Shown: positions 1 through 64,000 of the stretch, piece after piece
Position numbering within the stretch: the first letter of the stretch is position 1
Layout: every line of letters begins with the position of its first letter
Assembly: GCA_963664705.1 (NCBI GenBank)
Contig: OY761556.1
Span: forward strand, 2,368,001 to 2,432,000
Direction: 5' to 3'
Source of the DNA: Acidobacteriota bacterium
GTDB lineage: Bacteria; Acidobacteriota; UBA6911
DNA: 64,000 nucleotides
Made by a program: the position numbers and the translations under genes
Notes under the pieces: model-generated
Told to the model about the DNA's origin: nothing
Databases searched by the model: none
Seen by the model: the letters and a program-made list of their open reading frames with translations, nothing else

Positions 1-177
1 TGCCAGTGCGCCTCGAAGGCTCTCAACGTCCCTGGCCGAGTTCATGGAACCGGACAGCTCATTAACGGCAAGCAGGCGTCGATACAATTCCACCGCCTGC
101 TCATGCAGCGGAACGGTTTGCCGGAGAAGATCCAGAAGCCCTCGACTGTGAATAATCGGCGTTGCTGCGACGGCCAT
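1..177 (-). CDS. 5' part of a gene running off the window start (helical N-terminus, possibly preceding a GAF/signalling domain)
   Basis: Hand translation from ATG at 177: MAVAATPIIHSRGLLDLLRQTVPLHEQAVELYRRLLAVNELSGSMNSARDVESLRGALA, open to the edge. AAAGGGGA RBS upstream. Not in the ORF track. Confidence 0.6.
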   Translation of the reverse strand, partial: MAVAATPIIHSRGLLDLLRQTVPLHEQAVELYRRLLAVNELSGSMNSARDVESLRGALA

Positions 178-245
178 AAATTCCCCTTTGATCTTTAGTC
201 AAATCATGATCCGGGCCCTATTCGGCACCCGGTACGCTACCTCAA

Positions 246-1496
246 TTATCGAATGAGGTTCACAGATTCCTGATACAGGTCGTTGGTTGTGGTGATGATT
301 TTGGAACTTGCCTGGTACGCTTTCTGGGCCGTAATCAGGTTGATGAACTCCTGAGCCATATCCACATTGGACTTTTCCAGTGCTGAGCCGACAAGAGTTC
401 CACGTCCCCCGGTTCCGGCCATGCCTATCGAGGGCTCGCCTGAACTGGTAAACGCAACAAAAGTGCTTCCTGAATATTTCGCGAGACCATCAACATTGGG
501 GAAATTGGCCAACGCCAGTTGAGCTAACTTAATCGTCTGGCCTCCTTCCGTTGTACCGACGATTAAGCCATCACTTTCAATGCGGATATCTGCCATCGAA
601 CTGGCACCGTATCCATTTTGCACGGTTGATGACACCGCCGATGAGGCACCGTAGTTCGTAATCAGACCTTTCCCCAGCTTATCAGTCAGATTGAACGTGA
701 TGGCCATGTCCGCTGCTCCGCTGGCAAGTCCGGCGATATCAATTGTCGGAGCTGTCGCAGGCGGAACCACATTTCCGATGGTGTCGAAATTCAGATCGCC
801 ACTCCCTACCTCAGTCGGAGGGCTGCCTGCAGTGCCGCCGAGATCTTCCGCTGGAATCGTTGCCGACCAGCTCCATACCGTTGGAGAGCTTCGGGTGAAT
901 GTCAGCTTAATCGCATGCGTCAATCCTATAGAGTCGAAGACATTGAGCGAGGTTGAAAACTCTCCGCCTGTTGGGACACCGGCATCCAGATTTGCAAGGA
1001 TGCTTATCTCACTGGTAGCACCCGCCGGAACAACCTCACCTTTCTTAATGACGATGGAGGAAACGGTTGAACTCGTATCGACAACTCCAGCGACAATGGG
1101 ATACCCGAGCACTTTGAATCCATCACTACTCAAAAAGTTGCCTTCTTTATCCAATTGGAAAGCTCCGTTCCGGGTAAATCCCATCCCGCCGCCCTCGGTT
1201 TCAACAATAAAGAAGCCGTTTCCATTGATTGCAGCATCGGTGGAGACGCCTGTGGAGGTCGGGGTTCCCTGAGTGTTCGAACGCGTAATGCCACCGAGTG
1301 AACTGCCAAGTCCCATTGAAATTGGATTACCCGCCGAATCTGTTCCGGACTGACCGGCAAGCAATTCCTTAAAAGAAGCCTTGCTTGACTTGAATGCAGT
1401 GGTGTTCATATTGGCCAGGTTGTCGCCAATTACGTTAATGGCAGTACTGTTACTGTTGATTCCCGTCAGTGCTGTGTAAAAGGATGTTAAAGGCAT
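246..1496 (-). CDS. flgE: flagellar hook protein FlgE
   Basis: N-terminal GDNLANMNTTAFK, C-terminal LEKSNVDMAQEFINLITAQKAYQASSKII; lies downstream of flgD. Confidence 0.95.
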   Translation of the reverse strand: MPLTSFYTALTGINSNSTAINVIGDNLANMNTTAFKSSKASFKELLAGQSGTDSAGNPISMGLGSSLGGITRSNTQGTPTSTGVSTDAAINGNGFFIVETEGGGMGFTRNGAFQLDKEGNFLSSDGFKVLGYPIVAGVVDTSSTVSSIVIKKGEVVPAGATSEISILANLDAGVPTGGEFSTSLNVFDSIGLTHAIKLTFTRSSPTVWSWSATIPAEDLGGTAGSPPTEVGSGDLNFDTIGNVVPPATAPTIDIAGLASGAADMAITFNLTDKLGKGLITNYGASSAVSSTVQNGYGASSMADIRIESDGLIVGTTEGGQTIKLAQLALANFPNVDGLAKYSGSTFVAFTSSGEPSIGMAGTGGRGTLVGSALEKSNVDMAQEFINLITAQKAYQASSKIITTTNDLYQESVNLIR

Positions 1497-1554
1497 GTTG
1501 TTTTCTCCTCATCCGGATGACCCGGAATCGATATGGCGTCTAGAGGTCGAATAA

Positions 1555-1860
1555 TTATGAAAACAGGGTTTTGTTGGTGCTATCGGTGGTTGTGGTCGGT
1601 GTGGACGTTTCAGTATCACCAGCCATTTTGGTAACAGCAGAGTTGATGGAAATCAGCTGTTCCAAGGAACTAAAAGTAGCTAGTTGCGCAACAAATGCCT
1701 GGTTATCCATGGGATTTGTTGGATCCTGATTTTGAAGCTGCGCAACGAAAAGCTTGAGAAACCCGGTCTTGCTTACCATTGCGTCCGTACCTGTTGCAGA
1801 TACGCTCATATCGGTGTTTGTATTTGCGCTTGTTGACCCCACCCCATTAACGCTGCTCAT
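1555..1860 (-). CDS. flgD: flagellar hook capping protein FlgD (N-terminal domain only, 101 aa)
   Basis: FLKLFVAQLQNQDPTNPMDNQAFVAQLATFSSLEQ signature. Confidence 0.92.
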   Translation of the reverse strand: MSSVNGVGSTSANTNTDMSVSATGTDAMVSKTGFLKLFVAQLQNQDPTNPMDNQAFVAQLATFSSLEQLISINSAVTKMAGDTETSTPTTTTDSTNKTLFS

Positions 1861-1917
1861 TTTTAAGCCTCTCTTTATCTAGATTCCAGTACAACCCTGC
1901 AACGCCGCAAATCGTCT

Positions 1918-1933
1918 TGCACGAAGCGTGCCA
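1918..1933 (-). promoter_or_regulatory. sigma54 -24/-12 promoter for flgD-flgE
   Basis: Minus strand TGGCACGCTTCGTGCA: GG-N10-GC, 57 bp upstream of the flgD start. Confidence 0.8.
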
Positions 1934-2046
1934 ATTGCCGGCTGCAGCGGCAGAACCGAACAATTCATTGGGAAACAATCATTTATCAAGCTTCCTATTC
2001 TTTTCTTCCATGCGTTGGAGCTAAGCAATAATTGCCTATGGGCAAA

Positions 2047-3507
2047 TTATGCGACGGTATAGAACCGAGCATTCGGATTCATCATAGCCATTGTCACGGC
2101 ATCCAAACCGGGTTCCTCCGATTCCAGAGAACCGGGGTTTTCGGTCGAACGACCATTCCTTCTCTCCTGGCTTCCCGAACCCGGATATCCAGATTGTGCG
2201 GTGTGCCCCGCGAAAGACTCGGAGCCGCCATTATCCTGGACAGTCACCTGGATTCGATCGATCTTCAACCCCTGATCCTGAATGCTCTGTTGCAGGAGGT
2301 GCAGATTCGATTCAAGATAGTTTTTCACGGTGCTGGATTCCGCGACAATACGGGCAATAACTCCGCCCGATGCGTTTTCAGCCCGTATTTCAAGATGTCC
2401 AAGGTTTTCCGGATGTAACTGAACGCGGATCTCCCCTCTTCCGTCCCGCACCAGGACCTGCATCCGGTCTGCAAGCTGGAGCATGAACTCAGACGATTGC
2501 GGTGAAGCGGTCTGGGCGCGAGGAGCTGCAGGAACGAGCCTGGGGTCATTGACCGTGATGGAAGCCGGAGTCGCAACCATGTTCGGCACATTGTGCCCCG
2601 CTGACGCGCTGGATTCCGATCTCACAACCACCGGAGTTGTCTCTGATCGATTTGGTGGAAATTGCCGTGGAGTACTGGATTCACTCTGAGCATCCTGTCT
2701 CGCCGCATGGGAGTCGTTGCTGACAGCTTTCTCGAGTGCCATGCGCATTGCGTTTTCCATTTTCCCGGAGGTAGCAGCCTTATCACTCGTTACCGGTTTG
2801 ACGGCATCTTCGGAAGATTGGACTATGTCCGCGGCATTGGCGGCAGGACTCAATTCCGTTTGCCGGGTCTCATTTCGGGGAATCTCATTCCCCGCCTGCT
2901 TTGTTTCATCGCTCTTTTGCCCAGTATCTACCGCATCCCGATTGAACAGCTGCTTAATGCCAGTTGCTTTTGTTTCCACCGCCTTTAGTGTCTCGGCGAC
3001 GGGCGCGCGGTCCACTGGCAGTGCGGCATTTGAATTCGTGATTTGCTGTACCAACAGATCTTCCTTATTCTCACTTTGCTCCATCTCCTTTGCATTGAAG
3101 ATAACGCCTGGCTCCGTTGTTTCGGGCGGAACGATCGGAGCTTGCATCGTGCCAAACGTTTTTTCAGATGGATCAACGCAGCCTTCAGGCACTGCCGTTT
3201 TGGCTTCGCCTGCGATTGGGAAATCTGCAGGAGGCATAGAAGCAGAACGTTCCTGGGGAGCAGGGATCAGCGACGCACCCATCATCATGGTCAGAGGGTC
3301 CGTTTCCGCTTTGGCAGAGTCTTTATCCTGCGGGGCTTCCTCGCGATCCGACTCAGAAGGAGCGCGATTGTTCATCAGCGCGTCCATGTGGGCAAGAAAT
3401 CCACCCTTTTCAGTATCTTCGGAGCGCTCTGAAGGAGTTGCCGGCATCTCAGCACCGGCCGGTGGAGCAGCAGTAAAATTGACTTGTATCACGGGATCTC
3501 TCCTCAT
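2047..3507 (-). CDS. fliK: flagellar hook-length control protein FliK
   Basis: Low-complexity N-terminus, C-terminal IRVQLHPENLGHLEI...LESNLHLLQQSIQDQGL domain; lies between fliJ and flgD. Confidence 0.85.
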   Translation of the reverse strand: MRRDPVIQVNFTAAPPAGAEMPATPSERSEDTEKGGFLAHMDALMNNRAPSESDREEAPQDKDSAKAETDPLTMMMGASLIPAPQERSASMPPADFPIAGEAKTAVPEGCVDPSEKTFGTMQAPIVPPETTEPGVIFNAKEMEQSENKEDLLVQQITNSNAALPVDRAPVAETLKAVETKATGIKQLFNRDAVDTGQKSDETKQAGNEIPRNETRQTELSPAANAADIVQSSEDAVKPVTSDKAATSGKMENAMRMALEKAVSNDSHAARQDAQSESSTPRQFPPNRSETTPVVVRSESSASAGHNVPNMVATPASITVNDPRLVPAAPRAQTASPQSSEFMLQLADRMQVLVRDGRGEIRVQLHPENLGHLEIRAENASGGVIARIVAESSTVKNYLESNLHLLQQSIQDQGLKIDRIQVTVQDNGGSESFAGHTAQSGYPGSGSQERRNGRSTENPGSLESEEPGLDAVTMAMMNPNARFYTVA

Positions 3508-4011
3508 TTAGGATTGCAGTTTCGTTAGCGCTCGCGGTTTGGCAATTTCGATATCCCTCTGATATTCGGGTTCCCTTCCCGCAAATCGTGTGACGACGAG
3601 TTCATCGATGTCCTTCTGTTCCTGCTTTTCCATCTCCGTAATGAACTCTTTTTCCCTTTTTGTTTTCAGCGATGAAAGAACCTTCTTCTTTTTGCTGGCT
3701 TCGATGACGACCTTCTTCTGCGCTTGAACTTCGGCTTCAATCTGGGCCAGTCGTTTTTCGCTTTCACCGATCTCGTGGGTAAGCCGGTTCATATACAGAT
3801 GAAACAGATTCAGTTCCATCGGCTCCATAATCTGCTGCCGCATGCCTGCCAGCTCATTCATGGTCTCGCGAAATTTCGCACTTAAGTCCTCACGATGACG
3901 CAGCTCTTCCTGATGTTTATAGTTCAGCCGGAACAGGGCATCGCGTTCGCGCTGTTCTATGTCTTCTCTATGCCGAAGCAGTGTTTCGAGACTGAATTTG
4001 AATTTTGGCAA
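3508..4011 (-). CDS. fliJ: flagellar export chaperone FliJ
   Basis: FKFSLETLLRHRE start, coiled coil, EQKDIDE near C-terminus; follows fliI. Confidence 0.88.
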   Translation of the reverse strand: MPKFKFSLETLLRHREDIEQRERDALFRLNYKHQEELRHREDLSAKFRETMNELAGMRQQIMEPMELNLFHLYMNRLTHEIGESEKRLAQIEAEVQAQKKVVIEASKKKKVLSSLKTKREKEFITEMEKQEQKDIDELVVTRFAGREPEYQRDIEIAKPRALTKLQS

Positions 4012-4015
4012 GGAA

Positions 4016-5344
4016 TCAATCCTTTGTTATTTCCTCAACTCCGGAAAAGGCGCTTTGCAGACTCACGCGCTCATCGCTTCCCTGGATCAAAAACGCATTG
4101 ACCGCATCGATCTTTGCCAATGCCTGGTCGATCTTGGGATTGCTTCCTTTGATGTATGCGCCGATATTGAGCATATCCTCTGCTTTCCGGTACGTGGCCA
4201 GCCATTCCCTGATCTTGCCTGCCTTCTGCAGATAGGGTTGCGGGACAAGGTCTGAAATCAGTCGGCTGACGCTGGAGAGAACATCGATACACGGATAGTG
4301 GTTCCGCCACGCCAGTTCCCGGCTTAATACCACGTGTCCGTCCAGCAGGCCGCGAACAGCATCCGCAACCGGCTCATTCATGTCATCGCCTTCAACGAGC
4401 ACTGTGTAAAAGCCGGTAATGCTTCCGCCGGACATGAAGTTTCCGGCCCGCTCGAACAACCGTGGAAGCAGGGAGAAAACCGATGGGGTATATCCCTTTG
4501 TTGAAGGCGGTTCTCCCGCGGCCAGGCCTACTTCGCGCTGGGCCATGGCAAACCTTGTAACCGAGTCCATTACAAGCAGGACATCCTTCCCCATATCTCT
4601 AAAATATTCTGCGATGGTTGTGGCCACAAGAGCGGCACGAATCCGCAGCAATGGAGGCTGATCAGATGTAGAAACAACCACAACCGATCTTTTCAGGCCC
4701 TCTTCGCCCAAGTCCTTTTCAATAAAGCCACGCACCTCACGACCGCGTTCACCAATCAGGCTGATGACGTTAACATCCGCGGATGTATACCGCGCCATCA
4801 TGCCGAGAAGAGTGCTCTTGCCCACGCCGCTGCCGCCGAAAATGCCAATGCGCTGGCCCTTTCCGGTAGTCAGGAGACCGTCAATGGTCCGAATCCCGGT
4901 ACCGAGCGTTTCTTCGATGTTTTTGCGGGCAAGCGGGTTTGTTTCCGCAGCATTGATCGGATACTCATCGGAGGCTTCTATGGGACCCAGATCATCAATT
5001 GGCTGGCCCAAGGCATCCACGACTCTGCCCAAAAGCGAAGGCCCCACCGGAATGCACGCAGTTTTTCTACGGCAGACCACCCTGTCACCAAGCTTTACGC
5101 CATGGACCTTGTAGAGCGGCATCGAAATAACATAATTATCCCGAAAACCGACCACCTCGGCGGGAATGCTCACACCATTGTTGTCGTTGCCAACGATCTC
5201 GCACAACTCGCCGACGGAAACAGGCGGTCCCAGAGACTCTACTGTCAGCCCCACAGCCCGCTTCACCGTCCCGACGGTTTTGATCGGATCCAGTTCGCGG
5301 AGCCGTTGAAAGTAATTGCCCAGATTTAGTTGCGGAGTAGCCAT
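4016..5344 (-). CDS. fliI: flagellar export ATPase FliI
   Basis: Walker A GGSGVGKS, LVMDSVTRFAMAQREVGL, GSITGFYTVLVEGDD. Confidence 0.96.
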   Translation of the reverse strand: MATPQLNLGNYFQRLRELDPIKTVGTVKRAVGLTVESLGPPVSVGELCEIVGNDNNGVSIPAEVVGFRDNYVISMPLYKVHGVKLGDRVVCRRKTACIPVGPSLLGRVVDALGQPIDDLGPIEASDEYPINAAETNPLARKNIEETLGTGIRTIDGLLTTGKGQRIGIFGGSGVGKSTLLGMMARYTSADVNVISLIGERGREVRGFIEKDLGEEGLKRSVVVVSTSDQPPLLRIRAALVATTIAEYFRDMGKDVLLVMDSVTRFAMAQREVGLAAGEPPSTKGYTPSVFSLLPRLFERAGNFMSGGSITGFYTVLVEGDDMNEPVADAVRGLLDGHVVLSRELAWRNHYPCIDVLSSVSRLISDLVPQPYLQKAGKIREWLATYRKAEDMLNIGAYIKGSNPKIDQALAKIDAVNAFLIQGSDERVSLQSAFSGVEEITKD

Positions 5345-5345
5345 G

Positions 5346-6029
5346 CTATTTCACACCGTTAAAGAAAACCTGCTCTACTTCCCTGAACTTTTCCTCGATT
5401 CGCGCATCGATGTCTCCGCAATCCGTCTGAATAAGACATCCGCCACGTTCAATCGATTTGTCTGCCTGCAGGGAGATGTCGCGGCCTTCGATCTGGGACA
5501 ACTCTGAGCGCTGGGCGATCAGATAATTGTAATCCACGGGATTCAGGTGTACCGTCACGGCAGACTTCTCGGCGACGTGACTCAACGCGACACGAACAAG
5601 CGTCTGGATGATCTCGTTGTCAATCTGGACTTCTCTGTAAACGATCTTCTTGGCAACCTCGATCGACAGTTTCACGACCTCGCGTTCGACTTGCGCATGA
5701 AGAAATGTCCGGAGTTTCTCAAGTTCCAGAATGGAATCGCTGTACCGCCTCATTACCGCTTCCATTTTTTGTTCGGCGATTTCCAGGCCGGCCTTTTCTC
5801 CATGGATAAACCCATTTTCGTAGGCGGTTTTTTCGAGCTGGGCCAGATCTACAGCAGGAGTCATCGGCTCAATCGCCACAGGTTCGGCAACTGGTGCGGC
5901 CTGGGCGGTTGCTTCAGGCATCGACAGCTCCTGGAACTCCGGCATCTGTTCAACCGCATCCTGCGTAAACCGAAACTGTCGAACAGTAGTAGAGCGGGTC
6001 GAACCGGCCTTGATTATCTTGAGTGTCAT
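5346..6029 (-). CDS. fliH: flagellar assembly protein FliH
   Basis: GxxxG repeats (ENGFIHGEKAG), C-terminal ADKSIERGGCLIQTDCGDIDA; lies between fliG and fliI. Confidence 0.9.
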   Translation of the reverse strand: MTLKIIKAGSTRSTTVRQFRFTQDAVEQMPEFQELSMPEATAQAAPVAEPVAIEPMTPAVDLAQLEKTAYENGFIHGEKAGLEIAEQKMEAVMRRYSDSILELEKLRTFLHAQVEREVVKLSIEVAKKIVYREVQIDNEIIQTLVRVALSHVAEKSAVTVHLNPVDYNYLIAQRSELSQIEGRDISLQADKSIERGGCLIQTDCGDIDARIEEKFREVEQVFFNGVK

Positions 6030-6033
6030 AGGT

Positions 6034-6068
6034 CTATTGACGATTACCGATTGACGATTGACGATTTG
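6034..6068. repeat. degenerate 7-bp tandem repeat (CGATTGA-like x5) between fliG and fliH
   Basis: CTATTGA CGATTAC CGATTGA CGATTGA CGATTTG. Confidence 0.7.
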
Positions 6069-6097
6069 TTTCCATACTCAAAACCACATATTTCAGG

Positions 6098-7111
6098 TTA
6101 GCTGATATATTCATCACCGGTACCGCCCTTAAGGCTGATCACACCGCTTTCATCGAGTTTGCGCACGACGCTGACAATCTGCTGCTGTGATGTTTCGACA
6201 TCCCGGACTTTGATTGGCCCCAGAACGTCCATGTCTTCGCGCATCATTTCAACCGCCCTGGCGGACATATTCCGGAAGAACTGATTCCGCAGTTCCTCAC
6301 TGGTTCCCTTCAGCGCGATGGTGAGGGCTTTTTTATCCACACGCTGCAATATTTCTCGCATTCCGGCGTCGTCGATGAGGAGCACATCATCAAACACAAA
6401 CATCAGGTTTCGAATGCTCAGCGCCAGTGCAGGATTTTCGCCTTCTACTTTTTCGAGAATCGCTGCGGCAGCCTTTGTTTCCATCCGGTTGATCAACTCT
6501 GCCACGGCTCGGATGCCACCATAGGATTCGCGGCTGAAATCGCCGAGAGATCGCAGTTTTTGTTCCAGGATCGAGGTGATCTTGCTGATGACATCGGGAG
6601 AAATCTGCTCAAGATTGGCCATGCGCATCACAACATCCGCTCGAAGCGCCGACGGCAATGAACTCAACAGGGCAGCGGCCTGCGACGAATTCAGATGCGC
6701 CAGGACCAGCGCAATGGTTTGTGGCTGTTCCGACTGGATGAATTTTGACAATTGTACAGGATCGGCTTTCTGCAGATTGTCAAAACCCACCAAAGTGTTC
6801 TGCATCGAGATATTCAGGTAATCCAGCAGTTTTTTGGAGGATTCGGCGCCGAAGGCTTTCACCAGCAATTTCTTCGCAAAATCAGGGCCTCCCCTGGCCA
6901 GGAAAGCCTGCGCAAGAGACAGCCGGTAGAAATCCTCGAGAACTGATTCCGCGATCTCGGGTGTAATTTCCCCAAGACGAGATATTTCTTTGCTGACTTC
7001 CTGAATCTCATCCTCCTGCATGTAGCGGAAAATCCCGGCACTGGATTCATCCCCGAGCAAGACCATGAGAATTGCTGCTTTGCGAGCACCTGTCATTTGA
7101 GCTTGTGCCAC
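6098..7111 (-). CDS. fliG: flagellar motor switch protein FliG
   Basis: GARKAAILMVLLG, EQPQTIALVL, MFVFDD, FFRNMSARA motifs. Confidence 0.96.
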   Translation of the reverse strand: MAQAQMTGARKAAILMVLLGDESSAGIFRYMQEDEIQEVSKEISRLGEITPEIAESVLEDFYRLSLAQAFLARGGPDFAKKLLVKAFGAESSKKLLDYLNISMQNTLVGFDNLQKADPVQLSKFIQSEQPQTIALVLAHLNSSQAAALLSSLPSALRADVVMRMANLEQISPDVISKITSILEQKLRSLGDFSRESYGGIRAVAELINRMETKAAAAILEKVEGENPALALSIRNLMFVFDDVLLIDDAGMREILQRVDKKALTIALKGTSEELRNQFFRNMSARAVEMMREDMDVLGPIKVRDVETSQQQIVSVVRKLDESGVISLKGGTGDEYIS

Positions 7112-7114
7112 GGT

Positions 7115-8872
7115 CTATGCCTTTTCCTTTAATAGAGAGCGGATAAGCTGAGACAGCATTTCGGGATCCTTTTTCGCTTTCTCGGTAAGTTTCTTCTTGA
7201 TAACCGCATATTTGCGTCCGCCGCTTTCGACCATATTGGCTTCCCGGATCAGTTCCTGTTCGATCTGCTCATCCGTGGCCGCCTGCAAGGCCGTCATTTC
7301 CTCAACATTGGATTCCGCAGCGGGAAGGCTGCCGGCATCGGCGGACCCGGCTGGAAGTTCGTCCAGTTGCCTTTCTCCCGGCAGTGCCAGGGTTGCAGCT
7401 TCACCAATCAGATGCGGCGCTGCAGTTTCCCCAGTGCGGAGAGCCGCTACCGACATAGCCTCAAAAACCTTCTTGTGAACCGGACGGAAGAGGAAAAGAT
7501 ATGCCAGGACAAAAAGCAGGAGAAACGAGCCATACTTCAGAGCCAGCATTCCATAGGGCTGCGATTGAAATCGGATATACCATGGTGATGTCGGCTGCTG
7601 CTCCTCCGGCATGGAGTCGGAATAAAAAGGAACATTTTCGATCGTGACAACATCGCCGCGCTGCTGGTTGAAGCCCACAGCCGCAAGAACCAGTTGCCGA
7701 TACGCTTCAATATCCTGCGGCGTACGTGCTTCCGATTTGGAAGTGACTTTTCCATCCTTTGATTTGCTGTAGACGGTCTTGTGATCAAGGATCACGGCAA
7801 CGGACAATCTTCGGACCGTTCCCTTCGGCTGAACAACGTGGCGAACGAGTTTGTTGACTTCGTAGTTGGTCGTCTCGCTCTGGCGTTCATTCGAAGCTGC
7901 CGAGCTTGCGGTAGCTGGCGGATTGGCAGTCCCTATATTCGACTGCGTACCGGGAACACCGGAAGGAACCGCGGACCCACCTGAACGCTCCTGGCTTTTC
8001 TGCTGACTCATTATTATCTGCGGATTCGGATTGTAGGTCTCTTCCATTTGTTCTGTTGAATTGATATCCAGGTCGATCGATGCATTGGCATGGACCTTCC
8101 CTTTGCCGACAAGGGGCTCCAGAATCGAAATGACTTTCCCGGACATTTCCTTCTCGTACTGCTCCCGGAGACTGGATTCCATCTCGGCTCGCGCTCCATC
8201 GCCTGATTCCACGGACTGTGAAAGGAGGCGGCCTTCGTCATCCACGATGGACACATTGTTTCGATGCAGCCCGGGAACCGCTCCCGCCACAACTCCCTTG
8301 ATTCCGGCAACTCCGGTCTTTGTCAGTTCCGCTCCGCGCCTGAGGCTCACGACCACGCTTGCCTTGGCATCTTCCTTCTTTTCATCAAATATCGAGTCTT
8401 TCGGAAGTACGATGTGGACTCGAGCCTGGGAGATTTCCGCGAGATTCGAGATCGTGCGCGCCAGTTCTCCTTCGAGGGCCCGCTGAAGATTCACCTGCTC
8501 GGTGAAGTCGGTCATTCCAAACTGGTTTTTGTCAAATATCTCGTAGCCTACCCGTCCGCTGCGCACGGAGCCGCCAATCTCGAGCTTCAAATTTTCAATT
8601 TCTGTTTTGGGAGCCGCAACCAGAATGGAATTCCCTTGAACCCGATATGCTTTCTTCTGCTCCTTTAATTTCTGGACCACAGCTTGCGCATCTTCCGGGT
8701 TGAGATCCGACCAAACAGGCTCGTACTCTACGCGATTCATGAAATATACGATTGAACCAACTAGCGCCAATCCGAGGACCCCGGAGATAATGATGGTAAG
8801 CCGCTGCGGCCATAGCAGGCGGTTCCACATTTCCATGAGCTGATTCACGAAGGTTGGGCGATTGCCGGACAT
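7115..8872 (-). CDS. fliF: flagellar MS-ring protein FliF
   Basis: Two TM segments, GYEIFDKNQFGMTDF, RALEGELARTI, ARVHIVLP. Confidence 0.96.
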   Translation of the reverse strand: MSGNRPTFVNQLMEMWNRLLWPQRLTIIISGVLGLALVGSIVYFMNRVEYEPVWSDLNPEDAQAVVQKLKEQKKAYRVQGNSILVAAPKTEIENLKLEIGGSVRSGRVGYEIFDKNQFGMTDFTEQVNLQRALEGELARTISNLAEISQARVHIVLPKDSIFDEKKEDAKASVVVSLRRGAELTKTGVAGIKGVVAGAVPGLHRNNVSIVDDEGRLLSQSVESGDGARAEMESSLREQYEKEMSGKVISILEPLVGKGKVHANASIDLDINSTEQMEETYNPNPQIIMSQQKSQERSGGSAVPSGVPGTQSNIGTANPPATASSAASNERQSETTNYEVNKLVRHVVQPKGTVRRLSVAVILDHKTVYSKSKDGKVTSKSEARTPQDIEAYRQLVLAAVGFNQQRGDVVTIENVPFYSDSMPEEQQPTSPWYIRFQSQPYGMLALKYGSFLLLFVLAYLFLFRPVHKKVFEAMSVAALRTGETAAPHLIGEAATLALPGERQLDELPAGSADAGSLPAAESNVEEMTALQAATDEQIEQELIREANMVESGGRKYAVIKKKLTEKAKKDPEMLSQLIRSLLKEKA

Positions 8873-8923
8873 TCTGGAAGCTCCAAACTAATATCGACCC
8901 GCACAGAACGGGTCTGTCTATGG

Positions 8924-9226
8924 TTAAACCTGCATCCGCATGATTTCCTGATACGCCTGTACGATCTTGTTTCGAACCTGCATCATCATCTGAAAGGAGA
9001 GATCCGCCTTTTGCATGGCAATGACAGTCGTGTGCAGATCCTTCGACTCTCCCGTCATCAGCTTCTGTATCTGCTGATCCGATTGCTTCTGAACTTCATT
9101 CACGGTCGAGATGGCATCTTTCAGCATTTCACCGAAACCTGAGCTATTCCCGCCTTCACTCCTGGGGAGCTTCATTTCGGGCATTTGCAGCTTGGGATTA
9201 AGTGGACCAATGATGATCTGTTCCAT
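8924..9226 (-). CDS. fliE: flagellar hook-basal body protein FliE
   Basis: MQVRNKIVQAYQEIMRMQV C-terminus. Confidence 0.95.
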   Translation of the reverse strand: MEQIIIGPLNPKLQMPEMKLPRSEGGNSSGFGEMLKDAISTVNEVQKQSDQQIQKLMTGESKDLHTTVIAMQKADLSFQMMMQVRNKIVQAYQEIMRMQV

Positions 9227-9236
9227 TGACTTACCT

Positions 9237-9662
9237 CTACCTGAGTATCTCTAGTGTCTTCTGTTGCATTTCTTTGGCCATGTTTACGGCCTGAAGGTTT
9301 GCCTCGTACGACCGCGTGGCCGACATCACGTTGACCATTTCTTCCATGGGGTTGATGTTCGGATACAAAACGTTGCCGTCCTTGTCGGCATGCTCGTGGC
9401 CGGGCTCATGCTTTTTAATGGGATCGCTTTTGTCGATCGTGACATTTGTTATCTCGACACCCTGGACCGCCGCATCCAACGCATCGCCGAAGGAGGCCTG
9501 CGGCGTTGTCGCGGTGAACACAACATCCTTCCGTCTATACGGATCGACTCCGGCAGGTCTGGTTGTCTGGGCGTTCACGAGGTTGCCGACCAGCACTTCC
9601 AATCTCCGACGCTGTGCAGTCAACCCCGAGGCTCCCACTTCAATAGCGGTCATCAGACTCAT
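9237..9662 (-). CDS. flgC: flagellar basal-body rod protein FlgC
   Basis: ASGLTAQRRRL, PYRRKDVVF, YPNINPMEEMVNVMSATRSYEAN. Confidence 0.95.
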   Translation of the reverse strand: MSLMTAIEVGASGLTAQRRRLEVLVGNLVNAQTTRPAGVDPYRRKDVVFTATTPQASFGDALDAAVQGVEITNVTIDKSDPIKKHEPGHEHADKDGNVLYPNINPMEEMVNVMSATRSYEANLQAVNMAKEMQQKTLEILR

Positions 9663-10072
9663 TATGCCCTCCCTTCGTTGATGCTGCTGGCGATGGTCCT
9701 CAGCTTTCCCCGCACAATCTGCGACATCAGGGAATAGCCAAAGGATGTTTCGCTGAGCTTCAGCATTTCCGAATCCAGGTCCACATTGTTTTTGTCATTA
9801 CGAGATGTAAGCCCCTGCACCTCAAAGACCTGTGCTTGGCGAGGCACGGGGATCATGCTGGCTCTGTGTTCCGGGCGCGTTGCCCGCAGATCTGTGGAAT
9901 CCTCCAAAAGCAGTTCCTGCATGGTTGCATGAAAGGTAATGTCTTTTGTCTTGTACCCGGGAGTGTCAATATTTGCCAGATTGGAGGCGACAATTTGTTG
10001 ACGCTGGGAAAGGCGGCTCATGTACGCAGTCGCCGCATCTAGCGTCTGGTTCTGGATAAAGTCGACTTTCAT
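9662..10072 (-). CDS. flgB: flagellar basal-body rod protein FlgB (start revised to ATG 10072)
   Basis: RQQIVASNLANIDTPGYK, DKNNVDLDSEM; GGAGG RBS at 10080-10084. Confidence 0.93.
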   Translation of the reverse strand: MKVDFIQNQTLDAATAYMSRLSQRQQIVASNLANIDTPGYKTKDITFHATMQELLLEDSTDLRATRPEHRASMIPVPRQAQVFEVQGLTSRNDKNNVDLDSEMLKLSETSFGYSLMSQIVRGKLRTIASSINEGRA

Positions 10073-10115
10073 TCGATTTCCTCCGTTCGCCCCATTACAT
10101 CGGGCACACTCATTA

Positions 10116-10131
10116 AGCAAAAGACATGCCA
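10116..10131 (-). promoter_or_regulatory. sigma54 -24/-12 promoter for the flgB operon
   Basis: Minus strand TGGCATGTCTTTTGCT: GG-N10-GC. Confidence 0.82.
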
Positions 10132-10249
10132 AAAACCAAACTTGATCGCATTTCCCTTAATTTCGTGCTGAATCCAGAATCCAGGCGCCTTCCCGGCAAT
10201 CCTTTTTTTTTTGAAGAAAGAAGTCTATTAGCCACGACTAGACCAGAAC

Positions 10250-11623
10250 CTAAGCTGAAAGTGCATGGGGCTGGGCAGTTTTTGCCTGCCTGTCCTGGAG
10301 TCCAAACTCGTTCAGTTTGTTTCGCAAGGTTCGAAGACTGATTCCCAGGCACCTGGCAGCCTGTGTTCGATTCCCACCCATATCCTCAAGCGTTCGACAA
10401 ATGAGCTGCCGTTCCATTTCCCGCATGGTCACTCCTGCCGAGAGCCCTATCTCCGACGGTTTAGCCGGCGGCTCACAGGTAGAACTGTCCGATATGGGCA
10501 GGAGCAAATCCTGGACTTGGATAATGGATCCGGCACAAAGGGTAGCCGCTCGCTGAATGGTATTCTCCAGCTCTCTGACATTGCCTGGCCAGCAATGCCG
10601 GATCAGCTTATTCAGCCCTTCTCTGCTGATCGCGATTCCGTTCTCGCTTCGATTCCTGCCATAGCGCTTGCAGAACAGATCCACGAGAAGCGGAATATCC
10701 TCCGGCCGTTCCCGCAAAGGAGGAATTGTCAGACGGACAACATTGAGGCGGTAGTATAGGTCTTCGCGGAATGCCCCCGCTTGCACCTGCTGACGGAGAT
10801 CCCGGTTGGTGGTCGCAATGACGCGGACATCGATTTCGACCGGGTCTTTGCCGCCAATGCGATCGACCTCCCTTTCCTGCAGCACGCGCAGGAGCTTTGC
10901 CTGCAGAATCGGCGCCATTTCGCTGATTTCATCCAGAAGCAAGGTCCCATGGTGGGCCAGCTCGAACTTACCAGGTTTGGACATGTTAGCGCCGGTAAAG
11001 GCGCCTTTTTCAAAACCAAACAGCTCGCTTTCGAGCAGACTCTCCGGAAGTGCAGCGCAGTTGACCGCAATGAAGGAATTGGACGATCTCGGGCTTTTTG
11101 AATGGACCATCCGCGCCAGCAATTCCTTGCCGGTCCCGCTCTCAGCTTCAATCAAAATGGTTGCATCGCTTGCGGCAGCCTGCTTCGCCTGCTGCAGCGT
11201 TCGCGAAAATGCCGGGTCCTGGGTGATAATTGTCCTGGACGCCCGCTCATTCTTTTTGCTGGCCGCATTCAGTGTCCTGCGGACAACCGACTCAAGGGAC
11301 TCTGCGGAAAACGGTTTCAACAGATAATCGGAGGCACCGTCCCGCATGGCATCCACAGCGTTCTGAATTGTTCCGTATGCCGTGAGAAGTATCACAGGAG
11401 TCTGTGGAGCCATGTTTTTAACCCTGCGAAGCAGATCGATACCACTTATCTCCGGCATACGCATGTCGGTAATCACAAGCTGGTAGTATTTTTCTTTCAG
11501 CTTGGTCAGCGCCTCCATTCCGCTCCCTGCGGTGGTGACACTGTAGCCGCTGCGACGCAGCGTTTCGTGAATCGCAATGAGCATCTGCGGTTCATCATCG
11601 ACAACCAGCAATTCCTCTTCCAT
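10250..11623 (-). CDS. sigma54-dependent response regulator (FlgR/FlrC-like: REC-AAA+-Fis HTH)
   Basis: REC (DMRMP), AESGTGKE, GAFTGA, WPGNVRELEN, C-terminal HTH; follows the kinase in the flagellar cluster. Confidence 0.9.
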   Translation of the reverse strand: MEEELLVVDDEPQMLIAIHETLRRSGYSVTTAGSGMEALTKLKEKYYQLVITDMRMPEISGIDLLRRVKNMAPQTPVILLTAYGTIQNAVDAMRDGASDYLLKPFSAESLESVVRRTLNAASKKNERASRTIITQDPAFSRTLQQAKQAAASDATILIEAESGTGKELLARMVHSKSPRSSNSFIAVNCAALPESLLESELFGFEKGAFTGANMSKPGKFELAHHGTLLLDEISEMAPILQAKLLRVLQEREVDRIGGKDPVEIDVRVIATTNRDLRQQVQAGAFREDLYYRLNVVRLTIPPLRERPEDIPLLVDLFCKRYGRNRSENGIAISREGLNKLIRHCWPGNVRELENTIQRAATLCAGSIIQVQDLLLPISDSSTCEPPAKPSEIGLSAGVTMREMERQLICRTLEDMGGNRTQAARCLGISLRTLRNKLNEFGLQDRQAKTAQPHALSA

Positions 11624-11626
11624 GCC

Positions 11627-12916
11627 CTATTCCTTTGCCGTTTCATCACCAAATGTGATGGTAAAGGTCGTACCCTGATTGACTCCGCTCGAGACACGGA
11701 TCGTCCCGGCATGCTTCTGGACAATCTGGTGAACCACCGAGAGTCCCAGTCCTGTTCCGTTTTTGTTCGTCGTGAAAAATGGGTCGAAGATCCGGCTCAG
11801 GTTTTCCGCCGGAATGCCGATTCCCGTATCCCGGATCTGCAGTTCCAGAGCACTGCGCCCTTCCGGGGATTTTGCAGGAACATTCCTCGTTGCAATCGTC
11901 AGGGCTCCCTGGGAAGGCATCGCCTTCATCGCATTGAAAATGAGATTGAGCATCAGCTGCTTCAATAGTTCATGATCTCCGGATATCACGGCATGGTCCG
12001 CCGACAGGTTTGTTTCCACCCTGACCTGGCGCTGCTGCATGATGGCTTCGGTAAATTTCAATATTTCCTGAATCACTTCGTGAACGTTGATGTCCGACAG
12101 AAACGGCAGCCCGGGATTCGCGAACTGAAGCATGTTTGACACGATCGTATTCAGCGAACGGATGCCAATTCGTATGTTCTCCGCCCAGCGTTTCATGTCT
12201 CCGGAGAGATCCTTGACGAGAAGCGAAGCGAAGAGCTCAATGCTGCCAAGCGGATTCCGGATCTCATGAGCCAGTTCAACCGCCATTTCACCCATTGCGG
12301 ACAGGCGTTCCACACGTTTTCCCTGTTCCTGCAGCGCCTTCATTTCGGTAACATCGCGCAGAATGTGAAGCGTTCCAAGCTTCGCCCCGTCTTCGTCGGT
12401 CAACGGAGTGCCGGATGTCGCCAGCGTCCGCTCAACGCCTGCCTGAATAAAGGGCACCTCCACCTCCGCACCGTGCGCGCCGGTCTCAATGGAATCGGCA
12501 AGGTACCTGCGCATTTCCGGCTTGAGAAATGGCCGGGAGCGCCGGGCCGATGGTTTGCGGCCATTCTGCTCAAGCAGCTGCAATGCCATTGGATTGCAAA
12601 GCTGCGGCTGTCCCTTCACATCAAGAACCAGAACCCCACATGGAAGTCGCTCCAGAATGGTTCGCAAGTAGCTTTGGGCTGCTTGCTTCTCCTTCAGACT
12701 GGTCTCCAGTTCCGCATTTTTGGCCGCCAGCTCCTCGCTCAGCTTTTGAGCGTGCGCCTGCAACTGAATGAAGGCTGTCTCCAGCGAGCTGGAGGCATTG
12801 GTGAACATTTCAAAAGCCTGCAGCAGCAGTTTCGTCTCGCCCGGTTCCATTGCCTGACAGGCATGGAGGGCCTCCGCTTCAATGTTTCCGGCTATGCTTG
12901 TAATTTCCGTCGCCAT
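11627..12916 (-). CDS. cytoplasmic PAS sensor histidine kinase (FlgS/FlrB-like)
   Basis: LAHEIRNPL H-box, NLIFNA, DTGIGI, FDPFFTT, GTGLGL; no TM segment. Confidence 0.9.
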   Translation of the reverse strand: MATEITSIAGNIEAEALHACQAMEPGETKLLLQAFEMFTNASSSLETAFIQLQAHAQKLSEELAAKNAELETSLKEKQAAQSYLRTILERLPCGVLVLDVKGQPQLCNPMALQLLEQNGRKPSARRSRPFLKPEMRRYLADSIETGAHGAEVEVPFIQAGVERTLATSGTPLTDEDGAKLGTLHILRDVTEMKALQEQGKRVERLSAMGEMAVELAHEIRNPLGSIELFASLLVKDLSGDMKRWAENIRIGIRSLNTIVSNMLQFANPGLPFLSDINVHEVIQEILKFTEAIMQQRQVRVETNLSADHAVISGDHELLKQLMLNLIFNAMKAMPSQGALTIATRNVPAKSPEGRSALELQIRDTGIGIPAENLSRIFDPFFTTNKNGTGLGLSVVHQIVQKHAGTIRVSSGVNQGTTFTITFGDETAKE

Positions 12917-12984
12917 TCAAACTCTCCAGGAATTATTGATTCCCCGCAGTTCTGCACTCGAGGGAATCCCAGACAAGTCCATAG

Positions 12985-12999
12985 GCAATCCCCGTGCCA
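12985..12999 (-). promoter_or_regulatory. sigma54 -24/-12 promoter for the kinase/regulator pair
   Basis: Minus strand TGGCACGGGGATTGC: near-consensus GG-N10-GC. Confidence 0.85.
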
Positions 13000-13192
13000 T
13001 TGGCGGCAGGAAGTTCTGTTTTTTGCGCTATATTATTGATTTATAAATAGATATTCAGGCTTTGGTTTACGTACGACCGGGGAAGACGATTGGAGCCCAA
13101 TGGGCTTAGAGAGTCAATTTGTTGACGTTGATCGAATGGCGGCGTTGACGCCTATCAGGACTGTCCGGAAGAGAACTTCTGCAAACAAGGAA

Positions 13193-13798
13193 TCAGAAAT
13201 CCGATGCCGGCGAGTAGTTCACCGCACCCGGAGAAGGAGATCCACTCCTGCGGGCGTGAAGGCTCAAAAGCTGATCCAGTTTGCCGGTCGCTTCCTTGAG
13301 CTGTCTCTTGATTTCTTCGTAGGATCGCACTATTTCCGAGCGCTCAGACTGAACGCGATTGATCTGCTGGTAAAGTTCCTGCAGCCGCAGCGAAAGGCGT
13401 GCATTCTCTTTCGACAACGTGATTCGCTCGATCATGTTGCGGATTAAAACTCCGATCTCATTGAGCGAAAAAGGTTTAGCGATATAGTTGTAGGCCCCCA
13501 GGCGAATGGATTCTATTGCCGTATCCATGGAGGCATACCCCGTGATAATCGTAACTAGCGACTCCGAACTTCGCGCGTGAGCCGCGCGCAAAACATCCAT
13601 TCCGCTCCCGCCCGGTATTTTGAGATCTGCCAGCACCAAATCATAGGGAATGGCTTCGTTTCTCAGCATAGCCTGTGCTTCACTGGCGCTGGTTGCAGAT
13701 CGGACGATAACGCCCATCTTCGATATGTATTCGGTAAGAGCTGCCCCCAAATCTACATCGTCATCGACGATGAGTACGCTGATATCGGTCGTTGCCAT
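13193..13798 (-). CDS. response regulator: receiver domain plus coiled coil, no recognisable output domain (start revised to ATG 13798)
   Basis: LIVDDD, DLKIP, YIAKPF, then heptad-rich helix. Confidence 0.82.
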   Translation of the reverse strand: MATTDISVLIVDDDVDLGAALTEYISKMGVIVRSATSASEAQAMLRNEAIPYDLVLADLKIPGGSGMDVLRAAHARSSESLVTIITGYASMDTAIESIRLGAYNYIAKPFSLNEIGVLIRNMIERITLSKENARLSLRLQELYQQINRVQSERSEIVRSYEEIKRQLKEATGKLDQLLSLHARRSGSPSPGAVNYSPASDF

Positions 13799-13871
13799 GT
13801 AGCACCATATCGGCATGGATAAGATTCGGAATAGCTCTCCTTTCGGATAAACATGATTCTTTTGAGAACAT

Positions 13872-13887
13872 TGTGACCATAGTCACG
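13872..13887. promoter_or_regulatory. CRP/FNR-family type palindrome between divergent regulators
   Basis: TGTGA-CCATAG-TCACG, 9/10 match to TGTGA-N6-TCACA; TTGACA at 13906-13911. Confidence 0.55.
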
Positions 13888-13999
13888 AAATAACACGTAT
13901 TTTTGTTGACAAATGTGAATTATGTGAGATATATAAAATACATCAACAAGCTGAATTCTATTACAAGCGCAGTGAACTCATTCCTTGGGAATAGGGACT

Positions 14000-15412
14000 A
14001 TGGAACAAAAACAGGACATCAGGATCCTCGTGGTAGATGATGAAGACTATATGCGCGAAGTCGTCCGGGAGGCTCTTGAAAACGCTGGTTTCCATGTGGA
14101 CGAGGCGGCGGATGGCAAGATTGCCGTTTCCATGCTTCGCAAATTCCCTTATAACGTCATCATTACCGACCTGCGACTTCCGGGACTGACCGGGGAAACG
14201 ATTCTTGAGGAAGCTCTTGCCCTGTTCCCGGAAACGATCGTTATTCTGATGACCGGCTATGGAAACATCCAGTCGGCTGTGGAAGCGATCCGAAAAGGGG
14301 CCTATGACTATCTGCCCAAACCCTTCCAGCTCGATGAACTGGTAATGCGGGTTGAAAAGGGCCTGCAGGAGCATCAACTGAAATCCGAAAACCGTATGCT
14401 CCGAGGAGAATTGCAGGACAAATACCGCTTTTCCAATCTGGTGGGCAACAGCTCCGCCATGCAGAATATTTATCGGCTGGTCGGCCAGATTGCGCAGAAG
14501 AACAGCACCGTCCTGATTGAAGGAGAAACAGGCACCGGCAAGGAACTCATTGCCCGCGCCATTCACTACAACGGGCCGAGAAAAGACCAGCCGCTGGTAT
14601 CGGTGAACTGCGGGGCTATTCCGGGAAACCTCCTGGAAGATGAACTGTTCGGCCATGTCAAAGGGGCATTCACCAACGCGCATCAGCACAGAATCGGCAG
14701 GTTTGAGCAGGCAAATCACGGCACGCTGTTCCTGGATGAAGTATCGACCATGCCGATGGATTTGCAGGTGAAGCTGCTCCGTGTTCTACAGGAACGGGAG
14801 TTCGAACGGGTCGGCAGCACGACTACCGTTAAGGTGGACGTTCGGATTGTGGCGGCCACAAACGGAAACCTGCTCGAGGCGGTGGAAAAAGGGGAGTTCC
14901 GCGGCGATCTGTATTATCGGCTGAATGTCATCCCCATTCGCGTCCCGCCAATGAGGCAGCGGCGTGACGATGTCCCCCTGCTGGTCGCACATTTCACCAA
15001 GAAATACTGTATGGACCAAAAGGTACCGCTCAAGAGAGTCTCGCATGAAGCCATCAAGTACCTCATGGCGTATGAATGGCCCGGAAATGTACGACAGCTG
15101 GAAAACGCCGTTGAAATGGCGGTCGCTCTTTCAGGCGACCGGGATCTGCTGGATCTGGAGGATTTTCCGGTGGTCGCCCATCAGTCTGCCGCAGCCGCCG
15201 TTCTCCAATCCATCGAAATTCCGGACGACGGAATCAACTTCAATACCATGGTTTCAGACCTGGAAAAGCGCCTCATTCTCCAAAGTCTGGAGACGGCCGG
15301 CGGCAACAAGAAGAAAGCCGCTTCCCTTCTCCACCTGAAGCGAACCACCTTTGTCGAAAAACTCCGTCGAATGGGGATAGATTCCTCCGCGGATGACATG
15401 ATGGATATGTAA
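14000..15412 (+). CDS. sigma54-dependent NtrC-family activator, candidate flagellar master regulator (start ATG 14000)
   Basis: REC (DLRLP), GETGTGKE, GAFTNA, WPGNVRQLEN, HTH LHLKRTTFVEKL. Confidence 0.9.
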   Translation: MEQKQDIRILVVDDEDYMREVVREALENAGFHVDEAADGKIAVSMLRKFPYNVIITDLRLPGLTGETILEEALALFPETIVILMTGYGNIQSAVEAIRKGAYDYLPKPFQLDELVMRVEKGLQEHQLKSENRMLRGELQDKYRFSNLVGNSSAMQNIYRLVGQIAQKNSTVLIEGETGTGKELIARAIHYNGPRKDQPLVSVNCGAIPGNLLEDELFGHVKGAFTNAHQHRIGRFEQANHGTLFLDEVSTMPMDLQVKLLRVLQEREFERVGSTTTVKVDVRIVAATNGNLLEAVEKGEFRGDLYYRLNVIPIRVPPMRQRRDDVPLLVAHFTKKYCMDQKVPLKRVSHEAIKYLMAYEWPGNVRQLENAVEMAVALSGDRDLLDLEDFPVVAHQSAAAAVLQSIEIPDDGINFNTMVSDLEKRLILQSLETAGGNKKKAASLLHLKRTTFVEKLRRMGIDSSADDMMDM

Positions 15413-15646
15413 AATCGGCCCGCAATCGTGTCCGCAAATCGGCGGATTGCGCGATCCGATCCTCTCGTCCCGTTCACAGCTGCATTTACAGGCTGCGGCT
15501 CGCGCCGGAAAGCAATCCCGGATTCTACGGGTTTACCCCGCTCTCCATTCGGCCCGCCCAAAAGCCTGCATAATGCTCCCAACCAACGAATTCAGTTGTC
15601 CGGCCTTCGCCAATCTGCGAAAATCGGCCGTTTCAAGGAGGTAACC

Positions 15647-17032
15647 TTGTCCAGGAAAAAGCTGTGGGGTGGACGCTTTGCATCAGAGGAAGACCCGCTT
15701 TTCGCGGAGTTTAACGATTCCCTTCCATTCGACCAGGTTTTGCTGGAAGCAGACATCGTGGGAAGCCTTGCCTATGCCAGAGCCCTCGAGCGTGCCGGTG
15801 TTTTTACACGCAAAGAGAGATCAGCGGTAGAAAGAGGATTGAAACAGATCCTTGAAGAACACAAACAGGATCCAAAGGCCGTTGCCTCCAGCCAGGCAGA
15901 AGACGTTCATAGCTATGTCGAGGAAGCTCTCGGCAAAAAAGTGGGAGCGCTTGCCCTGAAACTGCATACCGGGCGAAGCCGCAATGACCAGGTAGCCACG
16001 GACCTCCGGCTCTATCTGAAACAGAAGGAAAATAACCTAGAGAGACAGATTAATGATTTATTGGAAACTATCGCTAATAAAGCAATAATAAACGATTCGA
16101 TAATCATGCCTGGGTATACGCATCTACAGCGGGCTCAACCGGTTCTCTTTGCCCATTTTCTACTGGCTTACGCAGAGATGTTCCTGCGGGACCGGCAAAG
16201 GCTGCGGGATGCGGCCGCGCGCACGAATATCTGTCCGCTGGGATCGGGAGCGCTGTCTGGAACCGTTTATTCCATTGATCGGGATGCCCTGGCGAAGGAT
16301 CTGGGTTTTGCCGCGGCCTCTCAGAATTCGATGGATGGGGTAGCGGACCGCGATTTCGTTCTCGATTTTCATTTCTTTGCCAGTACCCTCCTGATGCACC
16401 TGAGCAGGCTGGCCGAAGATCTGATTCTTTACAATTCCTCGGAATTCGGATTTGTTCAAATGGATGACAGCGTTTCTTCCGGCAGCAGTCTCATGCCTCA
16501 GAAGAAAAACCCGGATGCTCTGGAACTCATTCGGGGAAAGACGGGGCGCGTTTACGGCAACATGGTTTCCCTGCTTACCATCCTGAAGGGCCTGCCGATG
16601 ACCTACAACAAGGATCTGCAGGAAGACAAGGAATCTCTTTTCGATTCAGTCCGAGCCGTCGAGCAATCCGTGCGGATGATGCAGCGGATCATTGAGACGA
16701 TGCGAATCCAGCCGGAGCGCATGCTGGAATCGACAAAAAAGGGGTATTTGAATGCCACCGAACTCGCGGACTACCTGGTGGCCAAGGGGATGCCATTCCG
16801 CGAAGCACATCACCTGATCGGCCGCATTGTGATGCGCGCATCGGAGATCGGCGTTGCTTTGGAAGATATGCCGGTTCGCGAGTACCAGACCTTCACACCG
16901 CTCTTCAATGAGGATCTCTATGACTGCCTAAGTCTTAAGGGCATTGTCGCCCGAAGGAAAGAGCGCGGGGGGACGTCACCGGCGAGCGTGCGGGAATCGG
17001 TTCGGCTGTTGAGAAAGCGTATCCTGACTTAA
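15647..17032 (+). CDS. argH: argininosuccinate lyase (start revised to TTG 15647)
   Basis: KLWGGRF, HTGRSRNDQ, PGYTHLQRAQP, GSSLMPQKKNPD; AGGAGG RBS. Confidence 0.96.
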   Translation: MSRKKLWGGRFASEEDPLFAEFNDSLPFDQVLLEADIVGSLAYARALERAGVFTRKERSAVERGLKQILEEHKQDPKAVASSQAEDVHSYVEEALGKKVGALALKLHTGRSRNDQVATDLRLYLKQKENNLERQINDLLETIANKAIINDSIIMPGYTHLQRAQPVLFAHFLLAYAEMFLRDRQRLRDAAARTNICPLGSGALSGTVYSIDRDALAKDLGFAAASQNSMDGVADRDFVLDFHFFASTLLMHLSRLAEDLILYNSSEFGFVQMDDSVSSGSSLMPQKKNPDALELIRGKTGRVYGNMVSLLTILKGLPMTYNKDLQEDKESLFDSVRAVEQSVRMMQRIIETMRIQPERMLESTKKGYLNATELADYLVAKGMPFREAHHLIGRIVMRASEIGVALEDMPVREYQTFTPLFNEDLYDCLSLKGIVARRKERGGTSPASVRESVRLLRKRILT

Positions 17033-17070
17033 CCGGGAGCCTCCCGGCTCCTGTCTCAGTTCTTGTATTA

Positions 17071-18999
17071 TCAATCTTCCAGATAGGTGTAGCTGTCGAG
17101 CGCATTCTGATACGACTCGGTAAAGGCTTCCCTATCTTCCGCGCTGATTTTTGACTGGGCTTCCGCATTTTGACCGATGCGGCGAAAGCTCTCCACGAGT
17201 TCCTGCGGCGAATATCCCACCGAGGCCAGAACCTGTCCCAGTGATTCGCCTCGAATCACTCTATCGATGTGCGGACGGCCGGCATCATCGACCAGAAAAT
17301 GGGCTTCGTTCGCCGAGCCAAGCAGGTTATGGTTCATTCCCAGCGATTCCTGATATGCACCCACGAGGAAAATGGCCAGGTAGTAAGGATCGGAATTCAC
17401 GCCATGCAGTTCAAGCGCCTGCTTAACATCCCGCAGGTCGACAAATTTATCAATCTGCCCATCGGAATCGCAGGTTATGTCGCAAAGCGTGCCCCGTTCG
17501 GTCGGTTCTTCTGTCAGCCTGGTTATGGGAATGATGGGGAAAAGCTGATCAAGCGCCCAACTATCCGGAGTCGACTGAAAAACAGAGAAATTGCAGATAT
17601 ATTTGCTTGCCAGGATATTTTCCAGGTCAATGAATTCCTCGGGGCGCTCCTTCATGGATCGGGAAAATTTGATGGCCTTGCGGCAAATCTCCCAGAAGAG
17701 CCACTCTCCGTGCGCTCGGTTCTGCAGATTCAGATAGCCGAGATTAAACAGGGACTGTAATTCCTCCCGGTGTTGCAGCGCATCGTGGTAATACTCGCGG
17801 AAATTCTTCGGATTGACATCCTTATACATATCCATCATTTCCCGAACAACTTCGGAGTCGACCTTCGAGGGGTCAATTTCCGATCCGCCTAGCCCGGGAT
17901 TCAGGGTACGGATGACATTGGTGATGCAGACCGCGTGGTGCGCAGCCAGGGCTCGTCCGCTTTCAGTCACAATTGTTGGAGGCGGCACATTTTCGGACTG
18001 GCAGATTTCATTGATGGTGTAGACGATGTCGTTGGCAAATTCCTGCATGCTGTAATTGACGCTGCAATCCGAAGCCGTCCGGCTCCCATCGTAATCGACG
18101 CCGAGGCCGCCGCCGACATTCAAAAACTCCGTCGGAAATCCCATCTTGTGCACTTTGGCGTAGACTCTGGCCGCCTCTTTGATGGCATTCTTGACGCGGC
18201 GGATATCGGTAATCTGCGAACCGATGTGAAAGTGGAGCATCTTGATCTGCCGTGTCACTTCCTGATCCGCGGCCAGTTTCAGAAGATCCAACAACTGAAT
18301 GGTATTGATGCCGAACTTTGAGGTCTCGCCGCCGGACTCCTCCCACTTCCCTGCCCCGCGGGAAAAAACACGTACGCGCACACCGAGCGAGGGATGAATG
18401 TTGAGGGCGGTCGATACCTCCGCAATTTTCTTAAGGTCCGAAACCTCCTCCATCACAATAATGGGGTTCTTCCCAATCTTTGTGGAAAGCATGGCCCATT
18501 CAAGAAACCGCCGGTCTTTGACGCCATTGCAGATCAGCAACGCATTCGGGTGGATGGGGAGCGTGAGTGCCGCGGCCAATTCGGCTTTGGTCCCTACTTC
18601 CAGACCATATTCGTAACGGTGTCCCGCTGCCAGGAGACGTTCAACGACGCTGCGTTTCTGGTTCACCTTCATCGGGTATACACCCCGATGACGCGCGCCG
18701 TAGTTGTATTCGGCAATGGAATTTCGGAAAGCCTCGTGCAGTTCCTTTATCTGGGTATCGAGAATCTGCGGGAAGCGCAGAAGAAAAGGGGGCTTGACAC
18801 GACGCTGCAACAGCGTCTGCACGAGAGAAATGACTTCGACTCCCATGAGGGGGTTGCGCGTCGGGTGAACCGTGAGGCAACCCTGTTCGCTGACTCCAAA
18901 GTATCCCCCACCCCAATTATCTACGCCGTAAATGCGATTCGGGATTTCGCTGGGTGACAGGCGAAGGCTTTGCGTAAATTCCTTCATCGGTTCGGACAC
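17071..18999 (-). CDS. speA: biosynthetic arginine decarboxylase
   Basis: VYPMKVNQ PLP lysine, LHFHIGSQI, GGGLGVDYDG, DITCDSDG. Confidence 0.95.
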   Translation of the reverse strand: MSEPMKEFTQSLRLSPSEIPNRIYGVDNWGGGYFGVSEQGCLTVHPTRNPLMGVEVISLVQTLLQRRVKPPFLLRFPQILDTQIKELHEAFRNSIAEYNYGARHRGVYPMKVNQKRSVVERLLAAGHRYEYGLEVGTKAELAAALTLPIHPNALLICNGVKDRRFLEWAMLSTKIGKNPIIVMEEVSDLKKIAEVSTALNIHPSLGVRVRVFSRGAGKWEESGGETSKFGINTIQLLDLLKLAADQEVTRQIKMLHFHIGSQITDIRRVKNAIKEAARVYAKVHKMGFPTEFLNVGGGLGVDYDGSRTASDCSVNYSMQEFANDIVYTINEICQSENVPPPTIVTESGRALAAHHAVCITNVIRTLNPGLGGSEIDPSKVDSEVVREMMDMYKDVNPKNFREYYHDALQHREELQSLFNLGYLNLQNRAHGEWLFWEICRKAIKFSRSMKERPEEFIDLENILASKYICNFSVFQSTPDSWALDQLFPIIPITRLTEEPTERGTLCDITCDSDGQIDKFVDLRDVKQALELHGVNSDPYYLAIFLVGAYQESLGMNHNLLGSANEAHFLVDDAGRPHIDRVIRGESLGQVLASVGYSPQELVESFRRIGQNAEAQSKISAEDREAFTESYQNALDSYTYLED

Positions 19000-19081
19000 C
19001 TCTCAGCATGGGCAGAATATCAAATTACCAGACACGAATTTTCAAGGCAATAATGGATTCGCTCTGATCGCACCGTGCCGA

Positions 19082-19648
19082 TCAGGATTTGACGCGCTCC
19101 ATGTACTTGCCTTCGCTCGTGTCGACCCTGATCAATTCCCCTTCATTGACGAAGGGAGGCACCTGAATCACAAGCCCGGTTTCAAGCGTCGCAGGCTTGT
19201 TCACGTTGCTGACCGTGGCGCCGCGGAGCGCCGGCTCTGTGGAAACGACCCGCAATTCAACCGAGGCAGGCATATCAACTCCGATCGGCTTTCCCTCGTA
19301 CATTTCGATCTGCAGTTTGATATTCGGCATCATGAAGGGAATGGCATCTTCGAGAAGATCCGAGGGCAGATGAAACTGTTCAAAGGACTCGGTGTTCATA
19401 AAATAGTAATCCGAGCCATCGGAATAAAGGTATTCCACTTCGTGTGTTTCAAGATAGGCCTGGTCCACTCGATCTTCTGAACGGAACCGGTGTTCAATAA
19501 TCGACCCCGATTTCACCGACTTCAGCTTGGTTTGAACCATGCCGCGCCAGTTGCCTGGCGTGATGTGCTGAAATGAGAACACACGATACAGTTCGTTGTT
19601 CAGTTTGATAGTCATGCCACGCTTAATTTGAGTCGCCGCGATCATCAT
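19082..19648 (-). CDS. efp: translation elongation factor P
   Basis: KPATLETGLVIQVPPFVNEGELIRVDT C-terminus; loop sequence PGNWRG. Confidence 0.95.
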   Translation of the reverse strand: MMIAATQIKRGMTIKLNNELYRVFSFQHITPGNWRGMVQTKLKSVKSGSIIEHRFRSEDRVDQAYLETHEVEYLYSDGSDYYFMNTESFEQFHLPSDLLEDAIPFMMPNIKLQIEMYEGKPIGVDMPASVELRVVSTEPALRGATVSNVNKPATLETGLVIQVPPFVNEGELIRVDTSEGKYMERVKS

Positions 19649-19715
19649 GCTGAAAACCCCATTTTGAATGCGTCATATTACTCGAACCCCGTCCCGCTTA
19701 CAAGACCGGCAGGGT

Positions 19716-20381
19716 TCATTTGACCAATTTTTCCGATTCACCGGTGGCAATCTCATCCGACGTCCGCCTGCGTTGCCTCATGGCCTCGATAACCGCCGGC
19801 AGCAGTGACAGCACAACGATTACGGCAATAACGATATGGATATGTTTATCAACGTCCGGGATTGTTGAGCCCAGAAAATAGCCCAGCAATGTCATGCTCC
19901 AGACCCAGAGAAAGCCGCCAAAGATATCATAGGAAAGGAAGCGCCGATAGTCCATACGCCCGATTCCGGCAACGGGAGAAGCAAAGGTTCGAATGATCGG
20001 GACAAACCGGGCCAGAACCACGGTCTTTCCGCCATACCTGGAATAAAAATCGTGCGCCCTTTCCAAATGCTTCTTCTTGAACAACAGAGAGTCATTTCTT
20101 TTGTACAGAGCCGCACCCGCCCTGCGCCCGATCCAATAGCCCAGCTGATCTCCGGCAACGGCGCAAAGCCAGACCAGAGACAGCAGCCAACCCAGGTGCA
20201 GATGCCCGGCGGCGGCAAAGACTCCCGCGGTGACCAGGAGCGAATCCCCAGGAAGAAAGAAGCCGACGAAAAGCCCTGTTTCGACAAACACAATGCCGCA
20301 TACCAGCAGCATCCCGCCCCACTGGATCAGCCCCTTGATATCCGTCAGGAGATGGTAAGCATTGTTCAGCAACTCGAGCAT
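19716..20381 (-). CDS. DedA/VTT family membrane protein
   Basis: FVETGLFVGFFLPGDSLL, ARFVPIIRTF. Confidence 0.93.
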   Translation of the reverse strand: MLELLNNAYHLLTDIKGLIQWGGMLLVCGIVFVETGLFVGFFLPGDSLLVTAGVFAAAGHLHLGWLLSLVWLCAVAGDQLGYWIGRRAGAALYKRNDSLLFKKKHLERAHDFYSRYGGKTVVLARFVPIIRTFASPVAGIGRMDYRRFLSYDIFGGFLWVWSMTLLGYFLGSTIPDVDKHIHIVIAVIVVLSLLPAVIEAMRQRRRTSDEIATGESEKLVK

Positions 20382-20589
20382 TCAGGACTCCTTTATCGCC
20401 GGGTTCCGCGAGATTAACCGACTGATCGAGCCAGACCGAAAGGTTATCGAAGTATCATCCATCGGCTCACAAGCATCGATACATGCGTCCCGGGTTTACA
20501 CACCCCGGATCCTTCTTATCGGCGCGTTCGGTCACCGTCGATTCCAATAAATGGAAGATCTGGAGCTTCTCTTGGACGGGAGGAATTCG

Positions 20590-20623
20590 AACCAATGGAG
20601 ACTGCCTGCAGTCCCCATTGGTT
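20590..20623. repeat. 16-bp inverted repeat in the frr-dedA intergenic region
   Basis: AACCAATGGAGACTGC-CT-GCAGTCCCCATTGGTT, one mismatch that is a G-U pair on the minus strand. Confidence 0.7.
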
Positions 20624-20731
20624 ATATCAGCAAAAGCAACGGGTCTGGCGGAAAAGTCGTTTGGGGAGTTCCGGCACAAAACAAACGGCAATTCCTGCAT
20701 TTGGAGCCCCGCAAATCCAGACAAGGCGGGA

Positions 20732-21289
20732 TCAGATCTCGAGAATCTCAGCTTCCTTTTTCTTCTGCAGATCTTCGATTTTCGTGATATGCGCGTTGGT
20801 CATGTCCTGCACCTTCTTCAGCGCATCCTTCTCTTCGTCCTCGGAGATCTTCTTGTCCTTCAGATAAGCCTTTAATTGGTCGTTCGTGTCATGCCTGACC
20901 TGGCGGACGGCCACCTTATGCTGCTCGCTGATGTGTCCCACAGATTTTGCCAGCTGTTTGCGCCTGTCCTGCGTAAGCGGAGGGATGGGCAAACGTATAA
21001 CCTTTCCGTCATTGGTTGGATTCAACCCCAGATCGGAGGTCAGGATGGCTTTTTCGATGGCAGAAATAGTGGACGGGTCCCAGGGTTGGATGACGATTAC
21101 CGTTGGATCCGGCGCGGCCAGCGAAGCCATCTGATTCAGCGGAGTCGGAGTCCCATAATAATTCGCCTGAACGTGATCGAGGATGCTGACCGAGGCACGG
21201 CCGGTACGGATTGTCGCCAGATTCTGCTGCATATCACTTACACACTTTTCCATGCCTTTTTTGGTCGCATCCAACAACTGTCGGATCAT
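20732..21289 (-). CDS. frr: ribosome recycling factor
   Basis: IRTGRAS, SDLGLNPTNDG, PPLTQDRRKQL. Confidence 0.97.
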   Translation of the reverse strand: MIRQLLDATKKGMEKCVSDMQQNLATIRTGRASVSILDHVQANYYGTPTPLNQMASLAAPDPTVIVIQPWDPSTISAIEKAILTSDLGLNPTNDGKVIRLPIPPLTQDRRKQLAKSVGHISEQHKVAVRQVRHDTNDQLKAYLKDKKISEDEEKDALKKVQDMTNAHITKIEDLQKKKEAEILEI

Positions 21290-21306
21290 GATTCGTGCCT
21301 CCTTGT

Positions 21307-22041
21307 CTATGCGTGTATGACGGAACCCAACTTCGACCCCAGCACTACATCCTTTATGTTGCCACGTCGCAGAAGGTTGAAAATAATGATAGGCAGTTTG
21401 TTTTCCATGCAGAGCGTTATTGCGGTGGTATCCATGACTCGCAGGTCCTTTTCCAGGACCTCCCGATAGGTGATCGTTTCAAACATCTTGGCAGAAGGGT
21501 TCAGCATCGGATCGGAATCATACAAGCCATCGACCTTGGTGGCTTTCAGTATGGCTTCAGCCCCAATTTCCATGGCACGCAAAGCTGCGGCGGTATCGGT
21601 GGAAAAGTATGGATTGCCGGTCCCGGCGCCAAAAATGACAACGCGGCCCTTCTCGAGGTGACGGATTGCCCTTCTGCGGATGAAGGGTTCGGCCACCTCT
21701 TTCATTTCAATCGCCGATTGGACGCGTGTGTGCACGCCCAGTTTCTCCAGGGCGTTCTGCAACGCAAGGGCATTGATGACCGTGGCGAGCATGCCCATGT
21801 AATCGCCGCTGACCCTGTCCATTCCGGCAGCGCTGACGGAAATACCGCGAACGATATTCCCCCCCCCTACAGTCGCAGCGACCTGGACTCCAATCGCGTG
21901 CAGTTCGGCAATTTCCTCCGCTATACGGGCTGCCATTGCCGGATCTACGCCGAAACGCTGCCCACCCATCAGGGCTTCACCGCTCAATTTGAGCAGCACG
22001 CGCTGGAACCGAGGTTTTACTTCCGGGCGATTCTCTTCCAT
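21307..22041 (-). CDS. pyrH: UMP kinase
   Basis: [28 protein letters not shown]. Confidence 0.97.
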
Positions 22042-22107
22042 CGGCCTCCTCCCGAGAGTACGGTGAAGGATTGATGATTCAGAACTACAGTATGCGCGTT
22101 GGCAACG

Positions 22108-22698
22108 CTATTCGCCCAGCTTGTAGCGAACAAACCGGCGAACCTGGATATTCTCGCCGATTTTTTGGATATGAGCCACGATGAGGGCGCCAACTGTTGT
22201 GCTGGCATCCTTTACAAATGGCTGTTCCAGAAGACAGGCTTCAGTGTAGTACTTGGACATCCGGCCTTCAACAATTTTGTCCAGCACGTTCTCGGGCTTT
22301 CCAGTCGCCCTGGCCTGTTCTTTATAGATTTCGCGCTCGCTGGCCAGCACATCTTCCGTTACATCTTCCTTGCGGATGAAGCGCGGATCGCTCGCAGCTA
22401 TATGCATGGCAATGTCGTGTACCAATACCTGGAAATCCGGATTTCTGGCTACAAAGTCCGATTCGCAATTCACTTCGACCATAACGCCGATTTTGCCATT
22501 GTGGATATAGGATCCAATCAATCCATCCTTTGTTTCACGACCTGACTTTTTGGCCGCAGATGCCAGACCACGTTTACGAAGGACCGTGACCGCAGCATCA
22601 ATGTCACCATTGGCTTCCTGAAGCGCTGCCTTGCACTCCATCATACCGACGCCGGTTTTCTCTCTGAGTTCCTTTACCATTTGCGGGGTAATGGCCAT
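22108..22698 (-). CDS. tsf: elongation factor Ts (short form)
   Basis: VKELREKTGVGMMECKAAL, EVNCESDFVA. Confidence 0.97.
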   Translation of the reverse strand: MAITPQMVKELREKTGVGMMECKAALQEANGDIDAAVTVLRKRGLASAAKKSGRETKDGLIGSYIHNGKIGVMVEVNCESDFVARNPDFQVLVHDIAMHIAASDPRFIRKEDVTEDVLASEREIYKEQARATGKPENVLDKIVEGRMSKYYTEACLLEQPFVKDASTTVGALIVAHIQKIGENIQVRRFVRYKLGE

Positions 22699-22772
22699 AA
22701 CATGCCTCCTAAAATTCTGTTCTCCGCATGCAGACTCGTGCGCGTGTTAGCCGCACATCGGTCCAAAATACT

Positions 22773-22801
22773 CCGAAACCCCGGGTTATCCGGGGTTTCG
22801 G
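22773..22801. terminator. perfect 12-bp hairpin between rpsB and tsf (attenuator or stability element)
   Basis: CCGAAACCCCGG-GTTAT-CCGGGGTTTCGG. Confidence 0.6.
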
Positions 22802-22839
22802 TAATTGTAGGGTGGAAAAGTTTGAAGCGAGACGACGCT

Positions 22840-23865
22840 TTAGCTGCCGGATTGTTCGTCAGCCGGCTCTCCTCCCGGTGCAGGCGCGCTCGCAGCCTCA
22901 TCCACAGGAGCAGAGGAAGATTCCGCCGCCTCAGGCTTTCTAGGTGGCTTGGCCTTCCGTTGCAGCGTTTTGCGAACAGTGGTTTTGGGCCTGGAAGCAT
23001 CCGCAGATGCGCCTTCGACCGGAGCGACGGTTTCGGCCGGTTCTTTGCCCTCGGCCGCTTTTCGTGCTTCAGCGGCATTGGCAGCCGCTTTGGCAGCGGC
23101 TTCACGCGCCGCCGCAGCCTGCTGAGCCTGGACCTGTCGTTGCTTTTCCATCTGCTCGGCTTGTTCTTTCTGCTGAGCTTCGAAAACAGCCTTTCCTTCC
23201 AGGTAAGCCTGCGAAATCGTATCAGTAATCAGTCGAATGGCGCGAAGAGCGTCATCATTTCCCGGAATGATGTAATCAATCTCATCGGGATCACAATTCG
23301 TATCGGCAACACCAATCACCGGGATACCCAGCTTGACGGCCTCTTTGATGGCAATCGTCTCAAGCCTTGTGTCAATGACAAAAAGGGCATCCGGCAATCC
23401 ATTCATTTCCTTGATACCGGACAGGTTCTTCTCGAGCTTTTTGCGTTCGCGCTCGTAGCGGGCAACCTCTTTTTTGGAGAAGAGGTCATACTGTCCATTG
23501 GCTCGCATTGATTCGAGTTCACGAAACCGCTTGAGGCTCTTCTGAATGGTGACGAAGTTCGTAAGCAGCCCACCCAGCCAGCGCTGGTTCACATAAAACA
23601 TCTGCGTGCGCTGAGCCGCTTCCTGGATCGCGTCCTGAGCCTGCCGCTTTGTCCCCAGAAACAGAATCGTCTTCCCCTGGGCACCCATTTCATACATAAA
23701 CTGAATTGCATTTTTGAAAAGCCGCAGGCTCTTCTGCAAATCAATAATGTATATTCCGTTTCTTTGTCCGAAAATATATTCCTTCATTTTCGGATTCCAG
23801 CGTTTGGTCTGATGGCCGAAATGAACACCGGCCTCCAGCAATTGCTTCATGGTTATCGAAACCAA
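22840..23865 (-). CDS. rpsB: 30S ribosomal protein S2 with Ala/Glu/Pro-rich C-terminal extension
   Basis: [35 protein letters not shown]. Confidence 0.97.
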
Positions 23866-23882
23866 ATAGAACCTCCTCAGGT

Positions 23883-24275
23883 TTATCGCTTTGAGAATTG
23901 GAATCTCTTGCGAGCTCCCTTTTGACCATATTTCTTTCGTTCTTTAATGCGGGAGTCTCGGCTGAGCAGCCCTGCTCTCTTCAACCTGGGACGCAGTTCC
24001 GTATTGAACTGCAGGAGTGCATTCGCTATCCCAAGACGGATGGCCCCGGCCTGACCGGAGGTGCCGCCGCCATTCACGATAGCGCGGATGTCAAACTTGC
24101 CCAAGTTGTCAGTAACCGCCAACGGATAGCGGATGACAGTGCGCTGGGTTTCGTTCTTAAAGTACTCGGTCAAATCCCGCTTATTCACAATCACCTGGCC
24201 CGCGCCAGGCAATAAACGCACACGAGCCGTAGAACTTTTTCTTTTTCCCGTTCCGTAGTATTCGACGATTGCCAT
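23883..24275 (-). CDS. rpsI: 30S ribosomal protein S9
   Basis: [33 protein letters not shown]. Confidence 0.98.
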
Positions 24276-24329
24276 TCAACTCCTTAGCTTGACACAGAGT
24301 GCAAAGATCATTCGGTTTTAAAGAATGTG

Positions 24330-24761
24330 CTACAGGGCCAACGGTTCCGGCCGCTGAGCTTGGTGCGGATGCTGGGAGCCCTGATACACCTTCAATTTCT
24401 TTCTCATGGCTCTGCCCAGCTTTGTTTTCGGAAGCATTCCAATTACCGCTTCCCGCACCAGTTTCCCTGGATCCTTTGAAAGCAGAACTCCTGCCGTTGT
24501 TTCCTTCAACCCCCCGGGGTAACCCGTATGGTGACGATATTTTTTATCCGTCAATTTCTTGCCGGTAAGCTTCACTTTGCCAGCATTTATAATGATGACA
24601 TGATCACCGGTGTCAAGAAAGGGGGTATAAATCGGCTTGTCCTTGCCCGTTATAAGGCGTGCCGCTCGGGTAGCAAGTCTCCCCAAGATTTGCCCCTCAG
24701 CGTCAATAACGTGCCAATTCTTCTGAATATCCTTCTCACGGGGGATAAAACTCTTCATCAC
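24330..24761 (-). CDS. rplM: 50S ribosomal protein L13
   Basis: WHVIDAEGQILGRLA, HTGYPGG, GMLPKTKLGR. Confidence 0.98.
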   Translation of the reverse strand: MMKSFIPREKDIQKNWHVIDAEGQILGRLATRAARLITGKDKPIYTPFLDTGDHVIIINAGKVKLTGKKLTDKKYRHHTGYPGGLKETTAGVLLSKDPGKLVREAVIGMLPKTKLGRAMRKKLKVYQGSQHPHQAQRPEPLAL

Positions 24762-24799
24762 TTTCTCCCTCAGTTAACTACTAAGCAGAACAATCCTTT

Positions 24800-24828
24800 A
24801 GGCTATCCAAGACGTGCGGATGTGTCAA
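24800..24828 (-). promoter_or_regulatory. sigma70-type promoter of rplM
   Basis: TTGACA-N17-TAGCCT on the minus strand. Confidence 0.65.
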
Positions 24829-25485
24829 GAAAGAATTGAGAAAATGAATACAAAACTTCCCTTCCGGAGCATTTGGAAGCCTGATTTTCCTCCACCCCGG
24901 CACGGTCGAACCTTCAGGAATCGCCTATGATACACGAAATTACAGAAAAACGGTAGTGGTTGTTGCAGCATCCGCAGGAATATTTCCGATCCGGCTGCCT
25001 TCGGGGATCTCCCCCGCCGCTCGCAAAAAAAATGGAAATTCAACCCCACTTTATTCAAATGATCGCACGCACCCCATTTTCCGTTCCTGAAACTAATCGA
25101 CCATGTTGCTCGGGGAATTTGAGAAATTACCGCTTTTTAAGATTGCCAGGCAAATTCCACAAATATCCGGAGCGTTTTTCTGAAATAAACCGTCTCCCTA
25201 CGAAACACTCCTATTAAAGGATGCGTTCACCCCAACCTTCCTTTCTTTACATGTCAACCAGCATGGAAATACCGCTATGTGCCCGGAAACCTTCGTATTC
25301 GTGATCTTTGTCACCAGTTCATTTGAGAAAAAACGCAACAGGTTGGAGGGTCGGAACGATAAGACTAGCAGGAAGATTGCTCCGGCGGGGCAATTCCTGA
25401 GGAAAACTATGAAGCTCACAAGAAACATTGTCAGGCATTCTCCTCAAAGCCCTTCGCACAAAATTCCATTGCGCGGCACACAATT

Positions 25486-26547
25486 ATGATAAGTGTCCTA
25501 AATAGAAATAAGCAGGCAGTTGCACTAGATATTGGCTCCAGCGCGGTGAAGTCCGCAGAACTCCGCCCGATTCGCGGAGGGGGCTTCGAACTGGTCAGCC
25601 TCGGCATGGAAGAACTTTCGCCCGATTGCGTTGTGGACGGCGTGATCATATCCAAATTACCTGTCTCCGACGCCATCAGCCGAATCTTCGACCAGCAAGG
25701 CATCAAGAATAACCGGATCAACACTTCAATCTCCGGGCATTCTGTCATCGTCAAAAAGATCGCACTTCCGGTCCAATCCGACGAAGACCTGGCCGAATCC
25801 ATTCGCTGGGAAGCGGAACAATACATTCCCTTCGATATTGCCGATGTAAATCTCGACTACCAGGTGCTGGGCGAAAATGCAGGCACCGGGAACCTCGACA
25901 TTCTGCTTGTGGCCGTAAAGAAGGACAAGATTACGGACTACACCAGCGTCATCAAAATGGCTGGAAAAACTCCAGTCCTCGTGGATGTCGATGCATTTGC
26001 ATTGCAGAATGCATACGAGGCCAACTATCAGCCCTCAAGCAGAAACACTGTCGCACTCCTGGACATCGGAGCCTCCACAATGACCATTAATATTGTGTGC
26101 GGCACCGATTTTCTTTTCACCCGGGATGTGAGCGTCGGCGGACATCAGTATACGGAATTCATCCAGAAGGAATTCAACCTGAATTATGCCCAAGCCCAGA
26201 GCTTGAAGCACGGCGAACCGGTGGAAAACATCGATCCGGCCGAAGCTCAACATGTCATCGAATCGGTGACCGAGATCATCTGTATGGAAATACAGAAGAC
26301 CTATGATTTCTTCAAAACCACGACGACGGTGGACCACATCGATCGCATGATCGTCAGTGGCGGGGCGGCGCATACTCCGGGACTCATCGAAGCGCTGACA
26401 AAGAAATTCGAAATCCCGGCGGAAAAATTCGATTCCTTCAAAAAAATCAAATTCGATCCGAAACGATTCCCAGCCTCAATGATCGCCGACCGCGCACCCG
26501 ATTTTGCGATCGCGATCGGTTTGGCACTTCGGAGTGCCGAGGAATAG
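25486..26547 (+). CDS. pilM: type IV pilus assembly protein PilM
   Basis: ALDIGSSAVK, WEAEQYIPF, LLDIGAS, VSGGAA (actin-like fold). Confidence 0.94.
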   Translation: MISVLNRNKQAVALDIGSSAVKSAELRPIRGGGFELVSLGMEELSPDCVVDGVIISKLPVSDAISRIFDQQGIKNNRINTSISGHSVIVKKIALPVQSDEDLAESIRWEAEQYIPFDIADVNLDYQVLGENAGTGNLDILLVAVKKDKITDYTSVIKMAGKTPVLVDVDAFALQNAYEANYQPSSRNTVALLDIGASTMTINIVCGTDFLFTRDVSVGGHQYTEFIQKEFNLNYAQAQSLKHGEPVENIDPAEAQHVIESVTEIICMEIQKTYDFFKTTTTVDHIDRMIVSGGAAHTPGLIEALTKKFEIPAEKFDSFKKIKFDPKRFPASMIADRAPDFAIAIGLALRSAEE

Positions 26548-26554
26548 AGCGGCT

Positions 26555-27118
26555 ATGATCAAAGTCAACCTGCTGAAAGATCAAGCTACCCGCACGCGAA
26601 AGAGTCTTGCAGGACCTAACGTGTCACGGGTAGGGTTGATATTCCTTGCGATTGCTGTGCTGGCTGTGGGCGTGATGGGCGCCTGGACATATTACATCGG
26701 CCAGCAGATCCAGACAGGAAAGGCACGGCGCGAGACCCTCCGGCGTGAGGAAGCGCGGCTGCAAGCCCTGAAAAAAGAGATCGCCCAGTTTGAAAAGCTC
26801 AAGCAATCACGCCAGAGCCGAATTGACGTTATTGAAAAGCTCAAGGCAAATCAGACCGGGCCAGTGCTTCTGCTGAACAAAATCATTCAAAGTATCCCGC
26901 GCGACGGAGCTCTCTGGCTTACCTCTCTGTCGCAAAAAACAGACACTGTCAAAATCGTCGGATTCACCCAACATCCGGGAGTAATTCCGGACTTTATGAG
27001 CAATCTTATGACCAGCGGGATTTTTCAAAGCGTCGATCTGGAGCTGATCGAAAACCAGAAAGACGCCTCCAAATTCTCGCTCATATGCATCGGCGGAAAG
27101 AAACCGCAGGCGGAGTAA
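26555..27118 (+). CDS. pilN: type IV pilus assembly protein PilN (start revised to ATG 26555)
   Basis: N-terminal IKVNLL PilM-binding motif, single TM, coiled coil. Confidence 0.88.
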   Translation: MIKVNLLKDQATRTRKSLAGPNVSRVGLIFLAIAVLAVGVMGAWTYYIGQQIQTGKARRETLRREEARLQALKKEIAQFEKLKQSRQSRIDVIEKLKANQTGPVLLLNKIIQSIPRDGALWLTSLSQKTDTVKIVGFTQHPGVIPDFMSNLMTSGIFQSVDLELIENQKDASKFSLICIGGKKPQAE

Positions 27119-27122
27119 CGGA

Positions 27123-27767
27123 ATGGCCATTAAAGACTATCGTTTCGAAAACCTGCCCCGCTCGATTCAGATCGCCGTTGTTACGGTGCTCGTCCTTTGT
27201 ATAGCGGTTGCATATTACGTGTATTACCTCAAGGACAACATCGCACAGCGTGACGCGATCCAGGCTGACATCGCAAAATTGGAGGTTTCGGTAGCTCAAG
27301 GCACGGCAATTGAAGGCCGGCTTCGTCGTTTCAGACAGGAGCTGGCGCAACTTGAAGAACGGCTCGCCGTTCTTCAAAACATATTGCCCGCCGAGAAGGA
27401 AACTCCAATCGTGCTGAGAAGCGTGCAGCAGATGGCAGCATCGAGCAATCTCACAATCAATAGATTCGCACCGCAGCCTGTTATCCCCCGTGCCTTCTAT
27501 TCGGACTGGCCGATTCAGATCGAGGTGGAAGGAAGCTATGACGGCCTCGGCACCTTCTTCGAAAAGGTCAGTCAGGCAACAAGGATCATAAACGTGGATT
27601 CCATCTCAATCACAGGCATGGGTAAAGATCAGACTGCCGGGCACTCTCTCAACGCCAGCTACACGGCAACCACCTTCGTCTATAAAGAAGACAATGAGGC
27701 TTCCAGCCAGAAGCCGGAGCCGCAGCAGCCGAAGTCTAAAGGAAAGAGAGGAGGGACAAAACGTTGA
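27123..27767 (+). CDS. pilO: type IV pilus assembly protein PilO
   Basis: TM, coiled coil, LPAEKETP, PIQIEVEGSYDGLGTFF. Confidence 0.9.
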   Translation: MAIKDYRFENLPRSIQIAVVTVLVLCIAVAYYVYYLKDNIAQRDAIQADIAKLEVSVAQGTAIEGRLRRFRQELAQLEERLAVLQNILPAEKETPIVLRSVQQMAASSNLTINRFAPQPVIPRAFYSDWPIQIEVEGSYDGLGTFFEKVSQATRIINVDSISITGMGKDQTAGHSLNASYTATTFVYKEDNEASSQKPEPQQPKSKGKRGGTKR

Positions 27768-28309
27768 TTGCCATATCTTCACTAAAGACCTTCGCTCTCA
27801 GGATACCAAATCACCGTTGTCTCAAGCCGGCTATTGCGGCACACCTTCTTGTTGCAGCAATTACCCTTTGCCCGCTGGTTGCACAGGAAGCAAAGCCTGC
27901 ATTGGCCAGTGCGGCACAGAAGCCTAAAGCGGTGGAATCGCCCTTGAAAGTCAGCGGAGTCCACTATGTCTCCGGAAACCGTCGCGATCCATTCCTGCAC
28001 CCGGCGCCGGTCAAAATAACGGTCAAGCCTGAGGACGAAGAAGTGTCTCGGGGCGTCCCACCGCCCGGCATCGCAGGCACCTTCATTGAACAGGCTGTTC
28101 TGCAAGGAACTTCCGTCCGGGACGACAGGAAAATGGCTATCGTTCGCGGTGCAGACACGCGTGCCTATTTTCTCAAAGAAGGGGACCGGCTGTTCGACGG
28201 ATATCTGAAAACAATCGGAAATGATTCCATAACTCTAGTTCGCGAAACAAAGATGCGATCAGGGAAAACTATAACCCAGGAAGTGACTAAGCGGCTAAGG
28301 ACACCATAG
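27764..28309 (+). CDS. PilP-like protein
   Basis: RRDPF motif, YFLKEGDRL; position between pilO and pilQ; start uncertain. Confidence 0.7.
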   Translation: MIAISSLKTFALRIPNHRCLKPAIAAHLLVAAITLCPLVAQEAKPALASAAQKPKAVESPLKVSGVHYVSGNRRDPFLHPAPVKITVKPEDEEVSRGVPPPGIAGTFIEQAVLQGTSVRDDRKMAIVRGADTRAYFLKEGDRLFDGYLKTIGNDSITLVRETKMRSGKTITQEVTKRLRTP

Positions 28310-28310
28310 G

Positions 28311-30734
28311 ATGGCTGGTATGAAAATTCGATTTGCCAGAATAGGAAATCTTAAATCGATTGGTAGGAAGGGGGCCGCATTGGGAGCCCTTCTCTTTCTC
28401 CTGGCATTCGCTGCTTCTGCAAATATTCTTGCTGAAGAAACGCCGAACAGCACCAGGATAGCGCAACCACAATCCAATCCCGCATCGCTTCCCAAAGGCT
28501 CAACAGCAGGGAATGCAGCGAAAGAGGCTTCGGGGACGAAACCCTCCGAAACTCCCTCCGGGGCACTTACGGATCTGACGGTTACGCCTGAGGACGGTAA
28601 AGTCATCGTCACCGTCGCGACTGACAGGCTGATCACGCCGCAGGAGTTTCTTGTGGAAAATCCGGCCCGTCTCGTGCTCGATTTCCCCAATGCCCGGAAT
28701 AAGGTTACGTTTTCCCAATTACCGGTCAACGCCGGCTCGGTAAAGCGAATTCGGGTGCAGCAGTATCAGACAGCTCCTTCGCTCATCGCGCGTGTTGTGC
28801 TGGATCTTGAAGACGGATTCGGAACACACGAGGTGAATGCAGGAAAGGATTCGGTACGCCTTGTATTTTATAAGGGAAAGCCCAAGACGACTGCTCCTGC
28901 CCCTGCATCCGCAGCAGCGCCGACCGCAAAGCCGGCCGATCCCGTGAAGGCAAAGCCCGCGGTCACACCGGAACAGCCAGCAAGGAATTCCTTGATTCCG
29001 ACGGCATCCGCTGCCACCGTGGAAAAAGCCTCGACCAAGCCCTCAACCTTGCCGGCAAGCGATTCCAAACCGAAACAGACCGAGGCTAAGACTTCCCCAT
29101 TGGCGGTAACACCCGCCGCGGCTGCGGAGCCGGCTCCGGTACGGGTCGCTCCCGTGCGCGTCGAAGCGACAAAAACCGCAACTGTCAGGGAATCCAAACC
29201 TGTAGCCGCGGTCCCGGCGGTCTCGACACCAAGGCCGGCCGCAACGGCGACAGAGCAGAAAACAGCATCACCAAAAGCTGAGTTGACCCAGATGGCTGCC
29301 GTTGCAGGCCCCAGACCGGCAGCAGCACAGCCTCCTGCAGTGACACCATTGGTTGCCTCTCTGACGCCTGCCGCTATAGCCCGGCCAACAGCAGCTCCGT
29401 TTGGCAACTCTCGTTTTTCAGGGCAGCCCCTAACCCTGGATCTGATCGATATCCCCCTGGTCGATTTCTTCCGTTTGATGTCGGAGGAGGGCGGTATCAA
29501 CATCATCATGGATCCGGAGATCAAGGGCCGCGTTTCGATCAAAGTGGTCAAAGTGCCGTGGGACCAGATCTTCGACGCCGTGCTGACCAACAACTCTCTC
29601 GACAAACAGGTCGATGGAACGGTCGTGCGAATTGCCCGAAAGGCCACCCTGCAGGAAGAGGCCAAGCAGCAGGAATCCCTGAAAAAGGCAAACCTCCTCG
29701 CAGCGGATCTGGAAACACGCATCCGGCATCTGAACTATGCCAAGGCTAATTCGCTCATCAAAGCCCTGGAAGATCAGAAAACTGTACGCGGAACCATCGT
29801 GCTGGAAGAGCGCACCAATTCGTTGATTCTGACCGATCTCCCCAGCGCCATTACCCACATTATGGGACTGATCGATGCGCTGGATGTACCGCAACCGCAA
29901 GTGGAAATCGAAGCCCGCATTGTGTCCGCGACGCGCGATTTCGCCCGGGATATCGGAGTTCAGTTCGGTTTTGTGCAGGGTAACCTGCAGCGCGTTACCG
30001 TTGGCGGACCCAATACTTTTGGCACCATCGGCGGAACGCGGCCGAGTGCTACGCCCAGTTCCACCTATGCCGCCGGAAGCAGCACGGGCCGAGGCGCCTC
30101 GAATGACACGGCTTCCGAATCTGGTGCCGTCAGCACCGGAGCCACCGGAAACAATAAGGGCAATTACAACGTAAACCTTCCCTCGAGCTTGCCATACGGC
30201 GGACTCGGAATTTCGATAGGAAATATCTTCGATACATTCCTGCTGGATGCCGCCATTACGGCCGGCGAAAGCAAGGGTTTGGCAAAGCTGATCTCTCAGC
30301 CGAAGGTAACTGCGCAAAACAACAACCCGGCGGTTGTAACCCAGGGGTTGCGATTCCCGGTCCAGGTTGTTGCCAACAACACAATCGCGGTTCAGTTCCA
30401 GAATGCATCCTTGACCTTGACGGTGACGCCGCAGATCACATCCGAGGGCAATATTGTTCTGGATCTGAAGATCGAAAATAACACGCCTGATTTCGGAAAA
30501 CAGGTCAACGGCATTCCATCGATACGGACCAGCGAATCGACGACCAGGGTTCTGGTCAGCGACGGTGGCACCACTGTAATCGGCGGGATTCTGCTTGATG
30601 ACGAAGCCACAACGCAACAGAAGGTTCCCGGCCTGGGCGATCTGCCGCTTGTCGGGCATCTCTTCCGAAGAGACTCGGTATCCCGCAGCACTCAGGAAGT
30701 CCTGTTCTTCGTCACTCCGCGCGTGCTTAAGTAG
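28311..30734 (+). CDS. pilQ: type IV pilus secretin PilQ (AMIN domain, Pro/Ala linker, secretin domain)
   Basis: NPARLVLDF AMIN, VPWDQIFD, QVEIEARIV, VPGLGDLPLVGHLFR, FVTPRV. Confidence 0.93.
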   Translation: MAGMKIRFARIGNLKSIGRKGAALGALLFLLAFAASANILAEETPNSTRIAQPQSNPASLPKGSTAGNAAKEASGTKPSETPSGALTDLTVTPEDGKVIVTVATDRLITPQEFLVENPARLVLDFPNARNKVTFSQLPVNAGSVKRIRVQQYQTAPSLIARVVLDLEDGFGTHEVNAGKDSVRLVFYKGKPKTTAPAPASAAAPTAKPADPVKAKPAVTPEQPARNSLIPTASAATVEKASTKPSTLPASDSKPKQTEAKTSPLAVTPAAAAEPAPVRVAPVRVEATKTATVRESKPVAAVPAVSTPRPAATATEQKTASPKAELTQMAAVAGPRPAAAQPPAVTPLVASLTPAAIARPTAAPFGNSRFSGQPLTLDLIDIPLVDFFRLMSEEGGINIIMDPEIKGRVSIKVVKVPWDQIFDAVLTNNSLDKQVDGTVVRIARKATLQEEAKQQESLKKANLLAADLETRIRHLNYAKANSLIKALEDQKTVRGTIVLEERTNSLILTDLPSAITHIMGLIDALDVPQPQVEIEARIVSATRDFARDIGVQFGFVQGNLQRVTVGGPNTFGTIGGTRPSATPSSTYAAGSSTGRGASNDTASESGAVSTGATGNNKGNYNVNLPSSLPYGGLGISIGNIFDTFLLDAAITAGESKGLAKLISQPKVTAQNNNPAVVTQGLRFPVQVVANNTIAVQFQNASLTLTVTPQITSEGNIVLDLKIENNTPDFGKQVNGIPSIRTSESTTRVLVSDGGTTVIGGILLDDEATTQQKVPGLGDLPLVGHLFRRDSVSRSTQEVLFFVTPRVLK

Positions 30735-30742
30735 AAAATACC

Positions 30743-30780
30743 AGGGACAGGATGCAGGCCTTTGCATCCTGTCCCTTTTT
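30743..30780 (+). terminator. rho-independent terminator after pilQ
   Basis: AGGGACAGGATGCA-GGCCTT-TGCATCCTGTCCCT followed by T-tract. Confidence 0.85.
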
Positions 30781-30821
30781 CCTCTCCACTTCCCTCCCAA
30801 TCCCCTTCGTTTTCTAGCATT

Positions 30822-30850
30822 TTGACAACCCCTACCAATGATGCTAACAT
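30822..30850 (+). promoter_or_regulatory. sigma70-type promoter of accBC
   Basis: TTGACA-N17-TAACAT with extended -10 TG. Confidence 0.65.
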
Positions 30851-30966
30851 CCTTCCCCTTGCGTATGCCGATTTGTTCCGGCGACTGATTTACTCGGCTT
30901 TCGAGAGACATGAACACGTTATTTCATGATCCCGGGTCGAGATGGAATCGAGATAAGGATGCACGC

Positions 30967-31449
30967 ATGAATATCAAGGAAGTAAAGGATCTCATCCACG
31001 AAGTTCTCCAAAGCGATATCAGCGAATTCGAACTGGAAAACACGGGCACCAGGATACGATTGAAGCGAGGATTCTCCAGAGAAGCGTCGCTTTCATTCAC
31101 CTCTACACGATCCGGCTCGGACATTCCCACCGTCACCGCTTCCAGCGATGCACGGCCCGCACCCATCACGCACACGGAAAGCCCGGAGGATTCCGGAGAC
31201 AGCGCTCTGCACATCATTACATCTCCTATCGTGGGCACGGTATACTGCTCGTCGGCTCCAGGAAGCGATCCTTTTGTCAAGCTGGGCGATCAGGTGAAGG
31301 AAAATACGGTTCTCTGCATCGTAGAAGCCATGAAGCTGATGAATGAAATCCCCTCCGACGTTGCGGGGGAGATTGTGCGCGTCTATATCGAGAATGGTAC
31401 CCCGGTTGAGTTCGGGCAAAAGCTCTTTGCAATCCGTCCCTCCAGATAA
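30967..31449 (+). CDS. accB: biotin carboxyl carrier protein (start probably ATG 30967)
   Basis: SPIVGT, EAMKLMNEI biotinylation motif. Confidence 0.93.
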   Translation: MNIKEVKDLIHEVLQSDISEFELENTGTRIRLKRGFSREASLSFTSTRSGSDIPTVTASSDARPAPITHTESPEDSGDSALHIITSPIVGTVYCSSAPGSDPFVKLGDQVKENTVLCIVEAMKLMNEIPSDVAGEIVRVYIENGTPVEFGQKLFAIRPSR

Positions 31450-31464
31450 GGCTGGTTCGCAGCG

Positions 31465-32805
31465 ATGTTCCGAAAAATCCTGATAGCAAACAGAGGCGAA
31501 ATTGCACTGCGCATCATTTGCGCCTGCAAGGAACTTGGTATCTCGACAGTTGCCGTCTACTCTCAACCCGATCAGCATTCGCTTCATGTTCGTTTCGCGG
31601 ATGAAGCCGTATGCATCGGGCCCGCTTCAAGCAGCGACAGCTATCTGAATATTCCCGCTGTCATCAGTGCCGCGGAGATCACCAACGCCGACGCCATCCA
31701 CCCTGGATATGGATTCCTTGCGGAAAGCGCCTACTTTGCGGAAGTGTGCGAAGCCTGCGGCATTACTTTCATCGGCCCATCGCCCGAAGTGATACGAATG
31801 ATGGGAGATAAGGACGCTGCCCGGAAGGCAATGAAAGAGGCTGGACTGCCGGTCGTCCCCGGAACCGACAAAATCCAGGGAGCTTCTCCCGAGATACTCG
31901 CGATTGCCCGCAAAATCGGTTTCCCCGTTATTGTAAAAGCAGCGGCGGGGGGCGGCGGCAAGGGAATGCGCATTGTAAATTCCGAAGAGGAGCTGGCGGG
32001 AGCTCTTGAAGTCGCCCAGAATGAAGCGCAGGCCGCCTTTGGCTCTGGAGACGTCTATTTCGAAAAATACATTCCGGTCGCCCACCATATCGAGTTTCAG
32101 ATCCTTGCCGACCATGAAGGGAATGTCGTACATCTGGGCGAGAGAGAGTGCTCCATTCAGCGCAGGTATCAAAAGCTGATTGAAGAATCCCCTTCCCCCT
32201 TTATCACCCCTGAACTCAGACATGAGATCGGCGAACTGGCGGTAAGAGCTGCCCGGAGCGTGAATTATTCAAACGCCGGCACGATGGAGTTCATCGTGGA
32301 TGATCAACGCCGCTATTACTTCATGGAGATGAACACACGCATTCAGGTGGAACACCCGGTTACCGAAATGGTGACCGGCTTTGACATGGTAAAGGAACAG
32401 ATCCGTATCGCAAGCCGCGCAAAACTGGGGTATACGCAGAAGGACATTCAATTCCGCGGTAATGCCATTGAATGCAGAATCAACGCAGAGCGTCCCGACA
32501 CGTTTCTTCCCTGCCCTGGCACCCTCAAGACTTTCCATCAGCCGGCCGGCATTGGAATTCGCGTGGATACTGCCGCCTACAATGAGTATGTCATCACTCC
32601 TTATTACGACTCTCTGATCGCAAAAATCATTGCCTACGGAAAAAACCGCACCGAGGCAATTGGCCGCATGAAACGGGCTTTGGAAATGACCGTGATCGAG
32701 GGAGTCGAAACCACGATCCCGCTGCATCAGAAGATACTGATTCATGACGATTTCGTGGCGGGGCACATTCATACGCGGTTTCTTGATCAAATCCTTCACA
32801 AGTAG
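31465..32805 (+). CDS. accC: biotin carboxylase
   Basis: [36 protein letters not shown]. Confidence 0.96.
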
Positions 32806-32849
32806 CCGCCGGCTCGGGCTTTGAAACCCAGGGCTGAAACCTTTTGCCT

Positions 32850-33479
32850 ATGAAACTGACGCTTCCCCCGATATACCCAATTACCGACAAAAAGCTGGCG
32901 CACCAAGACACGCACTTCGCTATTCTCAAAGAACTCGTTCGTGGAGGAGCACGGCTGGTGCAGATTCGCGACAAGATCACGCCGGCCCATTTGCTTTTAC
33001 GCGATCTGCTGCGCTGTGTCGAATTCGCGCGACAAAAAAAGGTGACACTGATTGTGAATGATCGCTGTGACCTCGTCCTCAGCTGTCACGCTATGGGGGT
33101 TCATTTGGGTCAGGAAGACATCCCGCCGGCCGCAGCAAGGGCAATTCTGGAGAGCAGACAGATCATCGGTTTTTCAACCCATTCCCTGGCACAGGTACGA
33201 GAAGCCGCCGGCATGCCGATTCAATATATCGGCTACGGGCCTGTCTATAATACATCCACCAAGGTAAATGCCTCGCCGACTGTCGGACTCAGGCGACTGC
33301 GAAAAGTATGCCGGATATCGCCGGTGCCGGTTGTCGCAATCGGAGGCATAGGGATCGATGAGGTTCGACCTGTGCTTGACGCGGGAGCCGCGAGCGCCGC
33401 CGTTATTTCTGCGCTGATGACCGCAAAGGATCTAGCGCACCAGATGGAGCGTTTTCTGAAAGAAGCCACGGCGAAATGA
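32850..33479 (+). CDS. thiE: thiamine phosphate synthase
   Basis: QIRDK, IVNDR, GVHLGQED, GFSTH, VAIGGI. Confidence 0.9.
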   Translation: MKLTLPPIYPITDKKLAHQDTHFAILKELVRGGARLVQIRDKITPAHLLLRDLLRCVEFARQKKVTLIVNDRCDLVLSCHAMGVHLGQEDIPPAAARAILESRQIIGFSTHSLAQVREAAGMPIQYIGYGPVYNTSTKVNASPTVGLRRLRKVCRISPVPVVAIGGIGIDEVRPVLDAGAASAAVISALMTAKDLAHQMERFLKEATAK

Positions 33480-34593
33480 TCGATCTTGAATAGGAAGGAT
33501 AGGTCTCGAGCACAATATCGGTACCGGCGAAGAACGATCGGTTGAGCTTAAACCGCGGAGATTCGGCAATAACGTCATACCCGCTCCCACCCACGGCCGG
33601 AACGGCATCCTTGCCCCCCAACACCATCGGCGCCACCAGGAAATAGAACTTGTCGACCCTGCCCTCGGACAGGAAAGACCAGTGAACCAGGCTTCCCCCT
33701 TCGACGAGCACGCTGAGGACATCTCGTTTGCCCAGCTCTCGCAGGATAGAATGCAAGTCCAAATTATCACCGGATGCGGCGGTGGGCAGAATTTCCGCAC
33801 CCTTCATTTCGAGTTCCGCCTTCCTGGCCGCCGGAGCATCGGGCGCGCAGAAAATCAGCACGGGATAGCGATCGGCCATTTGAAGGAGGCGCGCGTCCGA
33901 TGGCGTCCGGAGATGGGTATCCAGGATGATACGCATTAGTGGCCGTGCCTTGGGATATTTCCCTCTATAGGTCAATTCCGGATCATCGGCAAGAATTGTA
34001 CCCACGCCGACCAAAAGAGCATCCGCATGCCATCGGAGCTTCTGTCCGAATTCCATGCCTTCTATGGAGGAAATATTGCGGTCCATCCGCGAGGCGGTTC
34101 CGATTTTGCCATCCAGGGACATTCCCACCTTCGAAACTACAAGAGGAAGGCCCGTGGTAATGCGGCACGCGAATGCTTCGATAATTCTGCCGGCTTCTTC
34201 AGCCATCAACCCAACATCAACCTGAATCCCGGCAGAACGCAGGCGATCAATACCCTGTCCAGAAACCCTGGGATTCGGATCTATCCGCGCAACCACTACA
34301 CGCGTTATTCCAGCCTCAATCAATCGGTCGGCACAAGGCGGAGTTCGCCCCTGATGGGAACAGGGTTCCAGCGTTACGTACGCGGTGGCGTCCCTCGCTT
34401 GGCCAGCCGATTCTCTCAGCGCGTGCACCTCGGCATGGTCCAGAAGGGCATACTCATGATATCCCTTCCCAATCATCTTCCCCGCTTTGACCACGACACA
34501 GCCGACGCTTGGATTGGGGCTAGCCGCCCCCATCCCTTTCTCGGCAAGAGCCAGGGCTCTTTTCATATATCTGCGATCCTGTGCATCAAACAT
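33403..34593 (-). CDS. ribD: bifunctional riboflavin deaminase/reductase (start revised to ATG 34593)
   Basis: HAE, TLEPCSHQGRTPPC, SLDGKI, VEGG. Confidence 0.95.
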   Translation of the reverse strand: MFDAQDRRYMKRALALAEKGMGAASPNPSVGCVVVKAGKMIGKGYHEYALLDHAEVHALRESAGQARDATAYVTLEPCSHQGRTPPCADRLIEAGITRVVVARIDPNPRVSGQGIDRLRSAGIQVDVGLMAEEAGRIIEAFACRITTGLPLVVSKVGMSLDGKIGTASRMDRNISSIEGMEFGQKLRWHADALLVGVGTILADDPELTYRGKYPKARPLMRIILDTHLRTPSDARLLQMADRYPVLIFCAPDAPAARKAELEMKGAEILPTAASGDNLDLHSILRELGKRDVLSVLVEGGSLVHWSFLSEGRVDKFYFLVAPMVLGGKDAVPAVGGSGYDVIAESPRFKLNRSFFAGTDIVLETYPSYSRSIISPWLLSENAPSGALDPLRSSAQK

Positions 34594-34618
34594 GATCACC
34601 TTGCCTGAAACAAAGATC

Positions 34619-35920
34619 CTATTTATCCTGCGGAGACTCCGATTTCGATTTTTCCGTATCCTCCGGCAGCTGAATGCGGATCCAATGCACCCGCTTACGG
34701 TCGGAATCCAAAATCCGAACACTCATCCCGGCCAGATCAAAAACCTCCCCAGGCGCGGGAACTCGCCCAAGGTATGCCATGACAAGTCCGGCCACGGTCG
34801 AGCTGTTTAAATCGTCAAACTCCCGGCCCGCCAGTTCTTCAAGGCGCGCCAATTCCGTACTGCCTCGAACAACAAATGTCCGTGGACCTTCCTCGATAAT
34901 CTTATTGACCTTGGCTTCATCCTCGTCGCGAATCTCGCCGACAATTTCCTCAACCAGATCCTCAATGGTAACCAGCCCGGCGACTCCACCATACTCGTCA
35001 ATAACAATTGCCGTGTGATCACCCCGCTCCTGCAGTTCCTTCAGGAGCTTGGATACGGGTTTTGTCTCCGGTACGAACAATACGGGGTTGATAAGGCTTG
35101 TGATAGGATCGGATTCTCTCCCTTTGACATACGCAGAGAGAAGCTGCCGGATATAAACAATTCCAATAATATGGTCAATGTCGCCCCGGTAGATTGGGAT
35201 TCTCGAATGGCGATACTGGACCATGGTTTCCCGCAGATCTCCAACCGTTGCCGTTTCCAAACAGCCAATGATCTTGGTTCGCGGCGTCATGACTCGGCCC
35301 ACAAGTGTGTTCCCGAACTCGACAACGGACTGAATAAGCTTGCTGTCCTCCTCCTGGAGAATGCCCTCATCCTCCCCGATTTCCAGGTAAGCCTGGATTT
35401 CCTCCCCGGTTGTCTCTTCATTCTCCTGTTCACGGCCATTCTCCACCTCTTCCTGCAATTTTCTATATAGGTTGAGAATACGCGACATGGGCGAAGCAAC
35501 AAACCGAAGGATCCCGTAGATGGGGCCAACAAGGCGCAAAAGCTGCACCAGTTTTTTTTCCGATTCGTTTTGAGTAAGCAGGCGGGGAAGCAGTTGTCGG
35601 AAAAGGACCGAAACCAGAATAATGAATGCAAAAGAAACAGCAAGGCCGAGCCGGTCCCAGGTCATCAGGCTCAGATGCGTCACCAGGATGGCGATGCTGA
35701 TCACGGAAAGCTGAATCCCGAAATGCAGCGGTACAAGGATCTGCATTCGATCCTCAAGTACGGCTGTGAAAAGGTCCGAATCAGGAGCATCCGGGGGTTC
35801 CGCGATGGTGCGCAACACAACCGGACTCGATTGCGCAATGGCGCTCTCGACAAGAGAAAGCAGGAACAGCAATATCAAAAAAATGGCAATAAAAGCCAAC
35901 TCGATATCGAAACCGGTCAT
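34619..35920 (-). CDS. CNNM/hemolysin-family CBS-CorC membrane protein
   Basis: N-terminal TMs, VMTPR, HSRIP, VIDEYGGVAGLVTIEDLVEEIVGEIRDE. Confidence 0.92.
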   Translation of the reverse strand: MTGFDIELAFIAIFLILLFLLSLVESAIAQSSPVVLRTIAEPPDAPDSDLFTAVLEDRMQILVPLHFGIQLSVISIAILVTHLSLMTWDRLGLAVSFAFIILVSVLFRQLLPRLLTQNESEKKLVQLLRLVGPIYGILRFVASPMSRILNLYRKLQEEVENGREQENEETTGEEIQAYLEIGEDEGILQEEDSKLIQSVVEFGNTLVGRVMTPRTKIIGCLETATVGDLRETMVQYRHSRIPIYRGDIDHIIGIVYIRQLLSAYVKGRESDPITSLINPVLFVPETKPVSKLLKELQERGDHTAIVIDEYGGVAGLVTIEDLVEEIVGEIRDEDEAKVNKIIEEGPRTFVVRGSTELARLEELAGREFDDLNSSTVAGLVMAYLGRVPAPGEVFDLAGMSVRILDSDRKRVHWIRIQLPEDTEKSKSESPQDK

Positions 35921-36420
35921 TCCTTTACTTTCAGTTGCGTCAGCAGGGGTGGGTCATCAAAGAACTTGCGACGCATCAGCTTTGCCTGCATCCGGTTCAT
36001 CTGCCCCCTGTCGGTTTCGTGGTCATACCCCATCAGGTGCAGCGTTCCATGCACGAGAAGCTTCCGAAGCTCTTTTTCAGGCTTCACGCCATATTTAACA
36101 GCCTGGTCAGCGGCAATCTCCGGAGCGATAACCACTTCCCCGATGAAGGACATTCCCTCCATGTTCACGCCCCTATAGGCGAAGCTTAACACGTCGGTGG
36201 CATAGTCCTTTCCCCGGTATTTGTGATTGATCGCCCTCATTTCACGCGCGCCGAGAAAGACCACGGAGACTGCGCGGTCGGGCATATCGAGAGTCCGGAG
36301 CAGCTCCGTGCAAAACAATGCGACTGCCCTCCGATCAATTCTATACTGTCGTTGCCGGTTCAGAACCGGAATTCTTCGCAGCAGGTCCTTTGGAATCTTC
36401 GTTCGTGCTTTTAAAGTCAT
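35917..36420 (-). CDS. ybeY: rRNA maturation endoribonuclease YbeY (start uncertain)
   Basis: YRGKDYATDVLSF, HGTLHLMGYDH. Confidence 0.9.
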   Translation of the reverse strand: MTLKARTKIPKDLLRRIPVLNRQRQYRIDRRAVALFCTELLRTLDMPDRAVSVVFLGAREMRAINHKYRGKDYATDVLSFAYRGVNMEGMSFIGEVVIAPEIAADQAVKYGVKPEKELRKLLVHGTLHLMGYDHETDRGQMNRMQAKLMRRKFFDDPPLLTQLKVKE

Positions 36421-38689
36421 ATCCTGGATAATCAATGCGGTGGTGGAAAATCCCCGTTACTATTTTGACAAAGCTCTCTTTTACAAGCCTGACATCACGA
36501 AGCGTAATATCGCATTCATCAAGCTGGTTGTCCCCTACAATATCGTCAACCAACCGATCGATCATACCCTGAATTTGGGCGGCAGTGGGCTGGGACAAAG
36601 TTCTGGATGCGGCTTCGACCGAATCTGCCATCATCACAATCGCGGCCTCCCGGCTCTGCGGTTTCGGTCCGGGATACCGGAATTCCGATTCTACCGTTTC
36701 CTGAGCATTGCCGTTCGCCGCTTCCCTGGCCTTCTGAAAAAAATATGTCATCATACGCGTCCCGTGGTGCTGCGGGATCACATCGCTGATTCGCTGTGGC
36801 AATCCAATTTCCTTCGCCAGCTGCAGCCCATCCTTTACGTGGCTCGAGATAATCTCGCAACTCGTGTTGGGCGAAAGATCTTCGTGCTTATTTCCTCCAT
36901 ACGCCTGGTTTTCAACAAAGTACTCCGGCTTCAGCAGCTTTCCAACATCGTGATAATAGGCAGCAACGCGGGCAAGCAGTGAATTGGCGCCTATTGATTC
37001 CGCCGCCACCTCTGCCAGCGTCGCCACCATCAGGCTGTGGTGATAGGTGCCGGGAGCCTCGACCGAAAGCCTTCGCAGCACCGGGGCATTCAGATTGGAT
37101 AATTCCAGCAGTCTGATGTCCGTGACTATTTTAAAGATGGATTCTAGTGCCGGCAGAAGCATGGATGCCAGCGCCGCCGCAAGCATCCCGCTGACCAGCG
37201 CCAATACGATGCGGTCCAGGACGCTTGCTACCGTTAATGATGACTGACGCAGGATAGCCAATCCGCACAGGCAAAGGATATTCACAACGCCGATTGTGAG
37301 GCCCGCCTTGAGAATGGCGGCACGGTCCCGGTATTGCCGTATGCCATAGATGCCGGCCAGACTTCCAATGATCAGATAGGCTGCGAGATCGATATTGCCG
37401 TAATACAAGCCTGTGAGAATGGAGAGTACAACCGAGGTTGCAATCCCAATATTTACGTCAATCAGCAGCGTGGCTAGAAGCGCACCAAAAGCCAGGGGAA
37501 TGCCGTAATACAGGATAGACGGATCGTGAAACCGCTGGAATCTCTCCCCGAGAATATCCGCAAGAGCGGTCGCGATCCGAAGGGTCAGCAACTCGCAACC
37601 GATAATCACAAGCGCCAGAGTCATGCGATTCCTGGCTTTGCGATGGCCGGACTGGTTAAAGATAAGGTAGCGCCAGAGAGAATCGACAAAAATGCCGCAC
37701 AAGAGAAAATAGCCTGCAAACTGCCAGATCAGCGAACGCGGCCGCTGCAACTTTTTCAGAGCCTCCAGTTGCAGCAGTACGTTTGGAGATACCTGCTCTC
37801 CGCTGCGAATGATTGTCTGCCCTTGCCGGATCTGTAATTCTACCGGTTGAACGCGCAGGGCCGCCTGAGCGCGACGGTTCTCGGTTTCCGATCGATCATA
37901 AACCAATGTGGGCAGTAGCGAACTCTCAAGAAACTGAATGATGAGGTCCCGCTCCCTGGGCGCAAGATCGGAAAAATCGGAACGGAACTGGCGCAGATAC
38001 TCGCGTGCAGAACCCAGATCCCTTGCGGCATAGGCGTCAGTAAGAGGGTGTTCAAATGGAAATGCCCCATCCCGAATGACAATGCCGGCTCGCTGGTCCT
38101 TGAGGAATTTTGCGCGATCCCCAATGACGCCATCCCGCAAAACGCTGTCCAAAATTTTCAGCATTCTGCTTTCGATGGCAGCACCAAACTTCTGCCGCAG
38201 CAGGACGGCAACCAGTGAATCCGGGAAAACCCGGCCGATTTGGGAAGATAGTTTTTTCTGTAGGTCCCGTTCTTCTGCGAGGGCCGGCGTGGATTTTGCG
38301 GCAGCTATCTGCTGGTTAACTATGTCACGAGCGCGGGCAAACGCTGCGGCGATGGTTTTTTCCTGGTCCGCAATATGGTCGGCATCAAGTCTGTAGACCG
38401 AAGCAACCCCAGCCTCCGCTTCCGCGCGTCGCAGGGCTGTGGCTCCGATATCTTCGTAAGCAATATCCTGAAGGGCACGGACATCCGTGTCGGCGATCTG
38501 CCCGAGCTTGTAATCCGGTATGAATTCGTAACGGAATCCAATAAGGATGCCGGAGAAAACCGCGACGGCACAAAGGCCGACGAGGGCATCCGACCATGTG
38601 AGCCCGCTGCGAAGGTTATCCAGCAGCTTCCAATACCAGCGCTGCGGGGGCCCTTCCCACCATCTCCCAAATCTTGCGAAGGTAGTCAT
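36341..38689 (-). CDS. 7TM-HD phosphohydrolase (PgpH-like)
   Basis: Large extracytoplasmic domain, TM bundle, APGTYHHS, YYHDVGK, YFVENQ, HHGT, ADSVEAA. Confidence 0.92.
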   Translation of the reverse strand: MTTFARFGRWWEGPPQRWYWKLLDNLRSGLTWSDALVGLCAVAVFSGILIGFRYEFIPDYKLGQIADTDVRALQDIAYEDIGATALRRAEAEAGVASVYRLDADHIADQEKTIAAAFARARDIVNQQIAAAKSTPALAEERDLQKKLSSQIGRVFPDSLVAVLLRQKFGAAIESRMLKILDSVLRDGVIGDRAKFLKDQRAGIVIRDGAFPFEHPLTDAYAARDLGSAREYLRQFRSDFSDLAPRERDLIIQFLESSLLPTLVYDRSETENRRAQAALRVQPVELQIRQGQTIIRSGEQVSPNVLLQLEALKKLQRPRSLIWQFAGYFLLCGIFVDSLWRYLIFNQSGHRKARNRMTLALVIIGCELLTLRIATALADILGERFQRFHDPSILYYGIPLAFGALLATLLIDVNIGIATSVVLSILTGLYYGNIDLAAYLIIGSLAGIYGIRQYRDRAAILKAGLTIGVVNILCLCGLAILRQSSLTVASVLDRIVLALVSGMLAAALASMLLPALESIFKIVTDIRLLELSNLNAPVLRRLSVEAPGTYHHSLMVATLAEVAAESIGANSLLARVAAYYHDVGKLLKPEYFVENQAYGGNKHEDLSPNTSCEIISSHVKDGLQLAKEIGLPQRISDVIPQHHGTRMMTYFFQKAREAANGNAQETVESEFRYPGPKPQSREAAIVMMADSVEAASRTLSQPTAAQIQGMIDRLVDDIVGDNQLDECDITLRDVRLVKESFVKIVTGIFHHRIDYPGYDFKSTNEDSKGPAAKNSGSEPATTV

Positions 38690-38745
38690 TTTAGGTCATC
38701 ACAGACCCTGTAAAAACGACGATCGATCCGGGAATCGACCTAAAG

Positions 38746-38788
38746 GCAGAATCGGCGCTGAATCCAAATGATTCAGCGCCGATTCTGC
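38746..38788. repeat. perfect 19-bp inverted repeat between etfA and the HD gene
   Basis: GCAGAATCGGCGCTGAATC-CAAAT-GATTCAGCGCCGATTCTGC. Confidence 0.85.
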
Positions 38789-38857
38789 ATTCCCATACCA
38801 GGAATTATCCTCAATACACGGGAGACAGGCCCCGCCTATTGCAAGGGCAATTCCCTG

Positions 38858-39838
38858 TTAAGATTTGAGCTTCTTGACCGCTTCTGTCAGCGCCGGCACG
38901 ACGGCAAACAAATCTCCCACGATACCGTAATCGGCAACGTTAAAGATCGGAGCTTCCGGGTCTTTGTTGATGGCAACGATGTACTTTGACGAGGACATTC
39001 CCGCCAGATGCTGGATTGCTCCGCTGATCCCGCAGGCAATGTACATCGTGGGCGAAACGGTTTTCCCGGTCTGCCCGACCTGGTGATGATGGTCAATCCA
39101 GCCAGCATCGACCGCGGCGCGCGAAGCACCCAGAGCTCCTCCGAGGGCATCCGCCAGAGCTTCAATCATGGGGAAGTTCTCGGGCCCTTTGACTCCCCTT
39201 CCACCGGAAACAATGATATTCGCCTCCGTGAGCTCGACCTTTTGTCCGGCTGATACCTGGACTTCCTTGACGGAAGCATGGATCTGGTCGGCACTCAATT
39301 CCGGCGTGAAGGCTTCGGTTTCGGCGTTGCGCCCGGAATCGGGGGCGCCCAGGGAAAATACATTCGGCCGAAGCGTCGCCATAGCCGGGCTCATGAGAAG
39401 CTTCACCCGTGCATAGGCCTTCCCTGCAAACATCGGACGGACGCATTCAAGCTGGTTCCCCTCGACGATATGGGCTTCAACGCAATCCTGCGCCAACCCC
39501 ACGCCAAGTCTTGCCGCCACTCTGGGCAGAAGATCCCGGCCCATCGCGCTTGCAGATCCCAGCAGGAACCGCGGCTGAACCTTTTGAACCGCCTGTACCA
39601 CAGCTGCGCAATAGCCTTCGGTCGAATATGCCTTCAGCAGGTCATGTTGCACGTTGATAATTTTATCGGCACCGTAGTGAGCCAGGTTGGCAGAAGGTTC
39701 CCCGCCTGCCAGGCGCAAGGCAACAACAGTTTCCTTCAATGTGTCGGCCAGTTTCCGAGCAGCGAACAAGGCTTCCAGCGACGTTTTTTTGATTTTCCCG
39801 TCGCGTTCTTCCATGAAGACCAGGATTCCCTGAGTCAT
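38858..39838 (-). CDS. etfA: electron transfer flavoprotein alpha subunit
   Basis: [37 protein letters not shown]. Confidence 0.95.
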
Positions 39839-39887
39839 CTCCCCTCCTTAAACATTCATGGCATAAATGAATGACGTCATAGCAGAC

Positions 39888-40664
39888 CTAGATGATTTTC
39901 GCCTCTTCATGAAGCAGCTTCACCAGCTGAGGCACGACTTCCGCAACATCTCCCTTGAGTATCTTGCCGGGCGGGCGAGATGGCGGCAGCGTCATCAGTT
40001 CAACGGAAACGCGAGGCTTCAGATCATCGGCAGTTAGTCCAAGTGCATCCACGGCCTGAATCGCGATCTGTTTTTTCTTGGCAGCCATAATCCCCTTCAA
40101 AGAGGCATAGCGGGGAACGTTTAATCCTTTCTGCGCGGTAATGACGGCAGGCAGGCTTCCCTCGATGATCTCCTGGGCGCCTTCGATGTCTCTCTCTGCG
40201 CGGAAAGTCTTATCATTGATCTCCAACTTCGCAACAACGGACGCCTGGGGAAAGCCGAGCTGCTCAGCCACGACCGATGGGACCTGCCCATTGTCGACGC
40301 CGATAGCATGCTTGCCGAACAGGATCAGGTCAGGGCCGAGATTGCGGCAGACTCGGGCCAGCACCGTACCCAGCACAAATGAATCGGCTTTATCCAGAGA
40401 AGCATCCTGAACCAGGATGGCACTGTCGGCACCCATAGCCAGGCATGTTCTGAGACCAGCAGTAGCCTGGTCGGATCCGGCTCCGACTACGACCACCTCT
40501 CCGCCAAGCTTTTCCTTAATCTTGAGCGCTTCTTCCACGGCGAATTCGTCGTAGGGGTTAACTACGAATGAAACGTCGGCAAGATCGATTTCCTTACCAC
40601 TGGAGGCGATCTTGATCTTGGTCGCTGTATCCGGAACAAACTTGACGCAAACGACTATCTTCAT
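39888..40664 (-). CDS. etfB: electron transfer flavoprotein beta subunit
   Basis: VCVKFVPD, NPYDEFAVEEA, PRYASLKGIMAAKKK. Confidence 0.95.
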   Translation of the reverse strand: MKIVVCVKFVPDTATKIKIASSGKEIDLADVSFVVNPYDEFAVEEALKIKEKLGGEVVVVGAGSDQATAGLRTCLAMGADSAILVQDASLDKADSFVLGTVLARVCRNLGPDLILFGKHAIGVDNGQVPSVVAEQLGFPQASVVAKLEINDKTFRAERDIEGAQEIIEGSLPAVITAQKGLNVPRYASLKGIMAAKKKQIAIQAVDALGLTADDLKPRVSVELMTLPPSRPPGKILKGDVAEVVPQLVKLLHEEAKII

Positions 40665-40772
40665 GATTAGTTCTCCGTTCTCTGCGAATTCAAGTCCACA
40701 GGCGCCGACACGCTATTCAATACGAATCCAACGCCAATTGCAAAGATATGCCGTTTCACTGTCCGGCTCGCA

Positions 40773-41012
40773 CTAATTTACATGAGCCTCTACATACTCT
40801 ATGGCGTTCTGCACCGTTTTGATCTTTTCAGCATCTTCATCGGGAATCTCGATGCCAAAGGCTTCTTCAAATGCCATCACCAACTCAATAGTGTCCAGGG
40901 AGTCCGCACCCAAGTCGTCCACAAACGACGCACCACCCGTCACTTCAGCCTCGTTGACACCCAACTGATCCACGATGATTGACTTGACCTTTTCTTCTAC
41001 CGATGCTGCCAT
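40773..41012 (-). CDS. acpP: acyl carrier protein (start revised to ATG 41012)
   Basis: [18 protein letters not shown]; AGGAGG RBS. Confidence 0.96.
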
Positions 41013-41215
41013 TCCTATTCCTCCTGTTTCGTTTTGGCCACCAGTGAGCCCTAAAGCTGCGGCGCACATTGTAGCACCCCAAAATACGGAAGCAAGCGCT
41101 TCATGTTCAGTTTTTATCATCCGGGAATTCATGAAACCCGTGGCAAAAGCTCCAGACTGCCAGAAATTACATGAAGGATGTACGTGAGTGAATAGAACTA
41201 TGGATTAGAGGCAGA

Positions 41216-42244
41216 CTATCTGCCCAGAGAGGAAATACCGTCGGTCTCGCCGCTGATTTGCCCCAATTCGGCTTCAAGCTTGGCATTGACCTGGTTTTCC
41301 GCAAACTCTTTGGCAACGCGTATCGCATTTTTAATTGCGTTACTGCTGGATCGTCCATGGCAGATAATCGAAACGCCTCGAAGCCCCAACAATGGTGCTC
41401 CTCCATATTCGGAGTAATCAAGACGCTTTTTGAGCCGCTTGAAAGATCGCTGACTCAGCAAGGCGCCAAGCTTGGCCTGGAGATTCCTGGAAAGCTCATC
41501 CTTTAAAAGCTTTAGCACTGCTTCGATGAGTCCTTCGCTGGTCTTGAGCGCTACATTCCCGGTAAATCCGTCACAGACGATGACATCAGCCCGGCCATTG
41601 TAGATGTCCCGGCCTTCGACGTTGCCTATGAAGTTCAAGTGGAGCTGCTTCAGCGTCTTATGTACTTCCTTGGTAAGATCGTTCCCCTTGGACTCCTCCT
41701 CGCCAACCGACATGAGTCCCACCCGCGGAGAGGAAACGCCGACGATCTTTTTGCTGAACAAATGCCCCATGACCGCGAACTGAACCAAGTGATGCGGCTT
41801 GCAGGCAACATTCGCACCCACATCCAGCAAAACTGCATGTCCCGCCAGCGTAGGTAGAATGGCAGCCAGTGCGGGCCGATCCACGCCCGGAACGGCGCCA
41901 AACACCATTTTGGAAATCGCCATCACCGCCCCGGTATTGCCGGCGCTCACGAGACCGCTGGCGATCTTTTCCCGTACCAGGTCCGCCGCCACCCGAATGG
42001 ACGAATCCCTTTTCCTCCGAAGCGCCGCCGTGGGAAGCTCATCCATGGCGATCACCTGGGTTGCATTCCGGATCTCAATCGATAAGCCGTCACCACCTGC
42101 TTCCTTCAGGAGAGGAGTCAGCAAAGACTCCTTTCCCACAAGGATCACGTGTACGTCGTAGGCTTTTGCAGCCTGAACGGTTCCCTCAATTTCACTATAT
42201 GGGGAATTGTCGCTCCCCATTGCGTCGACGGCAATTTTAATCAT
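41216..42244 (-). CDS. plsX: phosphate acyltransferase PlsX
   Basis: IAVDAMGSD, SAGNTGA, CDGFTGNVALK, HGRS. Confidence 0.96.
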   Translation of the reverse strand: MIKIAVDAMGSDNSPYSEIEGTVQAAKAYDVHVILVGKESLLTPLLKEAGGDGLSIEIRNATQVIAMDELPTAALRRKRDSSIRVAADLVREKIASGLVSAGNTGAVMAISKMVFGAVPGVDRPALAAILPTLAGHAVLLDVGANVACKPHHLVQFAVMGHLFSKKIVGVSSPRVGLMSVGEEESKGNDLTKEVHKTLKQLHLNFIGNVEGRDIYNGRADVIVCDGFTGNVALKTSEGLIEAVLKLLKDELSRNLQAKLGALLSQRSFKRLKKRLDYSEYGGAPLLGLRGVSIICHGRSSSNAIKNAIRVAKEFAENQVNAKLEAELGQISGETDGISSLGR

Positions 42245-42289
42245 GTGAGCAAGGGACTTGAATAAGCTCGGCCAAGCAACCGGAACAGG

Positions 42290-42475
42290 TTAAATCTCTT
42301 CTTCGCCTTCCATTACCTGTCGACCCTTATAGAAGCCACACTTCGAACATGCTTGGTGCGGCGCTTTGGGTTCCAGGCACTGGGGGCATATGCTCGGATT
42401 CACAACCTGCAAAAAGTCATGCGCCCGTCTTTTTCCGCGGCGCGACTTGGAATGTCTCCTTTTCGGATTCGGCAT
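42290..42475 (-). CDS. rpmF: 50S ribosomal protein L32 (zinc-binding form)
   Basis: MPNPKRRHSKSR, CPQC...CSKC. Confidence 0.96.
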   Translation of the reverse strand: MPNPKRRHSKSRRGKRRAHDFLQVVNPSICPQCLEPKAPHQACSKCGFYKGRQVMEGEEEI

Positions 42476-42524
42476 GAACGCTGTTCTCCATCTTGTGGAA
42501 ATTAATCTTTACATCACCTGCGAC

Positions 42525-43061
42525 TCAATTTGTGTCCTTCTTCTTTTTCTGGAAATCCAGGAGAACGGACAATCGCGAGTCCGGAGCCTCATTCTGGCAG
42601 GAACAGGCTCCCTCATTCAGATCGGCTCCGCATTTATAACAGAGCCCCTTACAATCCTCGCTGCAAACAAACTGCATGGGCATCGCCAGTTCAATCTGCT
42701 CCAGCACCAGCAGATTCACATCAAAGGCTATGCCGTCATAATACGCAACTTCCATTTCTTCATATCGGAGTTCTATCTCTGCGTCATCATTCGTCCACTT
42801 CGGCTGCGGCAAATACGGCAAGTCGAACTTCGCGGTGATAGAGCGGGAAAACTCCTTTAAGCACCTGGAACACCGGAAACGAATCGCCGTTTCCACCGTT
42901 CCGTCCAAACAAAGATCGCGATCGCTGTGGCTGAGGACGAAATCGGCAGTTACCGGCCCGGCCAGCGTCGCATCTTCGTGAGAAAACTTAATTTCTCCAA
43001 CCGGGAAGACATGGCGGACATGAAGCGGCTCAGGTTTCAGGTCCTCAATTTCAATGAACAC
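42525..43061 (-). CDS. yceD: DUF177/YceD family protein
   Basis: CSRCL, CSEDCKGLCYKCGADLN; upstream of rpmF. Confidence 0.9.
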   Translation of the reverse strand: MFIEIEDLKPEPLHVRHVFPVGEIKFSHEDATLAGPVTADFVLSHSDRDLCLDGTVETAIRFRCSRCLKEFSRSITAKFDLPYLPQPKWTNDDAEIELRYEEMEVAYYDGIAFDVNLLVLEQIELAMPMQFVCSEDCKGLCYKCGADLNEGACSCQNEAPDSRLSVLLDFQKKKKDTN

Positions 43062-43089
43062 GGTAAAACTCCTACGTCCAGCGAGGGGG

Positions 43090-43118
43090 AAAATATATTA
43101 CGGGAAGTCCTTTGTCAA
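43090..43118 (-). promoter_or_regulatory. sigma70-type promoter of yceD-rpmF-plsX
   Basis: TTGACA-N17-TATTTT on the minus strand. Confidence 0.5.
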
Positions 43119-43220
43119 GGATAAAGCCCATGGAAATACAAGGACTTACAGCACCGAGTCGATTCCCGCGTGATCCCGGCTGCATTCAAAAAGTCCCTAA
43201 ATTCCATTCCCGGCAGTGGA

Positions 43221-43985
43221 TTATGGCTGTTGTCCAGGCTTGGCAGCTTTCTGCAGCTTCTCCAACTCCGCCATGACCCTCTGCTGTAGCTGATTGAGCT
43301 GTTGTCCCTGAGAACCGGCCTCACGAAGCACTTTTATTGCCTCATCCCGCTTCCCCTGTGCAACCAGAACCTTCGCCAGATCAATATTTAGATCCTCTTT
43401 GGGCAGATCACATTGCGAATCCCGCAACATCCCGTCAAGGATTTCCTTGGCGCCGCGATAGTTACCGGAACTGGTGTATTCCGTGGCAAGCGCCTTTTTG
43501 GCCAGATATCCAACCGTACGGTCCTTCGAATTGTTGGAAACAGCTTCGAGATTCTCCACCGCTTCCTTTTTCTGTCCCAATTGAAGCTGGCTGAGCCCAA
43601 GATAATATCGCGCTACCACCGATATCTTGGAATACCCAAACCCGGATACAATCGACGAAAATTCTTTGACCGCAGCCTGGTATTTAGCTGTTTCATTCTT
43701 GAAAGTCGGTACCGGCCCCTTTCCATAGGGATCAGCAGTCGCATCCGCAGCAATATCCCCATGGAAATAGCTCATGCCTTTCCACAGCATCTGCTGTGCT
43801 TCCCCCTGCCTGGAGTCAAGGTACTGCAATCCGCCATAAACACCGACCGCCAACAGAACGATCACTGCAGCAACAATGCCGACCTTCTTTCCGTTCATCT
43901 TAAAAAACTCGATCATATGAATCATCGATTCATGAACCGGGTCTTCGGCAAGTATTTCTTTTCGAGTAAGCTTGGTAGTGCCCAC
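43221..43985 (-). CDS. YfgM-like single-TM tetratricopeptide-repeat protein (start probably GTG 43985)
   Basis: KLTRKEI-x-ED N-terminus, one TM, TPR-like helices (ARYYLGLSQLQLGQKKEA); AAGGAAGG RBS. Confidence 0.7.
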   Translation of the reverse strand: MGTTKLTRKEILAEDPVHESMIHMIEFFKMNGKKVGIVAAVIVLLAVGVYGGLQYLDSRQGEAQQMLWKGMSYFHGDIAADATADPYGKGPVPTFKNETAKYQAAVKEFSSIVSGFGYSKISVVARYYLGLSQLQLGQKKEAVENLEAVSNNSKDRTVGYLAKKALATEYTSSGNYRGAKEILDGMLRDSQCDLPKEDLNIDLAKVLVAQGKRDEAIKVLREAGSQGQQLNQLQQRVMAELEKLQKAAKPGQQP

Positions 43986-44356
43986 GGGTACCTTCCTTGA
44001 ATGCAAATAAGCTTAGAAAAATAGCATACCTGGACACATCAAGCAATCATTAGATACAAAGAAGCCCTCTCGGCCCATTTACGCCTGGGATGCCAATCTG
44101 TACCCACGCCTCGCAGTTCCGAAGGCGCATGTATTTTAGTTATGAATTTCGAAGTCGGACCTGACGTATCCCTAAGGAAACCGGGGAGCATGCCTAGGGC
44201 TGGACAATGAAGGTCAGGACTGATTTTACCTCTGCTCCCAGAAACAGCATGAGAACGCAAGCGTAAGATGCTATGATACTCGGAATTTAGAACACATTCG
44301 GATTTTTGGGGGACTTCGAAGCGTGGGTGCGCACAAGATCCCTCAGGAGGGTGAGG

Positions 44357-45718
44357 ATGAAGAAGACTGTATATTTGACGCTTTTGTTTCTGAGCGCTGC
44401 TATCCTTCTTTCGATCGGTACTTCGATTGACAGCTCTCATGCAGCAGATAGCCCCCAGATTACCGTTGCCTACAGCGGCAATATGATCGCATACATGGAA
44501 CCGTGCGGCTGAGCGGACACGGGAGCACAGCTCGGAGGGCTGTATAAAAAAGCTGCGTATCTGGAACAGTACAGAAAAGACCATGGCGGCCTGGTAATCG
44601 TCGATTCCGGGGACATGTTCAGTGAAGACGAAGAACTGCCTGAGTCCGTTGAAAAATCTGCAAAGCTGAAGGCGGAAACGATCGCCCAGATCTATACAAA
44701 AATCGGGATCGACGCGGTGAACGTCGGCGAACTTGATCTGGTGCTGGGTGTTGAATACCTGAAGGGTCTGGCGAAAAAGCAGAACTTCCCACTTATTTCG
44801 GCCAACATGGTCGACAAAAAAGGGCTGCCTGTTTTCAAACGCTACGTCATCAAGAATGTCAACGGCAAGAATGTCGGTATCTTCGGCATAATCGGCGACA
44901 CTTCTGAGATGACGGCCAAAGTGACCGAGATCACCAAAGGCGCGGTCACGGTGACCGATCCTTTGAAGGCGGCTGAAGCCATCGTCAAAGAACTGAAGGG
45001 CAAAGTGGATTACATGATCGCCCTGACACATCAGGGCACGAATCGTGACTGGGTCATCGCCCGCAGAGTTCAGGGTATCGACCTCGTAGTTGGCGGTCAT
45101 GACAAGCAGAAGACCAAGGATCCTAATGAAGCCGATAAAACCCTGATCGTTCAGGCGGGAGAGAAGAACCAATACCAGGGCATGCTCCAAGTTGCCATGG
45201 ACGGAACGAAGAAATGGACCAACACTCTTCTTCCGATGGGAGACGACATCCCGAGTGATCCCAAAGTTAAACAGATGATCAGCGATTACAATGACAAGGT
45301 CGCCGCTCTGTACGGCGGAACCGGTGAAGCCAAACCGGCCGCAGCCTCAGTAACCCTGAGACTCAGCGTATGCGAACCCTGCCACGCAGATCAGGTTAAG
45401 GCCTGGAAGACATCTCCCCATGCCAAAGCCTATGATACGCTGGTCAAGAAGAATAAGAATTTTGACCCGAAGTGCCTCGCCTGCCATACGACTCGTTTCG
45501 AACAGCCTGATGGCTTCTCCATGAAGACGCAGCAGATGGAACTGGTCAACCTTCAGTGCGAATCCTGCCACGGCTATGCGAAGCAGCATCTTAGCGACGG
45601 CAAGCCGATCCCAACGCCGAAGCCCCCCGTGGCCGTTTGCGTAAAGTGCCACACCGCAGACCGTTGCCCGAACTTTGAGAAGGAGTTCAAGCAGCTGGTG
45701 GAGAAGATCAAGCACTAG
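44357..45718 (+). CDS. exported UshA-like selenoprotein fused to a tetraheme c-type cytochrome (453 aa, Sec at codon 52)
   Basis: ORFs 44306-44512 and 44615-45718 are in one frame separated only by TGA 44510-44512. Read-through gives EPCG-U-ADTGAQLGGLYKKAAYLEQYRKDHGGLVIVDSGDMF. Signal peptide; DSGD, LTH and GGH motifs; four CxxCH (CEPCH, CLACH, CESCH, CVKCH). Confidence 0.85.
44527..44543 (+). promoter_or_regulatory. candidate bacterial SECIS hairpin
   Basis: ACAGCTC-GGA-GGGCTGT stem-loop starting 15 nt after the UGA; G-containing apical loop about 21 nt from the UGA. Confidence 0.65.
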
Positions 45719-45722
45719 GGTA

Positions 45723-45750
45723 AGTCAGGAGTCAGAAGCAAGAAGCAAGA
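45723..45750. repeat. degenerate 7-bp tandem repeat x4 after the selenoprotein stop
   Basis: AGTCAGG AGTCAGA AGCAAGA AGCAAGA. Confidence 0.55.
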
Positions 45751-45783
45751 AGAGCCAGGGATTTCTCCCTGGCTCTTTTTTTT
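45751..45783 (+). terminator. rho-independent terminator (likely bidirectional)
   Basis: AGAGCCAGGG-ATTTCT-CCCTGGCTCT followed by T-run, between convergent genes. Confidence 0.85.
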
Positions 45784-45792
45784 GGGCCAATA

Positions 45793-47169
45793 CTATTTTC
45801 CTATCATGGCATGATGGCGCCGATACGGGCGAATGGTCAGCAGAAATACGAAAAACATCACGATCGAGGCGCTGCCAACTGTCAGCGAAAGAGACACTCC
45901 CAGCATCTGCTCGTTGTGGAACCAATAATCATTGAGCAATCCAGGGATGTACGGCCCCATGGTCAGCCCACCCAGATTGAGGAAAAACAAAAACAGAGCC
46001 GCGACCTGCCCTCTTACCTGGTTAGGGAATATCAGCTGCAGTGCGGCAACAGAAGTGCCCATGGGGAAGGAAAGTAGAAACATACCGACTGCCAGCAATG
46101 CCAGAGTCCAGCGAACGTCCGATACCAGCGTCGCCGGAGTCAAGAAACAGAAAATGCCTATCGCGCTGATCAGCGCGACCCTGATGGGGCCTTCTGCAAT
46201 GCCCCTTTTCTGCCAGCGGTCGCTCAAAAGGCCGCCGATATACATACCCGGGCAGGCAAAGACAATCATGATGATCGCCAGCGTCTTTCCGGTTTGTGTG
46301 GCCGTCCAGCCGTGGATTCTGGGAAGAAAGACCGGGACCCACGAACTGATTGCATAGTTGCAGGTGGATTGAAAAATCATCCCGACCGGAATACCGATCA
46401 CAGACTGCCACCGCAATCCCATTTGTCTGAAGGCTTCGGCAAAGCTGGTTTTGACTGGAACGCCTCCCGCCGCCATCAGCAGATTCCGGCGCAGAGGTTC
46501 CTTGATCGTGAAGACGAGCAGCGCAAACAACAAACCCGGCAATCCTACGATCAGGAATGTCACTCGCCATGATGCAATGGCGCCAAGCAACGGAACGCTG
46601 ATCGTCGGAATGCGGGCCAGGGCATCTACCGTCATGCCGCCAACCAGTAGGGCCAGGCTCGATCCCAGAAAAAGTCCAAAATAGAAAATGCTGATTGCCG
46701 TCCCGATGCGTTCTTTCGGGAAATAATCGGAAATGAGAGAATACGCGGCCGGGCTGAGCCCTGCTTCCCCAACTCCGACGCCAACTCGCGTCATAAACAA
46801 AGAATAGTAGCTCTTGGTTGCGGCACACAGGGCGGTAAAGGCGCTCCAGACAACGACGGAAACGGCAATAACATTGCGACGGCTGTAGGTATCCACCAGC
46901 CTTCCCAAGGGCAATCCCATCAATGTATAAAACAAGGCGAACGAAAAACCCTGCAGGAGGCCAATCAGGCTGTCGCTTACATGCAGGTCTCTTTTGATTA
47001 ACGGAACCAGGAGGCTCAGGATCTGCCGGTCCACAAAAGAAAGCATATACATACCGGTCAATATCGAAAGCACATACCAGGCATAACGAGTATTCGGCTT
47101 CCCTTCACTTCCACCGGAGTCCCTCTCGGATCCCGGAGCGGATGGCTCAGGCTGCACTGCAGTGGCCAT
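45793..47169 (-). CDS. MFS transporter, Spinster-like (start revised to ATG 47169)
   Basis: SFVDRQIL, GRLVDTYSRR motif A, RVGVGVGEAG, SDYFP; GGGAGG RBS. Confidence 0.9.
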   Translation of the reverse strand: MATAVQPEPSAPGSERDSGGSEGKPNTRYAWYVLSILTGMYMLSFVDRQILSLLVPLIKRDLHVSDSLIGLLQGFSFALFYTLMGLPLGRLVDTYSRRNVIAVSVVVWSAFTALCAATKSYYSLFMTRVGVGVGEAGLSPAAYSLISDYFPKERIGTAISIFYFGLFLGSSLALLVGGMTVDALARIPTISVPLLGAIASWRVTFLIVGLPGLLFALLVFTIKEPLRRNLLMAAGGVPVKTSFAEAFRQMGLRWQSVIGIPVGMIFQSTCNYAISSWVPVFLPRIHGWTATQTGKTLAIIMIVFACPGMYIGGLLSDRWQKRGIAEGPIRVALISAIGIFCFLTPATLVSDVRWTLALLAVGMFLLSFPMGTSVAALQLIFPNQVRGQVAALFLFFLNLGGLTMGPYIPGLLNDYWFHNEQMLGVSLSLTVGSASIVMFFVFLLTIRPYRRHHAMIGK

Positions 47170-47500
47170 TAAAACCTCCCTGTTACGCAGCGTTATTTGA
47201 TGTGCGGCCATGCTATCGAAAAACCGGCAGGGACGCCACCACTTTCCCGCTTTCCGAAGCGACTCGCACCTCCGTTTCACACAAATGAATGAATCCGTTG
47301 CCTGAGACTATCTTCGAGCGTTACACGCATGTTCAAAACATCCTGAATGCCGGCAAATTGTGATCCGTTTTAATTTGCGCTTCCGCTGAAATTTATGAAG
47401 GGACAACCATTTTTGGTGATATATTGCCCCTCGTGCGTTGCGGTCGATCCCTTGATCGCAGCTCGTTCTTCCCCATCAGCATGCACTAAGAGGAAATGAG

Positions 47501-48964
47501 ATGATCACAAAAGAAAACCTGTTGCAGATTGTAGGCAATGGTCAGGTGAGCCAGGAGCCCGCTGTCCTGGACGCCTACGCCAGGGATATGAGTTTTGTGA
47601 ACGCCATTAAGCCCCGCTATGTTGTAAAGCCTCAAAACGGTCAAATGGTGCAAAACCTGGTGAAACTGGCCAGCGAGACCGGAACACCCTTAGTCCCGGT
47701 CAGTTCCGGACCTCCGCATTTTCGGGGAGATACCGTCCCGAGTGTTGGAGGCGCAGTCGTCGTAGATCTGAGTGAGATGAAGAAAATCATTTTTGTCGAC
47801 CGCCCGCGCAGAGTCGCAATGGTTGAACCGGGCGTAACATTCGGCGAACTGATACCTGCAGTCGAAAAGGAAAATCTCCGGCTCAACATGCCGCTTCTGC
47901 CAAGAGGTTCGAAGTCTGTTGTGGCCAGCATTCTTGAACGAGAGCCCGTGGTGATGCCCAAATATCAATGGGATATGTCCGATCCATTGGCGTGTGCCGG
48001 TCTGTTCTTCGGCACCGGCGACGAATTCCGCACCGGGCAGGCTGCGGGACCTGGAACCATCGACGAACAATGGGAAGTGGGCGGCCTGCAAAAGGCGCCT
48101 TACGGACCCGGCACCGCATCGCTGCACCGTGTGATTCAGGGTGCACAGGGAACCATGGGAATTGTCACATGGGCTTCCATGCGCTGCGAAATACTCCCCA
48201 ATATTGAAGAAGGGTTCGTGGTTGGTGCCGCAAAGCCGGATGCCTTGCTCGAACTCACACACTGGCTCATACGGCTTCGCATCGTGAATGAATGCTTCAT
48301 ACTGAACAGCAGTGAGCTTGCCGCAATCTTTGCGAAAGATGCCAACGAATTCAAAGCCATTAAAGATACGCTGCCCGCGTGGACGCTCTTTTACGCCATC
48401 GCCGGTTATGAATGTCTGCCTGAAGAAAGAGTCAGCTCTTATATCAGGGACATCACGGATCTAACCCAGAGGTTGAACGTACAGGCACTCAAAGCGGTGG
48501 GAGCCATTTCGGCCAATGAAATTTTAAAAGTCGTAAAAAAGCCATCGGCAGAGCCGTACTGGAAGCTTCGCAATAAAGGTGCCAGCGAGGATATATTCTT
48601 TTTAACCATCAATGACAAGCTTGCGGATCAGATTGCGGTAATGGAGGATCTGGCCGATAAAGCGGGCTATCCCACATATCTCATGGGAACCTATATACAA
48701 CCGGTGGTCCAGGGCACCGGCTGTCATTGCGAATTTACGCTCTTCTACGATCCAACCAACCCCAATGAATACAACCGGGTCAAGGAGCTATCCGTCTCCG
48801 CCACCAAAGCCCTGATGGCCAAGGGGGCCTTTTTCTCGCGGCCTTACGGTGAGAATGCAGGAGTGGTTCTCAACCGCGACGCGGCCAATCTTTCCGTTCT
48901 GAACAAATTCAAAAAGATTTTTGATCCGAACAACATCATGAATCCGGGAAAACTGTGCTTCTAG
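47501..48964 (+). CDS. FAD-binding oxidoreductase (VAO/PCMH/GlcD superfamily)
   Basis: VVDLSEMKKI, VEPGVT, GAQGTMGIVT, FDPNNIMNPGK. Confidence 0.85.
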   Translation: MITKENLLQIVGNGQVSQEPAVLDAYARDMSFVNAIKPRYVVKPQNGQMVQNLVKLASETGTPLVPVSSGPPHFRGDTVPSVGGAVVVDLSEMKKIIFVDRPRRVAMVEPGVTFGELIPAVEKENLRLNMPLLPRGSKSVVASILEREPVVMPKYQWDMSDPLACAGLFFGTGDEFRTGQAAGPGTIDEQWEVGGLQKAPYGPGTASLHRVIQGAQGTMGIVTWASMRCEILPNIEEGFVVGAAKPDALLELTHWLIRLRIVNECFILNSSELAAIFAKDANEFKAIKDTLPAWTLFYAIAGYECLPEERVSSYIRDITDLTQRLNVQALKAVGAISANEILKVVKKPSAEPYWKLRNKGASEDIFFLTINDKLADQIAVMEDLADKAGYPTYLMGTYIQPVVQGTGCHCEFTLFYDPTNPNEYNRVKELSVSATKALMAKGAFFSRPYGENAGVVLNRDAANLSVLNKFKKIFDPNNIMNPGKLCF

Positions 48965-49018
48965 GAGAAGCCGAGCGAAGGAAAATTTACGACCCAAAGG
49001 AGATAGGAGGTTCCCATT

Positions 49019-50284
49019 ATGGGACTGGATCAATATAAAGGCGATATGGATATGTGCTGCCGGTGCTCCACCTGCAAATTCATACCTTTGCAACAGGTGA
49101 CCGGCTTCGAATACGCAAATGTTTGTCCCAGCATCTCAAAATATAACTTTCACAGTTACTCGGCGGGCGGCAGATTGAACATCGGCGCAGCGATGTTGAG
49201 GGATGGATTCACTTACTCAGACAAACTCCTTCACATCGTCTACAACTGCCAGATGTGCGGCGCCTGCGGCGTCTCCTGCAATTACGCAATGGATATGGAA
49301 GTCATACAACCGATCCAGGAATTCAGGATGAAATGCGTGGAGGACGAAAAAACCAATCCTGCACTCGATACCGTGATTGCCGGGCTCCGGAAGCAAGGAT
49401 CCATGGTGCCGCCAACCGGCAAACGTGGAGAATGGGCTGCCGGCCTCAAGATCAAAGATGCGACAAAGGAAAAAGTGGACGTGCTTTATCACGTTGGCTG
49501 CCTTACCAGCTTTGACAAAGACAAGCAAAAGCTGGCCAAGGCTACTGCAAAAATCCTCCAGAAAGCCGGAGTTGACTTCGGTATCGCCGGAGACGCGGAA
49601 CCATGCTGCGGTGGGCGTGCCTACCAGATGGGCTATAAGGAGGATTTTCTAAAACAGGCCCAGAAGAATATGGATCTGATAAAAAAGTCAGGCGCAACGA
49701 CTGTCGTAACATCGTGTGCCGACGGGTATCAGGCTTTTAAGGTCCTCTATGACCAGTACGGACTCAAGGGAGACCTCAAAGTACTCCATATCTCGGAATG
49801 CATCGATAGCCTGATTCAGAGCGGCAAGCTGAAACTCGAAAAGAAAGTGGATCTGTCGGTGACCTACCACGATCCCTGCCGGCTGGGAAGGCTGGGCGAG
49901 CCTTGGATCCATTGGGAGGGGAAAAAGATTCCAGGAGACAGATTCGTCTTTGATCCCCCCAAGACATACCGTAAGGGAACGTATGGCGTATACGATCCCC
50001 CACGTCGTGTTTTGAAAAGCATCCCGGGACTGAAGTTCACCGAGATGACCAGGATCAAGGAATACGCCTGGTGCTGCGGCGCCGGCGGCGGTGTCAACGA
50101 ATCCAATCCCGAATTTGCCAAGTGGACGGCAATGGAAAGAATCGAAGAGGCCGGCTCTACCGGTGCAGAGGCGATTGTTACCGCGTGTCCTTGGTGTGAA
50201 AAGACCTTCAATGAAGCCATTCAGAACAACCGCGGCAGTATGAAGGTCTACGACATTGTCGAACTTGTTGAGCAGGCTCTTTAA
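49019..50284 (+). CDS. Fe-S oxidoreductase with 2x[4Fe-4S] and two CCG domains (GlcF/HdrD-like)
   Basis: CCRCSTC, CQMCGACGVSC, PCCGG, YHDPCRLGR, WCCGAGGG, TACPWC. Confidence 0.9.
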   Translation: MGLDQYKGDMDMCCRCSTCKFIPLQQVTGFEYANVCPSISKYNFHSYSAGGRLNIGAAMLRDGFTYSDKLLHIVYNCQMCGACGVSCNYAMDMEVIQPIQEFRMKCVEDEKTNPALDTVIAGLRKQGSMVPPTGKRGEWAAGLKIKDATKEKVDVLYHVGCLTSFDKDKQKLAKATAKILQKAGVDFGIAGDAEPCCGGRAYQMGYKEDFLKQAQKNMDLIKKSGATTVVTSCADGYQAFKVLYDQYGLKGDLKVLHISECIDSLIQSGKLKLEKKVDLSVTYHDPCRLGRLGEPWIHWEGKKIPGDRFVFDPPKTYRKGTYGVYDPPRRVLKSIPGLKFTEMTRIKEYAWCCGAGGGVNESNPEFAKWTAMERIEEAGSTGAEAIVTACPWCEKTFNEAIQNNRGSMKVYDIVELVEQAL

Positions 50285-50302
50285 TTGGGAGGATAACCAG
50301 TC

Positions 50303-51772
50303 ATGGCATTAGACAAGGACATCTATGCGGCATTCGAAGATATAGTGGGACCGGAAAACATCTGCAATGATCCCGTGATCACGCCTTCGTATCACGCAAC
50401 CGAGTTCGCGGCAGTTGTTCTCCCGAAGAATACAGCCGAGGTACAATCCATCGTCCGGTTGTGCAACAAACTCAAATTGAAATTCCGACCGGTCTGCACG
50501 GGATGGACCGGCACATTCCAGCCGGGAATCGTTTATCTCGATCTGCGGCGTATGAATCGTATCATCGAGATCAACGAAAAGAACATGTACGCCGTTGTGG
50601 AACCCTACGTCATCTCGGCCCAGCTGCAGGCAGAACTGATGAAAAGAGGCCTGCACTTCAATGTGAAGGGCGCGGGAACCAACTGCTCCGCGATGCTGAG
50701 AGGACATGGACACCTTGACCAGAGCACCAGCGGTGACGACCGGAACCACCTTGCCATCGAGTGGGTGACTCCGGAAGGAGACATCGTTCGATCGGGCGCT
50801 CTCGGCTCTTCTGACGAATGGTTCAGCGGCGACGGCCCCGGCCCATCCATACGATCCATTCTCACAAGCGCCGTGCCTCCGGGAGTAACTCCGGGCGTAT
50901 TTACCAAGGCCGCGGTAAAGGTCTATCACTGGCCGGGACCCGCCAAATTCCCCATCCAGGGAGTATCGCCGAATTATTCCCTGAGCGAAATTCCCACCAA
51001 CATGATGGCTCGTTACTACAGCTTCCCTTCTGTCGAGAAGATGTGGCAGGCGGAAATCAAGTTGGGAGAAAATGAAATCGCGTTTGAACTGATGGGATTC
51101 AACATCTCGATGGTTGCAGCCAATATCACAACCAGCAACGAGGAGGAGGAAGCCACCTTCAAACGGATGAACCAGGAGGTACAAGGCCCCGGGTTCTTCA
51201 TCATCCTGGCGGGCAATTCCGCCGCAGACTTCGCCTACAAAAAGCTCGCTCTGGAGCAGATCGTGAGCGAAGCCGGCGGCATATCGCTAAAATCGTGCGA
51301 GGACCCAAGAATAGAGGGAATCCTGATTTGTCAGTGCATTCGCGTCTCGGCTTCCATCCGCGAGACTTTCCGCGCAGGCGGCGCTTTCAGTTCAATCCCG
51401 GTGATGGGCCAGCGCGATCTAACGATCAAATGGGCTATCGGTGCCGGCAAGGCCAAGGAGCCGCTGATCCAGCAGGGCCTCATTGTTGATGATGGTGGCG
51501 CCTTCTTCGGCTGGGGCGTTGAGCAGGGCCATCTCGGAAAAACCGAGATTTTCTGCAAATTCGATCCCCAGAATCTGGAAGCAAAAGCAGCCGTGGAAAA
51601 GTGGAACCAGGAACAGAGTGCGCGCGCATTCAAAGAACGCTACTTTGCTCCGTTGATGAGCCCGACAGAGGAGATAGGGCCCGGTATGTCCAACTATCAC
51701 CTATGGTGGAACAAGATTACCAAAGCTCTCGATCCGAATGGCGTGGTCCCCGCAGCGGGAGCGCTAGTGTAA
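50303..51772 (+). CDS. second FAD-binding oxidoreductase (VAO/PCMH superfamily)
   Basis: VVLPKNTAEVQSIV, DLRRMNRIIEI, VVEPYV, EWVTPEG, KALDPNG. Confidence 0.83.
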   Translation: MALDKDIYAAFEDIVGPENICNDPVITPSYHATEFAAVVLPKNTAEVQSIVRLCNKLKLKFRPVCTGWTGTFQPGIVYLDLRRMNRIIEINEKNMYAVVEPYVISAQLQAELMKRGLHFNVKGAGTNCSAMLRGHGHLDQSTSGDDRNHLAIEWVTPEGDIVRSGALGSSDEWFSGDGPGPSIRSILTSAVPPGVTPGVFTKAAVKVYHWPGPAKFPIQGVSPNYSLSEIPTNMMARYYSFPSVEKMWQAEIKLGENEIAFELMGFNISMVAANITTSNEEEEATFKRMNQEVQGPGFFIILAGNSAADFAYKKLALEQIVSEAGGISLKSCEDPRIEGILICQCIRVSASIRETFRAGGAFSSIPVMGQRDLTIKWAIGAGKAKEPLIQQGLIVDDGGAFFGWGVEQGHLGKTEIFCKFDPQNLEAKAAVEKWNQEQSARAFKERYFAPLMSPTEEIGPGMSNYHLWWNKITKALDPNGVVPAAGALV

Positions 51773-51861
51773 CAGTAGTCAGTAGTCAGTAGTCAGTAGT
51801 CAGTGGGCAGTGGATGGAACAAGTGTTCACACTGCCTACTGAATACTGCCTACTGACTACT
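51773..51861. repeat. inverted array of 7-bp tandem repeats between convergent genes
   Basis: (CAGTAGT)x4 CAGTGGG CAGTGGA, spacer, then ACTGCCT ACTGAAT ACTGCCT ACTGACT ACT. Confidence 0.9.
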
Positions 51862-51870
51862 CGCCAGCCG

Positions 51871-53757
51871 TTAGTTGTTCCAATCCTTTACTAATTCTGA
51901 CAAGCCTAATTCCTCTACTGTCTGCTTTGTCGGCATCCCGGTTTTGATATCCCACCCCATTGCGCTAAAATAGCCTTCCTTCAGGGCCTGAAAGTCAATC
52001 TTCGGCGGAGCACCATTCTGAACAGGCAGCGGCTCCTCTTTCATCCTGGCGGGAAGATCAATCTGATCCGGTGTAATCCCTTCCCTGGCTGTGAAAGCCT
52101 GCCGCAGCGTCAGAATCCTGCGTCCGGTTTTGAGCGCCTCCTCCCAACTCAGATCCCATCCTGTTACGCCGGCAAGCAATTCGGCTACGGCCGGAGGCTG
52201 CGTGTTGACCGCATAGAGAGCGCATAGCCCGGACACATCCATCAATAATTGATAGGCGGCTCCGGTCGAATAGATCATTCCCTTCTTATCGAAATCCGCA
52301 AAAGGACTCAGTTTCGGCACCTGCAGCGCCGGATCAGTTCCGAGCGGAGCTCCGTTCTCGAGCATGCCGATGACCTGGCTGTTCATATGGTGGCCGGGAT
52401 TTGCATCAGCAATAAAGGCAGTTCCTCCCGCCGGGCTCATTCGGGGATCATGGAAAGGCAATCCCTTCCCTCGAACTGCCACCGAGAATCGCTCCGATCC
52501 ACGGCCGATCCGTTCGGCGGCCTTTGTGGGACCATCCGCGAGGACAGCTCCGAATCCCTCTCTCCTGGCTATTTTTTCGGTCAGAGCCACGATGGCTTCC
52601 GCATTCCCCCAGGCTAAATCCAGGCCATCCGTATCCTGCATCCCGATCAGCCCGTTTTCATAGCATTCCATTGCGAACGCGATAACCGTACCGGTAGAAA
52701 TGGTATCAATTCCATACCGGTTGCAGATGTCATTGGCCTTGATCACAGCCTCCTGGTTATCATTCACAAGCAGCGTACCCAGAGCGGCCAGCGTCTCATA
52801 TTCGGGCCGGTGCATCTCGCCGGGGATCGCAAAGGGTCCCTCTTTTTGTTCAATGATGGCGCCGCAACGAATAGGGCAGGCCTGGCAGGCATAGCCGCCT
52901 TTTTTGTACTTATCCATGTTGCCGCTGTCGAGCTTGTTGGCTGTCGGCATGGATTCTGTCCCGGTCAGCCGCCAGTTTTTGACCGGAGAATCCCCGATCG
53001 ATACAAGGAAGCTGACTGCGCCGCCAGTGCCGGCCGCCGTTAGCCCTTTTCCAAACTCGCTGGATTTGATAATGGACAAAAAACGATCCGTGGCTTCGCG
53101 CAGTTTGGCTCGGTCCGCGATGGGTATTTTTTTCGTGCCACCTCTGACGGCGACGGCCTTCAATAACTTGGAACCCATGACGGCGCCAACGCCGCCACGA
53201 GCCGCAATCCGTCCTTTCTCATTTACAATACCCGCGAGCAGTGATTGGGCTTCACCCGCAGGACCGATGGAGGCAACCTTCAATCTGTCGTCACCGATCT
53301 CCCTGCAAATCCTCCCTTCCGTTTCATAGGTATCAAGGCCCCACAATCCGGACGCATCACGAAGTTCCGCCTTTCCGTCCCGAATCAGCAGATACACGGG
53401 CCTGGGGGAAGCTCCCTTGAAAAAAATGGCGTCATACCCGGCTGTCTTCAGTTCAGGCCCGAAGGTGCCCCCCGCATTGGATTCGCACCATGTGCCCGTA
53501 AGTGGGGATTTGGTAACGACACCATATCTTCCGCTTCCGGGCACGGTCGTCCCGGTGAGCGTTCCCACAACAAATCCCAACATATTATCTGTGCCGAGTG
53601 GATCGACTCCGGCTTTCATCTGCTCGTATAAAACTCGGATGCCAAATCCGTAGCCGCCGATAAACTGGCGGCACATCTCCTCCGGCAGATCCATTTCCTG
53701 CATTGAATGTTTACTTAGGTCTACAAAAAGAATTCTCCCCGCATATCCGCAGAGCAT
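51871..53757 (-). CDS. aor: tungsten-type aldehyde:ferredoxin oxidoreductase (AOR family; start revised to ATG 53757)
   Basis: GYAGRILFVDLS, KSPLTG, GVGAVMGSKLLKAV, CQACPIRC, PEYET, HDPR; GGAGGT RBS. Confidence 0.93.
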   Translation of the reverse strand: MLCGYAGRILFVDLSKHSMQEMDLPEEMCRQFIGGYGFGIRVLYEQMKAGVDPLGTDNMLGFVVGTLTGTTVPGSGRYGVVTKSPLTGTWCESNAGGTFGPELKTAGYDAIFFKGASPRPVYLLIRDGKAELRDASGLWGLDTYETEGRICREIGDDRLKVASIGPAGEAQSLLAGIVNEKGRIAARGGVGAVMGSKLLKAVAVRGGTKKIPIADRAKLREATDRFLSIIKSSEFGKGLTAAGTGGAVSFLVSIGDSPVKNWRLTGTESMPTANKLDSGNMDKYKKGGYACQACPIRCGAIIEQKEGPFAIPGEMHRPEYETLAALGTLLVNDNQEAVIKANDICNRYGIDTISTGTVIAFAMECYENGLIGMQDTDGLDLAWGNAEAIVALTEKIARREGFGAVLADGPTKAAERIGRGSERFSVAVRGKGLPFHDPRMSPAGGTAFIADANPGHHMNSQVIGMLENGAPLGTDPALQVPKLSPFADFDKKGMIYSTGAAYQLLMDVSGLCALYAVNTQPPAVAELLAGVTGWDLSWEEALKTGRRILTLRQAFTAREGITPDQIDLPARMKEEPLPVQNGAPPKIDFQALKEGYFSAMGWDIKTGMPTKQTVEELGLSELVKDWNN

Positions 53758-53851
53758 ACGACCTCCAAAAGAATGACCGATACCTGGACAGACTGCGACG
53801 CCATGGATCAATGATGGTAGGCAGTATACAGGGAAGCTGTATAATGCCGCA

Positions 53852-54598
53852 ATGCGATTGATGATTAGCGTAGTGTCGGCAGTGGAGGCAGCCAGGGCAC
53901 GCAGCGGCGGAGCTTCGCTTCTGGATGTGAAGAATCCAGAGGAGGGGTCCCTGGGTGCCCAGTGCCCCGAGGTAATCCGCGAGATAAGGAATGTTGCGGG
54001 GGCAGGGGCCGATCTCAGTGTTGCAATTGGCGATATGCCCAACCTTCCTGGAACAGCAGCGCTGGCAGCGCTTGGCGCCGCCGCCTGCGGCGCGGACTAC
54101 ATTAAGGTCGGACTCCATGGCGTGCACAACTATATCGATGCGATCCGCCTTCTGCGCGGAATAAAGGAATCGGTCGTCGGATATAAAACAAAGGTCATTG
54201 CCGCCGCCTATGCGGACTATCGCAATATAGGATCCCTTGATCCGGGCTGCCTTCCGCTCGTTGCTGAGTCTGTGGGGGTCGATGGATACTTGATTGATAC
54301 GGCGGTCAAGGATGGAAGGACGCTGTTGGACTATTATTCAGCGGAGGATCTGGCAATCCTTGCCAACGAGGCGCATGCCCGGGGCCTTCTTTTTGGAGCG
54401 GCGGGAGCGCTTCGGAAAGAGCATCTGCCTCTGTTGCAGGCTGCGGGTGTCGATGTTGCCGGACTTCGCTCAGCAGTATGCAATAACGGCATCCGTACCG
54501 GCACGTTGGATTCCGGTCGCGTCCGCGAACTGATTCAGATGTATGGCGGCTTCTTTGCCGCCAGCTCCACGAATTTGCACAAAGCCGATCTAAGGTGA
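53852..54598 (+). CDS. mfnB: (5-formylfuran-3-yl)methyl phosphate synthase MfnB-like (DUF556, Orf22)
   Basis: LLDVKNPEEGSLGA, SVAIGD, DYIKVG, YADY, DTAVKDG, GLRSAVC. Confidence 0.88.
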   Translation: MRLMISVVSAVEAARARSGGASLLDVKNPEEGSLGAQCPEVIREIRNVAGAGADLSVAIGDMPNLPGTAALAALGAAACGADYIKVGLHGVHNYIDAIRLLRGIKESVVGYKTKVIAAAYADYRNIGSLDPGCLPLVAESVGVDGYLIDTAVKDGRTLLDYYSAEDLAILANEAHARGLLFGAAGALRKEHLPLLQAAGVDVAGLRSAVCNNGIRTGTLDSGRVRELIQMYGGFFAASSTNLHKADLR

Positions 54599-55246
54599 AC
54601 TCGACGCTCGGATGTGCGTTCCCATCGTATGTCCTGTTCTCAGCAATTCCGTGAGACGGCCGGGTTGCATACCATTCACGATCCAGGCTTCAACACTGCT
54701 TTCGCCCAATGCCCGGGACAGGTATTCATCGACTCCTCCGCTATGCTCTTTCAACTGCGCGCACGTCATCTCCGCGATTATCCCGTTGGGATTCAATAGT
54801 CCGTCGACATCCTTGAGAAGGATCAGTCGGGCACAGCCGATGCGTGCGGCGATCCATGCCGCAATGGAATCAGAGGTTACATGCCATGAATGCGGCAGAG
54901 GATCTTCGCGCATCATGATTGTCGCGGGAAGAAGTATCGAGGTTTCGCCGGACATGGCTTTGGTGCAGGCAATGTCAAGATCATGGGTAAGACGGCAGTC
55001 CCTCATCAGATGATGCAGAACATAGCCGTATTGATCCATGGCCAGCAACGCCATGTTGTGAGCAGCCGTCTGCTCCAGATGATATCGGCGATCCGCTTTG
55101 CGCACCTGGTCGGCAAAATCTCCTCCACCGGGTATTACCAGCAGTGAGCGCTCTTTCCCCAATCGGTTTATCTCTTCGCAAAGGGTATTCAGTCCGTTCC
55201 CACGGCTAAGACTGCCCCCGACTTTGAGCACCGCGTCGAGATTCAT
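54590..55246 (-). CDS. amino-acid-kinase family protein, MfnE-like (Orf21; start revised to ATG 55246)
   Basis: VLKVGGSL, PGGGDFADQVR, AHNMALLAMDQYG, PHSWHVTSDSIA, KDVDG. Confidence 0.82.
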   Translation of the reverse strand: MNLDAVLKVGGSLSRGNGLNTLCEEINRLGKERSLLVIPGGGDFADQVRKADRRYHLEQTAAHNMALLAMDQYGYVLHHLMRDCRLTHDLDIACTKAMSGETSILLPATIMMREDPLPHSWHVTSDSIAAWIAARIGCARLILLKDVDGLLNPNGIIAEMTCAQLKEHSGGVDEYLSRALGESSVEAWIVNGMQPGRLTELLRTGHTMGTHIRASSSP

Positions 55247-56286
55247 GCCAATTCCCTGCTCAGATGACGCGCCAGCAACTGCGCCACAGCAAGGCTGGGC
55301 GCAACCGCCGACTCCTTTTTTCCAAGATTGCCGGGGATTGTACCGATGTCCAATCCTGCCTTTTCGGCCGCCGCTTTGGCTAGAAAAGAACCGGCTCCCA
55401 AAACCACGACTGAATGCCTGCGCAATTGCGGCAGCCGGGCAACTACCTGCTCGATTCCTGTTTGAATCTGCCGCACCTGGCATGCGGCCAGATACCGGGC
55501 TATCCCATCAATCTGAGCGGCCTCAAGCGCCTCCATATCTGCACATACGAGACGCGCAATGCGTCTGCGCGCAGAATCGATCGAAACCGATTCGCTATCA
55601 GGTGTCGGGCAATGATACTCGTCGACTTGCAGATTTCCGAGAATCAGGTGGATATCGCCGCTAATCGCAAAATATTCCGAAGCCACCGGACAAAATCGGG
55701 CTGAAACCGGTACGGCCGGTGCAATCGCCGCCAGATTTGTTCGCAGTGCCCCGGTGTACACCAACTCTCCCGCAAGCAGTCGATCCAAATCCGTGCGTCC
55801 CAGGGCAGCCACACGCCCATCAATGATCGGCATTATGTCGGTGGTTGTGCTGCCGGTGTCGATCACCAGGCCGTCCGACATTTGCCGGGCCACCCATTGT
55901 GCCGTGGCCATCCAGTTCGAAGCAGCAAAATCAAGCGGGCGCAGGCCCGCATCCTCCAGCGAAACAAACTCTCCGGCGAGACTAAAAACAAAGGTCTTCA
56001 CTTCAGGAAATGCTGTCTTGAAGCAGCTTAGAACGTACAGGACACCTTCGCGCTTGGTCAGGAATGCATCGGACAGTTCAGCCGTCATGGTGATGGCGGC
56101 AGTGTGCGGATCTGCGGCGCCGCGAACCGCACCCCAAACCTCCAGCAATACCTTGGGCAAGTCCTGCTTATGGCGCCATATCTCAAATGCTTGCGATGCC
56201 ACAAACGCTTCATCGCCCAAAGCTTTCCCGCAATTCCATCGCGCCGCTTTTATATTGGCCGCCCCGATATCCCAACCAACGATCAT
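55243..56286 (-). CDS. hydantoinase A-like H4MPT-linked C1 protein, MfnF-like (Orf9)
   Basis: GWDIGAANIK, TMTAELSDAF, ASNWMA, DTGSTTTDI, ELVYTGALRT, RIARLVCAD. Confidence 0.88.
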   Translation of the reverse strand: MIVGWDIGAANIKAARWNCGKALGDEAFVASQAFEIWRHKQDLPKVLLEVWGAVRGAADPHTAAITMTAELSDAFLTKREGVLYVLSCFKTAFPEVKTFVFSLAGEFVSLEDAGLRPLDFAASNWMATAQWVARQMSDGLVIDTGSTTTDIMPIIDGRVAALGRTDLDRLLAGELVYTGALRTNLAAIAPAVPVSARFCPVASEYFAISGDIHLILGNLQVDEYHCPTPDSESVSIDSARRRIARLVCADMEALEAAQIDGIARYLAACQVRQIQTGIEQVVARLPQLRRHSVVVLGAGSFLAKAAAEKAGLDIGTIPGNLGKKESAVAPSLAVAQLLARHLSRELA

Positions 56287-57377
56287 CCCTGCACCGCCAA
56301 ATTCCCCATAAGCCGATCGGAAAGCCCCCAGGTCCGAAAGTCATTTTTTAGAATAGTGACCTGTCCGGAAATCGGAATCTGCTCAGGCAGCATTCCGTGT
56401 AGACAAGCCTTAAAAATAGCCTCCGCAAGGTTCACCCGGCTTACCTGCCGCAAGCCGATATAGGAAGTCGTCAGCCTCGGATTGATTTCGATCAACTGTG
56501 CCACACCTTCAGTCAAAACAAGATCCACCCCCACATAGCCTTGCAATCCGGGAATGGATCGTACCGCGGAACAGGCCAATTCCGATACATCCCGGGCCAA
56601 TGGGCTTTGAAACGGAACCCGGCTTCCCATGTATTTTAGTTGTGAACCAGTTTCCATCAGCTGTTCATTGAGGCTTATCGCCATGCAATGATCGCGGGAA
56701 GCCAGAACGGATACACTGACGGAACGTCCGGCGACATAGGGCTGCAGCAGGAATTGATTGTGCGATGTGGACTGCCGAACCTGTCGCAGCGCCTTGTTGA
56801 TTTCGCTCCTGTCCTGAACACAACATACGCCATCGCTCCCCGCACCATCCAGCGGCTTGAGCACCAATGGAAAAGCAGACAGGTTGAAAATATCGGTGCC
56901 ACAATCAAAGGGGAGACATCGAGTTTGTGGAGAAGGAAGCTTCCTGTTCAAAAAAACATCGTGGCACAATGCTTTATTCCCGGTCAGCGCCGCAGCAGAA
57001 CTGCAGGAACCCAGAACCGGTATATCCTTATCTTCAGCCTGCTTTGTAAGTGCAGCCAGGATATTATCCGTCTCCGGTGCAATAATAAGCACGGCGTCAC
57101 ATAGTTCCAGTAATGTACCAAACCCATTGCAGGGGCAGTCCTCCGAAATGGAAATGACCTGATCGGCAGGCAGGGTGGTACGGTTGAGTCCGGGAATTCG
57201 ATCTTCAACGTGGGAATCCAGAGCAGCGATTGTCCGAACTTCTCCCCAGTGTTTGAAATCGGTCAGGAGCGCCCAAATCATGCCGAGCGCTTCGATTGCC
57301 AGATCGGCAGGAATATCCTTGCCGAGGCAACCGCCGCCGGTAAAGAATTCATAGACCAGAACTGTTGAGGAAGACAT
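56283..57377 (-). CDS. ATP-grasp ligase, MfnD/tyramine-glutamate ligase-like (Orf1)
   Basis: VYEFFTGGG, IIAPET, VLKPLDGAGS, GYVGVDLV, IEINPRLTTSYIGL; start could extend to 57386 or 57395. Confidence 0.85.
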   Translation of the reverse strand: MSSSTVLVYEFFTGGGCLGKDIPADLAIEALGMIWALLTDFKHWGEVRTIAALDSHVEDRIPGLNRTTLPADQVISISEDCPCNGFGTLLELCDAVLIIAPETDNILAALTKQAEDKDIPVLGSCSSAAALTGNKALCHDVFLNRKLPSPQTRCLPFDCGTDIFNLSAFPLVLKPLDGAGSDGVCCVQDRSEINKALRQVRQSTSHNQFLLQPYVAGRSVSVSVLASRDHCMAISLNEQLMETGSQLKYMGSRVPFQSPLARDVSELACSAVRSIPGLQGYVGVDLVLTEGVAQLIEINPRLTTSYIGLRQVSRVNLAEAIFKACLHGMLPEQIPISGQVTILKNDFRTWGLSDRLMGNLAVQG

Positions 57378-58155
57378 GCGAATCATACCCGTCATCGATC
57401 TATTAAACGGTTTTGCGGTTCACGCCATCAAGGGGGACCGAAAAAACTACCGGCCGCTTCACAGCATACTATGCAGCCAACCGGATCCTATCACAATCGC
57501 TCGATCTTTTCGGACCCAGCTCGGACTCAAGGAACTTTACCTGGCTGACCTGGATTGCATTCAGTACCGCGACAGCGCAAAGCATCGCCGGTTGATATCC
57601 AGCCTGGCGACAAACGAGTCCATGGATATTATCCTGGATGCAGGCGTTTCCGAGATTGAGGCCGCCATTGATTGGATAAACGCAGGAATCCACAAGATTG
57701 TCATCGGATCTGAGACGCTGCGGGCACTCAGCGTCATTGCGCAAATTCCGCAAACCCTCGACAAAAATCGCATTGTTTTCAGCCTTGATCTCCAGTCCGG
57801 CGCCATCCTGTCTCAATGCAGTGAATTCGCGGCCCTGTCCCCGATCGAAGCACTGGACCTGCTTCAATCGGCTGGATGGCAAGAGGTCATTCTGTTGGAT
57901 CTCACCCGTGTCGGCAGCGGGATGGGCATCGACCGGAATCTGGTTGCCGAGACACGACGAAGATTTCCGGAAATGAACCTGCTGGTTGGAGGCGGGATTG
58001 CCGGCCCTGAACAGATGTCGGAGCTTTGGGAATCAGGCGTTGCCGGGGTATTGCTGGCGACAGCGCTGCATAACGGAACCATTACAACCCAAAACATTTC
58101 CGCAATGCAGGAGCCGCAAAAAAAGAGGTGCCCCGCTTTCACCGCGGGGCACTGA
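57376..58155 (+). CDS. HisA/HisF-related TIM-barrel protein of C1-transfer clusters (Orf17)
   Basis: IIPVIDL, YLADLD, LDAGV, FSLDL, LDLTRVGSGMG, GGGI, ATALH. Confidence 0.87.
   Translation: MRIIPVIDLLNGFAVHAIKGDRKNYRPLHSILCSQPDPITIARSFRTQLGLKELYLADLDCIQYRDSAKHRRLISSLATNESMDIILDAGVSEIEAAIDWINAGIHKIVIGSETLRALSVIAQIPQTLDKNRIVFSLDLQSGAILSQCSEFAALSPIEALDLLQSAGWQEVILLDLTRVGSGMGIDRNLVAETRRRFPEMNLLVGGGIAGPEQMSELWESGVAGVLLATALHNGTITTQNISAMQEPQKKRCPAFTAGH
58118..58152 (-). terminator. rho-independent terminator of fae, inside the 3' end of orf17
   Basis: GTGCCCCGC-N7-GCGGGGCAC stem with a T7 run on the minus strand. Confidence 0.75.
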
Positions 58156-58185
58156 TATTGAGTCTCCCGATTATGGACTTCGGCT

Positions 58186-58698
58186 TTATTTATATGCCGC
58201 GAAGGGATGAGCCAGCTCACCTTTCTTCGCCTGAATTTCCGCAGCCTTCGGCTCCCCGGCAACAGCGCGCTGGATGGCAAGCTTCGTGGCTTCGTAATTG
58301 AACTTCTGGATCTTGGCATCGTCCTTCGCTTCCCAATGGATGAACACGCCAACCAGAACAAATATATCCTCGGCCTCTGCCGCCGGAATCGTTCCCTCTT
58401 CCACGCAATCGGCCACGGCCATTGCCACAGCCCGCTGTGCAGGCCCAAACATCTGCACCGCCTGCGTCGCATTCTTTATCGTCACTTTATTGAACATGAC
58501 GGTGGAAGGTTTGCATACGAGGTTCGGAGCTACTACGGCCAGCAATGCGGTAAACCCGTCTTTGTTGTTTGTGAGCGTATTGCAAAAAGCTGTTTCGGCA
58601 GCACTCCCGCGAGGTCCCATCAACAGATCGATATGAGCAACTTCATTTCCATCGCCGATCAGAGCTTCGCCTACCATCACACGATTTATTTTTGCCAT
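58186..58698 (-). CDS. fae: formaldehyde-activating enzyme
   Basis: [14 protein letters not shown](22)[43 protein letters not shown]; AGGAGG RBS. Confidence 0.96.
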
Positions 58699-58741
58699 TT
58701 CGCCTCCTAATAATTCGAGAACCGTTCAGTTTGGTGCTGGA

Positions 58742-58770
58742 TCTATATATCGCATAGTACATTTTGTCAA
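58742..58770 (-). promoter_or_regulatory. candidate sigma70 promoter of fae
   Basis: Perfect TTGACA, 17 nt spacer, then AT-rich TATAGA (imperfect -10). Confidence 0.45.
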
Positions 58771-58807
58771 CACGATTCGAAATACACCACTTTTAATAAC
58801 TTTGTTT

Positions 58808-59635
58808 TCATAAGATCTGGCATTGAGGACAATAGTAGATTGCGCCACCCAGGTACGCTTCCTTTTTTATTGGTCGTCCGCAGTCGGCACAGGGCTTGTT
58901 CACCGTTTTTTTGCTGAGGATTGTATGATACCCGCCCGACATACCATACAAATCCAATTCGGTATCTCGCCCTCCCTGGATCTCCATGGCGGCCAGGGTT
59001 GACTTAACCGATGCATATAAAGTGGCACGATCTTTCTCCGTAAGCGTCCGGGTCTTCCTCTTGGGATGCAATTTCGCATGGAACAGAATATCCTGCAACG
59101 TCCCATTCCCCAGCCCGGGAATTCTCTGCTCCGTCGCAAGCAAACCCTTGAGACTCAGGTTCCGGACATCGTCCGCAGCAGTGATTTTCTGAAAATAGGA
59201 TTCGCTGAACTTTGAAGCCAGGGGAGAGGGTTTTTCCTTGGCCACCTTATAGTACTTGTTTTCCAATTCCCCTCTTAGACAGCAACCCATGCCTCCGTAC
59301 ATCTGCACACAGGCGGTCAGCGCCGTATGATCGTCAAACTCGATAAGGAGTTGATGCTTCAGAGGGCGCGGTTCACCGGAGGGACAGAACCTGATCCCCA
59401 CTCCCTCACCCAGAAGGATGTCCGCCTCCCCTGCCCCTATCTCCACTAACCCGCCATACGCGATTGCTTTTCCAATTGTCTTTCCCATCAGCAAACGGCT
59501 ATAGCCATCCCGGTCGCCGTAGTACCACATCAACTTATGCGGGGTGTGACCGACCGTTACCCCCACAATCCGCTTCCCCTTGATCGTGGCGTTCAGTTGT
59601 TTGGAAATATTTGATGATTCCGGGAGTTCAATCAT
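58808..59635 (-). CDS. Fpg/Nei-family DNA glycosylase-like protein (divergent)
   Basis: MIELPE start, H2TH motif IPGLGNG...ILFHAKLHP, C-terminal zinc finger CADC...CPQC. Confidence 0.85.
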   Translation of the reverse strand: MIELPESSNISKQLNATIKGKRIVGVTVGHTPHKLMWYYGDRDGYSRLLMGKTIGKAIAYGGLVEIGAGEADILLGEGVGIRFCPSGEPRPLKHQLLIEFDDHTALTACVQMYGGMGCCLRGELENKYYKVAKEKPSPLASKFSESYFQKITAADDVRNLSLKGLLATEQRIPGLGNGTLQDILFHAKLHPKRKTRTLTEKDRATLYASVKSTLAAMEIQGGRDTELDLYGMSGGYHTILSKKTVNKPCADCGRPIKKEAYLGGAIYYCPQCQIL

Positions 59636-59644
59636 GGCGACACC

Positions 59645-60541
59645 TCAAGTAACAATTCGCGTCAAACCCGAACCGGCAATGCCCGGCCCAAATCTCCAAT
59701 ACCGATCCAGCAGCACAAGAAAGACGACGGCAGTGGTCAAATCCGCCGTGGTCCCAGGATTCAGAGTATGGCCGGGATCCCGCAACGACCGGTCCAGATC
59801 TTTTATTGCCGACTCGCCCTCCGGCGAAAAAACGCCGCCCCGATCCAGTGCCGCCGCCGCCCTGCAGGAAACGCCTTGCGCCGTCTCCCCATCTTTCTTC
59901 CTAAAAATCAGCGTATCCGGAACACGACTCAGGATGGTAAGGTAGCACTGCACGACTGCACGGGAGAACTCCGCGCCGCGTGCCAATGCCGCCTGCAGCG
60001 CGGGATATCCAATTTCAAAGGATATCTCAAAATCGCTGGAATACTCTCTAGCAATGGAATCCCTTTCCCGCGCCAGTTGCATGGCCTGCAGCAGCGTTAT
60101 GGATGGCTGCGCCGCAATATCGGCAGTCTCCACCCGGCCCATGCCGCCCGGCTTTGCCATGCGAATGGCTTTGTAGGCAAAAACCGCATCCTCCACGCTT
60201 AATTCCTGAAGTACCGTATGGAGCTTTTCGCGAACTTCACCCAGGGAACGCGCGCATTGGCATGATTTCACTAATGGCGCAAGCAAAAGGATGATTCCAA
60301 GGTTGGTATTTGAACTTACCATGCGGTGAGTGGCGTCAACTGCCTGCAGGATGATTTCACCCACTCGGAGGGCTTCTGCTTTATCCAGGGCGGATCCGAT
60401 AGCGATAGCGCTCAGCAGAAAATCACTCATGGTCGCATCACAAAAATCCTGTTCTCGCGACACATTGCCCGGCTTTGAGGAACAAACATCCCATATGCAG
60501 GCCATCTGGGCAAGTTGAGCAATTTCTCCGGGCGTTTTCAT
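59645..60541 (-). CDS. CitG-like triphosphoribosyl-dephospho-CoA synthase family (Orf7; start probably ATG 60541)
   Basis: KPGNV, NTNLGIILLLAPL, PDTLIFRK, NPGTTADL. Confidence 0.88.
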   Translation of the reverse strand: MKTPGEIAQLAQMACIWDVCSSKPGNVSREQDFCDATMSDFLLSAIAIGSALDKAEALRVGEIILQAVDATHRMVSSNTNLGIILLLAPLVKSCQCARSLGEVREKLHTVLQELSVEDAVFAYKAIRMAKPGGMGRVETADIAAQPSITLLQAMQLARERDSIAREYSSDFEISFEIGYPALQAALARGAEFSRAVVQCYLTILSRVPDTLIFRKKDGETAQGVSCRAAAALDRGGVFSPEGESAIKDLDRSLRDPGHTLNPGTTADLTTAVVFLVLLDRYWRFGPGIAGSGLTRIVT

Positions 60542-60545
60542 TGCA

Positions 60546-61412
60546 TCAGGATTCCAGCACATGATCGACAATGGCTTCGGCAATCTGCAATTCAGTGGTC
60601 TTTTGCAAACCGCGCCAGCCGGGAATGCTGTTTATTTCAATGACGTAAGTCGTTCCGTTCTCCGCAGGCATCAGATCTACGCCAGCGTAGTCCAATCCGA
60701 CAAGACGAGCCGCATCTACAGCCAGAGCCTTCATCTGTTCATCCAAATCAATAGGCTCAGCCGACGCACCCTGTGAAAAATTGGTTTTCCATCCTTTGCC
60801 GCGGCGCCGCATCGCCGCAATCACCCTCTCGCCCACAACAAAGGCACGTATATCCTCCTGCCGATGCGGCAGATATTCCTGAATATAGAAAATATAGCGA
60901 TTCAGTTCCCACGAACGCAGCACACGATAAGCGGTATCTTCATCGCAAATCCGGACCATTCCTTTGCCCTCGGATCCAAACAAGGGTTTGACAATGACAT
61001 CCCCTAATTCGCGACAAGCCTGCATTGCCGTTTCAAAATCTTCCGTTACCAGAGTCCGCGGCGTCTGGATTCCCGCGTCCGCAAGGAGGAAAGACGTGTA
61101 ATACTTATCCACGGTTTTCTCAATCGCGGATGCCGGGTTCACGACACGAACGCCCAACCGCTGCAATCGGTGGAAGGCATCCATTCGGAAGACGATCTGT
61201 TCCAGAGACCCGGTGGGAATGGTCCGAACAAACAACGCACGGCAATCGTCCAGCCGTTGGCCGCGAACATGAAGTGCCGGAGCGCCGTCGATCCAGCCGG
61301 CCATTCGAGTGATCGGGAAAAAAACAGGTTCGCAATTATGGTGGCGCACGGCCGCTTCCAGCGCCTGAACATGATAGCCCCTCTGGGAGGAGAGAATTCC
61401 TATCTTGTCCAT
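60546..61412 (-). CDS. RimK-family glutamate ligase of C1-transfer clusters (Orf5)
   Basis: GSLEQIVFRMD, VKPLFGSEGKG, WKTNF, GVDL, IEINSIPGW. Confidence 0.9.
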   Translation of the reverse strand: MDKIGILSSQRGYHVQALEAAVRHHNCEPVFFPITRMAGWIDGAPALHVRGQRLDDCRALFVRTIPTGSLEQIVFRMDAFHRLQRLGVRVVNPASAIEKTVDKYYTSFLLADAGIQTPRTLVTEDFETAMQACRELGDVIVKPLFGSEGKGMVRICDEDTAYRVLRSWELNRYIFYIQEYLPHRQEDIRAFVVGERVIAAMRRRGKGWKTNFSQGASAEPIDLDEQMKALAVDAARLVGLDYAGVDLMPAENGTTYVIEINSIPGWRGLQKTTELQIAEAIVDHVLES

Positions 61413-61418
61413 CGTCGG

Positions 61419-62381
61419 CTAGCTTTCCAAAAAGGAGGCACGAATCAAATCGGCATTCAGGGATCCTGATCGGAAGAGTCGTCCCGAATTCAGATTATTG
61501 ATTGCCACCTCAGCAGGGCTGAAAAGCAGTTTGTCGATCTGGTAAAAATCGCCTTTATACTGCATGAAGATATCGTAGAACGGCTTCCCGTAATCGCGAG
61601 AGCTGGCCGAAGGTATCTTATCAATCAACTCGGTAAGAAGCGCATCGTCCGTTCGCACGGAATAGGTGACCTGCGCCCCATAGAGGATTGCGTCATTAGT
61701 ACGCCCGATGGCTTTCAGATCATTGGCAGCCACGGGAGCCAGCGGACACAAACCGATGGCATGTATCACGGTGCGCACATCAAATCCCAGTTCAACCAGC
61801 TTGTGCAAGCCGGTTTCTGCCGAACGGGCGGCAACCTGGACAGACCCTGCAATCGAAGCGGTCGGCGCTACCAACAGGATCAGATGCTCAGGATGAACTT
61901 GGCATTTTTCAGCTACATAGGCTGCAACCTCTGCCGTGGGCAACTCCCTTGTCTCAAGCATCAGGACTGCCGTATCACTCTGGTCGCGGTATTCAAGCTT
62001 TCCAAAAAGCTCCTCATCGGCGCAGCGCGCTCGTGCGGGCCCGGAGCCAATGGCAAAATAGCGATCGAGTTTGATGGCCCATCCCGCGTACTGGGACGCC
62101 ATACAGGCAATCGCGGGATAACTTGCGGTAATCGCTACCGCGGGCACATGGAATGCCTCCGCTCCCGTGTAAAAGCCCTGCTGCGTAAAACTGACCTGGC
62201 CCAATCCGCCCAGGCAGGCGCAGGAGAAAAGACGCCCGGCTTCCAGGCTGCCTGGAACATTAACGCCGGCATCGACCACCGTGGCTCTGTTGGACAACCG
62301 GAAAGTATTCAGGCCAAGGGCCTCGCCATCATCTATCATCTGTTGAACGATCACAGCCGCGCGTCTGTTAACACTGATCAT
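61419..62381 (-). CDS. mch: methenyl-H4MPT cyclohydrolase (start revised to ATG 62381)
   Basis: MISVNRRA, CLGGLG, ACMASQYAGW, GSGPARA, QVAARSAETGLHKL, GRTNDAILYG, FYQIDKLLFSPA. Confidence 0.95.
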   Translation of the reverse strand: MISVNRRAAVIVQQMIDDGEALGLNTFRLSNRATVVDAGVNVPGSLEAGRLFSCACLGGLGQVSFTQQGFYTGAEAFHVPAVAITASYPAIACMASQYAGWAIKLDRYFAIGSGPARARCADEELFGKLEYRDQSDTAVLMLETRELPTAEVAAYVAEKCQVHPEHLILLVAPTASIAGSVQVAARSAETGLHKLVELGFDVRTVIHAIGLCPLAPVAANDLKAIGRTNDAILYGAQVTYSVRTDDALLTELIDKIPSASSRDYGKPFYDIFMQYKGDFYQIDKLLFSPAEVAINNLNSGRLFRSGSLNADLIRASFLES

Positions 62382-63177
62382 AGACGAGTATCTCTCCCTT
62401 CCCGATCCGATTAAAATCACCGCTATATCGATGGAAACACCCCGTTGAAGCATATTTTGGAACCTGGATCCCGTGCTCGCTCAGGTGTTGGAAGATCAAA
62501 CCTAGAAAACTTGGCTGATATCGACAAGCATATCGATAGGTTGGCAGCAATTCCGGTTTTTCAAAGGTCACAATCGTGCCGCGCAACAGTCCGGCGCCGG
62601 CGCGCACTCCCAGCTTCCCGAACACTACAATGGAGCCGGCGATCATAAAAGCTCCTGCGAAATCACCAACGTCTTTCTGGACGGCAATCAGCCCGCGCCG
62701 CATGCAGGCGCCTACCTCATTTCCCGCGCTTCCTTCTACCAGGATTACCCCACGGTTCATTCCGTGGCGGCTGCCTCGATAGGCTCCGCCCAGGCAATGA
62801 CCGGCATCCCCGCGAATATGGATCCTGCCACCAGCCATCTCGGCGCCAGCCCAATCCCCGGCATTGCCGAAAACATGAATCTCACCACCGCGCATACCGG
62901 CCCCCAGATGCATGCCGATATTTCCCTGAACGGTAAGGCGTCCGGAGGTCATTCCCGACCCGACATTCTTTACCCGGCTCAGATCCCCGCGGAGAACAAC
63001 CTCTTCCGTACCCTGTTCGTCAATCTGAAAGAAATCGCCCAAAGAAACACGCTGATTCCCATGCATGGCGGGAAGCTGGGCGATTTCGAATGCGGATTTG
63101 CCACGCAAGACATCCGGCGTAATGGATCCTGCCTCCAGAGGAGCCTCGGGTTGCACGTGCATTGTCAGCATAGTCAT
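62368..63177 (-). CDS. fwdC: formylmethanofuran dehydrogenase / Fhc subunit C (GXGXG beta-helix; start revised to ATG 63177)
   Basis: Repeated GxxMxxGxIxVxG units, GAYRGSRHGMNRG, GKGEIL; ATGA overlap with the ftr stop. Confidence 0.9.
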   Translation of the reverse strand: MTMLTMHVQPEAPLEAGSITPDVLRGKSAFEIAQLPAMHGNQRVSLGDFFQIDEQGTEEVVLRGDLSRVKNVGSGMTSGRLTVQGNIGMHLGAGMRGGEIHVFGNAGDWAGAEMAGGRIHIRGDAGHCLGGAYRGSRHGMNRGVILVEGSAGNEVGACMRRGLIAVQKDVGDFAGAFMIAGSIVVFGKLGVRAGAGLLRGTIVTFEKPELLPTYRYACRYQPSFLGLIFQHLSEHGIQVPKYASTGCFHRYSGDFNRIGKGEILVYDQC

Positions 63178-64000
63178 CTGGAAGCGTCTCCATTCAGAAT
63201 TTTGTGTAAATGGAAATGAAACTTGCCCAGATTGCCTCCGTAGTTGCCCGCGGAAATGCGCAGGACACCCGGGATGCACGCAGCCAACACCCCAACGCGG
63301 GTCGCCTCTTCAATCGATTCGACATCCAGCCCGTCAATAACTATTTCAAGCACTGAGTTCACGCCCTCCGGCAATTCTGTCTTCACCAGCCCTCGCAAAC
63401 TGGGGCAGAATGCATCATTCGTGGATGCTCTCAGGAACTTATACCGTGATCCGACTTTGCTTCCACTGCGGACAATACCGCCGGGAAAAGGCAAAATCAC
63501 GTTGCGAATACGCCTCATGGCATCAACCGCCAATTCAGCAGCCTGTAGTGTGGTTTGCGGATCCTTCCCCAGGATAAGAAAATTCCCGCCACCGATTCCC
63601 CGCTGAAGGCCAAATTTTTCCTCAATGAGAAACTCCCCTTCCATTACCGGTATTCTCCAGTAGCAGCGGCCATCGATAACTTTGCTTGCCTGGAACGTAT
63701 CGCCAAAAAAACGCAACTGGCTTCCCACCGCCACGCGCTCCTCGGAGGACAAACCGTTGTAGCAGGCGGTGGTGGCACAGGTCAGTATCGTCTGTCCGAT
63801 GCGATCGATTAGCTGCTTTGAAAGAGTATCCTTGCCGTAGGCAAACATGAGGATGCTGGCACCCGGCCGCCCATCGGGCGTATTATCCATTTCGCATTCA
63901 AGCCCCGCCTCGCACCCACACCCGATAACGGAGGTGGCAAATCCTGTCATCTGGCGTACCGCTTCGATTACCCATTTGCGATTTACGGCTGTAATGATTA
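63174..64000 (-). CDS. ftr: formylmethanofuran:H4MPT formyltransferase (Ftr/FhcD), 5' end beyond the window
   Basis: TGFATSVIGCGCEAG, TPDGRPG, RIGQTILTC, GGGNF, RSGSKVGSRY, SAGNYGGNLG; frame open to base 64000. Confidence 0.95.
   Translation of the reverse strand, partial: IITAVNRKWVIEAVRQMTGFATSVIGCGCEAGLECEMDNTPDGRPGASILMFAYGKDTLSKQLIDRIGQTILTCATTACYNGLSSEERVAVGSQLRFFGDTFQASKVIDGRCYWRIPVMEGEFLIEEKFGLQRGIGGGNFLILGKDPQTTLQAAELAVDAMRRIRNVILPFPGGIVRSGSKVGSRYKFLRASTNDAFCPSLRGLVKTELPEGVNSVLEIVIDGLDVESIEEATRVGVLAACIPGVLRISAGNYGGNLGKFHFHLHKILNGDASR

Follow-up and report, generated by a model that had tools for sequence, protein, structure and literature searches.

A predicted Fwd/Fhc-hybrid formyl-furan dehydrogenase in an H4MPT/methylofuran gene cluster of an Acidobacteriota bacterium

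The window, by which we mean the whole 64 kb stretch of DNA analyzed, ends in a gene cluster for C1 transfer on H4MPT and methanofuran; a prior sequence-only reading had assigned the pathway correctly, and every gene it named is present where it had placed it. Profile matches were scored against the NCBIfam and Pfam cut-offs; the Pfam matches given below for mfnB and for the mfnE-, mfnD-, orf17- and citG-like genes all exceed theirs. At the outer edge, mfnB (orf22; 53852..54598, + strand), coding for the furan ring synthase (PF04476, 4HFCP_synth, 222 bits), diverges from a gene for an aldehyde:ferredoxin oxidoreductase of the AOR family (51871..53757, - strand; Pfam AFOR_N/C, best PDB match 1AOR, FOR lower). 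Orthologs of the latter (77-79%) lie on the mfnB side in loci L098, L100 and L102; it is a neighbor whose link to the C1 pathway is unproven. On the - strand follow genes for an mfnE-like kinase of the amino-acid-kinase fold (54590..55246, likely start 55246; PF00696, AA_kinase; MfnE model NF040622 at 127 bits, below cut-off), an mfnF-like protein (orf9; 55243..56286; TIGR03123 over cut-off) and an mfnD-like ATP-grasp ligase (orf1; 56283..57395; PF02655, ATP-grasp_3, and PF18301, preATP-grasp_3; MfnD model NF040722 at 112 bits, below cut-off). MfnA is dispensable for the tyrosine form of the furan cofactor (PMC8141765). An orf17-like gene for a HisA/HisF-fold protein (57376..58155, + strand; TIGR00734, 128 bits; PF00977, His_biosynth) comes next; orf17 is required for methylofuran synthesis in M. 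extorquens (PMC8141765). The remainder, all on the - strand, comprises fae for the formaldehyde-activating enzyme (58186..58698; TIGR03126, 255 bits, over cut-off), a citG-like gene (orf7; 59645..60583; PF01874, CitG, 249 bits), a rimK/orf5-like glutamate ligase gene, likely myfB (60546..61412; TIGR00768 over cut-off; MptN model 292 bits; PMC8141765), mch for methenyl-H4MPT cyclohydrolase (61419..62381, likely start 62381; TIGR03120, 409 bits, over cut-off), fwdC (62368..63177; TIGR03122 over cut-off) and the formyltransferase gene ftr (63174..64000, on to extended 64073; TIGR03119 and NF002554 over cut-off), truncated here by the end of the window but complete in the genome, at 299 aa. Between citG and fae the operon is also interrupted by an Fpg/Nei-family DNA glycosylase-like gene (58808..59635, - strand), which had been overlooked and was not seen at this place in the gene maps of relatives.

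In the whole genome the cluster measures 21 kb and reaches about 11 kb beyond the window end (extended numbering: window 64001 = G000:C1:2432001, G000 being this genome). It is carried on there by fwdA (extended 64111-65733, - strand; TIGR03121, 779 bits), fwdB (65727-67016, -), fwdD (67026-67409, -; PF01568 over cut-off, NF042908 at 75 bits, below its cut-off), an ATP-grasp gene that is likely orfY/myfA (67396-68589, -), mtd of the MtdA/MtdC type (68794-69651, +), mptG (69674-70696, -), a DUF447 gene (70696-71244, -), a gene for a 632-aa protein without a Pfam match (71318-73216, -), a yfiT-like gene (73289-73825, -), orf20 coding for a DHPS-like protein (73849-75198, -), and a gene for a conserved 346-aa protein without a Pfam match (75332-76372, -). 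Thus, the genes for subunits A, B and D, sought beyond the window on the strength of the earlier reading, are indeed found there. By blastp, every core gene of the cluster is single-copy in the genome.

The genome consists of one 6.89 Mb contig whose GC skew follows a regular curve, the tetranucleotide distance of the cluster falls at the 48th percentile among 313 genome windows, and a locus from the same genus (L100) displays the same flank (MFS, FAD oxidase, CCG, FAD oxidase, AOR, mfnB); hence, the contig is without sign of the chimerism around the cluster that had been entertained earlier. The window further carries rpsB, rpsI and rplM, in keeping with the host context proposed before, and the S2 homologs that bear an organism name (3 among the 120 listed) are from Acidobacteriota in 3/3 cases: the host is an acidobacterium. 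In the single-gene FwdB tree it groups with a record titled UBA6911 and two others (SH-aLRT 99), the latter having accession prefixes listed for that family in 10.1101/2021.04.09.439258, and such gene trees suggest a UBA6911-like host. While the phylum given for an anaerobic acidobacterial host stands, strict anaerobiosis is doubtful, given that the same preprint describes aerobic respiratory chains for almost every genome of genus UBA6911; our own oxidase check was a motif scan only.

By the residue criteria for subunit B (PMC6926001), FwdB is of the Fwd and not the Fhc type. It retains the equivalents of the Mo/W ligand Cys118, His119 and Arg288 and a complete N-terminal [4Fe-4S] motif (C8, C11, C15, C34); against archaeal FwdB its score is 405-413 bits, against FhcB 58 bits. 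The fourth domain, FwdD, is encoded in the cluster, and the combination expected of Fhc, a B subunit devoid of the cofactor ligands and the Fe-S domain with no D, was not found. Likewise, the His/Lys/Asp motifs of the binuclear amidohydrolase FwdA align with 5T5I_A, and it scores 540-551 bits to 5T5I, 8RJA, 9SFI and 9SW6 versus 352 to FhcA. The ligand codon of FwdB specifies Cys in 45/45 bacterial loci, a conservation biased upward by the retrieval of these loci with patterns including cysteine motifs. An in-frame TGA takes its place in 8 loci, spread over 7 other Acidobacteriota genomes, and is followed in all 8 by a similar hairpin; several FwdB relatives thus have an apparent selenocysteine codon at the ligand position, and our literature search found no bacterial selenocysteine FwdB. 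The fwdDBAC genes show dN values of 0.09-0.26 against two relatives, with synonymous sites almost saturated. The genome has moaA-, mobA- and moeA-like motif matches and 23 AOR-family genes. The cluster includes neither fwdF/fwdG nor a ferredoxin gene, and none of the 15 small two-cluster ferredoxins of the genome maps to it; the electron partner is possibly unlinked.

FwdC, on the other hand, has 36 residues between its flanking motifs versus 15-16 in 22/22 archaeal rows, and its R160, R161, R192 and R199 are found in 90-100% of 51 bacterial rows versus 0-5% of archaeal rows. Its C-terminus has the Fhc-type helix-loop-helix and not the short archaeal hairpin; the AF2 model places helices at 224-234 and 241-244 and aligns to 265/265 residues of FhcC versus 254/269 of FwdC, with tied Z. 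The FwdC-Ftr2 model scored 0.82 against 0.32 for the best control; contacts agreed at least 95% between runs, with a partner pLDDT of at least 91 and an interface on FwdC residues 215-231, a mark reached by 116/157 solved versus 2/215 mismatched pairs. As the comparable Fhc complex 6S6Y is already solved, this pass may stem from likeness to it. Given the FhcC-type insertion, the basic patch and the modeled Ftr docking on a Fwd-type enzyme, we consider a Fwd/Fhc hybrid likely, that is, a predicted halfway form between the methanogen and methylotroph enzymes; for an Fhc-like binding of polyglutamylated methylofuran to the basic patch on C, which may apply here, the comparison covers the bacteria-specific Arg residues and the presence of orf5/orf17-like genes.

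The remaining genes favor the oxidative direction, going by the spread of fae, the type of Mtd and the lack of Mer and ACS. The most conserved cluster gene is fae (dN 0.05), present in 17/24 other genus genomes. Mtd shares about half of its residues with NADP-dependent MtdA, including the Arg that follows the Rossmann strand. Mer gave no match in 25/25 Acidobacteriota genomes and none over cut-off in 49/49 genomes; PF03598 of CODH/ACS was not found in this genome and occurs in 7/25 of the genus. We see as the most likely role of the cluster that of an oxidative formaldehyde sink yielding CO2, NADPH and reduced ferredoxin, as predicted from gene content.

We lean, if only slightly, toward reading the cluster as an H4MPT/methylofuran module that oxidizes formaldehyde from inside the cell to CO2 by a predicted five-subunit FwdDBA-Ftr-FwdC, in which archaeal dehydrogenase residues are combined with a methylotroph-type Ftr-docking tail. 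Fae would condense formaldehyde with H4MPT, and Mtd would oxidize methylene-H4MPT, likely to NADPH. By way of Mch and Ftr the formyl group would reach a polyglutamylated furan that is likely tethered to FwdC, and FwdA would hydrolyze the product; tunneled formate would then be oxidized to CO2 by FwdB/FwdD at a Mo/W-bisPGD center, the electrons leaving via the FwdB [4Fe-4S] cluster for a ferredoxin not linked to the operon. The archaeal metal-binding residues together with the methylotroph docking tail make it likely that the low-potential electrons are saved. The formaldehyde would most likely be an overflow of methylene-tetrahydrofolate from glycine cleavage and corrinoid-dependent demethylation (MT1, corrinoid protein, MeTr, MetFV). 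Consistent with this, the genome has about 23 corrinoid-methyltransferase-like genes; its matches include 24 of the URO-D family, 4 corrinoid proteins, 2 MeTr over cut-off, AcsV-like activators, a MetFV adjoining HdrA/MvhD, Fhs, a FolD motif and GcvT, and in L111 and L117 rimK and citG are separated by one URO-D gene. Nevertheless, this internal source is the weakest step, and the corrinoid methyltransferases are an unproven candidate: the operon-internal URO-D gene is on the opposite strand, possibly from one event, and neither the URO-D expansion nor MetF tracks the module, as genus members without mch still show 10-14 URO-D matches and carry the same MetF, and 13 other mch-positive Acidobacteriota have just 1-3 matches. 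Also weighing against the favored reading are the ATP-yielding folate route (FolD, Fhs) already in the cell, the lack of fwdF/fwdG or ferredoxin in the cluster, the presence of fae in just 6/30 other, mostly Chloroflexota, genomes with the same Fwd type, and the dispensability of the module in the genus: mch is in 18/24 other genus genomes and missing in 6/24, and in G020 and G342 the surroundings of mch lack the other cluster genes.

We regard as unlikely a reductive run from CO2 and reduced ferredoxin via formyl-furan to methylene-H4MPT, as an electron sink or ATP-free C1 supply, even though Fwd works in both directions and serves methanogens for CO2 fixation (PMC6926001), several hydrogenase motifs match in the genome, a divergent second fwdDBAC operon in G018 adjoins [FeFe]-hydrogenase genes, and ACS occurs in 4/19 mch-positive genus genomes. 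With neither Mer nor ACS found, the path would end at methylene, and a reductive Wood-Ljungdahl role is likewise unlikely; Fhs, in 25/25 genus genomes, already supplies C1 units; fae is strongly conserved; and an NADP-type Mtd favors oxidation. The potentials are about -390 mV for methenyl/methylene-H4MPT and -320 mV for NADP. Direct methyl entry, with one MeTr paralog loading H4MPT and MetFV-HdrA-MvhD replacing Mer, would make the module the main oxidative methyl branch; we find it quite unlikely. It would follow the MetF-for-Mer proposal made for ANME-1 (PMC9012536), the genome has two MeTr and several MetF paralogs, and the sole SHMT is archaeal-type, with 174 bits to PDB 4BHD/4UQV, which we take to be the M. 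jannaschii enzyme, versus at most 87 to other SHMTs. However, the same SHMT type, and a MetF conserved at 83-93%, occur in mch-negative members, SHMT homologs are GcvT-fused or distant from H4MPT genes, MetF here is just 36-39% identical to its ANME-1 counterpart, and the strong conservation of fae suggests free formaldehyde.

Scavenging or detoxification of external, community cross-fed formaldehyde, as suggested by Yadav et al., with little internal source, appears very unlikely: to maintain some 20 genes and two expensive cofactors would be a big outlay if detoxification were needed just now and then, and the cell has many internal producers of C1 units. This is despite PQQ alcohol (methanol) dehydrogenase, Hps and MttB being absent over cut-off in 5/5 genomes, one blastp query finding no Fe-ADH, the patchy retention across the genus and the AOR neighbor conserved in 4 genomes. 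Finally, the B-A-ftr-C order, the FhcC tail, the lack of fwdF/fwdG and the degenerate B without linked fwdD in other Acidobacteriota (L218, L221) might be taken to indicate Fhc-like release of formate, with B and D vestigial or unmetallated. We deem this highly improbable, since all catalytic residues and FwdD are retained, and strong purifying selection, together with selenocysteine codons at the ligand position, points to an enzyme still active in redox catalysis.

What H4MPT/methanofuran reactions do outside methanogens and methylotrophs has been called "enigmatic" (PMC5020050), and the data given here make the truncated C1 machinery left unexplained by the 2021 UBA6911 study open to test. 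With a formyl-furan dehydrogenase, bacteria could regain low-potential electrons when formaldehyde is oxidized or, with the enzyme run backwards, fix CO2 without ATP; a compact, predicted self-channeling enzyme is also of interest for CO2 biocatalysis. More tentatively, and with considerable doubt, we propose that a widespread bacterial five-subunit Fwd-Ftr to which methylofuran is tethered, and which exists with either Cys or selenocysteine, is a living intermediate between the CO2-fixing methanogen and formate-releasing methylotroph enzymes, and that in this genus it ends an unrecognized anaerobic route from the methyl groups of corrinoid demethylation to CO2 without ACS or Mer. If true, docking and tethering preceded the loss of redox activity; the enzyme is thus relevant to the sequence in which the three steps proposed for the Fwd-to-Fhc transition took place.

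With archaeal FwdABCD(FG) (M. wolfeii, 5T5I; Ca. Ethanoperedens, 8RJA) the acidobacterial system shares the FwdB Cys/His/Arg and [4Fe-4S], FwdD and the FwdA amidohydrolase; it differs in the lack of linked fwdF/fwdG, the ftr inside the operon, the bacterial insertion and basic patch of FwdC, and the absence of a detectable Mer. With FhcABCD of Methylorubrum extorquens (6S6Y; PMC6926001) it shares the B-A-ftr-C order, the C-terminal helix-loop-helix and predicted Ftr docking of C, the orf5/orf17-like and likely orfY furan-glutamylation genes, and fae-mtd-mch. In contrast to Fhc, no methanol dehydrogenase was found, B is intact and D present, so that the enzyme likely yields CO2 and not formate. 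The claim of a little-studied lineage was overstated, as both a bacterial operon of this kind and the UBA6911 pathway are already published. The Hakuba actinobacterial SAG S47 (Merino 2020, PMC7325909) has the identical fwdDBA-ftr-fwdC order, Cys118, the [4Fe-4S] motif and no fwdFG, and is described as lacking methanopterin synthesis genes and having the Wood-Ljungdahl pathway, whereas the acidobacterium possesses genes for cofactor synthesis along with fae, mtd and mch, and lacks ACS. For genus UBA6911, Yadav 2021 (10.1101/2021.04.09.439258) reported formaldehyde oxidation linked to THMPT, very likely for the same lineage and pathway, and was read as ending in formate, with no upstream C1 source found. 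What is new here are the Fwd-type residues with FwdD, the apparent selenocysteine codons in relatives, the FhcC-type tail of FwdC with its modeled Ftr docking, and the abundance of corrinoid-methyltransferase-like genes: unlike in that account, the terminal enzyme looks redox-competent.

Profile searches recovered in place every one of the C1-transfer genes that the sequence-only reading had recognized at window positions 53852-64000, with an Fpg/Nei-like gene additionally sitting between citG and fae. That reading had pointed beyond 64 kb for fwdA, fwdB and fwdD; all three lie past the window edge, as do the remainder of ftr, an ATP-grasp gene, mtd, mptG, a DUF447 gene and, further out, two unrelated-looking genes and orf20. 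The cluster spans about 21 kb of the single 6.89 Mb contig (C1) of this genome (G000), on which the window occupies positions 2368001-2432000. Between the ATP-grasp and Fpg-like genes the intergenic gaps range from -38 to +37 bases, with 109 bases from the latter gene to fae, spacings that fit a single operon. Both a contig chimera, considered in the earlier reading, and a recent xenologous island are rejected on composition and synteny, and the Fwd genes are under strong purifying selection. The cluster is real, conserved and under selection.

A 346-aa protein encoded after orf20 (C1:2443332-2444372; locus L001:13332-14372) is conserved near H4MPT clusters in seven loci and matches no Pfam or NCBIfam model, and a 632-aa protein has no Pfam match. 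An AfpA/DmrX-like flavoprotein encoded at C1:870812 is 58% identical to the product of the gene adjoining orf20 in relatives. Single blastp queries, a weaker kind of search, found no MptA/FolE2, Fe-ADH, DUF2193 or DUF1464 in the genome, and a motif scan detected FolE, FolK and FolP; the negatives of that scan (cytochrome oxidase, Dsr, Mtr) are set aside because it missed the real Fhs and SHMT. Elsewhere in the window, the gene at 44615-45718 matches the UshA-like (seleno)protein model NF041198 from residue 2 (274 bits against a cut-off of 275) and is fused to a c554-type heme domain, raising the possibility of UGA read-through upstream. At 47501-51772, beside AOR, an FAD-oxidase/CCG Fe-S protein/FAD-oxidase triplet with an MFS gene is conserved in a second locus (L100).

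PMC6926001 defines subunit B of the formate-releasing Fhc by the loss of Cys118, His119, Arg288, the Fe-S domain and FwdD. All four features of the protein are kept here and FwdD is present, which settles in favor of the redox-type Fwd the question of ligand retention posed by the sequence-only reading. Across 45 bacterial FwdB loci, whose retrieval with patterns containing the cysteines biases the counts, the ligand Cys is kept in 45, the His in 44 and the Arg in 43 (the shortfall being one gap and one frameshifted row), as are the Fe-S cysteines in all 43 rows covering that region. A fwdB HMM search free of this bias returned Cys or TGA at the ligand codon in 15 of 15 fetched loci. The codon is TGA in eight loci (L210-L214, L216, L217 and L226) from seven Acidobacteriota genomes (G005, G006, G012, G024, G076, G446 and G093), and a similar stem-loop with paired changes lies 3' of it in all eight; these are likely to encode a selenocysteine FwdB. 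Four of these genomes belong to the host genus and carry the TGA copy in a separate fwdD-B-C operon, which in G005 and G006 seems to replace the B and D subunits missing from the main operon. In two other Acidobacteriota, L218 (G381) and L221 (G268) encode degenerate B subunits with no linked fwdD. The occurrence of intact (L217, L220) and degenerate (L218, L221) forms in similar clusters of other Acidobacteriota families suggests that decay from Fwd to Fhc happened there independently.

According to PMC6926001, FhcC differs from FwdC in an extra helix-loop-helix (216-246) serving as the binding site of the formyltransferase, and in a basic patch to which methylofuran is anchored. The sequence alignment of our FwdC to FhcC runs through residue 265, whereas four of five alignments to archaeal FwdC stop at 202-222, the fifth and lowest-scoring one reaching 255. 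The inter-motif stretch has 36 residues here, and 27-36 in the 40 measurable of 51 bacterial rows against 15-16 in 22 of 22 archaeal rows; the same row comparison, in which overlapping loci and ANME-1 kin make the rows non-independent, yields four arginines specific to bacteria. Both helices of the insertion are present in the AF2 model (pLDDT 94.5), which aligns over all 265 residues with FhcC of Methylorubrum extorquens (6S6Y_C; Z 35.1, rmsd 1.7) and, in a tie, over 254 of 269 with FwdC of M. wolfeii (5T5I_C; Z 35.8, rmsd 1.4). A modeled complex of FwdC with the Ftr dimer scored 0.82 against 0.32 for the best control, passing a mark reached by 116 of 157 solved pairs and 2 of 215 mismatched pairs; its contacts agree to at least 95%, partner pLDDT is at least 91, and the interface falls on FwdC 215-231. 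As 6S6Y is a like complex, this pass may reflect mere likeness to it.

The Mtd of the cluster scores 271 bits to MtdA and belongs to the MtdA/MtdC type. As neither Mer, luciferase-like forms included, nor ACS was found in this genome, the H4MPT branch stops at methylene; Fae is its likely entry point. The potentials of the methenyl/methylene-H4MPT (about -390 mV), CO2/formyl-furan (about -500 mV) and NADP (-320 mV) couples favor oxidation to CO2 yielding NADPH and reduced ferredoxin. The cluster has no linked gene for a ferredoxin. A second, divergent fwdDBAC operon (49%) in G018 (L215, contig C5) faces NuoE/NuoF-like and [FeFe]-hydrogenase genes in head-to-head orientation, whose products are possible electron partners of that Fwd. 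The mtd gene studied here lies on the opposite strand and belongs to another clade than that of most genus members, whose Mtd differs in its Rossmann motif and carries 16-20 inserted residues at the NADP phosphate loop (L020, L023, L027, L031, L033, L034, L042, L101, L105, L108, L110, L112, L114, L116), possibly marking a cofactor switch. In 13 loci, mostly of Chloroflexota, DUF2193, often with DUF1464, adjoins mtd (L031, L033-L035, L037-L039, L044, L050, L051, L057, L061, L090); these genomes mostly lack fae, and the DUF2193 protein is a candidate for a missing step.

No PQQ-ADH, Hps (reverse RuMP) or MttB exceeded the cut-off in any of five genomes. The present genome encodes 24 URO-D-family proteins (one HemE-like), four corrinoid proteins, two MeTr and activators, as well as MetFV-HdrA-MvhD, Fhs and glycine cleavage. 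Three corrinoid methyltransferase clusters lie at C1:1149038-1162972, 3064251-3072369 and 4331639-4334591, besides which about 13 URO-D-like paralogues of 420-510 aa are scattered. We hypothesize that corrinoid/URO-D methyltransferases, MetFV and glycine cleavage might feed methylene-H4F, which in turn would provide formaldehyde for Fae. A specific link is disfavored by the distribution of the URO-D expansion and of MetF, which does not follow that of mch, and by a folate route that is already self-contained. An archaeal-type SHMT (C1:3340417-3341880; L118:12417-13880) is the only SHMT found; the genus has it in place of canonical GlyA (one partial canonical match in G007), which occurs in 15 of 16 other genomes of the class. 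Its reading as an H4MPT-specific serine entry is not supported, as it is present in mch-negative members and has GcvT fusions as homologues. An ANME-1-like MetF was rejected too, since the MetF shows no affinity to its ANME-1 counterpart and no co-occurrence with mch.

The Acidobacteriota-like host of the sequence-only reading is borne out by ribosomal protein S2, whose named homologues (three among 120 listed) are Acidobacteriota. The best titled relatives of FwdB are likewise Acidobacteriota, at 75-81% apart from one at 68%; among them is a record titled UBA6911. They are followed by mostly Chloroflexota (65-75%) and then archaea near 47%. Of 24 other genus genomes, 18 have mch, 18 fwdB and 17 fae, while mch is found in none of 16 other class genomes and in 17 of 401 across the phylum, in five families. 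In the FwdB (a quick tree) and Mch trees the genus forms one clade (support 99) nested inside Chloroflexota, and the AU test, on 29 rows chosen from 90, rejected Chloroflexota monophyly (p = 0.004). Transfer of the module from Chloroflexota is therefore only likely, as the tested group was named after the tree was seen and sequences were sampled by similarity to the query. Orphan, fast-evolving mch genes with the rest of the cluster not nearby were seen in G020 (L206) and G342 (L208/L222).

A 2019 survey by Adam and colleagues is reported to treat this pathway in bacteria and may already cover these lineages. In print, the H4MPT pathway of UBA6911 is described as ending in formate, with its formaldehyde source not found and its value unclear (10.1101/2021.04.09.439258, whose Table S3 may already annotate the cluster genes); an actinobacterial SAG has fwdDBA-ftr-fwdC with Cys118 and without fwdFG (PMC7325909); Chloroflexi have the pathway, and fwdD occurs in Firmicutes, Synergistetes and NC10 (PMC5020050); and the FwdB family has 149 bacterial matches (PMC10100899). 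Other papers treat Sec in FwdB (PMC7331816), mention FwdB only for methanogenic archaea (PMC13188914), assign orfY, orf5 and orf17 (PMC8141765) and raise the idea of MetF replacing Mer (PMC9012536), while PMC11264602, PMC12296737 and 10.1101/2021.07.06.451242 contributed nothing further. Neither the pathway nor this type of operon is new. Searches of the openly accessible full-text literature yielded no biochemical assay of a redox-type Fwd from bacteria and no mention of a hybrid C subunit or of a bacterial Sec-FwdB; our additions are the probable hybrid make-up of the enzyme, the likely Sec variants and a methyl source put forward as a candidate. The enzyme appears to have the second and third steps of the published path from Fwd to Fhc without the first.
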